From the NCBI GenBank assembly GCA_037444665.1, contig JBBILZ010000018.1, positions 1-43,453 of the forward strand: a stretch of 43,453 bases of DNA, read 5' to 3'. Every line of letters starts with the position of its first letter. Positions within the stretch are counted from its first letter, which is position 1. Of the stretch, positions 1 to 43,453 are shown one piece after another. This DNA comes from a candidate division WOR-3 bacterium (GTDB lineage: Bacteria > Hydrothermota > Tepidihabitantia > SM23-42 > JAOAFX01). Made by a program: the position numbers and the translations under genes. The notes under the pieces are model-generated. The model saw nothing but the letters and a program-made list of their open reading frames with translations, searched no databases and was not told the origin of the DNA.

Positions 1-1219
1 GAATGTTGGGTCAAGGAAAGAGAGTTCATAGGTGAGTTCATTTGTGCCATAGTCAACTGAGTAATTGGTGTATGTGATTTTTCCATCACGGTGCAGACAG
101 AATGGAGAGATAGAATCCTGACCTGCCTCTACAATATATAAAGGCGATTCACTGCCCGGAGGACCACTACCAAACTGTTGATGCACACAGACAATCTGAT
201 AAGGTGTGGTATTGCCTTTGGTAAAGATGGTATAGAGGTCCCAGGGCGACCAGTCTCTCTGCAATTGGCTGTGGCAGAAGTATTCTTTTTCTAGCTCTTG
301 AGAAACCCAGCCAAAATCATAGGTATCACTCCGGTAGCGGATATCATAATCAGCTGCATTACCTATTTCACACCAGACTGAAAAATCGTGAGCCGCATTT
401 ACGGGAAACTCAGAACAGATACCGGGTGACTGGCTGTAAGGAGGATAGTCAACAGTAAACCATCTTGGTGGATAGATTCGCTTTCGCTTACGCTGTATTT
501 CATTTGGCACATTAGAAATTTCGTCATACCAGACTACGGAAAGCCAATTGCCATAGCAATCAATGTGCGGGGATTTATCAACATAGTTTGGCGTATACTC
601 AGAAATCCAGTCAATTGGTCGCCAATTTCCATTCTCACGCCAGCGGTAGTAGATTTCATAGTCACCAGTCAAGGGATCCCACTTGTCCCAGACTACATGC
701 GGATTACCATTACCATCAATGGTAATTGAGGCGTGTTTATAAGCAAGCGGCATGCCGAGTTCATAGTCGAGAACCACCGGCTCGGGTGGCTCAGTTGCAT
801 AAAAAGGAAACTGGTAAAAGTAAATCGCACTCCAGAGTTGTTCACCACCTTCTAACATATTCACCGAGAATACCACATAGACAGAATCTCCATAAGTAGA
901 TACCGATGGTGGACCAGGGTCAAGCCCGGTAGTAACGGGTAGAAGCGTAAACCCATGCCACTGTAGCGTACCATCCTCAAGCCAGCGATACTTTACCTCG
1001 CCCTGACCTGAACAATAAACAATGCAGGGCATCTTCGCTATAAGCCAACCCGGAACCAGACCAATGGTTGGATACCAGCCTTCGTCTTTTTTATGGGTCT
1101 CCGGGTCTTCAATGATATGATAGGGTGCCCAGTTGGAAGCGGTATAATCAGACATACTATAGTGAACACGCAACACTCAGAACTAAAACCATTAAAAGGC
1201 AAGTTATAATCTTTTTCAT
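1..1219 (-). pseudogene. Secreted beta-propeller/BNR-like protein, frameshifted after its signal peptide; runs off the left edge
   Basis: GGAGG RBS and ATG at 1219 give MKKIITCLLMVLVLSVACSL, stopping at 1157-1159. A different frame is open from ATG 1155 to base 1 (385 codons, MSDYTASNWAPYHII...ITIDGNGNPHVVWDK...YEIYYRW). This frame is missing from the ORF track. Confidence 0.7.
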
Positions 1220-1268
1220 TTTTTCCTCCATTTTACTCCCTGTATCTTCTACAGGGACAAGACATTTT

Positions 1269-1370
1269 GCGTGATAAATCGCGCAACTACTGCTAAACGG
1301 ACAGGGATGAGCCCTACCCAACGAATTTTTTCTCACCCTCACCTCAATCCTCTCCCTTCAAGGGAGAGGA
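1269..1370. repeat. Cluster of palindromic extragenic repeats
   Basis: GTAG-ended REP-like palindrome on the minus strand at 1269-1290 (GTAGTTGCGCGATTTATCACGC). CCCTCACC-led hairpin TCCTCTCCCTT-C-AAGGGAGAGGA at 1348-1370. Confidence 0.55.
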
Positions 1371-1547
1371 ATCATAAAGGGTGGAAATCTCTCCCTCAGA
1401 AGAGAGAGCGACAAGTGAAAGCGCTGACATTATATTTTTCTGCTCCGATGTCAGGCGGAGCAGACTCAAACGAACCTTATAAACTCGGCAAAGAAATAAC
1501 CTTCAGATTTTCTAAGATAAGATAAGACATACTCAATCTTATATAAT

Positions 1548-1575
1548 ATTATAACTGTATCATTTAAAAAGTCAA
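1548..1575 (-). promoter_or_regulatory. sigma70-type promoter for the leftward gene
   Basis: TTGACT (1575-1570), 16-bp spacer, TATAAT (1553-1548). Confidence 0.6.
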
Positions 1576-1722
1576 GGGTGGGAAGACAAGAGGATATGTG
1601 GATATGAAGACGAAAAATTTTCAGATTTATAATCTATGACCGATGAATCGGGCAAGTACAGTCCGAAAATTTCGCCCCTTAAGGGGGAGGAAAAAGTGGG
1701 GAGTAGTCAGACTAACACATTC

Positions 1723-1751
1723 TTGACGGGCATAATTTTTTTTAGTATAAT
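1723..1751 (+). promoter_or_regulatory. sigma70-type promoter of the ABC operon
   Basis: TTGACG-N17-TATAAT, 10 nt before ATG 1762. Confidence 0.7.
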
Positions 1752-1761
1752 CAATTTAATT

Positions 1762-2484
1762 ATGCCGGCAATAGTAGTCAGAGATTTATACAAAAATTTT
1801 GGTTCAGTCAGAGCGGTTGACGGGATCTCTTTTGACATAAATGAAGGAGAGATTTTTGGGCTGATCGGTCCTAATGGCGCAGGTAAGACAACGACCTTAA
1901 GAATGATTGCTACACTACTTAAACCCAGTGCTGGCACCATTGAAATCTTTGGTTATAATATAATAAAGGAAGATGCGAAGATAAGGGAATTGATAAGTTA
2001 TCTACCCGAAGAAGCCGGTGCCTATAAAAGCCTTAAAGGAATTGAATACCTCAAATTTATGGCAGGGCTTTATGCCACTGACAATGCGGTAAAAAAAGAG
2101 ATGGTGGAAAGGGCAATTGAAATTGCGAAATTGGGTGAGAGAATAAATGACCGCATTAGAAATTATAGCAAAGGAATGGTAAGAAAATTGCTTGTTGCTC
2201 GTGCCCTGATGCATAATCCAAAGTTTGTGATTCTCGATGAACCAACTTCAGGTCTTGATGTAATTAATTCTCTTGAAGTGAGGAATCTGATTATTGAATA
2301 TGCGCGGACTGGTACTACAGCCATTGTTTCTTCCCACAATATGTTGGAGATAGAATTTCTGTCTCATCGTGTGGCATTCATACATCAAGGTAAAATCATT
2401 GAATCGGGTGCACCAGCGAAATTGCGCGAAAAATATAATGCTGAAAACTTAGAGCAGGTATTTGTGCAGAGTATAAATAAATAA
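1762..2484 (+). CDS. ABC-2 type transporter ATP-binding protein (NatA/CcmA-like)
   Basis: Walker A GPNGAGKTT, signature YSKGM, Walker B ILDEPT, H-loop SSH. Start moved to MPAIVV at 1762. Confidence 0.92.
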   Translation: MPAIVVRDLYKNFGSVRAVDGISFDINEGEIFGLIGPNGAGKTTTLRMIATLLKPSAGTIEIFGYNIIKEDAKIRELISYLPEEAGAYKSLKGIEYLKFMAGLYATDNAVKKEMVERAIEIAKLGERINDRIRNYSKGMVRKLLVARALMHNPKFVILDEPTSGLDVINSLEVRNLIIEYARTGTTAIVSSHNMLEIEFLSHRVAFIHQGKIIESGAPAKLREKYNAENLEQVFVQSINK

Positions 2485-2485
2485 T

Positions 2486-3667
2486 ATGCAAAAATTTTTC
2501 AATATCTTACAAAAAAAGATAAAAGACCTGCTGACCTTAAAGATGCTCCTGCCATTCATTATGTCCATATTTATCCTTCTTTTTGTAGGGCAAATAATGC
2601 AGAGAGAGATAGGCAGTATAACAAAACCCGCTAATATTTTGATTATTGATAATGATAAAACTCAATCTTCTCAATACTTGATAAATGGACTAAAGAATGC
2701 AAACTATATTATAAATCTGTTTGATGCAGCTGATGATACCCAGGCAGTGAAGATTGCAAAGAAAGAAAAATTTGCAATGTGTGTAATTATTCCTGAAAAT
2801 TATGAATTGAATTTACATAATAAAAGGACTGCTGAAATAAGAGTATATTCAATTATTACTTCATTAAGTATTGCTTCATCTGCCCAAAGGGTAAGTATCA
2901 GGAATATTCTCAGAACAATAAATGAACAGGTAGCAGAATCATTCATAAAAGAATTGAGCCCGGATTTAAAACCTGATGTGTTCCGTGAACCAATTAAGGC
3001 AAAAGAGTTTGTTGTGCTAAAGGATATGGTTCAACCAGGAAGTGCTGCATTTATCATTGCCTATATCTCTACTCAGACTGTAATTGTGCCGGTTGCCCTT
3101 TTAATGTTGATTATTATTACGGGCACAATGATTGCCTCATCCATTGCCTTTGCCTTTTTCTTTATGGTCGCAATGGGAAGTTTTATGATGCCTTTAAGCA
3201 CACCCACCCAGAATATTCCGGCAGATATGCAGAATTTTGGGCAACAGATTAATCTGAGCCTTGATACAGGTGCAAAGATTCTCCTGGGATTGAGCATATT
3301 TCTCTCTATTGTGACCGCACTTGCCCTGGCAACGCTTTTAGCACTATTTGCCCAGGATGTTAAGGATGCCCAGACAACAATAATGCCTTTAACCTTAATG
3401 ATTCTCATCCCTTATTTCTTTGCCCTGATGTTTGACCCCGGTCTTATGAGTCTGGGTTTAAAAATCTTTACTTTTTTGATTCCATTTTCTCATACATTTT
3501 TTGCCTTTAAATTTTTAATCTTAGGACAGAGGCTACCGGTAATCTTAGGAATAATCTATCTCTTTTTATTTGCCATAGGATTGCTTATTATTGCCACAAA
3601 AATCTTCTCTTCAGAGCGTATCCTTACTATGAAATTTAATTTTGGTAAAATAAGGAGATTGATGTGA
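2486..3667 (+). CDS. ABC-2 type permease (NatB-like), apparently with an internal in-frame deletion
   Basis: N-terminal TM helix, extracytoplasmic domain and several C-terminal TM helices; follows the ATPase. Confidence 0.82.
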   Translation: MQKFFNILQKKIKDLLTLKMLLPFIMSIFILLFVGQIMQREIGSITKPANILIIDNDKTQSSQYLINGLKNANYIINLFDAADDTQAVKIAKKEKFAMCVIIPENYELNLHNKRTAEIRVYSIITSLSIASSAQRVSIRNILRTINEQVAESFIKELSPDLKPDVFREPIKAKEFVVLKDMVQPGSAAFIIAYISTQTVIVPVALLMLIIITGTMIASSIAFAFFFMVAMGSFMMPLSTPTQNIPADMQNFGQQINLSLDTGAKILLGLSIFLSIVTALALATLLALFAQDVKDAQTTIMPLTLMILIPYFFALMFDPGLMSLGLKIFTFLIPFSHTFFAFKFLILGQRLPVILGIIYLFLFAIGLLIIATKIFSSERILTMKFNFGKIRRLM

Positions 3668-4776
3668 AAATTTTAATACTCGGTTGTGGTATGCAGGGCA
3701 GGGTTGTAGCCCAGGACCTGTCCGTCTTTAGGAATAAAATCACAGTGCTGGATATTGATAAAAAAAAATTGGCACAATTAAAAAATAGGAATATTAAAAA
3801 AATCCAGTTTGATATTACCAATCAAAAAAAATTAATAAATTTGATGAGTAATTATGACCTGATTATTGGTGCCCTGCCAGCAAAGTTTGGATTCTATTCC
3901 TGGGAATGTGCACTGCAATCTGGTGTGGACATTGTGGATATGTCATACTCGGCTGATGACCCATTTTTGTTACATAAAGAGGCAAAGCAGTCGGGTATAA
4001 AGATTGTGCCTGATGCAGGTTATGCCCCGGGTTTGAGTAATGTGTTGATTGGCGAAGCGTGGACACAGATGGAAAAGATTGATTATCTGAAGATTATGGT
4101 TGGCGGCATCCCTGAAAAACCGATATCACCATTCAATTATCGTATTACCTGGTCACTCCAGGATTTGATTGAAGAATATACAAGACCCGCAAGAATTTAT
4201 AAGAATTATAAAATAATAATTGTTCCTGCCCTGACCGGCATAGAAGAAATTTTTGTTCCTGGGATTGGAAAGCTTGAGGCATTTTATACAGACGGTTTGC
4301 GCACATTGTTGAAAACAATGAGCCGGATTAGAAATATGGAAGAAAAGACGATTCGCTATCCAGGACATGCAATAATATTTAAAGCACTGATTGATACCGG
4401 ATTCTTTTCTGAAAGACCGATTAGAATTAACAATCTTCAGATTCCCTGCCGTGAATTTACCTTCAGATATTTAAAAGATGAACTTTCAAGGGGTCCTGAA
4501 AATGATTTAACTATACTTTTAATTCACATAAAAGGCAAAAAAGAATTCAGACAATATCAAATTATTGATTATTATGATAAAAAGAACAGAATAACTTCAA
4601 TGGCGAGGATGACTGGTTATTCCTGTGCAACAATTGCCCGGTGTATTAAAGATTATTCAGAAAATGGTGTTATTCCGCCTGAATATTTAGGGATGGTTCC
4701 TAACTTATGCAATTTTATCAAAAGAGAATTAGGCAAAAAGGGAATAAAGATTAAAAAATTGAGCAAAAGAATTTAA
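3664..4776 (+). CDS. Saccharopine dehydrogenase / lysine 6-dehydrogenase family protein
   Basis: Rossmann GCGMQG, DAGYAPGLSN, EAFYTDGLRTL, KTIRYPGH, SMARMTG. Confidence 0.88.
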   Translation: MKILILGCGMQGRVVAQDLSVFRNKITVLDIDKKKLAQLKNRNIKKIQFDITNQKKLINLMSNYDLIIGALPAKFGFYSWECALQSGVDIVDMSYSADDPFLLHKEAKQSGIKIVPDAGYAPGLSNVLIGEAWTQMEKIDYLKIMVGGIPEKPISPFNYRITWSLQDLIEEYTRPARIYKNYKIIIVPALTGIEEIFVPGIGKLEAFYTDGLRTLLKTMSRIRNMEEKTIRYPGHAIIFKALIDTGFFSERPIRINNLQIPCREFTFRYLKDELSRGPENDLTILLIHIKGKKEFRQYQIIDYYDKKNRITSMARMTGYSCATIARCIKDYSENGVIPPEYLGMVPNLCNFIKRELGKKGIKIKKLSKRI

Positions 4777-6056
4777 GCGCTGGACTGATACTTTAATTCA
4801 CCATTTACAAAAACATATTCAGCACGACCCACAAGCTCTTTATTTAAAAATGGGGTATTTTTAGATTTTGATTTTATCGTTTCTAAAGTAAGGCGCCATT
4901 TCACATTGGGATTTATTATTACTAAGTCAGCAATTGCTCCCTCTTTTATTATACCCAATTTCTCTTTTAAAATTTGTGCGGGTTTTATTGTAAATTTATC
5001 CAGAATCTCAAGCCAGGAGAATTTTTCAATATTGACCAATTGCATAATTGTCAGGGAGAGCGCTGTCTCAAGTCCGGTCATACCGAATGGTGCTGAGGCA
5101 AACTCCAATTCTTTTTCAGCCTGGGTATGCGGTGCATGGTCTGTGCTGATACAGTCAATCGTTCCATCACGCAACCCTTCAATAATTGCCCTTCTATCAA
5201 TCTCGCTTCTTAAAGGCGGATTGACTTTGTAATTTGTATTGTATGTTTCAATGACTGTATCATTGAAAAAGAAGTAATGGGGGCAGGTTTCACAGGTTAT
5301 ATCAAGCCCTTCTTTTTTCGCTTTGCGGATGAGTTCTACTGAACCTCTTGTTGAAATGTGACAGAGATGGATCTTTGCTCCAGTGAACCTGCTGAGCATA
5401 ATATCCCTCGCTACTATAATTTCTTCCGCAATTGCTGGTGAACCTGCAAGGCCGAGCCTGGTAGATACCTCTCCTTCATTCATCACTCCAACTTTGCTCA
5501 GAGATTCATCTAAGGCATGGTCAAATATGGGAACTTCAAAAATTTTTGAATATTCAAGGGCATAGCGCATAATCCGTGCATCGCTCACTGTATTTCCATC
5601 ATCAGAAAATCCTTTTACACCTGCCTTAACCAGTTCACCAAATTCGGCAATCTCTTTACCTTCTCTTTTTTTGGTTATTGTAGCAATGGGAAAGACACGG
5701 CACAAATTTGCCTTTTCTGCCTCTTTGATTATATAGTTGACAATTCCTTCATTATCAATTGGTGGTTCTGTATTGGGCATACAGCATATCGTGGTAAAAC
5801 CGCCTGCCACTGCAGCCTTTGCACCACTCGCTATTGTTTCTTCATCGGGTCTACCTGGGTCACGCAGATGGCAATGGAGGTCAATCAATCCCGGACAAAC
5901 AATCATTCCCGTGGCATCAATGGTTTTTGCATTTTCAATTTTTATATTTCGCTCAATTTTTTGAATTTTATTACCTTCTATTAGAACATCGGCAATGCGG
6001 TCAAACCTCGTTTTTGGGTCAATGACCCGCCCATTTTTTATTAATAGACTACTCAA
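4773..6056 (-). CDS. pyrC: Dihydroorotase
   Basis: PGLIDLHCHLRDPG, GGFTTICCMPNT, CETCPHY, KVNPPLR, TDHAPH, SKSKNTPF. Probable TTG start at 6056. Confidence 0.95.
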   Translation of the reverse strand: MSSLLIKNGRVIDPKTRFDRIADVLIEGNKIQKIERNIKIENAKTIDATGMIVCPGLIDLHCHLRDPGRPDEETIASGAKAAVAGGFTTICCMPNTEPPIDNEGIVNYIIKEAEKANLCRVFPIATITKKREGKEIAEFGELVKAGVKGFSDDGNTVSDARIMRYALEYSKIFEVPIFDHALDESLSKVGVMNEGEVSTRLGLAGSPAIAEEIIVARDIMLSRFTGAKIHLCHISTRGSVELIRKAKKEGLDITCETCPHYFFFNDTVIETYNTNYKVNPPLRSEIDRRAIIEGLRDGTIDCISTDHAPHTQAEKELEFASAPFGMTGLETALSLTIMQLVNIEKFSWLEILDKFTIKPAQILKEKLGIIKEGAIADLVIINPNVKWRLTLETIKSKSKNTPFLNKELVGRAEYVFVNGELKYQSSA

Positions 6057-6972
6057 TCTTACCCCCTGCATGGATAAATAGAATCGCCATTCTCATTGCA
6101 ACTCCATTCTTCACCTGTTTTAAGATTACTGACCTTGGACCATCTGCCACTTCAGGGTCTATCTCTAAGCCACGATTTGTTGGTCCTGGATGCATTATAA
6201 TACTATTCGGCTTCAATTTTTTTACACGTTCCTGGGTTAGACCATATAATTCACGATACTCCCTTGCTGAAGGGAAAAGTCCTGATTCCTGCCTTTCCAG
6301 CTGGATTCGCAAAGCCATCACCACATCAAAATCTCCAATAATCTCATCCAGATTATAAAAAACTTCTACATTGAGTCTTTCAATATCTGTAGGAATTAAA
6401 GTAGGAGGTGCGCATATTGCAACATTGGCACCGAGTGCCCTCAAACCAAAGATATTTGAGCGGGCAACCCGAGAGTGTAATATATCGCCAATAATCAATA
6501 CATTCAAATTTTTTATATTCCCAAAGTGCTGGCGCATGGTCATCATATCCAGCAATGCCTGGGTGGGATGTTCATGGGTTCCATCACCAGCATTAATGAC
6601 AAAGGCATTAAGATTTTCCGCAAGTATCTTAGGTGCGCCAGAGGCAAAATGGCGAACCACGACACCATCCACCTTCATTGCCTCAATATTCTTTGCAGTA
6701 TCCAGAAGCGTTTCACCTTTTTTAACACTTGAGGCACTGGCAGAAAAGTTGACCACATCGGCAGACAATCTCTTTGCGGCAATGCTGAATGAAATCTGGG
6801 TTCTTGTTGATGGCTCAAAGAATAGGGTCAGTATTGTTTTGCCACGCAAGGCAGGGATAATGGGGATCGGCCTTTCCATCACTTCAACAAATTTCTCTGC
6901 AGTATCCAGATAGTATAGTATCTCTTTGTTTCCCAGTCCCTCAATCCCTAAAAGGTCTTTTTTGGGGTTCAT
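6049..6972 (-). CDS. pyrB: Aspartate carbamoyltransferase catalytic subunit
   Basis: FFEPSTRT, NAGDGTHEHPTQ, GDILHSRVARSN, MHPGP. Confidence 0.96.
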   Translation of the reverse strand: MNPKKDLLGIEGLGNKEILYYLDTAEKFVEVMERPIPIIPALRGKTILTLFFEPSTRTQISFSIAAKRLSADVVNFSASASSVKKGETLLDTAKNIEAMKVDGVVVRHFASGAPKILAENLNAFVINAGDGTHEHPTQALLDMMTMRQHFGNIKNLNVLIIGDILHSRVARSNIFGLRALGANVAICAPPTLIPTDIERLNVEVFYNLDEIIGDFDVVMALRIQLERQESGLFPSAREYRELYGLTQERVKKLKPNSIIMHPGPTNRGLEIDPEVADGPRSVILKQVKNGVAMRMAILFIHAGGKIE

Positions 6973-7592
6973 TCTTTATCAGTAATTGTTAATTGCTTAA
7001 TTTTCGGTTTTTGTGTACCCGACATTTTTATCCGTCCGCGTTTTATCTTAATCTTTTTTATTTTTGCCTTCTGGTGAATAAAGACCAGATCCTGGCCATC
7101 CAGTTCCTTCACATACACATCCACAATCTCTTTTTTTGAGGTTGCAATCTTTTTGCCGACATAATCCGCTTGAATTGGCAATTCCCGATGCCCTCTATCA
7201 ATGAGCACGGCAAGCTGGATTGCGTTTGGTCTTCCAAAATCTAAGATCTCTTCAAGAGCAGCACGGATGGTTCTACCCGTATAAAGCACATCATCAACCA
7301 GTACAATTACCATATTGTTTACATCAAAATTGATATCAGTGCCTTCTATTATCGGTGTTTCTGAAACGAGCTGGAGATCATCCCGGTAAAGGGTAATATC
7401 CAGAGCACCAATAGGAATTTTGGTTTTTTCGCATTCTGAAATTTCTGCACCAATCCGCTGGGCGATGATATCACCACGGCGTTTAATACCAATAAGAGCC
7501 AGATTCTTTGTTCCTTTATTTCTCTCAACAATTTCACGGGCAATTCTTGTAATGATTCTTTTAATATCAGTGTGGTCAAGGATTATTTTCAT
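6969..7592 (-). CDS. pyrR: Bifunctional pyr operon regulator / uracil phosphoribosyltransferase
   Basis: LDITLYRDD, VDDVLYTGRTIRAA, DRGHRELPI. Confidence 0.95.
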   Translation of the reverse strand: MKIILDHTDIKRIITRIAREIVERNKGTKNLALIGIKRRGDIIAQRIGAEISECEKTKIPIGALDITLYRDDLQLVSETPIIEGTDINFDVNNMVIVLVDDVLYTGRTIRAALEEILDFGRPNAIQLAVLIDRGHRELPIQADYVGKKIATSKKEIVDVYVKELDGQDLVFIHQKAKIKKIKIKRGRIKMSGTQKPKIKQLTITDKE

Positions 7593-7603
7593 AACTGGTA
7601 TAA

Positions 7604-7662
7604 ATTATAAATAAAAATTTGATAAAGTCAAGTCTTGACCAAAAATCTTTAACGAATATAAT
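7604..7662. promoter_or_regulatory. Back-to-back sigma70 promoters for pyrR and arcC
   Basis: Minus strand TTGACT(7631-7626)-N16-TATAAT(7609-7604); plus strand TTGACC(7635-7640)-N16-TATAAT(7657-7662). Confidence 0.72.
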
Positions 7663-7667
7663 ATAAA

Positions 7668-8606
7668 ATGAAGAAGGCAGTAATTGCGCTCGGCGGAAAT
7701 GCAATATCCAGCACGGGTCGTGATGATATCCATGTCCAGTTTGCGAATACAAGAAAGAGCCTGGAAGTCGTTATAGAACTTATAAAAAACAATTATAACC
7801 TTGCAATTACCCATGGTAATGGACCACAGGTAGGCAATGCCCTGCTCCGTGTGGAAAAGACTGCGCAGGAGATTCCTGCTTTGCCACTGGGAGTAATTGT
7901 CGCTGATACTGAAGGTGGAATGGGATATATGATTGAGCAGAGTCTGCAAAATAAATTAAAAAAATTGGGGATTGGAAGGGAGGTTGTGACAATTGTGACC
8001 CAGGTTATTGTTGACCCGGATGATCCATCAATCATCAATCCCACAAAATTTGTTGGTCCATTTTATAATGAAAAACAGGCAAAGAAACTTTCAGAATTAT
8101 TTAACTGGGTAATAAAAGAGGACCCGGGTCGTGGTTTTCGCCGTGTTGTTCCTTCACCAAAACCTTTAAAAATTGTGAATTCAAAGATTATTAAACAACT
8201 TGTTGACCAGGGCATTATTGTGATTGCTGCGGGTGGCGGCGGTATCCCTGTTTATATTGAAATTGATGGCACATACGAAGGTATTGATGGTGTTATTGAT
8301 AAGGACCTGGCATCAGCAGTACTTGCCTGTGATATAAAAGCCCAGACTTTAGCCATTTTAACTGGTGTTGACTATGTGTATCTCAATTATAATAAACCGA
8401 ATCAGCAAAAATTAGAAAAGATAACCGTAACTGAGGTAAAGAGATATCTAAATGAAGGACATTTTCCATCCGGTAGTATGGGTCCAAAGATTGAATCCGC
8501 AATAAAATTTTTAGAATCGGGTGGTAGTGAAGTAATAATTACTTCACTACAGAAGGCAAAGGAAGCCTTTTTTGGCGATTTTGGAACTAAAATTGTGCCT
8601 GGTTAA
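7668..8606 (+). CDS. arcC: Carbamate kinase
   Basis: ALGGNA, THGNGPQVG, PTKFVGPFY, RRVVPSP, VIDKDLAS, GSMGPK. Confidence 0.95.
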   Translation: MKKAVIALGGNAISSTGRDDIHVQFANTRKSLEVVIELIKNNYNLAITHGNGPQVGNALLRVEKTAQEIPALPLGVIVADTEGGMGYMIEQSLQNKLKKLGIGREVVTIVTQVIVDPDDPSIINPTKFVGPFYNEKQAKKLSELFNWVIKEDPGRGFRRVVPSPKPLKIVNSKIIKQLVDQGIIVIAAGGGGIPVYIEIDGTYEGIDGVIDKDLASAVLACDIKAQTLAILTGVDYVYLNYNKPNQQKLEKITVTEVKRYLNEGHFPSGSMGPKIESAIKFLESGGSEVIITSLQKAKEAFFGDFGTKIVPG

Positions 8607-8613
8607 TTGCTCC

Positions 8614-9204
8614 TTAAAACCTCCATAAAGGTCTGTAAGTAGCAGCTATAATTGCTCCGGCAATCGCGCCTACAATAATGTTAATGATAATCATCACAAT
8701 AATGGAAACAATCATATAACCAATGACCTTTTCCTTGGGTGTGGACATCATTACTGGCATACCCACATACATCAGATAAAGTCCATAAAGGGAGATTAAG
8801 GTAACAAGTATGCCCAGAACAGGAAAGATATAAAGTATGCCTGCAACAAAATAAGGGGTCATAGAATATACTGCGAGTTTGTACGCATTTGTGCTGTTCT
8901 GGACCGAATCAAAGGATGGCGCCAGGGCATTAATAACAATCCCTTCTATATAAAGTCCCACCAAAGTCATAATGAACCAGACAATTGCCCAGACAATGGC
9001 TGAAGTAAATGGATACCTGATCGTGCCAAACATTCCGACATTTATGCCGATGAGCACATAGCCTAAAAATCCAAATATGGTAGGAATCAGTGCCAGAGGT
9101 ATTGCATACCCGGTCATAACCTGACCGATTCCTGTTGTTTCTGATTTTATCTTATCCCACTCAGTTTTGGGGCTGAACAGGATTCCCTTAATTCTCTCAA
9201 TCAT
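8614..9204 (-). CDS. Yip1 family membrane protein
   Basis: MIERIKGILFSPKTEWDKIK start behind a GGAGG RBS; about 5 TM segments; TTGACT-N16-TATAAT promoter at 9254-9227. Confidence 0.85.
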   Translation of the reverse strand: MIERIKGILFSPKTEWDKIKSETTGIGQVMTGYAIPLALIPTIFGFLGYVLIGINVGMFGTIRYPFTSAIVWAIVWFIMTLVGLYIEGIVINALAPSFDSVQNSTNAYKLAVYSMTPYFVAGILYIFPVLGILVTLISLYGLYLMYVGMPVMMSTPKEKVIGYMIVSIIVMIIINIIVGAIAGAIIAATYRPLWRF

Positions 9205-9319
9205 TATTTCCTCCCTTATTGAACAAATTATACTTAAAATTAATAAGAAGTCAATACATTTATGCGAATGATACACATCCCGCTCTTGCCGAAAAGGAAC
9301 AAAGGGTGATTTCTTACTT

Positions 9320-9376
9320 GTAGCATCCATTTTCAAATGGACGATTCGTTTTCGTCCGGCTGAAGCCGAACGCTAC
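9320..9376. repeat. Dispersed REP doublet (REPIN-like) of the family flanking the RAYT
   Basis: GTAGCATCCATTTTCAAATGGACG ... CGTCCGGCTGAAGCCGAACGCTAC, reverse-complement variants of the REPs at 41444-41502. Confidence 0.75.
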
Positions 9377-9418
9377 AACTTCCCCGGGATAGGTTGGGGA
9401 CAGAAACTATAGATTATG

Positions 9419-9444
9419 AAAAACAGGGGGTATATTGCCCCCTG
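9419..9444 (-). terminator. Probable intrinsic terminator of the secreted-protein operon
   Basis: Minus strand CAGGGGG-CAATATA-CCCCCTG followed by TTTTT. Confidence 0.55.
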
Positions 9445-9568
9445 CCGGAGATGAAATGAAGTGCGGTTATTTGGGGTCCCACTTCATTTCACGAAATAAA
9501 ATTTCACCCAGAACAAAGAGCTAATCTTCGTGGTCTCCTAAACCAGTAACTTAGATTTATTATTATCA

Positions 9569-11398
9569 TTACCTCAATAGGACTACAGCATAAGTTTGCT
9601 CATAACCATCAGCCTGAATTTTAATAAAGTAAACCCCTGCAGGAAGCAGAGAGCCAGAATTATCTTCACCATACCAGGGAACGACATAAGGATAATGGAA
9701 ATAGCAATCAATCAGGTCAAAAGATTTGACCAGCCGTCCCAAAGAATTATAAATCTTTAAAGAGAGATTCTGTGGACTGCTCCTTATTCCTTGCGTCTCG
9801 TTCTTTAACATCTGGCATCTGATTTCCAATTTATCTCTGAATGGATTGGGTAGCACCTCTAATGTGATACCTTCTGGATAAAGGTATCCTTTTTCTTGAA
9901 CACCTAAATAACTCGGAATCAGTATATCATCAATGTACCAACCTTCACCAACCCAATACTCCAGATAATCACTTATAAACCTGAATCTAAGCCGAACAGT
10001 CTGGCCAGAGTAATCGCACAACGAGTATGTTTCTTGTTGCCAGGCATTCTGAGTTCCATTAAATTCAGCAAGTGTTTTCCACCAGCCTGAACCGTTATCA
10101 ATTTCAATATATCCAAAGTCCTTATCTGTTTCCAGACTGTATTGGTGATAAAAATACAAGTTAGTATCTGGAGTGACCACAAAAAATGGGGAATATAGCG
10201 ATGCGTCATTTTCATTTGTATACTGGTGATAACTTTCAACACCGCTATACCAAGAATGAGTTGGAGAATGGCCTTTGTAGCTGGTAATATGCCAATTATC
10301 CTTCGTCCCAGAATGGGTCCAGCCATTTTCACCAGATTCAATATCATCAAAAAATCCTGGGGATAATGTAATAAGAAATGGAATTGTATCGGCGGTAGCA
10401 CCGAAGTTCAAAATAAAATGAGCCATATGCGGTGTGGGACATCCCTGGTTTATGTCAAATAGAAAATTGATGATTGTATCCACATCACCAGGACTAATTG
10501 CAACACTCAGGGGATTTGAGTTTATAATCGTTAAATAGGGGTCAGAACAGGCTACATTCGCACCACCCGTATAAACACCATTGCCCAGATTTTTGCCAGA
10601 AACCTTCATTAAGATTCTTTCACCTGGCTCAGCCCAGCCATTACCGTTCCCATTTGTTTCTGAAATTCTCATCCCAAAATATTCCATCTTTGGTTCAGGG
10701 ATGGTACCAGTTTCTGCACCCTGATAGATCGTTTTATTGCTTGCTTGCACAAATACAACAATTTTACAATTATGTTCATTCCAGGATGTCCCGATTGAGA
10801 AATTGCGAGAGCGGATGATACTATCTGACGCTGGTATTGTAACTGGCTCTCCAATACCATCTGGGAGCATATCCCTTAGCACAAAATCGAGTTTAGGCAT
10901 TCCTTGCCAGCTGTATGGTATTTCATTTTCTACAATCGCAAAATGGAGGTTTCCACTAATTGCACTTGAGGAATCATTTATAATTGTGGCGTTTACAATA
11001 CCGGTATTCGCAATTGAATCGTAACTACAGGTAAGATTAATTTTGAGCGGACTGGAAACTGCAAACCGCTGGTTTAAATCGTGTCGGTAAAACTGATAGT
11101 TTGTTCCCAGGTACGCACCACCCATATTGATTAGTGTTCCGTCAAAGATAACCGTAGGATATGCTGAAACATTATAATAGCTTCTGCGAACCTCTGCTTC
11201 GGGAATAGCAAATCCATCGTTTATGTGATAGGCAATTACAACAAGGGAATCATAGTCGCGCTTATAATGCTCTTCAAGTCCGCGCGCGGCGCCCGGACAG
11301 AAATGGCACCAGGTGCCGGTAAATTCTTCAGCAACTACAACCCGCTGATTTGCAAACAGACAGGTGCTCAAAAAAAGACCTAATAATAATATTCTCAT
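9569..11398 (-). CDS. Secreted Omp28-like (thioredoxin-fold CxxC) protein with MAM/immune-inhibitor-like domain and T9SS-A/FlgD-like CTD
   Basis: Signal peptide; EEFTGTWCHFCP; YPTVIFDG; VRLRFRF...GWYIDDI; PNPF...IYNSLGRLVK...PAGVYFI. Confidence 0.78.
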   Translation of the reverse strand: MRILLLGLFLSTCLFANQRVVVAEEFTGTWCHFCPGAARGLEEHYKRDYDSLVVIAYHINDGFAIPEAEVRRSYYNVSAYPTVIFDGTLINMGGAYLGTNYQFYRHDLNQRFAVSSPLKINLTCSYDSIANTGIVNATIINDSSSAISGNLHFAIVENEIPYSWQGMPKLDFVLRDMLPDGIGEPVTIPASDSIIRSRNFSIGTSWNEHNCKIVVFVQASNKTIYQGAETGTIPEPKMEYFGMRISETNGNGNGWAEPGERILMKVSGKNLGNGVYTGGANVACSDPYLTIINSNPLSVAISPGDVDTIINFLFDINQGCPTPHMAHFILNFGATADTIPFLITLSPGFFDDIESGENGWTHSGTKDNWHITSYKGHSPTHSWYSGVESYHQYTNENDASLYSPFFVVTPDTNLYFYHQYSLETDKDFGYIEIDNGSGWWKTLAEFNGTQNAWQQETYSLCDYSGQTVRLRFRFISDYLEYWVGEGWYIDDILIPSYLGVQEKGYLYPEGITLEVLPNPFRDKLEIRCQMLKNETQGIRSSPQNLSLKIYNSLGRLVKSFDLIDCYFHYPYVVPWYGEDNSGSLLPAGVYFIKIQADGYEQTYAVVLLR

Positions 11399-11440
11399 CT
11401 CATCCCCCTTTTTATTATATTCACTTCATCATAATTATTC

Positions 11441-13321
11441 TCACTTATTTGTAATTATTACTTTTTTTTCTATAATTTCTTCCCGACTTTCCAATCTAAT
11501 AAAATATTTACCTGATGGCACTGGAACACCATTATTATCCCTTTTATCCCAATAAACAATTAACTTACCACTCCCATTTACTACAAATAAATTTCTTATT
11601 AATCTGCCAGCGCTATTGTAAATTCGGATTTTTGAGCCATTCTGATTTGTTTGAACCCTAATAAAAACCAGTTCACACGATGGATTTGGATAGACTTCCA
11701 GGATTGAATTCTTCATTTGTTCTGTCCTCACTTCATTAATAGCGCCCGCTTGTAGAATAACAAAAGGATTTGGGGTAATAGCAACTGAACTGTCATTACC
11801 ACTTCTGGCGGTATATCGGATATAACAATTATTTGATCCCTGAATATTACCAGGGATATGCCACTGATACCGACAATTATTTGGAAGGCTGTCTTTAATC
11901 AATATCCACGGACCATTCTGCCCGGTTATTGATAATTCAAGTTTTATTGTTGCGGTTCCGGCAGGGACGCCGCAGGTCCATCTAATAAATTGAACAGAGC
12001 CGCTGTAAAACTTCTCACCGCCTCTGGGAGATACCGGAAATACAAAAAGACTCTCAGGAATTGATGATTCTTTGTAGAACCTTGGACGGTTTACTGAAAC
12101 AAAAAAATCACCTGAATCAGAGACCAGAGCAATGTCAGGATAACCATTATGGTCAGCATCTGGACCGACTGTGAAGGCACTACAATCTCCTGGATAGGGC
12201 ACATAAAAAGTAGATGCCAATGTCCAGCTTCCAGCACCATCACCTAACCACACACTCACTGTGTGATTTCCAAATGCGCACACATCCATTAAGCCATCAA
12301 TATTCATATCACATATCTGAGTTGCTTCATAAGCTCCTGTATTCGGTAAATTACCAGAAAAAGATGTCCAAGTGTTATTTCCTTGCCAGGTCCAGACCTC
12401 AACGCCACCATTTGAATTGCAGAATGCGAGATCCTGGTCACCATCATTATCTACATCGCCCAGAGAAGGACCTTTTCTACCTCCAGTGCCTCCAGGTGGC
12501 AAATTTCCGTCTGCAATTGTAAAGTTTCCCGCACCATTACCAAGGTAGATACTACCAAATTGATGACCTACACAAAAATCACTAAAACCATCGTTATTCA
12601 CATCACCAAATAGAAAGTGGTTTGTTGAATTTCCGCCAATAAAACCAAAACACTGGTGCCAGGTGCCATCAAGATGATTGACAAAAATGTGTATCCCATC
12701 GTCGGCACCAAAGGAATTTCCGCCAAAATCTAAGTCGCCGTCATTGTCAATGTCCGCAAAATCAGTTCCGAACATCCCATAGGGTTGAGGATCACCGATA
12801 GATATACCATCGTCCCATGGTATCCAGTTTTGCCCACTTCCATCTCCAAGTGCGCATTCCATAATTGAATCGCCAAAATCATTGCTTGAATAGTTATGGT
12901 GCATTCCATATCCGACATCTAAAAGACCGTCATTATTTAAATCACCCACCGCAATACCTCCATAGCCGAAATAGCCATTCTGATAGACATTCCAGCTACC
13001 CTGGCCATTGCCAAACCAGACCATTACACCGTGTGAATTTGATGGTGAACCGTGGTCACCAATTGAAAGAATATCAACATTACCATCGTTATTTATATCC
13101 ACAAGTTCTAATTCAGTTTCACCCTCTTCCATCTGAGGATTATTTAATCCTGAAGAAGACTCAATATAATTTAGACCGTATGCAACAGAAAATAAGACTA
13201 TGAGAGAAATCAGCAAAGAGGCAGAATTCTTGCCAGCTTGAAGAGGGTTATTACTCTCCCCAGGCTGATTTTCATCTCCAAATTTTCTAATATCTTTGAC
13301 TATCTTCCTGGCAACTATCAT
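11441..13321 (-). CDS. Secreted FG-GAP/VCBS repeat protein with T9SS-A/FlgD-like CTD
   Basis: Repeated DxNNDGxxD motifs; YPNP...IYNSAGRLIR...WDKRDNNG...SGKYFI. Confidence 0.82.
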   Translation of the reverse strand: MIVARKIVKDIRKFGDENQPGESNNPLQAGKNSASLLISLIVLFSVAYGLNYIESSSGLNNPQMEEGETELELVDINNDGNVDILSIGDHGSPSNSHGVMVWFGNGQGSWNVYQNGYFGYGGIAVGDLNNDGLLDVGYGMHHNYSSNDFGDSIMECALGDGSGQNWIPWDDGISIGDPQPYGMFGTDFADIDNDGDLDFGGNSFGADDGIHIFVNHLDGTWHQCFGFIGGNSTNHFLFGDVNNDGFSDFCVGHQFGSIYLGNGAGNFTIADGNLPPGGTGGRKGPSLGDVDNDGDQDLAFCNSNGGVEVWTWQGNNTWTSFSGNLPNTGAYEATQICDMNIDGLMDVCAFGNHTVSVWLGDGAGSWTLASTFYVPYPGDCSAFTVGPDADHNGYPDIALVSDSGDFFVSVNRPRFYKESSIPESLFVFPVSPRGGEKFYSGSVQFIRWTCGVPAGTATIKLELSITGQNGPWILIKDSLPNNCRYQWHIPGNIQGSNNCYIRYTARSGNDSSVAITPNPFVILQAGAINEVRTEQMKNSILEVYPNPSCELVFIRVQTNQNGSKIRIYNSAGRLIRNLFVVNGSGKLIVYWDKRDNNGVPVPSGKYFIRLESREEIIEKKVIITNK

Positions 13322-14706
13322 TCTACCTTCACTATCCTTAATACTACAGTAGCTCGTGTCTCACACCGGGCATAGTAGACTCCGCCTGGTAAATCTTCAC
13401 CGATTCGGTCGCCTTTATATCTACCTACACGCTTACCTGTGAGGTCATAAACTAAAAAGTGGAATTGTTCGTATCCCGGTATTTTTGTAAAAGAGACAAA
13501 GGGATTGGGGAAGGCATTGAGCCTTTTGTCCTTTATAAAAGTGCCGGGTTCCCCATCTTCAATACCACCTGGGTCACGTTTTATAAGATAAAAATCATAA
13601 TCTCCAGCACCGTAGGACATTGTATAACCGGCAATGATATAACCAAGGTCTGGAGTTTGGAACCCTGAACGTCCATAATCCCAATCACTACCACCATAAG
13701 TGCTAGACCACTGGACATTACCCTGACCATCAGTCTTGATTATGTAGACATCAAATCCACCCGAGCCAAAGGATGCGGTATGCCCCACGATAAAATAACC
13801 ACCGTCTTGGGACTGGGATATGGCAAAGCCCATATCCTCATTTGTTCCCCCATAGGTCTTCTCCCACATCAGATTACCACCAGCATCTGTTTTAATCACA
13901 TAGATATCATAACTACCTGCCCCGCTGGAACTTGTGGCTCCACAGATGATATAACCACCATCACTGGTTTGGGCAAGGGCATTTGCACTCTCATCACCAC
14001 TGCCACCATAAAAGTGTTCCCAGATTTTAGTGCCCATAGAATCGGTCTTTACTAACCAGGCATCGCGAACCAAACCGCCGCTTTGTGAGTTACTTGCACC
14101 ACAAAAGATATAATCGTGGGCCTGGGTCTGGATTATTGCATGAGCGCGATCTGAAAGATTGGCGCCGATTGCTACCTGCCAGACCATATTTCCACTTGTA
14201 TCGGTATGAATAAGGTATGCATCATCACCGCCAGCACCAAAAGAAGTTGTATAACCTATTAAGGTATAACCACCATCAGATGTCTGCATAACATCGTAGC
14301 CGCGGTCATCACCACTTCCACCGAATGTTCGTATCCAGACCGAATTGCCCTGGGAATTGACCCTGAGTAAATAAACATCACAGGCAAATGGTGCATTAAA
14401 GATTCCTGCACATACATAACCTGAAGCAGCGGTCTCTTTTATTGAATAGAGATAATCACCCATTGAGCCACCATAGGTCTGTTGCCATACAAGGTTACCC
14501 GAGACATCGGTCTTTACCAGATAAGCATCGGGCCAGCTTCCACTCCAACTATTGCTCATCCCAGCCATAATAAAACCTCCATCCTGGGTCTGCGCCATTG
14601 CATAGCAGACATCCGTTATTCCGCCACCATAAGTTCTTTCCCATGCGCCCTGAACAAATGATATTATGCTCAAAATGAGCAAAACCGAAAAGAGAGCCCT
14701 GTCCAT
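13318..14706 (-). CDS. Secreted beta-propeller repeat protein with short CTD
   Basis: About 7 repeats of WxxTYGG...QTxDGGYIxxG...DxYLxKTDxxGN; AAGGAGG RBS before ATG 14706. Confidence 0.82.
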   Translation of the reverse strand: MDRALFSVLLILSIISFVQGAWERTYGGGITDVCYAMAQTQDGGFIMAGMSNSWSGSWPDAYLVKTDVSGNLVWQQTYGGSMGDYLYSIKETAASGYVCAGIFNAPFACDVYLLRVNSQGNSVWIRTFGGSGDDRGYDVMQTSDGGYTLIGYTTSFGAGGDDAYLIHTDTSGNMVWQVAIGANLSDRAHAIIQTQAHDYIFCGASNSQSGGLVRDAWLVKTDSMGTKIWEHFYGGSGDESANALAQTSDGGYIICGATSSSGAGSYDIYVIKTDAGGNLMWEKTYGGTNEDMGFAISQSQDGGYFIVGHTASFGSGGFDVYIIKTDGQGNVQWSSTYGGSDWDYGRSGFQTPDLGYIIAGYTMSYGAGDYDFYLIKRDPGGIEDGEPGTFIKDKRLNAFPNPFVSFTKIPGYEQFHFLVYDLTGKRVGRYKGDRIGEDLPGGVYYARCETRATVVLRIVKVE

Positions 14707-14723
14707 TTCCAACCTCCTTTAAA

Positions 14724-16133
14724 TTAGTGTATCTTGACGACCCTTAATGAGAATGATGGTTCATGCACAGACCTGATAAAAAAGACCCCATTTGGTAGGT
14801 CTTCACCAATCCGGTCACCCCTATATCGCCCCACACGATTGCCAAGCACATCATAGACAATAAAGTCTTCCTGCTCATAACCTTTGATTGTAGTGTAGTT
14901 CGGGAATAGATTAGGCAGACATCTATAATGAGGATTCTGTGCCTGGTCCGAATAGGTATCCTCAACAACGCCCACATTTCCCATAGAATCGGTTTTGACA
15001 ACAAATATATTTCCCGTATTCGAACCACCTTGTCTACCACAAAAAACATAGCCATGGTCAGGTGTCTCCTCTACCCAGTAACCAGTAGCTCCTGGAATAA
15101 TCGACCAGTAATTTTGGCACCATATGGAATCACCATTGGGACCCAATTTCAATAATCTCATGATTGATAATGCAATAAAACCGCCATCTGATGTTTGTTG
15201 TCCACAGACGGATGAGTACAGGGTGGTATAACCTGGTCCAGCTATTCCAAAAAATTGTTTACTCCACACTGTATCTCCAGAGGCATTGGTTTTTATTATA
15301 TAGAGGTGTGGATAAGCTCTAGGGCGAGCCCCAAAAAGGATATAACCTCCATCCTGAGTCTGCACACCAGTCCTACCCTCATCAATAGAATCAATACCAG
15401 TAGTGCCGTAGTATCTTAGAAATTGCAGATTGCCATTTGCATCGGTCTTGAGAAGAACAAAGTCTTTGTCCATATAATCTATCCAGGACCCGGTTGCAAC
15501 CATATAACCACCATCCTGGGTCTGTTGGGCAGCCAATGATTTGTGATAGAGTCCATAATCAGGAAGGTCATATGTTCGTTGCCACTGGAGATTACCTGCA
15601 GCATCAGTCTTCACTATATATATATCATAATATGAGCCCTGCCATCCCGCACTCATATAACCGCCATCACTGGTCTGACAGACAGAGTATCCTCCTTCAA
15701 AACTTGATGTCGGGTCAAAAATCCTTGACCATACTGTATCACCAGTACTATTAACCTTGAGGAGATAAAGTCCTGTGTAGAAACTGGTTGTCACTATGTC
15801 CCCACTTATAATATACCCGCCATCATTGGTCGGCTCCACACAATACCCGGCGGTATTATCTGCATAAAATTTTCTCCAGAGTTCATTGCCATTTGCATCA
15901 AGTTTGAGTAAGAATGCACGGCTGACATAGTTCATGCTAGTGAATCCCGTAACCACATAACCACCTAAGGTGGGTTTGACTGATAATGCCGCCTCACCCC
16001 CACCAAAATCTATTATCTTCACCCATTTCTGCTGGGCAGATGCAAGAGTGGGAAACAGGGATGCAAAGATAATGGAGATACATCCTATGACCCTGAAGAC
16101 TTGCTCATTCTTACGGATTGGTAGATTCATCAT
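14724..16133 (-). CDS. Secreted beta-propeller repeat protein with short CTD (paralog of 13318-14706)
   Basis: Same QTxDGGY/KTDxxGN repeats; AAGGAGG RBS before ATG 16133. Confidence 0.8.
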   Translation of the reverse strand: MMNLPIRKNEQVFRVIGCISIIFASLFPTLASAQQKWVKIIDFGGGEAALSVKPTLGGYVVTGFTSMNYVSRAFLLKLDANGNELWRKFYADNTAGYCVEPTNDGGYIISGDIVTTSFYTGLYLLKVNSTGDTVWSRIFDPTSSFEGGYSVCQTSDGGYMSAGWQGSYYDIYIVKTDAAGNLQWQRTYDLPDYGLYHKSLAAQQTQDGGYMVATGSWIDYMDKDFVLLKTDANGNLQFLRYYGTTGIDSIDEGRTGVQTQDGGYILFGARPRAYPHLYIIKTNASGDTVWSKQFFGIAGPGYTTLYSSVCGQQTSDGGFIALSIMRLLKLGPNGDSIWCQNYWSIIPGATGYWVEETPDHGYVFCGRQGGSNTGNIFVVKTDSMGNVGVVEDTYSDQAQNPHYRCLPNLFPNYTTIKGYEQEDFIVYDVLGNRVGRYRGDRIGEDLPNGVFFIRSVHEPSFSLRVVKIH

Positions 16134-16503
16134 TTTAACCTCCTTTTTTAATTCTACCAAAAACAATGGTGCTATCATTTTATCTCTCTTTTAATATCAC
16201 CCCCTTTCAATTGAAGATTATTTATAACATCATCAGGTGTAAAATCCCTTGATAAAAACCCAAACCACCCTAACCTATTTTCACACCCTTCAAGGGCGGA
16301 GGGAATCTGTCTAAAAACCGTTCTATCGTTTGAATCGTAGGTATTGGAATTATTCAAATTCCAATACTTATTTATATTTTATTTTTAGTTATGTCCTTAA
16401 TATCACTATGAAGCCAATAAAAACTCTTGAAAAATCATTAAGTTTTTGGAAATTACCAAACCTCTTGACAATTTGCATTTTTTTGAATATTATTTCCCCG
16501 AAT

Positions 16504-18756
16504 ATGTATAACAAATACTTTGACCTTCGCGCAAAGGCGCTAAAATATTATTTTAATAATAAGACCTCTATAAGGAAAACTGCCCGGCATTTTTCATTAC
16601 ACTACCAAACAGTGTTCAAATGGATTTCCAGTTTCAAAAAGTTATGCGGCCAGGGTTCTGCACAAAGACCTTTTAAAACAAACGCCAGCCGGTTGGACAG
16701 AGAGGGTAAAATTGTTGAAATAAAGGAGATGTATCCAGCACTGACCCTCTCTCAGGCAAGATTGCTCTTGCAACAAAAAGGCTATGCCATTTCCCTTAAT
16801 GGCATCTGGAATGTATGGTGCCGTTATGGCTATGCCGGTTTTGACTGGAATATGATGAGTAATGACTTTACTGTATTTTGCAGATGGTCAAGGGAAGCAA
16901 AAAGAAAATTTCTCCTGGCAGAACAATTTTATTCAATTGGATTAGTTCCTGAGGCGGCAGCGCTGTTAAATACCATTCCGTTTTTGCCCCGAAATGACCT
17001 CCTATTGAGAATTCCTGATGAATATCTAAATCTTCAAAGAAAACTTGAAAAAATATCAAGACAATTCGGTGAACTCCCATTACCTGAATATATCACGAAA
17101 TTATACGCTATTTATCAGCAATTCTTGAAGAAGAAATACTATTATTCAGCAATTCGTGCTGGGCTCCCCCTTATTTTTAGTCTCTCTTGGAAAGGCGAAT
17201 ACAAAAGAATGAGACAGATAATAAAAAGACTAAAGCGCTTTTTAAGTAGGGGTAATCCCCGTTTGTGTAAAAACCTCTTCCCATATTATTTTTCCCTTAA
17301 CCTGATGGAAGGTAGATCTTTTCTGGAGGAGTTGAGGATAAAACAATCACTCAAAATTGCGCGGTTGTGTTATACGATTGCAAAACGCCATAAAAATACT
17401 CCCCATAGACTCCTTGCTAATTTAGGGATATTCTATATAACTCTTGAAAGATATGATTTGGCACAAAAGTTATTAAATCGCGCATTGCCCGGGGTTGATG
17501 AAGGGATACAGAAAAAATTAAAATCTGAACTCGGGCTTATCTCTCTTTTAACAGGGGAAAAAGAAAAGGCACATAAATTATTAAAAGAAGGAGGCATTTA
17601 CACATGGGCACGGGAAGCCAAATATTTGCGATTTAAGTCACTCATCTTTTTAATGGATGGAGAATTGTTCAGGGTAGTAGACCTAACCAAAGAGGTGCTT
17701 CGGATTTCAAAGAGTAGCGAATTGAAACAGGACATCGCCAATTCCTATTTAATGATGGCGTCTGCCTATGCTGGTCTGGGTGAAGCAGATAAGGTAAAGG
17801 AATTACTAAAAAATTTAATAAAATTTACAAAGAGAACACAGCTCCATCGTCTCAGAATAATTGCTACAGTTTTGTTGACTAAAGATATACCAACCAAACA
17901 ACTGCTACTCTTACCATCAATCAAACTCGCCTGGATTTTACATAAAAGAGGATTCCGAATGGCATTTGATTATGCCCGTAAAAGAGGCATCACTTTCTAT
18001 CTTTATCGTTATCTTCTTTTCTGGTCTGAGACTGTGCTTAATGAACTTCAAAAAGTTAAGTTTAATAAAATTCCCAAAGGGCTACTTAAACTACCAATAT
18101 TTAATAATACAACCGTTGCATTCCGGATAAATTTCTTAGGTAGATTAAATTGCTACCGCAATCAAAAATACCATAGAGTAAGATTGAGGCCAAAGGATTC
18201 GGCATTTTTGATCTATCTCTGTACAAAGGCGATGGAACCGGAGAAGACGATAAATTTAGAGGAGGTCTATAAGAATTTCTGGCCCGGAAGCGAAACAGCA
18301 TCACGCAATTTTTCGCATTTGTTGGTCAGAATAAAAAAGACATTGAAGATACCTACCCATTTGTTGACTGTGTCTTGGAGTTATGGAGAGCCAGTTTTAA
18401 TAAACGAAGGAATCTATTTTACTACCGATTTGCAGGAGTTTGAGCAAGTCTTGGCACAGGCAAAGGCGCTGGAGCGGGCAGGAGAATGGGGATTTGCCCG
18501 CAAAGAATATTTAAGGGCATTTAAATTATTCCGTGGCGAGCCATTTAAGAAGAATTTTGATGATTGGTCCGTGGATATGAGGTTTAAGATTTTGTCTCAA
18601 CTTGAGACCGAGACAATAAATTTTGCAAAAAGTTGTCTGGAACATAAAAACAAACAGGATGCTAAAATAGTGCTGGAAAAGGTCTTAAAGATAATTCCTG
18701 ATTCAGACGGAATCCGCAAACTCCATGAACGCTTTCGGATTATTGATTTTCATTAA
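16504..18756 (+). CDS. Large regulator: transposase-like HTH, TPR region, winged helix and BTAD (SARP-type) domain
   Basis: SIRKTARHFSLHYQTVFKW HTH; helical TPR-like middle; INFLGRL...FWP...LLVRIKKTL...TDLQEF...LFRGEPF...DDW. TTGACA-N17-TATTAT at 16465-16493 supports ATG 16504. Confidence 0.75.
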   Translation: MYNKYFDLRAKALKYYFNNKTSIRKTARHFSLHYQTVFKWISSFKKLCGQGSAQRPFKTNASRLDREGKIVEIKEMYPALTLSQARLLLQQKGYAISLNGIWNVWCRYGYAGFDWNMMSNDFTVFCRWSREAKRKFLLAEQFYSIGLVPEAAALLNTIPFLPRNDLLLRIPDEYLNLQRKLEKISRQFGELPLPEYITKLYAIYQQFLKKKYYYSAIRAGLPLIFSLSWKGEYKRMRQIIKRLKRFLSRGNPRLCKNLFPYYFSLNLMEGRSFLEELRIKQSLKIARLCYTIAKRHKNTPHRLLANLGIFYITLERYDLAQKLLNRALPGVDEGIQKKLKSELGLISLLTGEKEKAHKLLKEGGIYTWAREAKYLRFKSLIFLMDGELFRVVDLTKEVLRISKSSELKQDIANSYLMMASAYAGLGEADKVKELLKNLIKFTKRTQLHRLRIIATVLLTKDIPTKQLLLLPSIKLAWILHKRGFRMAFDYARKRGITFYLYRYLLFWSETVLNELQKVKFNKIPKGLLKLPIFNNTTVAFRINFLGRLNCYRNQKYHRVRLRPKDSAFLIYLCTKAMEPEKTINLEEVYKNFWPGSETASRNFSHLLVRIKKTLKIPTHLLTVSWSYGEPVLINEGIYFTTDLQEFEQVLAQAKALERAGEWGFARKEYLRAFKLFRGEPFKKNFDDWSVDMRFKILSQLETETINFAKSCLEHKNKQDAKIVLEKVLKIIPDSDGIRKLHERFRIIDFH

Positions 18757-18778
18757 AATATTTATATAATTATTTGTT

Positions 18779-19168
18779 ATGAAATATGATAAGGAGATAA
18801 ATTATTGGCTGAATACCGCTGCCCACGATTTAGATGTGGCTGAGTTCCTCTTCAAAAATGGTAGATACGATTGGTGTCTTTTTATTGCTCATTTGGTCTT
18901 AGAAAAGACGCTAAAGGCTTTTTATGTCCGAGACAATCATAAAATGCCTCCGCCAATTCATAGATTAGACATTTTGGCAACTATGATAAGGCTAAATCTA
19001 TCAGATGAACAATTGGAATTTTTGAAAAAAGTAAATGAATTCAATATTGAGGCAAGGTATCCTGATAAGAAGTTTTCTTTCTATAAACTATGCACCAAGG
19101 AGTTTGCTGAAAAATATTTTACAAAGATAAAGGAATTATACAAATGGCTTTTAGAAGAGATAAAATAG
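18779..19168 (+). CDS. HEPN domain protein
   Basis: W...A.HDL..A...F.AH..LEK.LKA, PPIHRL, EARYPD. Confidence 0.88.
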   Translation: MKYDKEINYWLNTAAHDLDVAEFLFKNGRYDWCLFIAHLVLEKTLKAFYVRDNHKMPPPIHRLDILATMIRLNLSDEQLEFLKKVNEFNIEARYPDKKFSFYKLCTKEFAEKYFTKIKELYKWLLEEIK

Positions 19169-19464
19169 TTGATGAAATAAAGAATTTAATAAAAATACTT
19201 AAAAAAAACGGAATTAATATCTCTGCCGCGTATCTATTTGGTTCATATGCGAGAGGTAGTGCTAATGAATGGAGTGATATTGATGTAGCATTAGTTTCTG
19301 ATAATTTCAGTGGCTTAAGATTTTATGATATAGAAAAATTACTTTCGGTTCTTAAGAAATATAATCATTTCATTGAATTTCACCCCTTTAAAAAAGAAGA
19401 TTTTAATCCTGATAATGATTTATTTATTAAAGAAATAATATCCACCGGGATTAGAATCAAGTGA
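19144..19464 (+). CDS. Minimal nucleotidyltransferase (MNT), partner of HEPN
   Basis: YLFGSYARG...WSDIDVALVS; overlaps the HEPN gene. Confidence 0.88.
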   Translation: MAFRRDKIVDEIKNLIKILKKNGINISAAYLFGSYARGSANEWSDIDVALVSDNFSGLRFYDIEKLLSVLKKYNHFIEFHPFKKEDFNPDNDLFIKEIISTGIRIK

Positions 19465-19545
19465 CGATTCTACAAATATCTAAAGAATACTCACAAATTC
19501 ATTAAATTATAAACAAATTATTTACTTGGTGGTGAGGTTTTAGAA

Positions 19546-19740
19546 AACTTTGATGATTGGTCATTGAATATGCGATTCAAGATTTTGACCCAACTTGAGA
19601 CCGAGGCGATAAACTTTGCAAAAAGTTGCCTGGAGCATAAAAACAAACAGGATGCCAAAAGAGTGCTGGAAAAGGTTTTAAAGATAATCCCTGATTCAGA
19701 AGAGATTAAAAATTTGTCTGATAGTCTTATAGTCGTATAG
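19546..19740 (+). pseudogene. Orphan copy of the 3' end of a BTAD regulator gene
   Basis: 19546-19700 aligns ungapped to 18553-18707 with 18 mismatches in 155 bp by manual count; reads NFDDWSLNMRFKILTQLETEAINFAKSCL...DSEEIKNLSDSLIVV*. Confidence 0.88.
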
Positions 19741-19888
19741 TCTTATGGTCCGATAGTCGCATGGTCTGATGGCCCTACGGTCCAATGGTCCTATAGTTTT
19801 ATAGTTGGATGGTTTTATGGTTGGATTGTTGGATAGTTGTATAGTTGTATAGTCTGATAGTCTCATGGTCCGATGATCTTATGGTCAG
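19721..19888. repeat. Degenerate octamer tandem array, 21 units of consensus ATRGTYNN
   Basis: ATAGTCTT ATAGTCGT ATAGTCTT ATGGTCCG ... ATGGTCAG, exact 8-bp period. Confidence 0.9.
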
Positions 19889-20385
19889 AGGAGGTTGTAG
19901 CGTCCATTATTAAATGGACAATTTATTCGGTCCAAGGTAATAGGTTAGCCATTCTAAAAAATTGGATTAAATCAAAGTGGTTGCCCAATTTCCCGAAGGG
20001 ACTCTCGTCCCATCGGGACGGAGCATTGGGCTCTTTTTGGTGCTTGATAAATCAAGCAACTACAATTTCAGGATGGCTAAACTATTACGGTTCAAGTTTT
20101 TCTGAAATCCATCCTCAAATTGTTTTAGTTTGAGAATACGACAATACGACAATTGTCGTATTGCCGTATCAATGTATGTGCTGTATAGAGATTTATGATA
20201 ACGTCATTTTTAAGATTAAACCAGGTAAAAAACAAAAAATATTATAATGAATATTTAAACAATTAAATAATTAAACAATTGTTTAAGTGTTTAAATAAGC
20301 TGTTTTCTTCTACTTGTTAACAGGGGGGGGCTTGTTGGAAGATGTTGATTTTTCAGAAAAATGGGATACAATTGAGCAGTGGGCT

Positions 20386-23220
20386 ATGTCTGATTCTCAA
20401 TTTTTTCCTGAGATTGATCGGATTATTGAAAAGTTGAAACAAGATAAAAAAGTTTTCGTTTCAGGTGTTTCGGGTTCACCTCTGATTTTATTTATTCTTG
20501 AGCTTTCAAGAAAGATTTTTCCTGTTGTGTTTATTACCACCAAAGATAATTTAAAACAACAAAGAGATAATTTTACTGGAATTTTTTCCGAATTGACAAT
20601 CATTGACGAGAGCAGTCCATTTTATGAACCTTCACGAGTGATGATTATTGATGAGAAATTTTTAAATAAAGAAATTTATTGCCGAGAAAGGCTTGACCTT
20701 GTCACAGGTAAATGTATTGACCGTGATAAATTTTTAGCACGACTTGAATCAAGTGGTTTTCAAAGAGAAGAAATTGTTGAAGAGGCAGGCGAATATGCAG
20801 TGCGGGGTGGTATTATAGACCTTTATCCTGAAGGACAGCCAGCCGTGCGTATTGAATTAGATGCAGATAGAGTTTACTCAATAAGAAGGTTTGATATTCA
20901 GACACAACGTTCATTTGAGGTGCTTGAGCATTATTCATTAAAACTTGCTACAACTGATTTATTGGTTGTAGTAAAAGAAGAGATACAAAAGACAGGTTTA
21001 TTAATTGTTGAGAAAGATTTTGATTTGGCACTCCCGCAAATAGTTTTAGCACCATCCGGCGATTTCAATTACCATTTCAGTCTGCCCCGTAAATATTTCG
21101 GAGACCTGAAAGCATTGCAGAAGGATATAGACCAGGGCAATTATAAATATAAATTTTTGATCCACCCATCGCTCAATAAAAGATTGTCATCAATCATCGG
21201 ACCTATTGAGATCAGTCCTGTGTCTTTGAAAGAAGGTTTTGTTGATGAAGATAGAAAGATTGTTTTTCTCACTGAAAAAGAGATATTCGGTTTGTTGCTA
21301 GTGAAAAGACCGCGCTATAAGGGGCTCTTTATAGATGATTTAAAAGGATTGAAGATTGACGATTATGTAGTACACAATAACTATGGCATTGGTCAATTCA
21401 AGGGCCTTGTCCAGATAGATTTTGAGGGTAAGAAAGTGGAATGTCTGCGCATTGATTATGCTGGTTCAGATAAGGTCTTTCTGCCTGTAGAAAAATTAAA
21501 TCTTCTTGAGCGTTACATAGGCAGTGAAGGTAGACCCCCAAGATTATCAAAATTGGGTAGCGACCTCTGGCTGAGAACCAAAGAACGGGTGAAAAAGGCA
21601 ACAGAAACCCTTGCCCTGGAATTGATAAATCTTTATGCCCGGCGTCAACTCAGCAAAGGTTTTGCCTATTCACCAGATTGTCTGGAGGTAAAGGATCTTG
21701 AATCAAGTTTTATATATGAAGAAACGCCATCCCAGCAGAATGCAATCAACGATGTAAAAAAGGATATGGAATCTCCAGAACCAATGGAACGCCTTGTTTG
21801 TGGAGATGTGGGATTCGGTAAAACAGAGGTTGCAATCAGGGCAGCATTTAAAGCAGCAATGGATGGAAAACAGACAATGTTGCTCTGTCCAACGACCCTG
21901 CTTGCATTTCAGCATTACAATACCTTTATTAATAGATTAAAAAATTTCCCGGTGCGGATTGAAATGGTTTCACGATTCAAAAAGGCAAGGGAGTTAAAAG
22001 AGATATTCAAAGAGTTAAAACAAGGTAAGATCGATATTGTTATTGGAACGCATCGCCTTTTAATGCCCGATGTAGTATTTAAGGATTTGGGACTTTTAAT
22101 TATTGATGAGGAACAGCGCTTTGGGGTGCTACAGAAAGAAAAGATCAAAAAGATAAAGCCTGGGATTGATATTATCTATCTCTCTGCGACGCCAATACCA
22201 CGGACACTTTATATGAGTCTGGCTGGACTAAAGGATATTTCTATTATTAATACACCACCGGCTGGAAGAAAGGACATTATTACTCGCATTATCTATTTTG
22301 ATGAAGAGGAAATAAAAAAGATTATTTGTTTTGAACTGGGACGCAATGGACAGATATTTTTTGTGCACAATCGTATCCAGACTATAGAAACGGTCAGGTT
22401 ACGTCTGCAACATCTTTTACCCGAACTAAAAATTTGTGTGTTGCATGGACAGATGAGGTCTGTGCTAAGTGAAAAGAAGATGATAGCGTTTCTTGAGGGT
22501 AAATATGATTTACTTTTATCCACAGCAATTGTGGAATCAGGCCTTGATATGCCACAGGTAAATACTATTATTGTTAACGAAGCGCACAAATTTGGACTTG
22601 CTGACCTGCATCAATTAAGGGGCAGGGTGGGAAGAAGCGATGTGCAGGGCTATGCCTATTTTATTGTTCCTGAGCGCAGGATTACTGAAGAGGCGCAAAA
22701 AAGATTGAGTGCCCTCGTTTCCTATACCACGCTCGGTTCTGGTTTCAGGTTGGCAATAAGGGATATGGAGATTCGTGGCATCGGTAATATACTTGGAAAA
22801 GAACAGTCAGGTTATGTGAATGCAATAGGTTACTATAACTATGTTAAGATTCTCAACAATATGGTAAATGAATTAATGGGAAAACCAACAATGCTTGAAC
22901 CAATACTCAACCTTAAGATTGCCGGCTATATCCCTGCTGAATACATTGCAAGTGCCTATGAAAGGACAGCAATGTATAAAAGATTTATGGAGGTTCAGTC
23001 CGAATATGAATTGGAAAGACTTAAAGATGAAATCATTGACCGCTTTGGCAGATATCCACCCGAGGTTGAGAATCTCTTTTTGCTTTCAAAGATAAGGCTT
23101 ACTGCAATAGGTTATAATGCCAGTGAGGTTGTTCAAAAAGGAGACTCCATACTCTTTTATCAACAGGGTAGATTGATTCAAGAATTATCAGTCAGTAGCT
23201 TAGCGCTGAAGATGAATTAA
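20386..23220 (+). CDS. mfd: Transcription-repair coupling factor
   Basis: GEYAVRGGIIDL, YVVHNNYGIG (CarD-like RID), GDVGFGKTEVA, DEEQRFG, SATPIPRTL, QLRGRVGRS, TRCF C-terminal domain. Confidence 0.95.
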   Translation: MSDSQFFPEIDRIIEKLKQDKKVFVSGVSGSPLILFILELSRKIFPVVFITTKDNLKQQRDNFTGIFSELTIIDESSPFYEPSRVMIIDEKFLNKEIYCRERLDLVTGKCIDRDKFLARLESSGFQREEIVEEAGEYAVRGGIIDLYPEGQPAVRIELDADRVYSIRRFDIQTQRSFEVLEHYSLKLATTDLLVVVKEEIQKTGLLIVEKDFDLALPQIVLAPSGDFNYHFSLPRKYFGDLKALQKDIDQGNYKYKFLIHPSLNKRLSSIIGPIEISPVSLKEGFVDEDRKIVFLTEKEIFGLLLVKRPRYKGLFIDDLKGLKIDDYVVHNNYGIGQFKGLVQIDFEGKKVECLRIDYAGSDKVFLPVEKLNLLERYIGSEGRPPRLSKLGSDLWLRTKERVKKATETLALELINLYARRQLSKGFAYSPDCLEVKDLESSFIYEETPSQQNAINDVKKDMESPEPMERLVCGDVGFGKTEVAIRAAFKAAMDGKQTMLLCPTTLLAFQHYNTFINRLKNFPVRIEMVSRFKKARELKEIFKELKQGKIDIVIGTHRLLMPDVVFKDLGLLIIDEEQRFGVLQKEKIKKIKPGIDIIYLSATPIPRTLYMSLAGLKDISIINTPPAGRKDIITRIIYFDEEEIKKIICFELGRNGQIFFVHNRIQTIETVRLRLQHLLPELKICVLHGQMRSVLSEKKMIAFLEGKYDLLLSTAIVESGLDMPQVNTIIVNEAHKFGLADLHQLRGRVGRSDVQGYAYFIVPERRITEEAQKRLSALVSYTTLGSGFRLAIRDMEIRGIGNILGKEQSGYVNAIGYYNYVKILNNMVNELMGKPTMLEPILNLKIAGYIPAEYIASAYERTAMYKRFMEVQSEYELERLKDEIIDRFGRYPPEVENLFLLSKIRLTAIGYNASEVVQKGDSILFYQQGRLIQELSVSSLALKMN

Positions 23221-24263
23221 ATTAAGAATTTACTGACCAAATTAAACCACTGTTCATCAGTTAGACGCTCGTATATATTACTAACAATCTCACCACCATC
23301 AGCAATTGTTACACCTATCTGCTCATTAAATTCTTCATGGAGTCTATCAAATTCCTTTTCTAACCAATTTCTTGCGTTTTCACCCTTTTTAAATTCACTA
23401 ATCTCGCGTGGCGGCTTAATCTTGAAAAGCCAGCCCAGATTATAAGGGTCTTTTGTTATTACTGATGGCTGAGATTTTATGATTTCGTTTGTTTCCAAAA
23501 TTTCCATAGAGATTGGCGATTTTATTTTGACTACACGATTTTTACTGCCTATCTGCCAGCACTCTTCGCCTTTTTCAATCATTTGGTTGGCTGTGATTTT
23601 TATATTATCAATCTTTCCAATTATTTTTGTCGCAAAGTCATCAATACCAACTTTTACTGTTTCACCCTCAATCTTTAACCAAATATGGTTGGGTGTGTAG
23701 TAATAGTCTTCTCTGAAGGCGAATCCTTTTAATAGTTTTTCCTTTTTTAGTTCGCGCTCGCGTCTCCTTTTTAAATAAGGATTTGCCTCAATCATATCCT
23801 GAACATACTGGTCAACAGCACAATGCCAGCATTCATAATTATTAGAGCATAACTTATAAGTAAAATCTCCAGTTAGCATATATCTGCACTTGCGTTCATC
23901 TGCGGGCAATTGTTTTAATTTCTTTATGGCTTCAATCACCAATGGAGATTCAACATATGTGCCGCTGGCATCACTAATTGCCTGGTCAAACGCACAGTTC
24001 TTACAATCATAATCAGAAGTACAGACTCGGTAAGAAATAACCCCGGCCTTTGTCCAAATGCAAAGGTTTTCTTTATTTTCTGCCATTTTTCTCTCCTTTT
24101 TTTCTTTTTGCCCTTTGGCCAAAAAGTCTTTATAAATAGGGCAATCACTATAATTGACTTCACAAGGATTTTCTGCAACGAGTCTATCCTTGGGAAGCAT
24201 TTTTTTCACTGCACAAGCAGTGCAATATTGAACTAAAACTTCTTCCAAGAATGGGCATTTCAT
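23217..24263 (-). CDS. GcvH-like (lipoyl-domain fold) protein with three N-terminal Cys4 modules
   Basis: YYYTPNHIW, VGIDDFA, SPIS, DPYNLGWLFKI; N-terminal Cys clusters. Confidence 0.8.
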   Translation of the reverse strand: MKCPFLEEVLVQYCTACAVKKMLPKDRLVAENPCEVNYSDCPIYKDFLAKGQKEKKERKMAENKENLCIWTKAGVISYRVCTSDYDCKNCAFDQAISDASGTYVESPLVIEAIKKLKQLPADERKCRYMLTGDFTYKLCSNNYECWHCAVDQYVQDMIEANPYLKRRRERELKKEKLLKGFAFREDYYYTPNHIWLKIEGETVKVGIDDFATKIIGKIDNIKITANQMIEKGEECWQIGSKNRVVKIKSPISMEILETNEIIKSQPSVITKDPYNLGWLFKIKPPREISEFKKGENARNWLEKEFDRLHEEFNEQIGVTIADGGEIVSNIYERLTDEQWFNLVSKFLI

Positions 24264-24286
24264 TTTTACCTCTATTACTCCTATTA

Positions 24287-24302
24287 TGCAAAATCTGTGC
24301 CA
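24287..24302 (-). promoter_or_regulatory. sigma54 -24/-12 promoter of the GcvH-like gene
   Basis: TGGCAC-AGATT-TTGCA on the minus strand, 23 nt before the ATG. Confidence 0.85.
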
Positions 24303-24482
24303 GGATTATTTTGAAAAACAGCACTATTTTTCAATGGTTTTCTTAATTATATTGGTCAGATTGTGTTTAAAAAACAAACAACAATAAAATATTATGATTT
24401 TTTAAGCAGTTTTAGTGGTTATTTTATAAACACTTATTTTCTTTAAACATAGTTTGTGATTATGGGTAATTTATGTTGAGAG

Positions 24483-25835
24483 TTATGGTTTTTTCAAATC
24501 ATATTCTTTAATTTTTTTGTAAAGCGTTAATCTATTTATTTTCAAAATTTCAGCACACCGTTTTATGTTCCAGGCATTGGCATTGAGAATATTCAGAATG
24601 TGCTCTTTTTCTATGTCCTCAAGGGACATCGTGGATTTTAGCGAGGTTTGGATTAATGCTTTTCTTGCAATAGATGCAGGCAAATCTTCTATGGTAATTT
24701 CTTTAGTATTGCAGATGACCACACTATGTTCAATAACATTTTCTAGCTCCCTGACATTTCCTGGCCAGTCATATTCCATCAATAATTCCATTGCTTTTGT
24801 TGAGATCGTTTCTACTTGTTTTCCTGTTTCAAGCCGATATTTATCCAGGAAGTGCTCAATAATAATTGGCAGGTCCTGTTTACGTTTTCTTAAAGGTGGG
24901 AGCTCAATTGTTATGACATTTAGCCGATAATATAAATCATCTCTGAAAGTTCCATTCTTAACCATTTCTTCAAGATTTTTATTGGTTGCAGCAATTATTC
25001 GGATATCAACCTTTAATAATTCTTTACCACCGAGCCTTTTAAATTCTCTTTCTTGAATAAATCGCAGAAGGTCAACCTGGGTCTTTGGACTAATGTCTCC
25101 AATTTCATCAAGAAACAATGTTCCTTTATCTGCTATTTCAATACGTCCTTTGTACTGTGAAATTGCTCCAGTGAATGCACCCTTCTCATAGCCAAACAAC
25201 TCTGCTTCCAGCAGAGATTCAGGCATTGCTCCACAAGCTACCGGAATAAAGGGACCATTCTTTCTTGGACTCAATTCATGGATTGCCCGTGCAATAAGTT
25301 CCTTACCGGTGCCGCTCTCTCCTCTAATTAATATTGTGGATTTTGTAGGTGCGACTGTTTTAACCATTTCAAAAACCTTTAACATCTCTGGGCTTTTTCC
25401 GACCAGGTCCTGAAATTTAAATCTTTTGGTTAATTCTTTTCTTAATCTTATGTTCTCTTTAATCAATCGTTGATGTTCAATGAGTTTCTTTATTACAATG
25501 CTTATCTCTTCAGGATTAAACGGTTTTACTATATAGTCAGCCGCACCTTCTTTCATCGCTACAACTGCACTATCAATCGTAGCGTATGCCGTAATAATCA
25601 CTACCGGAATTTTAAAATTACTTTCATTAATTCTTTTTAATACCTCTATTCCATCAATTTCAGGCATTTTGAGGTCAACAATTGCTAAATCAAAATTTTC
25701 ACTTTTTAGTAGTTCTAATGCTTTATAACCATTTTCCACGGCAATAGCATCGTAACCATCTTCCTTGAGCCAATCAGAAAGCGAACATCGCATTATCTCT
25801 TCGTCATCAACAATCAGAATTTTACTCTTTATCAT
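24483..25835 (-). CDS. sigma54-dependent response regulator (NtrC/AtoC/ZraR family)
   Basis: REC domain (VDDE, DLKMP), GESGTGKE, GAFTGA, FLDEIG, WPGNVREL, Fis-type HTH. Confidence 0.94.
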   Translation of the reverse strand: MIKSKILIVDDEEIMRCSLSDWLKEDGYDAIAVENGYKALELLKSENFDLAIVDLKMPEIDGIEVLKRINESNFKIPVVIITAYATIDSAVVAMKEGAADYIVKPFNPEEISIVIKKLIEHQRLIKENIRLRKELTKRFKFQDLVGKSPEMLKVFEMVKTVAPTKSTILIRGESGTGKELIARAIHELSPRKNGPFIPVACGAMPESLLEAELFGYEKGAFTGAISQYKGRIEIADKGTLFLDEIGDISPKTQVDLLRFIQEREFKRLGGKELLKVDIRIIAATNKNLEEMVKNGTFRDDLYYRLNVITIELPPLRKRKQDLPIIIEHFLDKYRLETGKQVETISTKAMELLMEYDWPGNVRELENVIEHSVVICNTKEITIEDLPASIARKALIQTSLKSTMSLEDIEKEHILNILNANAWNIKRCAEILKINRLTLYKKIKEYDLKKP

Positions 25836-25844
25836 AGAGCCTCC

Positions 25845-26393
25845 TTAAGTTGATTGTAGAACTTGCTGTCTAAAAAATTCAGCACATTTTAAACAAAGAC
25901 TACATTTTTTATAATCCAGAGTGAAGATGCTGTCAGCCAAGAACATCGCACACCTCGGGTCATCGCAATGAACCAAGCCAAAGCAGTGTCCTAATTCATG
26001 TATCATGGTTTTTTTTAATCGTTCAGAAAGTAGTTCTTTATCATCAGGTAATTTGTAAAAATTTTGATTCAGGCGATGTATTGAAATAATTGCTACTCTA
26101 CCGTCAAGTTGGGCTTCGCCAAAAACATAAGTAAGTATAGGTGTGCATAAGTCAACATTTGTAATACCCACAAGCTTTAGCGCATCTTTCGGAAAATCAT
26201 CCATCAATGTCTGAAGAATTCTGTTGGCATAATACTGATTCCTAATCGGGTCAAATGCAGAAACTGGACACTCCAGGAATTTTCCTAATTTAAATGGTAG
26301 CAAAAATATTTTTTCCAATTCATTAAGAATACAAGTGATATTGTCAATCTTTTCTAACCCGACAGGACTTATGTAGATATATTGAAGTGCCAC
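25845..26393 (-). CDS. Archaemetzincin (peptidase M54)
   Basis: HELGHCFGLVHCDDPRCAM, CxxC (CLKC), YVFGEA. Confidence 0.88.
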   Translation of the reverse strand: MALQYIYISPVGLEKIDNITCILNELEKIFLLPFKLGKFLECPVSAFDPIRNQYYANRILQTLMDDFPKDALKLVGITNVDLCTPILTYVFGEAQLDGRVAIISIHRLNQNFYKLPDDKELLSERLKKTMIHELGHCFGLVHCDDPRCAMFLADSIFTLDYKKCSLCLKCAEFFRQQVLQST

Positions 26394-26398
26394 ATAAG

Positions 26399-26483
26399 AT
26401 TATATAAATACAATTCTGCTTGTCAATCACTTTTCTTAATAAGTAAATTTGACAATTGACAATTGAAATTAAATTGTTATAAT
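26399..26483. promoter_or_regulatory. Divergent sigma70 promoters for archaemetzincin-regulator and kinase genes
   Basis: Minus strand TTGACA(26426-26421)-N16-TATAAT(26404-26399); plus strand TTGACA(26456-26461)-N16-TATAAT(26478-26483). Confidence 0.72.
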
Positions 26484-26495
26484 AAAAAACAGTTT

Positions 26496-27608
26496 ATGAA
26501 TGAAAAGAAATTGATTGGTTTAGATTTTGAATTGATGAGGCCATTTCTTGAAAATCTTTTGAAGAATATGGAGGGTGGAGTATTTACAGTAGACCTCAAC
26601 AAGCAGATCACATCATTTAACAAGGCGGCAGAATGGATTACGGGTTATTGTTATGATGAAGTAATTGGTAGACCTTGTTATGAAGTATTAAAAAGTAGTT
26701 TATGTAATGAGTTCTGTATTTTTGATAAAACTATCAAAACAGGAATTCCCACAATGAAACACGATGTGATTATCACGGGAAAAGAAGGACAACAGATTTA
26801 TGTTTCATATTCAGCATTCAGTTTAACAGATGTTCATAAAAAAACAAGGGGTATAGGTGTTATTTTCCGTGATTTGACCGAATTAAAAAACCTTAGAGAA
26901 CAGTTGCTCCATTCGGAGAAACTGATTGTGATGGGGCAACTTGCCGCAGGTGTGGCGCACGAGATAAACAATCCAATAAACGGAATTATTAATTATATCC
27001 ACCTGTTTTTGAAACGGCTTGAAGAAAATCGTATTGCCCCTGAATCCTGGAAAAAAGATTTAAAGATGGTGGAAAGAGAGACAATGCGTATTGGTAGGCT
27101 GGTTAGAAATCTATTAAATTTTGCAAAAAAGACCGAACTTGAACTGAGAAAAATTCAGTTGGACCGTTTAATTGATGATACATTGCCACTTTTGGAGGAC
27201 CAATTTCTTTTAAAGAACATCCAGGTGAATAAAAAATATGAAAAACATATTCCTGAAATTTTTGGCGATTATAATCAACTCCAGCAAGTTATAATCAACC
27301 TGACCATAAATGCAGTTCAAGCAGTTAATAAAGGCGGCAAGATTGAAATAAGTTTGAATGCAGAGGGCCAAAAAGGTAGCGAATGTTTTGTTGTTCTTTC
27401 TATTGAAGATAATGGTGTGGGAATACCTGAGGCAGATTTGAATAAGGTCTTTGACCCATTCTATACTACAAAGACCAAAGAGAAGGGTGGAATCGGTCTT
27501 GGTTTGACCATAGTCAAGCAGATTATTGATGCCCACCATGGCCGCATCACAATTAAAAGTAAACCAGGTGAAGGTACTACTGTATCAGTCCGTTTCCCCA
27601 CGGTTTGA
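26496..27608 (+). CDS. Cytoplasmic PAS sensor histidine kinase
   Basis: PAS (FNKAAEWITGY), H-box AHEINNP, N-box, DNGVG, FDPFYTTK, GLGL; no TM helix. Confidence 0.92.
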   Translation: MNEKKLIGLDFELMRPFLENLLKNMEGGVFTVDLNKQITSFNKAAEWITGYCYDEVIGRPCYEVLKSSLCNEFCIFDKTIKTGIPTMKHDVIITGKEGQQIYVSYSAFSLTDVHKKTRGIGVIFRDLTELKNLREQLLHSEKLIVMGQLAAGVAHEINNPINGIINYIHLFLKRLEENRIAPESWKKDLKMVERETMRIGRLVRNLLNFAKKTELELRKIQLDRLIDDTLPLLEDQFLLKNIQVNKKYEKHIPEIFGDYNQLQQVIINLTINAVQAVNKGGKIEISLNAEGQKGSECFVVLSIEDNGVGIPEADLNKVFDPFYTTKTKEKGGIGLGLTIVKQIIDAHHGRITIKSKPGEGTTVSVRFPTV

Positions 27609-27753
27609 TCTCTATTGTTATATCGTCAGTGGCTTTTATTTATATCCAATAAATTGGGCGACTAAATTATTGTGGAAGGCAGAAAAGGCTCAAGAGGTTG
27701 AAACGCGAAAAAAATTGGGGGTTGAGGGCTAAGCCAGGGCTAAAAACAAGTGC

Positions 27754-27781
27754 TTGACTTTTAATTCCTTTTAAATATAAT
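27754..27781 (+). promoter_or_regulatory. sigma70-type promoter of the redox operon
   Basis: TTGACT-N16-TATAAT; AGGAG RBS before ATG 27857. Confidence 0.65.
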
Positions 27782-27856
27782 AAATTTATAAATAATAAAA
27801 TCAAACGAAAATTTTCAATAGTGAATAAAAACAATAATTTCTAATAAGGAGTTAAA

Positions 27857-30800
27857 ATGAAAAAAATTGGAGTTTTTATCTGCCATTGTGGAATAAACAT
27901 TGCCAAAACTGTAGATGTTGAGGCATTGACTGAGGAGATAAAGAAGTATCCTGGAGTTGTTCATGCCGAGAACTACAAGTATATGTGCTCTGACCCCGGA
28001 CAGAATCTGATTGTAAAAGCAATAAAAGAAAAGAAACTTGATGCGGTTTTGGTTGCAGCATGCTCTCCAACCCTTCATGAACCAACATTTAGAAATACAA
28101 CAGAACGTGGTGGGCTCAACCGCTATGTATGCGAAATGGCAAATATTCGTGAACAATGTTCCTGGGTACATGAAGATAAGACTATTGCCACGCGCAAGGC
28201 AGGGGATATTATAAAGACAATGATTCAAAAAGTAAGATTCAATGAGGCATTAGAACCAATCCTGGTTGATGTGACGAAAAGGGCACTGGTGATTGGTGGA
28301 GGTATTGCAGGAATTCAGGCAGCACTGGATATTGCTAATGCTGGGATAGAGACGATTCTTGTTGAAAGGTCACCTTCAATCGGCGGTCGGATGGCACAAC
28401 TATCAGAGACATTCCCAACCCTTGATTGTTCCCAGTGTATCTTAACTCCCAAGATGGTGGAAGTTGTTCAGAATAAAAATATTAAACTGATGCCCTATTC
28501 AGAAGTAGAAGATGTAACCGGAACAGTGGGTAATTTTAAGGTTAAGATAAAACAGAAATCCACTTTTGTTGACTGGAACAAGTGTAATGGTTGCGGTGAT
28601 TGTGCTTTGGTCTGTCCGGTTTTGATTCCCAATGAATTTGAAGAGAATCTCACGACTCGCACTGCAATCTATCGTCCTTTTCCACAGGCAGTCCCCAATC
28701 GTTTTACCATCACCAAGAAAGGCCATCCTCCCTGTAGGTCTGCCTGCCCAGCCGGGGTTAATGCACAGGGTTATGTAGCCTTAATCCGTGCTGGAAAATA
28801 TAAAGAGGCATTAGCACTTGAGCGTGACGCAAATCCATTTGCAAGTGTTTGCGGTAGGGTATGTAATCATCCCTGTGAAACCGAATGTGTCCGTGGTGAA
28901 GTTGAGGATGCAATTTCAATTGCTTCCTTAAAGAGGTTCATAGCTGATTTTGGAGATTATCCATTAACCCAGCGAAAGCCGACCGGCGAGAAGATTGCTG
29001 TTGTAGGTTCGGGTCCGGCCGGACTTGCCTGTGCCTATTTCCTGGCAAGAAAGAATTATCAAGTAACAGTCTATGAAGCAGAAGATGTTATTGGTGGACT
29101 CTTATACTGGGGCATTCCTGCATTCCGCTTACCAAGAAATGAACTTAAAAAAGATATTGATTATATCAAATCATTCGGTGTAGAGTTCAAGACTGGAATA
29201 AAGGTTGGAAAGGATATTTCCCTTGAGCAGTTACAGAAAGGCAATCGCGCTGTCTTCCTCGGTACTGGTGCACCTGAAGAGCTAAAATTAAATATTGAAG
29301 GTGAAACACTTCAAGGTGTGCTCCATTGTGTAAGCTTCTTAAAAGAAATAAATTTAGGAAGAAAGATAACCTTGGGTAAAAAAGTTGTGGTCATTGGTGG
29401 TGGAAATGCTGCGATTGATTCGGCAAGGGTCGCTAAACGCCTGGGTAGCGATGTCACGATTCTTTATCGTAGGTCAATAAAAGAGATGCCAGCAAATCCT
29501 TGGGAGGTTGAAGAGGCATTAAAAGAAGGGGTTAAGATTGAATTCCTGGTGGCGCCAAACAAAATCTTGGGTAAGGAGAAGGTAGAACAGATTGAGTGTA
29601 TAAGAATGGAACTTGGTGCACCAGACGCAACAGGCAGGAGAAGGCCTGTAGCAATACCAGGAAGTGAATTTAATCTTACCATAGATAATGTTATCGTTGC
29701 CATTTCCCAAAAACCAGTTGTTGATTGGCTCGGCGATGAATATGAATTGACCAAATGGGGAACATTAAAAGTGGATTCAGAAACATTGATGACAAATGTT
29801 CCCGGAGTCTTTGCTGGCGGTGATTTGGTTTCTGGACCTGCAACTGTGATTGAGGCGGTGGCTGCCGGCAAAAAGGCTGCGGACAGTATAGATGCATTTT
29901 TAACCGGGGTAAAATTTGAGCATAAGAAATGGCCGGTTGCTCGCCCTGACCCTGAAAAATTAAAATCAATTCCGAAAAAGGCAAGGGCTCAGATGCCCAA
30001 AATAGCGCTTGATGAAAGAAATGGATTTAAAGAAGTTGAACTTGGCTTTGATGAAAAGACAGCAAAGGATGAAGCAAACCGATGTTTAAATTGTGCAATC
30101 TGTAGTGAGTGTCTTGAATGTGAGAGGGTTTGTGAACCAAAAGCCATCAATCATTTAATGGAAGATAAAATCGTTGAGTTTGATATAGGTGCAATTGTTG
30201 TGACCTCAGGCTATGATATCTATGAGCCTGAGCGATTGAAAGAGTATGGTTATGGCACAAGCCCGGATATCATTACATCGCTCCAATTTGAGAGATTGTT
30301 GTCTGCTTCAGGTCCTACTGCAGGAGAGGTAAAGAGACCTTCAGATGGTAAGGTGCCAAAGCGCGTAGTATTTATTCAGTGTGCTGGTTCAAGGGATAAA
30401 GAGAACCATCTTGAATACTGCTCCAAGATTTGCTGTATGTATACTGCAAAGCATGCAATTTTATACAAGCACCGTGTGCATGATGGTGAACCAATAATCT
30501 TTTATATTGATGTGAGAACACCGGGTAAGGGATTTGAAGAATTTTATAATCGGGCAACTGATGAAGGTGCCATCTATATCCGGGGTAAGGTTTCAAAGGT
30601 CTATCCAGAAAATGGGAAGATTATTGTTCTTGGTGCAGATACCCTGGTAGGCAAGAAGATTGAGGTTGAAGCAGATATGGTTGTGCTGGCAATGGGAATG
30701 GTTCCGACGCGCAATAACGAAGAATTCATTCGGAAATTAAAGATTCAATGCGATGCCAATGCATTTTTAACTGAGGCACATCCCAAGCTACGGCCCGTAG

Positions 30801-31168
30801 AGACGAATACACTCGGTATCTATATTGCGGGTGCAGCACACGGACCAAAAGATATTCCTGAGACTGTTGCTCAGGCATCTGGCGCAGCAAGCAAGGCAAT
30901 CGGAATTCTATCCCAGCCCAAGATTACATTTGAGCCATTAATTGCTACTGTTGATGAGAATCTCTGTTCAGGATGCAGTGTCTGTATTGGTGTTTGCCCA
31001 TTTGGTGCCAGGGAAAAAGATAAAGAAAAGAATATTGCAAAAGTCATTGATGCCCTTTGCCAGGGTTGTGGTGCGTGTTGTGCGGCATGTCCGAGTGGTG
31101 CATCACAATTGAAAAACCTCAGGGATAAGACCGTGCTTGAAATGGTGAGCGTTGCAATAAAAGATTGA
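27857..31168 (+). CDS. hdrA: Heterodisulfide reductase subunit A-like protein with inserted GltD/NfnB-type NAD(P)-binding module (HdrL-like)
   Basis: VFICHCG, ANIREQCSW, GGGIAG, TFPTLDCSQC; insert PCRSACP/VCGRVCNHPCE/GSGPAG/GGGNAA/GVFAGGD; FIQCAGSRD, YCSKICC; C-terminal ferredoxin. Confidence 0.9.
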   Translation: MKKIGVFICHCGINIAKTVDVEALTEEIKKYPGVVHAENYKYMCSDPGQNLIVKAIKEKKLDAVLVAACSPTLHEPTFRNTTERGGLNRYVCEMANIREQCSWVHEDKTIATRKAGDIIKTMIQKVRFNEALEPILVDVTKRALVIGGGIAGIQAALDIANAGIETILVERSPSIGGRMAQLSETFPTLDCSQCILTPKMVEVVQNKNIKLMPYSEVEDVTGTVGNFKVKIKQKSTFVDWNKCNGCGDCALVCPVLIPNEFEENLTTRTAIYRPFPQAVPNRFTITKKGHPPCRSACPAGVNAQGYVALIRAGKYKEALALERDANPFASVCGRVCNHPCETECVRGEVEDAISIASLKRFIADFGDYPLTQRKPTGEKIAVVGSGPAGLACAYFLARKNYQVTVYEAEDVIGGLLYWGIPAFRLPRNELKKDIDYIKSFGVEFKTGIKVGKDISLEQLQKGNRAVFLGTGAPEELKLNIEGETLQGVLHCVSFLKEINLGRKITLGKKVVVIGGGNAAIDSARVAKRLGSDVTILYRRSIKEMPANPWEVEEALKEGVKIEFLVAPNKILGKEKVEQIECIRMELGAPDATGRRRPVAIPGSEFNLTIDNVIVAISQKPVVDWLGDEYELTKWGTLKVDSETLMTNVPGVFAGGDLVSGPATVIEAVAAGKKAADSIDAFLTGVKFEHKKWPVARPDPEKLKSIPKKARAQMPKIALDERNGFKEVELGFDEKTAKDEANRCLNCAICSECLECERVCEPKAINHLMEDKIVEFDIGAIVVTSGYDIYEPERLKEYGYGTSPDIITSLQFERLLSASGPTAGEVKRPSDGKVPKRVVFIQCAGSRDKENHLEYCSKICCMYTAKHAILYKHRVHDGEPIIFYIDVRTPGKGFEEFYNRATDEGAIYIRGKVSKVYPENGKIIVLGADTLVGKKIEVEADMVVLAMGMVPTRNNEEFIRKLKIQCDANAFLTEAHPKLRPVETNTLGIYIAGAAHGPKDIPETVAQASGAASKAIGILSQPKITFEPLIATVDENLCSGCSVCIGVCPFGAREKDKEKNIAKVIDALCQGCGACCAACPSGASQLKNLRDKTVLEMVSVAIKD

Positions 31169-31470
31169 TTATTAAGTTCTGGCGCAAGCCACTTGATATA
31201 GATAAGATTAAGATCCCGATAGGCGAAATCCATATAATTAAGGACCGGTGTAAAGGTTGTGGTTTTTGCGTTGAATACTGTCCAAAAAAGGTCCTTGAGG
31301 TATCCAAGGAATTTAATTCCAAAGGCTATCATCCACCACTGGTTAGAAATCCTGATGCCTGTCGTGAATGCCATCTCTGCGAGATGCTTTGTCCTGAATT
31401 TGCCATCTATATTACATTAAAGGAAGAGAAACCAGTGAGTGATATCATTGACCAGTTAGAGATGAAATGA
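31165..31470 (+). CDS. 2x[4Fe-4S] ferredoxin, oxidoreductase delta subunit
   Basis: CKGCGFCVEYCP, NSKGYHPP, CRECHLCEMLCP. Confidence 0.88.
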   Translation: MIIKFWRKPLDIDKIKIPIGEIHIIKDRCKGCGFCVEYCPKKVLEVSKEFNSKGYHPPLVRNPDACRECHLCEMLCPEFAIYITLKEEKPVSDIIDQLEMK

Positions 31471-32681
31471 ATGAACCTGATAAAACTTTGTTAAGCGGAA
31501 AATATTTGTTGTCCGGTGCTGAGGCATGTGTTGAAGGTGCTTTTATTGCTGGATGCAGGTTTCTGGCAGGCTATCCGATAGTGCCGGCACTTAATATTTA
31601 TCATCATTATCTAAAAAGGGCAAAGGATTTAGGGGCAACATATATTCAGATGGAAGATGAGATTTCTGCCCTTGCGGCAGTGCTTGGTGCTTCCTGGAGC
31701 GGCAAAAAATCTATGACTGCTACTGCTGGACCCGGCTCTTCATTAATGATGGAACACTTTGGTTTGGGTGTAATGCTTGAAACTCCTTGTGTTATTGTGA
31801 ATGTGCAACATATTGGACCAGGCCCTGGTATGCCCACAGCGCCATTTCAAGGTGATGTAATGCAATCAAGATGGGGCTCACATGGTGATTATGAAACAAT
31901 TGTTCTTGCCCCTTCATCGGCTCAGGAGATGTTCAACTTTACAATCAAAGCGTTTAACTTTTCTGAACATTATCGTGTGCCAGTGGTGGTGCTTTCTGAT
32001 GCATACCTTGCCGATGAGAAGGAAGAGGTGATTGTCCCGGCATTAGAAAAGATTGAGATAGAACCAAGGCGATATTATGATGGGCCAAAGGAGAAATATC
32101 TTCCATATAAAAGAGAAGCCGACTTCGTTCCTTTAATGGTTGATACTGGTAAAGGTTATAAATTTCATGTCACAGGCCTTACACATGATGAGCGCGGTTA
32201 TCCAGTAATGAATGAAGAATGTCAGGAATTTAATGTTCATCCACTCGTCTGGAAGATTAGAAAAAATGCAGATAAGATAATTAATTTTACTGAGGTAAAA
32301 ACGGATGATGCAGATGTTATTGTCATTACTTATGGTCTTGGATACAGAACATGCCTCAGCGTAGTAGAACAGTTAAGAGCCGAAGGTATTAGGGTAGGTC
32401 TTTTAAAACTGAATGTGATCTGGCCATTTCCAGAAAAGCGAATATATGAAACAGCAAAAAAGGTAAAGGGTATTGTAGTGATGGAAATGAATTGCGGACA
32501 GGTTGTGTATGAGGTTGAACGAATAGCTGGAGGAGCTACAAATGTGCTATTTACCTTACAGAGTATTAATAAAGCAGACACAACCCGGAATTTAATTTCA
32601 GCAATAAATCATGCTTTAAAGATTAACGGAGTTAAAGACAAAATTATCGGATTAAATGATTTAATGAGTGCAGGAGATTAA
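31467..32681 (+). CDS. 2-oxoacid:ferredoxin oxidoreductase alpha subunit, divergent copy
   Basis: AGYPIVP, QMEDE, RWGSHGDY, GLTHDERG, WPFP. Confidence 0.88.
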   Translation: MNEPDKTLLSGKYLLSGAEACVEGAFIAGCRFLAGYPIVPALNIYHHYLKRAKDLGATYIQMEDEISALAAVLGASWSGKKSMTATAGPGSSLMMEHFGLGVMLETPCVIVNVQHIGPGPGMPTAPFQGDVMQSRWGSHGDYETIVLAPSSAQEMFNFTIKAFNFSEHYRVPVVVLSDAYLADEKEEVIVPALEKIEIEPRRYYDGPKEKYLPYKREADFVPLMVDTGKGYKFHVTGLTHDERGYPVMNEECQEFNVHPLVWKIRKNADKIINFTEVKTDDADVIVITYGLGYRTCLSVVEQLRAEGIRVGLLKLNVIWPFPEKRIYETAKKVKGIVVMEMNCGQVVYEVERIAGGATNVLFTLQSINKADTTRNLISAINHALKINGVKDKIIGLNDLMSAGD

Positions 32682-33525
32682 AATGGAGACATTGACGAAA
32701 ATACCTAAAGAGATACATCCAATGGAAAATTTGCTCCGGATGGAGCGGATCCCCCATATCTGGTGTCCGGGGTGCGGTATTGGCCTGGCAGTCACGGCAT
32801 TTGCTGCTGCAATTGATAAAGCAAAGATAGATTTGAATAAAGTGGTGGTTGTTTCAGGTATTGGATGTACAGGAAGGGTTGCGGGTTATATGAAACTTGA
32901 TTCATTCCATACCACACATGGTCGGGCGATTGCCTTTGCTACAGGTATCAAACTTGCTAATCCTGAATTAAAGGTTGTAGTAATTTCTGGTGATGGCGAT
33001 TTGATTGCCATTGGTGGTAATCATTTTATCCATGCCGCACGCCGTAATATTGATATGGTTGTAATCTGTGTAAATAATTTTATCTATGCAATGACCGGTG
33101 GCCAGGTTGCACCAACTACCCCATTAGGTGCTTATAGTACTACATCTCCGTACGGTTGTGTAGTAGAACCTTTCAATATTCCATATATTGCGGATTCCTC
33201 AGGTGCAGTATATGTTGCGCGCTGGACTGTGCTTGATGTGCGTCGCCTTACCAATTCCATTAATGAAGCATTGAATAAAAAAGGTTTTTCAGTAATAGAG
33301 GCAATCTCGCCCTGTGCCCAGTATTATTCAAGAACAAATCGGCTCGGTGAAGGCATAGATATGTTAAGATTCTATCATGATAATTCAGAAATCAGGCATG
33401 GTGAAGATACAAAGAATTTAGATATTGGTTTTCAGACAAAGATTATTGTGGGGAAATTTGTAGACCGTGAACGGCCGACTTATTTAGAAGTATACAATAA
33501 AAAACTTCAGGAAATGGAAGTTTAA
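32668..33525 (+). CDS. 2-oxoacid:ferredoxin oxidoreductase beta subunit (KorB-like, canonical motifs)
   Basis: WCPGCG, SGIGC, HTTHGR, GDGD, NN.IYAMTGGQ, SPC. Confidence 0.92.
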   Translation: MQEIKMETLTKIPKEIHPMENLLRMERIPHIWCPGCGIGLAVTAFAAAIDKAKIDLNKVVVVSGIGCTGRVAGYMKLDSFHTTHGRAIAFATGIKLANPELKVVVISGDGDLIAIGGNHFIHAARRNIDMVVICVNNFIYAMTGGQVAPTTPLGAYSTTSPYGCVVEPFNIPYIADSSGAVYVARWTVLDVRRLTNSINEALNKKGFSVIEAISPCAQYYSRTNRLGEGIDMLRFYHDNSEIRHGEDTKNLDIGFQTKIIVGKFVDRERPTYLEVYNKKLQEMEV

Positions 33526-33526
33526 A

Positions 33527-34777
33527 ATTAAGGCAAATCCTAATGATGTCTTCACTGGTAATTATTATATAGATGGTGATGTTGCCGCAGGTTATGGTGC
33601 GCTTGCTGCGGGCTGTAAATTTGTCGCAGGCTATCCAATAACACCATCAACCGAAGCATTTGAGGCAATGTGCCGGAGAGGTCCATATACTGGAGCAATC
33701 TTTATTCAGATGGAAGATGAACTTGCTTCTATCGCTGCAGTAATAGGTGCGCGCTGGGCAGGAGCCAGGTCAATGACCATTACTTCAGGCCCTGGTTATT
33801 CATTGATGATGGAAGCAATTGGTTATGGAGCAATGACTGAGACGCCTTTTGTGCTTCTGAATATTCAGCGCACTGGTCCATCTACTGGTGTTCCGACCAA
33901 GACTGGCCAGGCAGATATTATGCAATCGCGCTGGGGTTCACATGGTGATTATGAAATCATTGCAATCTCACCTGATTCTCCACAGGAACTATTTGATTAC
34001 ACAATAAAGGCATTTAATTTAGCAGAACGATATCGCTGTCCAGTAATGATAATGTCTGATGAATGTGTTGGTCATATGACCGAAAAGGTTGTTATTCCTG
34101 AAGCGGATAAGATTGAAATAGAATCACCGCGGATATATACTGGTCCAGCAGAAGAATACTTCCCATTCAAACCAAAATCAGACCTGGTGCCGGATATGGC
34201 AAAGGCAGGTGAGGGGTTGAGATTATACATTACCGGCCTCCTCCATGATGAACGTGGTTATCCAGTAACAAAAGAAGAATTTAAAACACAATATTTAAAA
34301 AGGCTGGTGGATAAGATCCGACTCAATAAAGATAAGATTATTGAAATAAGAGAAGAAGATACTGAAAACGCCGAAGTTGTAGTGGTCGCCTATGGTATAT
34401 CAGCACGGGTTGCAAATAAGGGAATTGAGATTGCAAAAAATCGGGGAATAAAAGTTGGTAGTATTCGTCTTATCACGGTCTGGCCATTTCCGGATGAAAG
34501 GATAAATGAGTTATCAAAGAAGGTGAAGGCATTCGTCGTTCCTGAAATTAATTATGGCCAGATTGTATATGAAGTGGCGCGTTGTGTACATGGCAGGTCA
34601 AATGTGATGCTTGTTCCACATGGAGGTGCGGGTGTTCATAATCCCGATGATATTGCAGATGCAATTGAATATGTGGTGAAACAGACAGCAATATATGAAG
34701 GTGTTATTGAATTCAAAACAACCCTTGAAAAGAAAATTTTTGAAAAAGTAATTAAAATGGTCGGGAGAGAAGAATGA
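33527..34777 (+). CDS. 2-oxoacid:ferredoxin oxidoreductase alpha subunit (KorA-like, canonical motifs), probable non-ATG start
   Basis: The frame of ORF 33668 extends 47 codons upstream (KANPNDVFTG...AGYPITPSTE) with no ATG/GTG/TTG; ATT at 33527 follows GGAAG; QRTGPSTG present. Confidence 0.85.
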   Translation: MKANPNDVFTGNYYIDGDVAAGYGALAAGCKFVAGYPITPSTEAFEAMCRRGPYTGAIFIQMEDELASIAAVIGARWAGARSMTITSGPGYSLMMEAIGYGAMTETPFVLLNIQRTGPSTGVPTKTGQADIMQSRWGSHGDYEIIAISPDSPQELFDYTIKAFNLAERYRCPVMIMSDECVGHMTEKVVIPEADKIEIESPRIYTGPAEEYFPFKPKSDLVPDMAKAGEGLRLYITGLLHDERGYPVTKEEFKTQYLKRLVDKIRLNKDKIIEIREEDTENAEVVVVAYGISARVANKGIEIAKNRGIKVGSIRLITVWPFPDERINELSKKVKAFVVPEINYGQIVYEVARCVHGRSNVMLVPHGGAGVHNPDDIADAIEYVVKQTAIYEGVIEFKTTLEKKIFEKVIKMVGREE

Positions 34778-35520
34778 ATCTTTTTATTGATATTCTTGAC
34801 CGGGCGATTGAAAAATCAGGAGTGCTTCGTAAAAATATTTCAGTCGTATCAGATATTCCATTTGCTCCTGCAACAACAAAAAATTTAGGGATAGATTTTT
34901 TTCATACAATGCGCGGTCGCACCATTGCCTTCGCAACAGGGATGAAATTGGCAAATCCCGGGCTTAAAGTTATGCCTGTTGTTGGTGACCTTATCACCAT
35001 TGGTGGAAACCATCTGGTTCATACTGCACGAAGGAATATGGATTTACTGGTTATCTGTATTAATAGTTTTGTCTATTCACGGATTGCGGGACAACCTGCC
35101 CCCAAATCAGCACTCCCATTTTCCCCTTATTCACCATTTGAAGAACCATTTAATATCCCGCATCTTGCCAATTCCTGTGGTGCAGTGTATACTGCACGAT
35201 GGACTGCACTCCATTCTGAACAATTGATAGATTCTATTGCCGAAGCAATGAACAAAAAGGGACTTTCTGTGATAGAAGTTCTCTTGCCCGGTCCCAATTT
35301 TTATAATGATATTGAAAAAATAAATGAAGAACTATTAAAATTTTACTTTGAAAATTGTATAATAAAAGAAAATCTTGAGCCGCGAAATGTTCCTATATTA
35401 CCCGAAGAGAAGATTATCGTGGGTAAGTTTACAGATAAACAGAGACCGACATTCCTTGAAAGATATAATAATCAGTTGAGTAAAGCACTGGGTGAAAAAT
35501 TCAAGCCTTATGGAGTCTAA
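34774..35520 (+). CDS. 2-oxoacid:ferredoxin oxidoreductase beta-like subunit with degenerate cofactor motifs
   Basis: FHTMRGRTIAFATGMKLANP, GGNHLVHTARRN, YTARWT; lacks CPGCG, SGIGC and GDG. Confidence 0.82.
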   Translation: MNLFIDILDRAIEKSGVLRKNISVVSDIPFAPATTKNLGIDFFHTMRGRTIAFATGMKLANPGLKVMPVVGDLITIGGNHLVHTARRNMDLLVICINSFVYSRIAGQPAPKSALPFSPYSPFEEPFNIPHLANSCGAVYTARWTALHSEQLIDSIAEAMNKKGLSVIEVLLPGPNFYNDIEKINEELLKFYFENCIIKENLEPRNVPILPEEKIIVGKFTDKQRPTFLERYNNQLSKALGEKFKPYGV

Positions 35521-35522
35521 TT

Positions 35523-36068
35523 ATGCCTGAAATAAGATTTGCTGGTTATGGGGGACAGGGTATTATTCGAGCTGGATTGATTGTCGGTAAGGCAGCTGCA
35601 CTCTATGACAATAAGCATGCCACAATGAACCAGGATTTTGGTCCTGAGGCAAGAGGTGGTGCCTGTAGTTCCCAATTGGTCATTTCTGATACCAGGGTTC
35701 TATATCCCTATGTTACAAAATCGGATTGTTTGATTGCTATGTCTCAGGAAGGATATAACAAATTTGAGGCTGAATTGAAAGATAATGGTATGTTACTTAT
35801 TGATAAAGATTTAGTTAACCCCAGAATGGTTCGGCAGGGCATTAAGATTTATCGCATTCCTGCTACCCGTTTTGCTGAAGAACTCCGCAGCAGAATCAGT
35901 GCCAATGTGGTGATGCTCGGATTCTTTACGGCAATAACAAAATTTGTGAGTGAAGATGCAATGAAAAAAGCCATTCCCACTCTGGTACCTGAAAAGGCTG
36001 TGGACACTAACTTAAAGGCATTCCAGCGAGGGTATGATTACGGACTCCAGGCATTAAATAATCAGTAA
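35523..36068 (+). CDS. 2-oxoacid:ferredoxin oxidoreductase gamma subunit (KorC-like)
   Basis: IRFAGYGGQG, FGPEARGG, ANVVMLG, NLKAF..G. Confidence 0.92.
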   Translation: MPEIRFAGYGGQGIIRAGLIVGKAAALYDNKHATMNQDFGPEARGGACSSQLVISDTRVLYPYVTKSDCLIAMSQEGYNKFEAELKDNGMLLIDKDLVNPRMVRQGIKIYRIPATRFAEELRSRISANVVMLGFFTAITKFVSEDAMKKAIPTLVPEKAVDTNLKAFQRGYDYGLQALNNQ

Positions 36069-36141
36069 TTAAAATTTTTTATGTTTTGATTGTTTGTATC
36101 TAATTACAGGTAATGATACAAACATAATTACCAGGAGGTTT

Positions 36142-39100
36142 ATGCAGAAAGGGGTTCTGGTTATCGGGGGTGGTATTGCAGGTATTCAGGCTGCCCTTGA
36201 CCTGGCAAATGCGCAATTCCGGGTATATCTTGTGGAAAAATGCCCGAACATTGGCGGAAGAATGGCTCAACTCCACAAGATATTTACCTCAATGGATTGC
36301 ACGGCTTGAATACTCGGTCCAAAGATGATGGATGTCGGTCGACATCCTAATATTACCCTGTATACGCTCTCTGAAGTAAGAGAAGTTAAAGGTGAGGCAG
36401 GGGATTTTTCGGTCAAAATTATAAAACACCCCAGATATGTAAATATTAATCAATGTACTGCTTGTGGTGACTGTGCCAAGGTCTGTCCGATGGTTGTCCC
36501 CAATGAGTTTGATTTAGGGCTTAAATCAAGAAAGGCGATATATACTCCTTATAACCAGGCAGTGCCTTCAGCTTATATCCGGGTAAAAGAAGAGTGCCTT
36601 GATAATGTACCGGAGCGGGCAAGAAAAATAATGAAGCGAATACAGGAAAAGAGAGAAAAAAAATATACCCCCTGGGAACTCATTGCCTGCGGTAAGTGTA
36701 TACAAGCCTATAAGGCAAAGTGTATAAATTTTGATGAGCCAGAGGAGATTATTGATTTAAATGTTGGCGCAATTGTTGTTGCAACAGGAGTAGCATACTA
36801 TGACCCCAGAGAGGCGAGTGAATATGGGTATACAAGGTTTGAAAATGTTGTGACCAGTTTTGAATTAGAGCGATTGCTGGATGCGGCAAGTCCTACCCGG
36901 GGAGAGTTGCTCACTTTTACAAATGTTCGCCAGCCGAGGCGGATTGCTTTTATCCAGTGCGTTGGCTCCCGTAATATGAAAGCAGATATTCCATTCTGCT
37001 CAAGAATCTGTTGTATGAATACAATCAAAGATACGCTGGTGATTAGAGAACACTATCCCGATACAGAAATAATGGTATTCTATATTGATATACGGGCATT
37101 TGGTAAGGGATTTGAAGAGTTTTATAGAAGGAGCCTTAATGCGGGAGTAAAATACATCAAAGGTAAACCATCAAAGATTATTGAAGATAAAAAAACTGGT
37201 GAATTACTCCTTGCCTATGAAGACCAGTTAAAAGGAGAAATCAAAAATCTGGTTGTTGATATGGTTGTTCTTTCATCAGCAATGGTGCCAAGTGAGGGAA
37301 CAAAAAATCTTTCGCAAATATTAGGTATTGAGCTGGATAAAGATGGTTTCTTTAAAGAGCAGGACCCGTGCAGTTACCCCCTGGAATCAACCAGACCTGG
37401 TATCTATGTATGTGGCTGTGCTACAGGAGCAAAAGATATTACAGATGCCATTGCTGAGGCAAGCGGTGTTGCAGCAAAAGCGGGTGTGCTGGTTAAAGAA
37501 AGTGTCGTTGAAGAAAAAAAAGAAGAGATTTTACCACTTGACCTCTCTGGTCCGCTTCGTGTTGGTGTCTTTGTTTGCCATTGCGGCACGAATATTAGTG
37601 CAGTTCTGGATATTAAACAGATTTGTGAATATGCAGCAAAATTAAAGGATGTTGTTTTTGTTGATAACTATCTATTTGCATGTGCCGAGAGTGTGCAGAA
37701 AAAGATTCAAGAGGCAATCTTGCAAAATAAATTGAATCGTATAGTTGTAGCAGCATGCACACCAAAGACACACGAAGGTGTTTTTCAGGAGACACTTTTA
37801 AAGATTGGATTTAATCCCTATTTATTTGATATGGCAAATATCAGGAATCAGTGTTCCTGGGTCCATCAGCACGACCCAGAAATGGCTACAGAAAAGGCAA
37901 AAGAGATTGTAAAAATGTCAGTGCAAAGGGTAAAGAGATTAGAACCCCTATCACCTAAAGCATTGAATGTAGGAAGGGAAGTGCTGGTTATTGGTGGCGG
38001 TGTTTCTGGCATCCAATGTGCGATTGACCTAACAAATCGTGGATTCAAGGTCTATTTGATTGAAAAAGAAAAGGAACTTGGTGGAAGGGTGCAAAGGTTG
38101 TCCAGTGTTTACCCAGCAGGTATGAGCGGCGCATCATTGATTGAGAAAAAGAAAAGAGAGTTAAACGATAAGGGTGTTGAGAGCTATACTGATGCAGATA
38201 TCAAGGATATCAAGGGATTTGTTGGAAATTTTGAAATAAAAGTTGCAACACGAGGAAAAGAACTGGATTTAAAAGTTGGCGCAATTGTGCTGGCGATCGG
38301 TGCGGACCTTTATAAACCACTGGATAAATTTGGCTACGGACAATTCTCCAATGTTCATACCAGTATGGAACTGGAGAATATGCTCATAGAAAATTCAGAA
38401 AATCTGCAAGGTCTGAAGAGTGTGGCATTTATCCAGTGTGTTGGTTCACGGGCAGAAATAGGTAATACCTGGTGTTCAAGGTATTGCTGTCAGTCTGCAA
38501 TAAAACAGGCAATATTGTTGCGCAAAAAAGGAATTGATGTTACAATCTTCCACCGTGGGATAAGAGTTTATTCAAAGGGTGCAGAGATGATGTATCGTCA
38601 GGCAAGGGATATGGGTGTATTATTTATTCCTTATTCAGAACTGGCAAAAGGTGAAATACCAGAAGTCATTGGTGCCAGAAAAGCAGAGAAGATTGAAATG
38701 TATCTTGATGTAATTGACAAAGAGATTGTTGTGCCGGTTGATGCGGTTATTCTGTCTGTAGGTATGGTGCCCAATGGAAACGAGACAATGAAATTATCAG
38801 ATTTATTAAAGGTGCCCAGGGGGAGCGATTTATTCTTCTTAGAAAGGCATTCAAAATTTGGTCCTGTGGAAACAACAGTTGAAGGTGTATTCCTTGCCGG
38901 CTGTTGTATGTTTCCAATGGATATTGGTGATTCCATTTCCCAGGCATCAGCAGTGGCCGCTAAAGTATCTTCATTATTATCCAGGGATACAATTGTTTTG
39001 CCGCCAATAACTTCCTCAGTGGACGAAATCTACTGTCGTGGTTGCGGACGCTGTGTGGATGTGTGTGAATTTCATGCAATCTCGCTTATTGAAAAAGAGC

Positions 39101-39243
39101 CTGAGCTTTTTATCGCCAGAGTGAACGAGGCATTATGCAAGGGCTGTGGTACTTGTGTTCCTGCCTGTCCAACTGGTGCAATTGATTTGCGGCATTTTAA
39201 ATCCGAACAGATAAGTGCCCAACTTGAGGCATTGCTTAAATGA
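36142..39243 (+). CDS. hdrA: Selenocysteine-containing double HdrA-like flavoprotein
   Basis: AGGAGG RBS and ATG 36142. ORFs 36094-36309 and 36325-39243 are in one frame across TGA 36307-36309 (DCTA-U-ILGPK versus DCSQCILTPK in the first HdrA). Two GGGxxG and two FIQCVGSR modules, internal VCHCG. Confidence 0.87.
36330..36347 (+). promoter_or_regulatory. Candidate bacterial SECIS hairpin
   Basis: GGATGTC-GGTC-GACATCC perfect 7-bp stem with G/U-containing loop, starting 21 nt after the UGA. Confidence 0.65.
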
Positions 39244-39680
39244 ATTTCGAACCAAAAATTGTTGCCTTTTGTTGCAACTGGTGCTCTTATCCGGCAGCAG
39301 ATGGTGCGGGTGTTGCCCGATTACAGTATCCACCAAATATCCGGATTGTGCGCGTGATGTGCGGTGGCAGGGTGACACCGGGAATGGTGTTAAAGGCATT
39401 TGAACTTGGTGCAGATGGTGTCATTGTTGCCACCTGCCATTTTGAAGATTGCCATTACATATTCGGAGCAAGAAAGGCTGCAGATGTCCATAAGATAACT
39501 GAAAAACTTGTAGAGATGCTTGGTATTGAATCAGCAAGACTAAAACTTGATTGGATCTCTTCTGCGGAGACGACAAAATTCGCAAAAGTTGCCACAGAAT
39601 TTACAGAAACCATTAGAAGACTCGGACCGAGTTCTATAAATAAGAAGAAAGATAGTATATCGGAGAAAGAAGATGGGTAA
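39240..39680 (+). CDS. mvhD: MvhD/FlpD [2Fe-2S] subunit
   Basis: AFCCNWCSYPAAD, RVMCGGRV, CHFEDCHY, WISSAE. Confidence 0.93.
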   Translation: MNFEPKIVAFCCNWCSYPAADGAGVARLQYPPNIRIVRVMCGGRVTPGMVLKAFELGADGVIVATCHFEDCHYIFGARKAADVHKITEKLVEMLGIESARLKLDWISSAETTKFAKVATEFTETIRRLGPSSINKKKDSISEKEDG

Positions 39681-40101
39681 ATACACCGAAACTGAAAATT
39701 CGAAAAACGAAATACGAAATTCGAAACAAATTCAAAGGCCCAAAATACAAAATTCAAAACGATACGATCTTGAAGAACGTACAATTAAGTTCGCCAGAAG
39801 AGTCAGAGATTTCGTAAAACAATTGCCTAAAACGCTTGCAAATACTGAAGATATTAAACAATTAGTAAAATCATCGGGTTCTGTTGGTGCAAATTATATT
39901 GAAGCTAATGAAGCATTAAGTAAAAAAGACTTCATAATGAGAATAAAAATTTGCCGGAAAGAATCCAAGGAGAGTCGATATTGGCTGAAACTTTTGTGCA
40001 CAAATAATAAATTTGAGTTAGAGAACGAAAGACTATCATTGATTGATGAAGCGACTGAACTTATGAATATCTTCGGTTCCATAGTAAGGCGGAGTGAGTA
40101 A
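39673..40101 (+). CDS. Four helix bundle protein (23S rRNA IVP/bAvd-like fold)
   Basis: YDLEERT..FA, QLVKSSGSVGANYIEANEALSKKDF, KESKESRYWL. Confidence 0.88.
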   Translation: MGKYTETENSKNEIRNSKQIQRPKIQNSKRYDLEERTIKFARRVRDFVKQLPKTLANTEDIKQLVKSSGSVGANYIEANEALSKKDFIMRIKICRKESKESRYWLKLLCTNNKFELENERLSLIDEATELMNIFGSIVRRSE

Positions 40102-40204
40102 TGTCAGAGTTAATTAGAATTTGTTTTGAATTTCAATATTCGGATTTGTTTCGGAATTCGAAATTCGGATTTGTTTCGGAATTCGAAATTCGGATTTCGA
40201 ATTT
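39696..40204. mobile_element. Four-helix-bundle cassette bounded by inverted heptamer-rich arms
   Basis: Left arm AAATTCGAAAAACGAAATACGAAATTCGAAACAAATTC...AAAATTCAAAAC (39696-39760) is an imperfect reverse complement of the right arm GTTTTGAATTTC...TTCGGATTTCGAATTT (40123-40204). Confidence 0.6.
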
Positions 40205-40213
40205 ATTAAAGGT

Positions 40214-41362
40214 ATGAATCTCGCTGAAGCAATTCGCAATTCCCACGCCCTGCTCTGCCTTGATTGTGGCAAGTGCACGGGCGTGTGCCCGGTCTCTAAA
40301 TTAAATCATAATTTTTCACCGCGGGTATTATTAAATAGGGCATTGCGGGCTAAGAATGAAGATTTATTTAAAGATAAAAACATCTGGCAGTGCCTGACTT
40401 GTGGACTCTGTAATGAACAGTGCCCGGCTGATATTAATTACATTGACTTAACTCAGGCGATCCGGTTTGAGGCATTAAAACTTGGTGAAGAGGCATTATG
40501 TTCGCATGGTGGTGCAGCACAGTCTTTAATGAGAATAATGTCTTCACCCGAACTGAGCCCCAAACGGATGGAGTGGCTTGATAAGAATTTAAAAGTTGGC
40601 GAAACTGGTGATACTCTCTATTTTGTTGGTTGTGCCCCATTTTTTGATGTGTTATTCAGTGATATTGTAGCCGTATCAACAAAGACCGGTAATGATACAA
40701 TAAAAATTTTAAATTATCTTGATATTACACCGGTTATACTTAAAGAAGAAAGGTGTTGTGGTCATGATTTGTTATGGCAGGGCGATTTTGAAAATTTTAA
40801 AAAGCTCGCTGAGTTTAATATAAAATTAATGAAGGATGCAGGAATAAAAAAGATAATATTTTCCTGCCCTGAATGTTATCGCACCTTCAGGATTGATTAT
40901 GCAAGATATTTTGATTTTAAAATAGAGATGTACCACATTTCAGAGATTATTTCTCAGGCAGTGAGTGAAAAGAAGTTAAAATTAAAAGAGTTTGCAAAAA
41001 TTGTAACATTTCAGGACCCGTGCAGATTGGGCAGGCACCTTGGTATCTATGAGGAGCCGAGAAAGGTAATGAATGCAATCCCGGGACTCATTTTAAAAGA
41101 GATGAGGCACAACAAGAATCGGGCAATCTGTTGCGGCGTGAGTGCCTGGATGAATTGTTCCAATTATTCAAAAAGGATTCAGATAAGGCGATTAAAAGAG
41201 GCAAAAGAGACAGGTGCTGAATTATTAATCCTTGCCTGTCCCAAGTGTGAAATCCACTTTAACTGTGCAATGAAAGAAGCACCTGAGGCACAGAGGCAGG
41301 ATGAGATAAAGATTGAAACGAAGAATTTCGTTAGTCTCGTTGCAGAAGCGATAGGAGATTAA
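40214..41362 (+). CDS. HdrD/GlpC-like Fe-S oxidoreductase (2x[4Fe-4S] plus two CCG domains)
   Basis: CLDCGKCTGVCP, CLTCGLCNEQCP, ERCCG, CPEC, QDPCRLGR, ICCG, ACPKC. Confidence 0.9.
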   Translation: MNLAEAIRNSHALLCLDCGKCTGVCPVSKLNHNFSPRVLLNRALRAKNEDLFKDKNIWQCLTCGLCNEQCPADINYIDLTQAIRFEALKLGEEALCSHGGAAQSLMRIMSSPELSPKRMEWLDKNLKVGETGDTLYFVGCAPFFDVLFSDIVAVSTKTGNDTIKILNYLDITPVILKEERCCGHDLLWQGDFENFKKLAEFNIKLMKDAGIKKIIFSCPECYRTFRIDYARYFDFKIEMYHISEIISQAVSEKKLKLKEFAKIVTFQDPCRLGRHLGIYEEPRKVMNAIPGLILKEMRHNKNRAICCGVSAWMNCSNYSKRIQIRRLKEAKETGAELLILACPKCEIHFNCAMKEAPEAQRQDEIKIETKNFVSLVAEAIGD

Positions 41363-41416
41363 ATATGGAGATAAATTCGAAATTCGAAATCCGAAATCCG
41401 AAACAAAATCTAAATT

Positions 41417-41539
41417 GTAGCGCCCGATTTCCCCATTTTTCTTGTAGCGCCCGACTTCAGTCGGGCGATGATATCCGTCGTCCATCTAAAGATGGACGCT
41501 ACAATGGAATTAATTGTAGCGTCCGACTTCAGTCGGACG
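41417..41539. repeat. Left REP cluster (GTAG-type palindromes)
   Basis: GTAGCGCCCGACTTCAGTCGGGCG (41444), CGTCCATCTAAAGATGGACGCTAC (41479), GTAGCGTCCGACTTCAGTCGGACG (41516), plus a partial copy at 41417. Confidence 0.9.
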
Positions 41540-41550
41540 AAAAAACAAAA

Positions 41551-42020
41551 TTAACTGATTACAAAACCTTTGGCAGAAGCCATGCGCCTCGCCTGAGAGA
41601 AATAGACTACAAAAAATTAATATATCCAATCCATATTATCGTTGGAACGCACCAGCGGCAGCCGTTTTTCCTACAAAAAAGATTTTCAGAAGTTATAATA
41701 GAAGAAATAGAAAAATTTGATAAATACATCGTTGCCTGGTGTTTAATGCCTGATCATTTACATCTTTTATTTAATCCTGATGGTAAAGAAATAAATATAC
41801 TTAATATAATTAAGCTTATAAAGGAAGAACCTCCCGGAAAATCAATTATCTCTATGGCGTGCAAAAAATCTGGCAAGAAAGTTTCTATGACCATATCCTA
41901 AGAAAAGAAGAGAAAATTGAACAAGTCTCGTTATATATACTAAATAATCCGGTAAGAAAAGAAATTATAGACGATTGGCAAAAATATCCCTATTCATGGT
42001 CGAGGTACTATGAGAAGTAA
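41551..42020 (+). pseudogene. REP-associated tyrosine transposase (RAYT, Y1/HUH), frameshifted
   Basis: HAPRLREIDY...WCLMPDHLHLL...KLIK, then after a 1-bp loss near 41821 GRTSRKIN...WQESFYDHILR...YILNNPVR...YPYS. Start uncertain. Confidence 0.88.
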
Positions 42021-42051
42021 TCTATTCGACCCAATACCTTTTTATTTTTGT

Positions 42052-42297
42052 GATAACGCCCGACTCTCCTATTCTTATTGTAACGCCCGACTTCAGTCGG
42101 GCGATGAAATCTCTCGTCCATCTAAAGATGGACGCTACGGGGAAAATTTGTTTCATTCTTGCTGTAGTGTCCAGTTTCAACTGGACGGAGAAAAAAATGT
42201 TCGTCCATCTAAAGATGGACGCTACAAAAGAATAAATTGTAGCGCCCGACTTCAGTCGGGCGAAAAACCCTCCCGTGCATCTAAAGATGGAAGCTAC
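42052..42297. repeat. Right REP cluster, three inverted doublets
   Basis: Copies at 42080/42115, 42164/42202 and 42239/42274, plus a partial copy near 42052. Confidence 0.9.
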
Positions 42298-42336
42298 CAA
42301 GAAAAAATAAGGATAAACCTAAAATAGAGGGATTTT

Positions 42337-42807
42337 ATGGAAAAAGAGAAGGTCATAGTCAATTTTCGTTTCCGTGATAAATTGAATCAGGTTCCTGGTG
42401 GCAAGCACCATAACTATTGTTATCAATGTAGTGCCTGTGTTGCCTCCTGCCCGGCCGCAAGATTTACAAAAAAATTCAATCCCCGTGTAATACTATTACA
42501 GACACTCCTCGGAATGGAGGAGGACCTGACTGGTAAGGATTCACCAATCTGGCTCTGCACCAATTGTTATGCCTGTTATGAAAGGTGTCCGCAGGATGTC
42601 CGTCCCATAGAAGTGATTATCGCTTTAAAAAATATCTGTGTAGAAAAAGGCACGGCACCAGAAAATCTTACTAAACTATCAGAGAATATCGGTAAGACCG
42701 GTATTAGTGTTGCGGTAACCTCAGCAGTTAATCGTATCCGTCAGGAACTCGGATTGCCTGAACTAAAGAAAATCCCTGTTGATGAATTGAAACAGATAAC
42801 AGAATAA
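42337..42807 (+). CDS. hdrC: Heterodisulfide reductase subunit C
   Basis: CYQCSACVASCP, FNPR, IWLCTNCYACYERCPQDV. Confidence 0.9.
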   Translation: MEKEKVIVNFRFRDKLNQVPGGKHHNYCYQCSACVASCPAARFTKKFNPRVILLQTLLGMEEDLTGKDSPIWLCTNCYACYERCPQDVRPIEVIIALKNICVEKGTAPENLTKLSENIGKTGISVAVTSAVNRIRQELGLPELKKIPVDELKQITE

Positions 42808-42993
42808 CTCCAATCACCCTTAGGGTCAGGTCTTAACCTTTAACCGTTTGCATTCCCGGCTTTTCTGCCTTTGATTGACGAGAAATAAGAATCTGCTCTG
42901 AATTTGCACCATCCCCTTCACCCCATGGCAGCCCAAGAGCGAGTTGGCAGCACTTTTCAGCAAGGTAAAATTTTGAAATTCTGTTTTTTTCTT

Positions 42994-43159
42994 GTCATTG
43001 CGAGGCAACGCAGTTGCCGAAGCAATCTCATCTGTTATTGAATATATCAGGGATTGCGAGCCTTTGCCTTCGGCAAAGGCTCGCAATGACATTAAAGATG
43101 AATAGTGCGGGCTAATTGATATTGAATAACAGCAGATTCTTCACTTCGCTCTGAATGAC
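42994..43159. repeat. GTCATT...AATGAC-type palindromic repeats
   Basis: GTCATTGCGAGGCAACGCAGTTGCCGAAGCAATCTC ... 16-bp perfect stem ATTGCGAGCCTTTGCC-TTC-GGCAAAGGCTCGCAAT-GAC; further copy AGATTCTTCACTTCGCTCTGAATGAC. Confidence 0.75.
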
Positions 43160-43453
43160 AATTTTTTAATAATGTTCGAGGCTTATTAACTATTTTGGTA
43201 AATGTGATTTTAAATAATGAAATTCATCTACTTCATTTAGGTAAAGAATTAATCCAACATAAATCATTAGTAAAACGTAAATATTTGTTTTTCCCAAATT
43301 ACTTTTTATTAAAATTGCATATTATAAAACTGGGGGGATGGCAAGAACGCACTTATGTAATGCGCACACACATCCTTACCACCTTTCCAGTAAGAATTAC
43401 TACTGAGGTTATCTAAAATTACTGGTGGGAATAGGGCAATATTTTCGTTGAGG

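Follow-up and report, generated by a model that had tools for sequence, protein, structure and literature searches.

The operon delta-alpha1-beta1-alpha2-beta2-gamma, carried by an uncultured anaerobic bacterium within a window of 43,453 nucleotides (the whole stretch of DNA analysed), is by its sequence a duplicated 2-oxoacid:ferredoxin oxidoreductase (OFOR) of the Kor/Oor type. It probably encodes an obligate asymmetric enzyme having a single thiamine site, the assembly of which we infer. Judged by alignment, the parts of one site (alpha2, beta1 and a loop of alpha1) are all kept, and those of the other have all decayed. A single-active-site heterotetramer had been proposed in the first-pass annotation, and at the level of sequence a heteromer of this kind, kept by selection, is supported by conservation, dN/dS, the trees and a division of cis and trans residues that matches the Sulfolobus structure.

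All six genes lie on the forward strand. Delta (31165..31470) is 2[4Fe-4S] ferredoxin-like and represents domain V; it matches Pfam Fer4, and its best NCBIfam match is OGOR_delta, at a score under the cut-off. It is followed by alpha1 (31467..32681), beta1 (32683..33525), alpha2 (33527..34777), beta2 (34774..35520) and gamma (35523..36068; domain III, Pfam POR), which is predicted to bind CoA. Domains I and II are found in the alpha subunits and domain VI in the beta subunits, so that all the domains are recovered by Pfam and NCBIfam. The alpha1 start overlaps the delta stop, and the beta2 start the alpha2 stop, as ATGA, in keeping with the translational coupling noticed earlier; the motifs quoted for the four duplicated genes were likewise verified in place. 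The same interleaved and coupled order is found in 46/46 complete loci. The unit had been placed at 31467..35520. Its motifs and order hold, but its extent is too short, one delta and one gamma lying outside these coordinates. One gamma is present in 52 of the 56 double-type loci and one delta in 38 (none is seen in 18), and neither ever occurs twice. Type-specific residues are rare in gamma (7 columns) and delta (1 column).

Beta1 is the intact subunit for ThDP/Mg and the proximal [4Fe-4S] cluster, with the motifs CPGCG, SGIGC, GDGD, YAMTGGQ and SPC. The four Cys residues, GDG, the Asn and the pocket Arg and Met are all present in 49/49 beta1 sequences, and the closest solved chain is H. pylori OorB (8YS5_C, E 3e-62). 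Beta2 lacks the N-terminal Cys motif and has VSDIP, VVGD, YSRIAGQ and LPGP instead. None of its 53 copies has any of the four cluster Cys residues, the pocket Arg or the G-D of GDG; the Mg-binding Asn persists in 39. The pocket Arg (R70, equivalent to Lys49b of the Sulfolobus tokodaii enzyme, StOFOR) occurs in 49/49 beta1 versus 0/53 beta2, and M142 (Leu123b) in 49/49 versus 2/53. Despite the motif loss, the domain VI fold of this cofactor-less pseudo-subunit is preserved in the predicted model (pLDDT 88.8), the top structural matches of which are OFOR beta chains. Around the empty pocket an Asp, a Thr and a Gly of beta2 have newly become invariant, and an Arg, likewise invariant, stands in 53/53 copies where the HGR motif has its invariant His. 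Automatic annotation labels beta2 an ordinary Kor beta subunit.

Both alpha subunits score above the cut-off of PRK08659, the Kor alpha family of NCBIfam. Alpha2 of the window has YPITPSTE and QRTGPSTG, and alpha1 has YPIVPALN and QHIGPGPG: the YPITP Thr is replaced by Val, the substrate Arg by His, and the PST Thr is lost. The YPITP Thr (T40, equivalent to StOFOR Thr256a) is present in 48/49 alpha2 sequences, the exception being a gap in a fragment, versus 1/48 alpha1; T121 (Thr349a) is present in 49/49 versus 2/48, and the substrate Arg (R116, Arg344a) in 48/49 versus 30/48. The ThDP-activating Glu (Glu294a) is kept in 48/48 alpha1. Eight residues are peculiar to alpha1. Between them, alpha2 and beta1 carry a single complete set of catalytic motifs: the YPITP Thr, the substrate Arg and the ThDP Glu, together with GDG...N and the four Cys residues. 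Every alpha motif is also present in PDB chain 1YD7_A, which we take to be a Pyrococcus furiosus protein. The conserved start of alpha2 offers no ATG, GTG or TTG, and an ATT at 33527, where the orthologs show MKANP, is its probable start codon. The gene ends in a conserved C-terminal tail of 30 residues; a derivation of this tail from a recycled beta2 N-terminus was rejected, the profile match being absent (probability 0.2%). Residues 116-140 are unresolved in the single-chain model of alpha2, which does not inform the assignment of residues in cis and in trans.

In the usual dimer, a site would be formed by one alpha (Thr, Arg, Thr and Glu), by its beta, supplying Mg-ThDP, the [4Fe-4S] cluster and the pocket Arg and Met, and by a loop of the other alpha. 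In StOFOR the other protomer contributes Asp468a', and the D468A mutation lowers the Vmax with pyruvate from 7.5 to 0.10 and abolishes the activity with 2-oxoglutarate (PMC5020499). The StOFOR residues were placed by alignment, and the map depends on one paper on an enzyme of low sequence similarity, in the accessible text of which Asp468a' is the only trans residue named (PMC5020499). The equivalent L239 is present in 37/37 single-copy alphas, 48/48 alpha1 and 28/49 alpha2; in alpha1 of the window its codon (32178-32180) lies within the loop H-V-T-G-L-T-H (32166..32186, forward strand). H235 is found in 48/48 alpha1 versus 2/49 alpha2, and T240 in 48/48 versus 7/49. In 75 further loci from metagenomes, counted by eye and not de-duplicated, alpha1 has the Thr in 0/11 and H-x-TGLTH in 11/11 sequences, H with GLTH occurs in 1/15 alpha2, and TGLTH in 44/44 single-copy alphas. 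Alpha1 had been described as degenerate. The loss of its cis Thr residues stands, but with the Glu and the trans loop kept in 48/48 sequences and the Arg in 30/48 it is not simply dead, a point that is new relative to the earlier description.

The alpha2 of the window has lost H235 and T240 but still has the trans Leu, and an (alpha2-beta1)2 enzyme is thus compatible with this genome taken alone. A normal symmetric enzyme of alpha2 and beta1, with alpha1 and beta2 as facultative regulators or decoys that swap in and halve or tune the activity, would also agree with the 28/49 alpha2 that keep the Leu, and with AP-MS data from T. kodakarensis that, in the available part of the report, suggest separate as well as mixed paralogous OGOR complexes (PMC12016516). 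It is nevertheless unlikely: the Leu, invariant in the single-copy alphas, is lost from 21/49 alpha2 (Arg in 10), the interleaved, coupled gene order is the same throughout the complete loci, and the ATT start would presumably lower alpha2 and not the supposed regulators.

Still less probable are two enzymes with a common gamma and delta, in which alpha1-beta1 would be a live pair, its substrate pocket changed, and alpha2-beta2 would have another function. The POR and VOR of the Thermococcales have gamma in common. Gene adjacency and the Glu kept by alpha1 agree with such an arrangement, and variants of YPITP can mark a new specificity, as does YPIRP in oxalate oxidoreductase (PMC5020499, accessible text). 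However, nine different non-Thr letters occur at the T40 position of alpha1, which fits lost constraint rather than new specificity, and the Thr, Arg and Thr that alpha2 keeps invariant would be paired with a beta unable to bind ThDP or the cluster.

The same losses are found in 38 of the 272 genomes of the phylum (relatives named WOR-3) and also in bins whose titles name Cloacimonadota, KSB1 and other groups. Alpha1-type and beta2-type matches co-occur in 36 of the 38 genomes; in the remaining two the contig ends inside alpha2. The entire stretch is covered by independent contigs from two other studies, which differ from it by 249 and 370 substitutions and for which no indels are listed at the beta1-alpha2 junction or within beta2. 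A beta1-alpha2 fusion or frameshift was rejected on this ground and because in the orthologs the two genes are separate and each has its own start. Purifying selection acts on all four genes. The median dN/dS is 0.132 for alpha1, 0.102 for alpha2, 0.057 for beta1 and 0.141 for beta2, compared with 0.107 and 0.116 for the single-copy genes. These values come from 46 loci, where 52 of the 1035 pairs could be used, and the pairs are not independent; the highest values over the 52 pairs are 0.21 for alpha1 and 0.30 for beta2. Open frames persist at minimum pairwise identities of 43-55%. The motif losses first seen in the window are conserved in 47/48 alpha1 and 53/53 beta2 sequences, the median dN/dS being 0.06-0.14 across the four genes, and the objections named at the outset, orthologs with canonical motifs or a sequencing error, are answered by this recurrence and by the independent contigs. 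Decay of the degenerate genes into relics, or an origin in sequencing errors, as a beta2 stop and a scattered cassette in one of the 38 genomes might suggest (G250, with the four genes on four contigs and an in-frame TAG in beta2), is most improbable and is refuted by the low dN/dS, the open frames, the new invariant residues of beta2 and the independent contigs.

In the trees, beta1 forms one clade (support 98) and beta2 another (100), alpha1 and alpha2 are sisters, and a single-copy genome (G060) adjoins both pairs. The origin, read from branch support alone, is one old tandem duplication of an alpha-beta pair. No extra single-type beta was found at E <= 1e-55 in any double-type genome. Within one genus, the double and single forms occupy the same slot between HdrA genes.

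The core of the single-site enzyme, which is the preferred reading, would be an asymmetric assembly of alpha1, alpha2, beta1 and beta2. Its live site would consist of alpha2, beta1 and the alpha1 loop, the live pair being alpha2-beta1 and not the adjacent gene pairs. The second site, made of alpha1, beta2 and the alpha2 loop, would lack both ThDP and a cluster. A reason for the retention of alpha1 and beta2 may be that they complete the live site and brace it. The earlier suggestion of a structural dead half holds in this refined form, in which a portion of the live site would come from alpha1. The substrate would be decarboxylated on the single ThDP, gamma would deliver CoA, and electrons would exit through beta1 and delta to ferredoxin or to the neighbouring Hdr-type proteins, along a path of three clusters if delta binds once. 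Complex prediction for alpha2, beta1 and alpha1 (domain I parts) with beta2 gave a score of 0.76 (control 0.70) and no contacts.

It is possible, though rather doubtful, that the dead half is also a built-in switch beyond a brace, in a one-wire OFOR feeding one Hdr-type bifurcating partner. The Arg, Asp, Thr and Gly of beta2, together with the acidic EDE residues of alpha1 (kept in 48/48), might fill the vacant ThDP site and lock the live site in the active state of an alternating-sites cycle. Alternatively, these residues might form a pocket through which a phosphate-bearing metabolite acts allosterically.

The operon is flanked by Hdr-type genes. An HdrA-like flavoprotein bearing an NAD(P)-binding insert (27857..31168, forward strand) precedes it, its stop overlapping the delta start; this protein also neighbours single-type operons of the genus. 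Downstream, a double HdrA-like protein (36142..39243, forward strand) is followed by MvhD, HdrD-like and HdrC-like genes. It contains an in-frame TGA at 36307, probably encoding selenocysteine. A tRNA-Sec is present in the genome, and the 47 equivalent sites in the fetched loci are TGA in 20 and Cys in 27; on its own, the hairpin that follows the TGA falls short of significance (z -1.3). At one locus a TfrA-like gene lies directly before alpha1. Docking of HdrA by the dead half, as suggested in the first-pass annotation, finds no specific support, since operons with a single alpha-beta pair share these Hdr neighbours: HdrA-like genes occur in 41/56 double-type and 25/37 single-type loci, the loci being of unequal length. 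The best candidate substrate is 2-oxoglutarate. The Kor features, namely the basic residue at the Lys49b position, Leu at Asp468a' and Kor-type profile scores, are all present, but beta1 and delta score under the equivalog cut-offs, and a second intact Kor-like operon of the same genome (contig C39) has the same pocket Arg and Leu.

The OFOR norm is a dimer of identical protomers having two equivalent sites (PMC13768988, available part). The sequences depart from it in the motifs of alpha1 and beta2 and in the constraint on the alpha2 loop. H. pylori OorDABC (PDB 8YS5/8YS6), compared by PDB title and sequence, has the same four subunit types, pocket Arg and loop Leu, but one alpha and one beta gene, whereas here there are two of each with reciprocal losses. 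StOFOR1/2 (PDB 5B46-5B48) shares the active-site layout, in which the other protomer contributes a residue; its sites are 16.5 Å apart, and alternating-sites communication is considered possible in the accessible text (PMC5020499). The StOFOR1 crystal has cofactors in one protomer only, and its authors suspect oxidative damage for the disorder; both protomers are products of the same genes, whereas the present asymmetry is genetically fixed (PMC5020499, same portion). The T. kodakarensis OGOR genes (TK1123-1126, TK1129-1131) likewise include two alpha, two beta and one delta, but two gamma, which double-type loci never have (n=56); the available part of PMC12016516 allows separate tetramers and mentions no dead subunit. 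Kor genes likewise lie among Hdr genes in the KorABCD-Hdr-Flx-TfrAB cluster of Ca. Endoriftia persephone, where the Kor is a single four-subunit enzyme and duplication is unmentioned in the accessible text (PMC11636981). The trypanosome AdoMetDC-prozyme offers a parallel: once an enzyme that interacts with itself had been duplicated, a dead paralogue was reportedly kept as the obligate partner (PMC5201418), and a general model exists for enzyme-pseudoenzyme heteromers of paralogues (PMC11066126). Those heteromers differ in fold, and in the present case the reciprocal split affects both subunits of a protomer that binds cofactor and cluster. No OFOR with a dead subunit was found in the literature covered (titles and beginnings of abstracts, mostly outside subscription journals and without supplements; genome papers on WOR-3 or Cloacimonadota might mention one in their supplementary tables).

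As beta2 is annotated as a normal Kor beta, gene counts overstate such enzymes, and expression of only one alpha-beta pair from these genomes should fail. If the switch reading were true, this would be an OFOR with half the cofactors. The operon would present a clean case of a homodimer turned into an obligate heteromer, with cis and trans duties divided between paralogues and readable residue by residue. A natural, putatively one-site version and its two-site ancestor occupy the same operon slot in close relatives, and this pair lets the need for a second site, and its cost, be asked directly.

The genes on the + strand are arranged in the order HdrA-like, delta, alpha1, beta1, alpha2, beta2, gamma, HdrA-like, MvhD, HdrD-like and HdrC-like. 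The motifs that the first-pass annotation had described, intact in alpha2 and beta1 and degenerate in alpha1 and beta2, were all found in the window sequence. Both alpha1 and alpha2 pass the NCBIfam PRK08659 cut-off, and the ThDP-binding C-terminal domain is matched by beta1 and, more weakly, by beta2. The conserved N-terminus of alpha2 lacks a standard start: ATT (33527-33529), one base past the beta1 stop, replaces the Met of its orthologs' MKANP. The same codon occupies this position in one other genome (G008), the remaining orthologs starting with ATG, GTG or TTG. The ATT is probably the alpha2 start codon, and may lower alpha2 output. Contigs from two other studies span the stretch in full and differ from it by many substitutions, with no indel listed at the beta1-alpha2 junction or in beta2.

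Near-full-length copies from single-type (37) and double-type loci (48 alpha1, 49 alpha2, 49 beta1 and 53 beta2) were aligned. The positions invariant in single-type beta are retained only in beta1 (39), in both copies (33) or only in beta2 (3), with 12 intermediate. The four Cys, two GDG residues and the pocket Arg are absent from beta2 in 53/53. The structure model of beta2 is confident (pLDDT 88.8) and its best structural matches are OFOR beta chains. For alpha, 84 invariant positions are kept in both copies, 17 only in alpha2, 8 only in alpha1 and 4 in neither, while 21 are intermediate; H235, L239 and T240 of the H-x-TGLTH loop are among the 8. New invariant residues have appeared in beta2 (D64, G76, R84, T114, F159 and G216) and at five positions in alpha1. 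At the sequence level these show constraint beyond decay, and they would support partner specificity or a role of the dead half as a built-in switch. A C-terminal tail specific to alpha2 (34690-34777), with near-invariant T-x-L-E and F, is predicted to form a strand and a helix; no match was found between this tail and the beta N-terminus.

The arrangement of the active site can be read from the Sulfolobus tokodaii enzyme, StOFOR (Yan et al. 2016, PMC5020499), in which Thr256a, Arg344a, Thr349a, Lys49b and Leu123b come from one protomer, Ser41a is contributed by domain III and Asp468a' by the other protomer. The D468A mutant has a Vmax of 0.10 on pyruvate, down from 7.5, and no activity on 2-oxoglutarate (PMC5020499). 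The three alpha residues align with T40, R116 and T121, the two beta residues with R70 and M142, and Asp468a' with alpha L239. All five cis residues are retained in one subunit (alpha2 or beta1) and have relaxed in its paralogue (alpha1 or beta2), whereas the trans residue L239 is retained in 48/48 alpha1 and 28/49 alpha2. Entropy in windows of ten follows the same division, being 0.18 in alpha1 versus 1.08 in alpha2 at 231-240, and 1.27 versus 0.24 at 121-130. A further 75 metagenome loci, counted by eye with any repeats left in, show the split again. Assuming that the homologous structure is a valid guide, site 1 would consist of alpha2, beta1 and the alpha1 loop, and site 2 of alpha1, beta2 and the alpha2 loop, because no other arrangement brings all the kept parts together. 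Contrary to this assignment, the window's alpha2 retains the loop Leu, the ThDP Glu is present in every alpha1 and the Arg in 30/48, and the Mg Asn is retained in 39/53 beta2. The product of the four genes is likely a single-site heteromer. The original proposal of one live site is supported by the full alpha2 and beta1 motifs and the relaxed cis residues of alpha1 and beta2; its picture of a dead half needs amending, as alpha1, with its conserved loop, is not simply dead.

A beta2-type gene occurs in 22/41 genomes (the own genome and 40 relatives). With bit cut-offs placed by eye at score gaps, beta2-type matches (at least 320 bits; next 303) and alpha1-type matches (at least 678; next 633) were each found in 37/272 genomes of the phylum; motifs were checked in the aligned loci, which exclude G150 altogether and the alpha genes of G250. 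The two types occur together in 36 genomes, and the contig ends inside alpha2 in G039 and G156, giving the double form in 38/272 genomes of eight families. Among the 109 genomes with a beta match at E <= 1e-55, 71 are not double-type and have single-type betas only; the 272-genome search found no third such match in any double-type genome. Gene order is alpha1-beta1-alpha2-beta2 in 46/46 complete loci, none of which has a second gamma or delta. In three loci (L084, L091 and L080) the double-type operon is immediately preceded by another operon, whose intact delta, alpha, beta and gamma genes belong to a distant Kor-like family. A counter-case is G250 (L104, L117), where the cassette is spread over four contigs with one gene on each and an in-frame TAG interrupts beta2, possibly through decay, rearrangement or assembly error. 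Named homologues are from WOR-3 or Ca. Stahlbacteria, several of them carrying the usual label of a 2-oxoglutarate oxidoreductase beta subunit. When species genomes were scanned for the pattern, 35 loci emerged, 17 of which were set aside as probable repeats of genomes already counted. Titles among the other 18 include Cloacimonadota (5) and KSB1, Armatimonadota, Gemmatimonadota, Eubacteriales and Thermoplasmata (1 each); lone small contigs among them may be misbinned.

The expectation that the motif losses would be conserved with dN/dS below 1 was borne out, the beta2 losses being present in 53/53 aligned copies and the Nei-Gojobori medians being 0.132 (alpha1), 0.102 (alpha2), 0.057 (beta1) and 0.141 (beta2) over 52 usable of 1035 double-type pairs, which are not independent. 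Control medians from 50 single-type pairs were 0.107 and 0.116. Beta1 and beta2 are each monophyletic (SH-aLRT 98 and 100), and single-type G060 groups with them at 94; in the FastTree alpha tree, alpha1 and alpha2 are sisters and G060 is next. The trees fit one old duplication behind both pairs. G060 carries a single-pair operon (L111) that is more closely related to both duplicated pairs than any other, and its alpha gene already includes part of the C-terminal extension; its enzyme would serve well as a proxy for the state before duplication. Within the window's genus the double form (2 genomes) and the single form (8) occupy the same slot. The flanking HdrA genes share 81-92% identity with those of the single-type mates, whereas alpha, beta and gamma share 61-70%. 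Delta falls with these mates (0.86); gamma falls with the double-type genomes (0.88). This suggests, with moderate support, that the alpha-to-gamma cassette was exchanged in place, and the two forms would therefore do the same job.

The double HdrA-like gene (36142-39243, +) has an in-frame TGA at a C-x-x-C position, which is probably selenocysteine; the genome encodes tRNA-Sec, and TGA occurs at 20/47 equivalent sites in the fetched loci. A four-helix-bundle ORF of the 23S rRNA IVP family (39673-40204), between mvhD and the hdrD-like gene, is flanked by AT-rich inverted repeats, which are found again at 41371-41416. A Y1 transposase-like ORF (41365-42327), bracketed by repeated REP-like palindromic units of ~85 bases, is inserted between the hdrD-like and hdrC-like genes. 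The region just before the Hdr-Kor operon, 23217-27608, encodes a sigma-54 regulator, an archaemetzincin-like protein, a 348-aa protein that is GcvH-like in part, and a PAS histidine kinase, the last also present in single-type relatives.

The likely substrate, judged by sequence, is 2-oxoglutarate. The closest solved structure to beta1 is H. pylori OorB, and the pocket Arg and loop Leu agree with 2-oxoglutarate enzymes. A further pointer comes from one locus (L034), where a thiol:fumarate reductase-like gene directly precedes alpha1, much as Kor, Hdr and Tfr genes are clustered in Ca. Endoriftia (PMC11636981). The assignment is not settled, because another intact Kor-like operon in the genome carries the same residues. 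HdrA-like genes are near 41/56 double-type and 25/37 single-type loci, and the Hdr link is therefore older than the asymmetry.

Literature searches, screened by titles and the opening lines of abstracts, listed no OFOR pseudo-subunit. In the portions available, a 2026 PFOR review describes a dimerizing core and lacks the word "asymmetric" (PMC13768988), and a WOR-3 genome survey gives korABCD only (PMC12542636). The nearest precedent is the T. kodakarensis OGOR, with two alpha, two beta and two gamma genes and possible mixed complexes; a dead subunit is not mentioned for it in the available text (PMC12016516). Dead paralogue partners are already known in other enzymes. By analogy with the model in PMC11066126, it is reasonable to assume by default that the second site was lost as the homodimer drifted neutrally into a heteromer. 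The dead half might also bring an advantage, possibly by saving one ThDP and one to three clusters, or by one-sided docking.

Follow-up and report, generated by a model that had tools for sequence, protein, structure and literature searches.

A four-helix-bundle gene between inverted heptamer arrays in a WOR-3 hdr operon, best explained as one copy of a widespread minimal mobile element

Genes and repeat arms at the mvhD-hdrD junction

The window analyzed here is a 43,453-nt stretch of DNA from a candidate division WOR-3 bacterium (contig JBBILZ010000018.1, forward strand), which contains the gene order hdrA-mvhD-[4HB]-hdrD-[RAYT remnant]-hdrC, where 4HB denotes a four-helix-bundle gene. All features described at this locus lie on the + strand. 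The 4HB open reading frame (39673..40101, 142 amino acids) is preceded by the host gene mvhD (FlpD; 39240..39680; PF02662, 2e-49) and followed by an hdrD-like CCG/4Fe-4S host gene (40214..41362; PF02754, 4e-29). In profile searches, the 4HB frame matched TIGR02436 (67.1 bits, cut-off 24) and PF05635 (50.2, cut-off 33.8), which is the sole domain in the enclosed frame. The initial annotation had called the gene unrelated to redox function. It had also described a start overlapping the mvhD stop and a left arm translated as the first ~30 codons; we found an ATG at 39673 with an 8-nt overlap and GGAG 7 nt upstream, and residues 1–30 are translated left arm, with the core starting from 39763.

The left arm (39686..39760) is a degenerate heptamer array of the AAAT-N-CG type, with a subfamily signature at its end, just before the usual start codon. 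The right arm (40112..40204) is a non-coding array in reverse complement, as imperfect as had been claimed: the best inverted pair (39696-39736/40164-40204) spans 41 nt at 80% complementarity. The annotated perfect 25-bp tandem duplication (40141-40190) is exact, with 40141-40165 identical to 40166-40190 inside a perfect period-25 run (40138-40197), and it is absent from a related locus, L003. The gap between the right-arm end and the hdrD ATG is 9 nt, in agreement with the initial annotation. The inverted flank score at the window cassette was 42, compared to a maximum of 30 in 200 shuffles. No transposase was found inside the cassette; a RAYT-like gene is present 1.2 kb downstream, beyond the arms.

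In 103 of 119 homologs, the start Met of the 4HB family is located nine residues before a Y[DN]L[EQ] motif. The window has AGG (Arg) at this conserved position (39736..39738), so that only the upstream ATG is usable and the copy reads through its own left arm. Among the 92 homologous proteins long enough to score, the peptide upstream of the family start Met follows the pattern N-[PST]-K-x-E-[IAY]-R-N-[TSP]-K-Q, which corresponds to three degenerate heptamers in frame and varies exactly at the degenerate heptamer position. This pattern suggests that the entire subfamily has the left arm as a DNA feature, which is normally non-coding, i.e., the variation at the degenerate base is a DNA-level pattern tied to the protein subfamily. 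The window copy is best explained as an old one whose own start codon is lost and whose translation now relies on the ATG overlapping the mvhD stop.

Protein family and fold

An AF2 model of the window protein, based on a 67-sequence alignment, showed four helices (residues 10-25, 31-55, 60-83, and 90-117) with a pLDDT of 93.5. The best Foldseek matches of the model were BT_0352 (2rld) and Xcc0516 (2gsc), the latter being the structural prototype, and DGR Avd (4dwl) matched at a TM-score of 0.71, which fits the fold of 23S rRNA intervening sequence (IVS) proteins and Avd recognized in the initial annotation. The 4HB protein has a pI of ~9, and S46, N50, and E53 of an S-x3-N-x2-E motif were invariant across the 67 sequences. 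The window protein had no match to NF033474 (Avd) at E<=0.01, and the type B 4HB protein of locus L001 scored 34.4 against this profile, below the cut-off of 80. An RT-type Y/F-x-D-D-hydrophobic motif was absent from the six frames of the window, where the neighbors of the cassette are Hdr genes.

The 4HB family has at least 8000 members, since all 8000 candidates scored were matches, and homologs 69-77% identical to the window protein were named from Pseudomonadota, Nitrospirota, and Aminicenantia. Avd is a positively charged pentamer and an RNA/RT partner in DGRs (PMC6182149), and the likeness of the 4HB family to Avd is already in print (PMC10053308). The family has been found in 23S rRNA IVSs, which RNase III removes without ligation (PMC11270868), and 18 such genes were reported in cas loci (PMC3936711); in the available text of PMC5524665 and PMC10910872 the gene is merely listed.

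Inverted arms in the 4HB family

Eleven GTDB loci (L001-L011) were obtained from a genome scan with hdrD, and four further 4HB genes were found in L001 and L003. For a plasmid sample, 15 of 30 matching records were chosen for distinct organisms before their flanks were seen, and these belonged to Cyanobacteriota, Bacteroidota, Chloroflexota, Bacillota, and Spirochaetota. Other family genes, which the initial annotation had suggested checking, generally had arms: inverted 7/8-mer arms scored above all 200 dinucleotide shuffles in 18 of the 20 4HB genes tested (five phyla and MAGs), which include four related pairs and are not all independent. An inverted arm partner was not detected for L001 type B and L024 (2/20 genes tested). 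The direct-repeat score was higher than the inverted score in L012, L013, L016, and L025, so layouts appear to vary.

The repeat unit differs by cassette type (e.g., AAATTCA, TAATTCG, GGAAGTC, and GACTATCA), and the right arm mirrors the left. Matched arm pairs reached a score of at least 31 in 18/20 cases, compared to 16/380 mismatched cross-pairs (permutation p 1e-5), and the mismatched pairs reaching 31 were mostly from related cassettes. Among other long open reading frames, 2/117 had flank scores of at least 31, and the top one was hdrD caught between two cassette arms. On these comparisons, the arms are a family trait with type-specific units; the covariation of arm and protein also follows from simple co-inheritance. 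The number of units per arm was typically 4-5 (medians of 5 and 4.5, range 2-16), and arm length varies too widely for a five-unit rule to be provable. At XCC0516, four GGGAATC units overlap the start, with no inverted partner recorded in the available portion of PMC4692102.

The 3' 35 nt of the non-coding right arm were identical at 32/35 positions between the window and L003, compared to 89/194 four-fold sites in three host genes, and the window left arm was identical to that of L003 at 35/40 nt. The 4HB genes were under purifying selection, with dN/dS of 0.06-0.24 in four plasmid pairs, and the window and L003 genes had a pN of 0.12 and a pS of 0.83 (synonymous sites saturated). By these comparisons, both the 4HB genes and their arms are constrained. 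The pS values of the 4HB genes (0.83, 0.79) were higher than those of host genes (0.50-0.69), which could reflect replacement by related copies or weaker codon selection.

Filled, empty, and differently filled junctions in relatives

The initial annotation had proposed a search for empty sites, and we found mvhD adjacent to hdrD, with an empty junction, in L002, L004, L005, and L006; L007-L011 have no adjacent mvhD at >=35% identity and were left out of the junction scoring. In L003, the junction was filled by a window-type 4HB gene (core 88/112 identical, start Met intact), and in L001 by another 4HB type, identical at 25/108 residues, whose left arm is made of octamers. The hdrA-mvhD junction, which is empty in the window, contained a third 4HB type in L001 and L003, whose right arm (L001 9000-9048, L003 8979-9027) supplies the mvhD start codon. 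The mvhD genes of these two loci have no native start, the N-terminus being translated octamer repeats, and the C-terminus ends in the arm of another type. When the mvhD tails were compared by eye, the last ~14 mvhD codons in the window seemed to resemble a decayed octamer arm of another cassette type, which occupies the same place in L001 and L003. A local profile search found no 4HB gene in L002 or L004-L011.

Filled, empty, and differently filled alleles of the junction therefore exist, to judge from the aligned loci. Neither of the two findings that the initial annotation had set against its own reading, stable synteny in relatives or a lack of inverted arms in other family members, was borne out, although one close relative, L003, shares both cassette and position with the window, which makes the cassette old here. 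Consistent with this, the window and L003 copies grouped together in a quick, preliminary tree (SH-aLRT 87), suggesting an insertion that is probably old, shared, and long static at this place. The window is more distant from both L001 and L003 than these two are from each other, which implies turnover at the mvhD-hdrD junction. A credible target duplication was not found at the window and L003 copies, where the longest shared words were 5 and 7 nt.

An 8-nt stretch just to the right of the L003 cassette (9990-10000) matches the native spacer of the empty L006 junction (9993-10003), a hint that the L003 insertion occurred just after the mvhD stop. Elsewhere in the operon, the annotated start of the second hdrA of the window (36325-39243) looks internal (MMDVGRHP), and the same holds for L001 and L003; the N-terminal part of this gene may be a separate upstream frame or a recoded (Sec) segment. 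The window also has two tandem 2-oxoacid oxidoreductase alpha/beta pairs (31467-35520); one hybrid-looking pair is found in L001 and L003, and both pairs in L006.

Plasmid insertions and Nostoc copies

On Nostoc plasmids, L018 carries a 513-nt cassette inside a gene whose empty counterpart in L027 is uninterrupted, and the target is duplicated over 11 bp. The empty allele (L027 ~975-985 vs L018 774-784) is one base off the duplicated target of all three filled copies. L020/L034 compared to L030 have one junction in common, with different deletions on the other side (~160-185 nt). Antisense cassettes replaced ~30-60 nt in L015 (vs L035/L036) and L014/L033 (vs L031/L032), and their arms yield a new start codon or a new Cas1 C-terminus; Cas1 ends inside the cassette arm in L014 and L033. 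In L040, compared to L041, the cassette is located just before xisH with ~400 nt replaced, and L022 has a further deletion from the arm through xisH. We considered xisH/xisI as further arm-borne cargo and rejected it, as the allele without 4HB has no arms.

A clear target duplication was found at one of the five interpretable plasmid filled/empty sites, and flanking DNA was replaced at the other four. An 11-bp duplication was found in L018 and a possible 6-bp one in L014, with none in L015, L020, L040, and the window; L021 and L037 were too diverged for placing the cassette ends. Three of the 15 plasmid cassettes were antisense to both neighbors. Seven of the 15 copies adjoin cas, DISARM/BREX, or restriction-modification genes, some are in housekeeping operons, and one is inside the gene it disrupts. 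The window cassette DNA had no match to plasmids, and a search of a phage collection yielded two weak, unannotated matches.

Three cassette copies in Nostoc flagelliforme were identical at 512/512 positions with flanks 4-8% diverged (P of 1e-10 to 1e-19 under a history common with the flanks), and mismatches resumed ~20 nt from the ends in 5/6 pair-sides. In sequence terms, this is what recent spread into a single site looks like; as the copies come from one assembly, gene conversion or assembly homogenization is possible. They were considered as identical copies at unrelated sites, and this was rejected because they occupy the same site of paralogous blocks. In L020 and L034, from different strains, the cassettes were 98% identical and the flanks 78-89%.

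Solo arms, gene-less pairs, and palindromes

A solo left-type arm of the window heptamer family (41367..41410) was recognized by its sequence at the hdrD-hdrC junction, where L001 has one too. The right arm of the cassette pairs with it at least as well as with the left arm by score (55 vs 42), with duplex energies of -43.5 and -45.9 kcal/mol, respectively. Many heptamer arrays had no adjoining 4HB gene, and gene-less arm pairs were found in L003 (14428-14522, 16941-17057), L038 (30121-30320), and L039 (44893-45092). Three solo arms (window 41410, window ~19890, and L001 11195) have GTAG palindromes within ~25 nt, one of them with a RAYT gene. Directly behind the solo arm of the window, GTAG-type palindromes and a partial RAYT/IS200-like transposase gene (41412..42310; PF01797 35.3 bits, cut-off 23) constitute a separate element that is possibly linked. 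The RAYT-like frame (41365-41901) is apparently frameshifted near 41830 and scored 34.4 against NF047646, below the cut-off of 80.

At the hdrD-hdrC junction, L001 has a solo arm and palindromes with no RAYT gene; in L003, it contains a single palindrome together with a DNA methyltransferase and an unknown gene of 260 aa. Further upstream in the window, a long solo octamer array (19711-19890), of the type that flanks the third 4HB type of L001 and L003, is followed by a GTAG palindrome; it lies downstream of a HEPN/nucleotidyltransferase pair (18779-19464) and a fragment repeating the end of the 16330-18756 gene. Upstream of an mfd-like gene, there are two short octamer palindromes that enclose no gene (20119-20305). 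In L006, a gene-less, decayed arm pair of the window type (20383-20490) is only 71% complementary and keeps the bases just upstream of the core gene, and it is possibly an internal-deletion derivative. In L038 (29773-29898) and L039 (26269-26395), a gene-less inverted octamer pair lies within a longer 13-bp inverted repeat.

RNA folding

The initial annotation had called for a fold of 39690-40210; the fold of 39660-40230 gave a z of -2.86, with 0/100 shuffles as good, and the predicted arm stem had ~31 expected pairs and an 18-bp uninterrupted helix. When 1.9 kb were folded, the right arm was split between two partners: its first half paired with the left arm (30 expected pairs), and its duplicated half with the solo arm (33). 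One half of the right arm folds more readily into a local hairpin or onto the solo arm further downstream. These folds are of naked RNA and ignore ribosomes, and they are indicative only.

For the strand test, L001 type B and L024 were dropped for lack of arms, and L033 and L034 were added. Arm mismatches had no G-U bias of the transcribed strand (22 G-U vs 22 A-C, at low power), and the sense strand of the arms was more stable in 8/20 cassettes. Rfam yielded no match at gathering score and no rRNA match in 39000-43453; three weak sub-gathering matches to CRISPR-DR9 on REP-like palindromes were taken as chance. Promoter and terminator scans were at chance level (7 vs 9.4 and 3 vs 2.3, respectively).

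Comparison with known systems

The cassette resembles 23S rRNA IVSs with an IVP frame in its protein family, in having a gene within complementary ends in a larger transcript, and in its patchy distribution. Unlike these, it occurs in protein-coding operons or genes in either orientation, its ends are periodic 7/8-mer arrays, and the window copy lies between mvhD and hdrD rather than in an rRNA gene. DGR Avd (NF033474; PDB 4dwl, 8ub7) shares the fold and the basic charge of the window protein; in contrast, the identity is 14%, NF033474 did not match, and no RT motif was found in the window. With MITEs and passenger-carrying non-autonomous cassettes it shares inverted ends, the lack of a transposase, gene-less derivatives, and one target duplication. 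However, its ends are degenerate tandem arrays of variable length with a type-changing unit, one constant, selected gene family is inside, and most sites show replacement rather than duplication. MITEs in the strict sense have no coding capacity, which holds for the gene-less derivatives only, as the cassette carries an intact gene under purifying selection. As with homing elements (group I/II introns, inteins), diverged alleles carry identical copies at one position, and co-conversion is slight or absent; unlike them, the cassette has no endonuclease, RT, or ribozyme, and its insertion can break the target gene.

Heptamer repeats in cyanobacteria are known as STRR. The closest architecture match was to REPtrons (a RAYT gene flanked by REPs) and gene-less REP dimers, which likewise have one gene between inverted type-specific repeats plus dispersed gene-less copies (PMC3733652); unlike REPtrons, the 4HB cassette has no HUH/tyrosine transposase domain in its gene, and a GTAG tag is missing from its tandem heptamer units. 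Intergenic heptamer repeats, such as TAACTGA (PMC4679880) and GGGAATC (PMC4692102), are tandem arrays of a 7-nt unit; many lie immediately upstream of start codons, and many form inverted pairs, of which 70 and 75 cases were reported in two xanthomonads (PMC4692102). Across prokaryotes, heptamers were described as the commonest class of intergenic tandem repeat, with no clear functional clue (PMC6344855). Neither a link of the arrays to 4HB genes nor filled/empty sites were found in the available text of PMC4679880 and PMC4692102. In the full-text literature searched, which was largely open-access, no paper connected 4HB genes with inverted arrays or with filled/empty sites. What is already in print is the 4HB family, its rRNA-IVS and cas occurrence, its likeness to Avd, and the heptamer arrays; the gene-arm link was not found in the texts searched. 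The cassette fails strict membership of rRNA IVSs, DGRs, IS/REPtrons, and gene-less MITEs, and works like a non-autonomous inverted-repeat cassette with REPtron-like architecture.

Interpretation

The observation is real and more general than the initial annotation could tell. The stretch 39686-40204 is best explained as one copy of a widespread minimal mobile element, and with high confidence we regard it as a mobile cassette. The initial annotation had considered a non-polar mobile cassette without a transposase of its own; mobility and the lack of a transposase stood, and the clean, non-polar placement did not, as relatives show intragenic insertion and flank losses of 30-400 nt. The clean placement in the window is best read as survivorship, not as a property of insertion.

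The other model of the initial annotation, an mRNA intervening sequence whose arms pair and loop out the gene, bringing mvhD next to the hdrD-like gene and making the insertion non-polar, was not supported and now appears improbable; in it, the gene would leave the message by an RNase III-type cut or a simple loop-out. The stem predicted in naked RNA with its 18-bp uninterrupted helix, the conserved non-coding arm, and the window and L003 hdrD starts, which by our reading lack a well-spaced Shine-Dalgarno, are in its favor, as is the same family in 23S rRNA IVSs removed by RNase III (PMC11270868). However, that removal is without ligation, and such a cut splits a message and does not join genes, while hdrD, not the 4HB gene, would be looped out if the right arm paired with the solo arm. 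The mismatches (22 vs 22) had no strand bias, the sense strand was more stable in 8/20 cassettes, 3/15 plasmid cassettes were antisense, the left arm is translated in the window copy, and Rfam gave no match at gathering score. Moreover, mvhD starts inside the right arm (L001, L003) and Cas1 ends inside an arm (L014, L033); since these arms lie within host reading frames, excision would damage host genes. A domesticated translational-coupling device, in which paired arms block the downstream start, ribosomes crossing the left arm open it, and the host keeps frame and arms with mobility in the past, is in our judgment also improbable. It would suit a right arm ending 9 nt before the hdrD ATG, a distance within the ribosome footprint, and a cassette retained by both the window and L003 over a time in which synonymous sites diverged strongly; a translational role was also proposed for heptamer arrays just upstream of start codons (PMC4679880). 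Yet it leaves the amino-acid conservation, recent identical copies, intragenic insertion, and antisense copies unexplained, and empty alleles of the same operon exist.

The arrays might otherwise be independent, MITE/REP-like hairpin elements moved by transposases in trans or by recombination between arrays, with the 4HB gene as captured cargo that is kept for a host benefit (e.g., as a defense accessory) and has no role in mobility. Gene-less pairs and solo arms are common, as this explanation would expect, three solo arms are followed by GTAG palindromes within ~25 nt (one with a RAYT gene), and different 4HB types occupy one junction; copies beside defense genes (7/15 on plasmids, and 18 in cas loci; PMC3936711) would agree with a host benefit. 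We nevertheless consider it unlikely, because only 4HB genes were found between matched arms in the loci examined (of 117 other genes 2 scored, one being hdrD between two cassette arms), the arm unit of a given 4HB subfamily is the same in different phyla, and copies are also in housekeeping operons and inside a disrupted gene.

Given a mobile cassette, participation of the 4HB protein in its own mobility is slightly favored. We give about even chances to a transposase-less selfish cassette whose Avd-like protein recognizes its own arms and borrows a host enzyme, an analogy based on the Avd-like fold, the pI near 9, and the median of about five units per arm. The inverted pair of short tandem arrays (7- or 8-nt units) would be the cis-acting ends around a single Avd-like gene, and would pair in single-stranded nucleic acid. 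If it resembles Avd and Xcc0516, the 4HB protein of the cassette would be a basic barrel of five subunits, and it might recognize the arms with about one repeat unit per subunit and hand the element to a catalytic enzyme borrowed in trans. For this enzyme, a DNA transposase or repair function is somewhat probable, and a reverse transcriptase acting via an RNA copy is a reasonable but less favored candidate. Cassettes would land in genes or junctions, often with flanking DNA trimmed from one arm end, and the survivors would be copies that leave their neighbors usable; neighbors may often stay usable because the arms supply new stop and start codons.

More speculatively, and on balance doubtful, 4HB genes with inverted arms may form an unrecognized class of selfish elements across phyla, in which the Avd-like ring of each cassette would bind the cassette's repeat unit and enlist a reverse transcriptase or recombination machinery of the host, so that the cassette is copied into new as well as homologous sites, a form of nuclease-free homing. 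Many intergenic heptamer repeats would then stem from gene-less derivatives and from arms left behind, and 23S IVSs and DGR Avd would be special or domesticated cases. Two puzzles would meet here, i.e., a large 4HB family of unknown function in unrelated operons and the abundant tandem heptamer repeats. A 4HB protein reading its own repeat unit would, if true, be a new sequence-specific nucleic-acid binder with natural protein/repeat pairs. Annotations of 4HB genes through guilt by association (cas, defense, redox) may be insertion artifacts. One mobile unit of 4HB gene and repeats would be testable in cultured Nostoc strains, and may be a possible origin of DGR Avd.

Follow-up and report, generated by a model that had tools for sequence, protein, structure and literature searches.

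Among the closest described systems to the element analysed here is the intervening sequence (IVS) of rRNA genes, where an IVS-type gene has been reported within inverted termini and with adjacent heptamers (PMC4990558, PMC11270868). IVSs that bear an S23p/PF05635 ORF are described in the 23S genes of Coxiella burnetii and Leptospira (PMC4990558) and in both 16S and 23S genes of CPR bacteria (PMC11270868). Avd, the nearest characterised relative of the protein, is a basic pentamer reported to bind specifically to an RNA stem-loop encoded at its own locus (bioRxiv 2023.10.23.563531). The closest solved relatives, BT_0352 (PDB 2RLD, an entry with five chains) and Xcc0516 (PDB 2GSC), are uncharacterised S23-family proteins, and neither entry title names a ligand or function. 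Genes of the family have also been noted between the genes of cas operons, in passages that make no mention of arms (PMC3936711). Intergenic heptamer direct repeats are described in Beggiatoaceae, Cyanobacteria and Bacteroidetes in an account that gives no known transfer mechanism, proposes S1, Csp or CsrA as binders and, in its main text, has no mention of 'intervening' or 'S23' (PMC4679880). RUP and BOX (PMC3049150) belong to the small interspersed repeats, which are short, intergenic and bounded by inverted repeats, with many gene-less copies.

The window, by which we mean the whole stretch of 43,453 nt that was analysed, ends in an hdrA-mvhD-hdrD-hdrC-like redox operon. A small gene between inverted heptamer arrays occupies the junction of mvhD and the hdrD-like gene, and the features of this segment are as follows.

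39240..39680, forward strand: mvhD/flpD, the upstream host gene (PF02662); from 39633 (codon 132) to the end its sequence departs from that of the closest congener, G008.
39673..40101, forward strand: four-helix-bundle gene (PF05635/TIGR02436), 142 aa, with a conserved core from residue 31 (39763).
39696..39730, forward strand: left end of the element, four heptamers (AAnnnCG) and an AAACAAA core; looser A-rich units run to about 39760.
39736..39738, forward strand: AGG in place of the clade's usual start ATG within the left arm, from the sequence compared with relatives.
40066..40089, forward strand: codons N132 to R139 of the last helix; residue 139 (132 and 142 less tightly) tracks heptamer base 7.
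40114..40204, forward strand: right arm; four heptamers and the core recur here in inverted form as its outer block (40170-40204).
40141..40190, forward strand: exact 25-bp tandem duplication, through which the arm can form a hairpin of its own (40155-40203) and contains a site resembling a terminator (40175-40201).
40205..40213, forward strand: 9-nt spacer, its sequence including a weak purine run ahead of the hdrD-like start.
40214..41362, forward strand: hdrD-like host gene with CCG and Fer4 domains; 40214-40238 lie within the tract that differs from G008.
41373..41407, forward strand: by its sequence a second, unpaired left end, four heptamers and core, at the hdrD-hdrC junction.

The ORF at 39673-40101 matches PF05635 (50.2 bits against a cut-off of 33.8) and TIGR02436 (67.1 bits against 24). 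The sequence-only reading had judged this gene to be unrelated to redox function; its neighbours are FlpD/MvhD and a CCG/Fe-S HdrD-like gene. Its start overlaps the mvhD stop, as that reading also had it, by 8 nt. An in-frame ATG at most 45 nt from the core is present in 74 of the best 80 relatives and is the usual start of the clade, inside the left arm; this codon reads AGG in the window, and the ORF therefore relies on the ATG under the mvhD stop. The predicted model of the protein has four core helices, with a pLDDT of 86 (93-99 over residues 31-140). Its first-ranked fold matches are 2RLD and 2GSC, the former also matching by sequence (E 3e-12), and Avd appears at ranks 15-28 (TM ~0.6, 14% identity). 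By analogy with the five chains of 2RLD and with papers on Xcc0516 and Avd, the protein is probably a homopentamer. The median pI is 9.2 across the best 80 relatives. Compared with the G002 copy, the window gene has a pN of 0.12 and a pS of 0.86, and five ungapped pairwise comparisons gave a pN of 0.12-0.18 against a saturated pS of 0.79-0.98; the protein is conserved. The G+C content of the cassette is 33%, compared with 39-45% for its neighbours.

Each end of the element (39696 and 40204) consists of four heptamers and AAACAA. The right arm had been described as an imperfect reverse complement of the left, with a perfect 25-bp tandem duplication and an end 9 nt short of the next ATG, and all three observations were reproduced: 39696-39736 and 40164-40204 are 80% complementary over 41 nt (alignment score 42, reached by 0/60 shuffles), 40141-40165 is repeated exactly at 40166-40190, and the arm ends at 40204 with the hdrD-like ATG at 40214. 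The left arm had been equated with the first ~30 codons of the gene and the heptamers with AAAT[TAC]CG. The arm itself is real, but it begins at 39696 (codon 8-9) and not at codon 1, and the motif is too strict: the left arm includes one AAAAACG unit, and on the reverse strand AATT(T/C)CG occurs twice among the right units.

Both ends could be parsed in 52 of the best 80 relatives, where they take the form AAnnnC(G/T) followed by AAACAA, with four heptamer units at 35/52 left ends and 47/52 right ends. The bases just outside the ends are not conserved among these relatives, and the terminal base is not constant either (T in 18/52 left and 19/52 right ends). This variability rules out a TA-type target duplication as a rule; no direct repeat flanks the window cassette. 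The idea of five heptads for five subunits is unsupported, because looser units carry on inward. Rfam gave no match across the element (three sub-threshold matches lie farther downstream), and a search of the whole window found no tRNA or tmRNA. Three promoter-like sites were found against 3.1 expected, and one terminator-like site, the duplicated right-arm hairpin, against 0.6 expected in shuffles.

The window cassette shares with the rRNA IVSs its protein family, a gene within terminal inverted repeats whose complementary termini can form a stem, heptamers upstream of the ORF and a patchy distribution. It differs in lying between the protein-coding genes mvhD and hdrD-like and not in rRNA. 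The described Coxiella stem has 28 bp with one mismatch and a bulge, whereas the window stem is a periodic mismatched array, and the Coxiella ORF is described as decaying whereas the window gene is under strong purifying selection (PMC4990558). The predicted fold is that of Avd (PDB 4DWL, 8UB7; bioRxiv 2023.10.23.563531). In contrast to a DGR, however, there is no template/variable repeat, the neighbours are redox genes and the genome (99.5% complete) contains no PF00078 reverse transcriptase; PDDEXK_3 (PF13366) was not found in it either. The putative target of the window protein also differs from that of Avd, being a heptamer array at both ends. The cassette is thus a genuine PF05635 family member and neither an rRNA IVS nor part of a DGR. 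The heptamer repeats described in PMC4679880 resemble those of the window: they are tandem arrays of a 7-base unit close to stop and start codons, occur in either orientation and sometimes lie within ORFs. Their repeat unit is different, and no cargo gene is described for them there. Like a MITE, the window cassette has defined terminal inverted repeats, four heptamers and a core at both ends; unlike what is expected of MITEs, no constant target duplication was found, and the heptamer-array ends follow a non-enzymatic cargo protein. Cyanobacterial STRR repeats are 7-base tandem arrays near stop and start codons, and Correia elements are short, intergenic and bounded by inverted repeats, with many gene-less copies. 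The operon cassette is a variation on the IVS-type design of a gene in inverted repeats, with clear turnover at this junction.

The best 80 relatives in named genomes belong to 20 phylum-level groups. Inverted arms (score of at least 30) were found at 61/80 of these homologues compared with 2/267 shifted controls, and at 70/87 of a second homologue set. Both neighbours are co-directional in 57/80 relatives by a crude ORF rule and, in a scan of 89 of 153 flanking frames, are unrelated operon genes, including leuC/leuD, ATP synthase, ruvA/ruvB and ABC permeases. Viral contigs gave 56 pattern matches to the cassette gene, none of which was confirmed as a relative.

Within the genus, 12 genomes contain 73 family matches, ten of them in the genome of the window. 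The expectation that other members of the family would also carry inverted arms held for part of them. Among the 72 copies with usable flanks, tested in fixed 170-nt windows, 42 (including 6/10 in this genome) have inverted arms beyond all 60 shuffles and 30 do not, although the fixed windows probably miss some arms, for example those of fused or long ORFs. The length of the arm unit (7, 8 or 10 nt) follows the protein clade in the genus tree, and several junctions hold different clades in different congeners. At swapped junctions the upstream break falls shortly ahead of the stop codon, and the downstream one coincides with the ribosome-binding site or lies close to it. We compared 128 junctions with G008 and kept the 77 with an agreed ATG and a spacer of up to 600 nt; 16/77 are discordant between the two genomes, which are ~95% identical. 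The arm core matches 38 loci in the genome, compared with 3 after shuffling, and only two of the 38 carry the gene, the others being gene-less hairpins or lone arms. Comparison of 12 arm sites with congeners revealed nested arms, arm-type swaps and clean empty sites; direct repeats (10 bp; 7-8 bp) were present at two of the 12, both gene-less copies.

Several individual sites illustrate the range of arrangements. A 291-bp gene-less hairpin (G000:C19 ~25770-26060, L194) is flanked by a 10-bp direct repeat that spans, and so restores, an overlapping stop/start and is single at the empty site of G008, G005 and G006. Three arm types are nested at one junction (G000:C36 ~16350-16600, L192), where G008 has a full cassette with 8-base arms and G006 is empty. 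At G000:C4:57985-58302 the helix-bundle gene lies in a 285-aa open frame that runs into the downstream gene; five congeners have similar frames of 271-283 aa, and two others a separate cassette of another clade at this site. Lone left arms occur in frame within T9SS type A sorting domains (L332:1-498, L333:3-497 and about ten similar matches), often beside arms of other types, and TIGR04183/PF18962 was confirmed for two of these arm-bearing domains. In the window itself, an unpaired 8-base repeat array at 19711-19890 resembles the left arm that congeners have in their hdrA-mvhD cassette. It follows a gene pair coding for HEPN and nucleotidyltransferase proteins (18779-19464) and precedes a gene that by eye is mfd-like.

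The mvhD-hdrD junction was surveyed by searching 40 relatives with mvhD and examining the 24 best orthologous loci besides that of the window, one of which ends at a contig edge, leaving 23 scored junctions. Empty sites with mvhD adjoining hdrD, which the sequence-only reading had proposed to seek, were found in 11/23 relatives, all of which belong to the same order but to another family. In 3/23 the junction is occupied by a helix-bundle clade other than that of the window, with 8-base arms, the clade of the window lies behind a relic left arm of the 8-base type in 1/23, an AAA_14/DUF4143 gene is present in 1/23, and gene-less spacers, some with arms, are found in 7/23. The start of hdrD overlaps the tail of mvhD similarly in three empty alleles (L018, L019 and L023). 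Stable synteny, which would have spoken against mobility, was not observed, as relatives have different cassettes or none here; together with the unrelated flanks of more distant relatives, this survey rules out both stable synteny and a redox-specific regulatory role. The AAA_14/DUF4143 gene (G005, L155:4365-5681) has no obvious arms, and its presence indicates that the site accepts unrelated guests too.

In G008 the flanking genes are ~95% identical to those of the window, but the junction holds another helix-bundle clade, and BLASTP gave no alignment between the two junction proteins. Along mvhD, 27-30 of every 30 nt are identical up to codon 130, and identity ends after codon 131 with a break after 39632, returning at nt 26 of hdrD. 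The first 30 nt of hdrD contain 12 mismatches (the maximum at 61 concordant junctions in the same comparison is 7), and thereafter 26-30 of every 30 nt are identical. The exchanged unit here thus comprised the mvhD tail, the cassette and about nine codons of hdrD. Such a unit, spanning a gene tail, a cassette and a gene head, points to recombination with a donor allele. The junction genes of the window and G002 are sisters (support of 100/90, 94 and 99/92 in three trees). Judging from the gene layout, the cassette would be non-polar in the operon.

The neighbouring junctions of the operon also vary. The hdrA-mvhD junction (39240-39243) is empty in the window, G008 and G005, and a third helix-bundle clade with 8-base arms is present there in G002, G006, G009 and G012, where the right arm appears to provide the mvhD start codon. 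The hdrD-hdrC junction (41365-42336) contains palindromic REP-like repeats, an unpaired left arm and a Y1/RAYT-like gene, the C-terminal portion of which is in another frame; similar repeats, but no such gene, are found there in several congeners. The hdrA-like gene (36094-36325) appears to be split, with a 71-aa N-terminal ORF just before a 972-aa ORF, and likewise in G008, which possibly reflects a selenocysteine or other read-through codon.

To relate the protein to its arms, we sorted 84 loci by heptamer base 7 into 51 G-type, 20 T-type and 13 untyped loci. Residue 139 is R/K/Q/H/N in 51/51 G-type and T/E/V in 20/20 T-type loci (71/71 typed). This rule was then fixed and applied to 97 further loci, where 72/72 scorable loci agree and 25 could not be scored; the queries that found these were the window protein and one further copy encoded in its genome, so that the loci are new but the clades are not. 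Across 148 typed loci the best predictors of arm type are residues 139 (0.986), 132 (0.926) and 142 (0.858), all on the last helix, and the best column outside this helix reaches 0.82. No synonymous site exceeds 0.65, but these sites are saturated, so that their low signal excludes recent hitchhiking only. The left arm alone (124/124) follows residue 139 as well as the right arm alone (126/126), and the link therefore cannot be due solely to the last helix having hitchhiked with the right arm beside it. In 29/148 rows the closest sequence over residues 31-125 belongs to the other arm type, and residue 139 differs in 29/29 of these. A third arm type (17 loci) goes with changes at residues 131 and 135.

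A tree built without the last helix requires 8-9 arm-type changes (200 bootstrap trees), and 16 in a larger set, but independent pairs on well-supported branches number only 2 in the first set and 3 in the larger one, and a sign test would need more. Most T-types have K132/E139, but one group has H132/T139 and branches from within G-type Planctomycetota, which suggests at least two origins of the T-type. The C36 copy in the genome of the window is a T-type homologue with E139. These comparisons show a correlation: in both arms, heptamer base 7 corresponds to residue 139 of the last helix. The link between them is new here; in the literature, mainly the main texts of open journals, we found neither a residue-base code nor a connection of this family to heptamer arms in operons.

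The comparisons across loci show a cassette with fixed ends, located at stop/start junctions of unrelated operons in many phyla and accompanied by many gene-less copies, and they show it to be gained, lost, nested and replaced at given junctions. The proposal of a mobile cassette with no transposase of its own agrees with the empty sites, the junction swaps, the arms in many phyla and the gene-less copies. Our preferred reading, to which we give roughly even chances, is that the protein of this transposase-free cassette binds its own ends as duplex DNA and that the cassette is exchanged at operon junctions. The element would be a promoterless guest made up of a left heptamer array, a four-helix-bundle gene and an inverted heptamer array. 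Its basic, probably pentameric protein would read its own heptamers as a duplex through the last helix; the duplex would most simply be double-stranded DNA, and the protein would thereby hold or mark both ends. Insertion may be carried out by a partner outside the cassette, such as host recombination or repair. Once a junction is occupied, recombination with anchors in the genes on either side would carry its alleles from one related lineage to another, and insertions would survive only if the upstream gene retained a stop codon and the downstream gene a start.

The strongest competitor, which we consider possible but doubtful, places recognition at the RNA level: the arms would pair in the operon transcript and the protein would bind the duplex at positions 6-7-1-2 and the core, either shielding it from RNase III or termination, so that the insertion does no harm, or licensing a cleavage that drops the gene from the message. 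The ligand of the Avd pentamer is an RNA stem-loop, a precedent for RNA rather than DNA; relatives of the window protein are basic; and the Coxiella 23S IVS, with terminal inverted repeats and heptamers upstream of its S23p ORF, is reported to be cut by RNase III (PMC4990558). RNase III is encoded in the present genome too. Folding of the element, the check proposed with the sequence-only reading, gave an RNA z of -2.86, with 0/100 shuffles equally stable, and an 18-bp helix between the arms (39716-39733 with 40117-40134, p ~0.94); the duplicated part of the right arm is predicted to make its own hairpin (40155-40203, pair probability ~0.76). The residue-base link would suit an RNA duplex as well as DNA, and positions 1, 2, 6 and 7 stay paired.

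The pattern of arm variation does not resemble that of a helix maintained in RNA, with G·U tolerated and compensatory changes. Mismatches in register comprise 69 G·U and 72 A·C at 45 distinct loci (94 against 88 and 48 against 42 in other counts), so that there is no preference for G·U, whereas the tRNA stems of this genome, used as a control, have 28 G·U and 0 A·C. No covariation was detected at heptamer positions 3, 4 and 5, where 113, 98 and 70 of 180 cells match compared with 114.7, 99.3 and 69.6 in permuted loci. Position 7 covaries between the arms (151 against 99.5) but does so equally out of register (154), which indicates that it switches for the whole locus and not pair by pair. The sense and antisense arm duplexes are equally stable (-29.4 and -29.1 kcal/mol). 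From the missing positional covariation and the parity of G·U and A·C, the arms look like two inverted motif arrays rather than a maintained helix, although pairing at the invariant positions 6-7-1-2 is possible. Partnerless lone arms are also common, some of them in frame inside genes, which further argues against the RNA level. The sequence-only reading had suggested an mRNA intervening sequence in which the paired arms loop out the gene and bring mvhD next to hdrD. The capacity to pair is upheld, but excision from the mRNA is possible and unsupported by these counts, and cleavage without ligation would split the message instead of joining mvhD to hdrD.

A third explanation dispenses with direct recognition: gene and arms would be co-inherited, the arms homogenised by slippage and conversion, and the whole spread solely by host recombination, homologous on one side and through microhomology on the other, into tolerant spacers. 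We regard this as unlikely. Replaced tracts do enter the flanking codons, in the last 15 nt upstream (p = 0.005) and the first 30 nt downstream (p = 0.011), though few junctions drive both results, and proven independent T-type origins are few. The lpl clusters of S. aureus are a described precedent for a junction as a unit of recombination (PMC2568036). This explanation leaves unaccounted for, however, the persistence of four units and a core across ~20 phylum-level groups when synonymous sites are saturated, the location of the three best predictors on one helix face, and the difference between T and E at residue 139 between T-type groups. Least probable is an ordinary MITE, with the arms as its terminal inverted repeats, a transposase encoded at some other genomic locus to move them, and the gene as a passenger: the sharp ends, the excess of gene-less over gene-bearing copies, the 10-bp and 7-8-bp direct repeats seen at two of the former and the Y1/RAYT-like gene at the next junction would fit, but the ends have no constant target dinucleotide or duplication, and arm type follows the clade of the cargo protein and a single residue in it. 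Passive co-inheritance and an ordinary MITE both explain less than the binding readings.

PF05635 has had solved structures without a known function, and intergenic heptamer arrays have been described for which neither a means of transfer nor a proven binder is given (PMC4679880). The correlation between one residue and one base names a candidate ligand and makes both the function of PF05635 and the question of what binds such arrays testable. Turnover is fast, with about one in five operon junctions (16/77) differing between two ~95% identical genomes, and with each exchanged tract the end of one gene and the start of the next are written anew, with consequences for annotation and for the evolution of core operons. 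More tentatively, PF05635 proteins may in general recognise short tandem repeats by sequence, following a simple helix-to-base code, their clades being self-recognising mobile cassettes and the rRNA IVSs and Avd offshoots of these, a generalisation that we hold to be possible but well short of probable. If it is true, cassettes of different PF05635 clades, with 7-, 8- and 10-base arms, would compete for operon junctions without a transposase of their own and would seed gene-less heptamer arrays between and inside bacterial genes.
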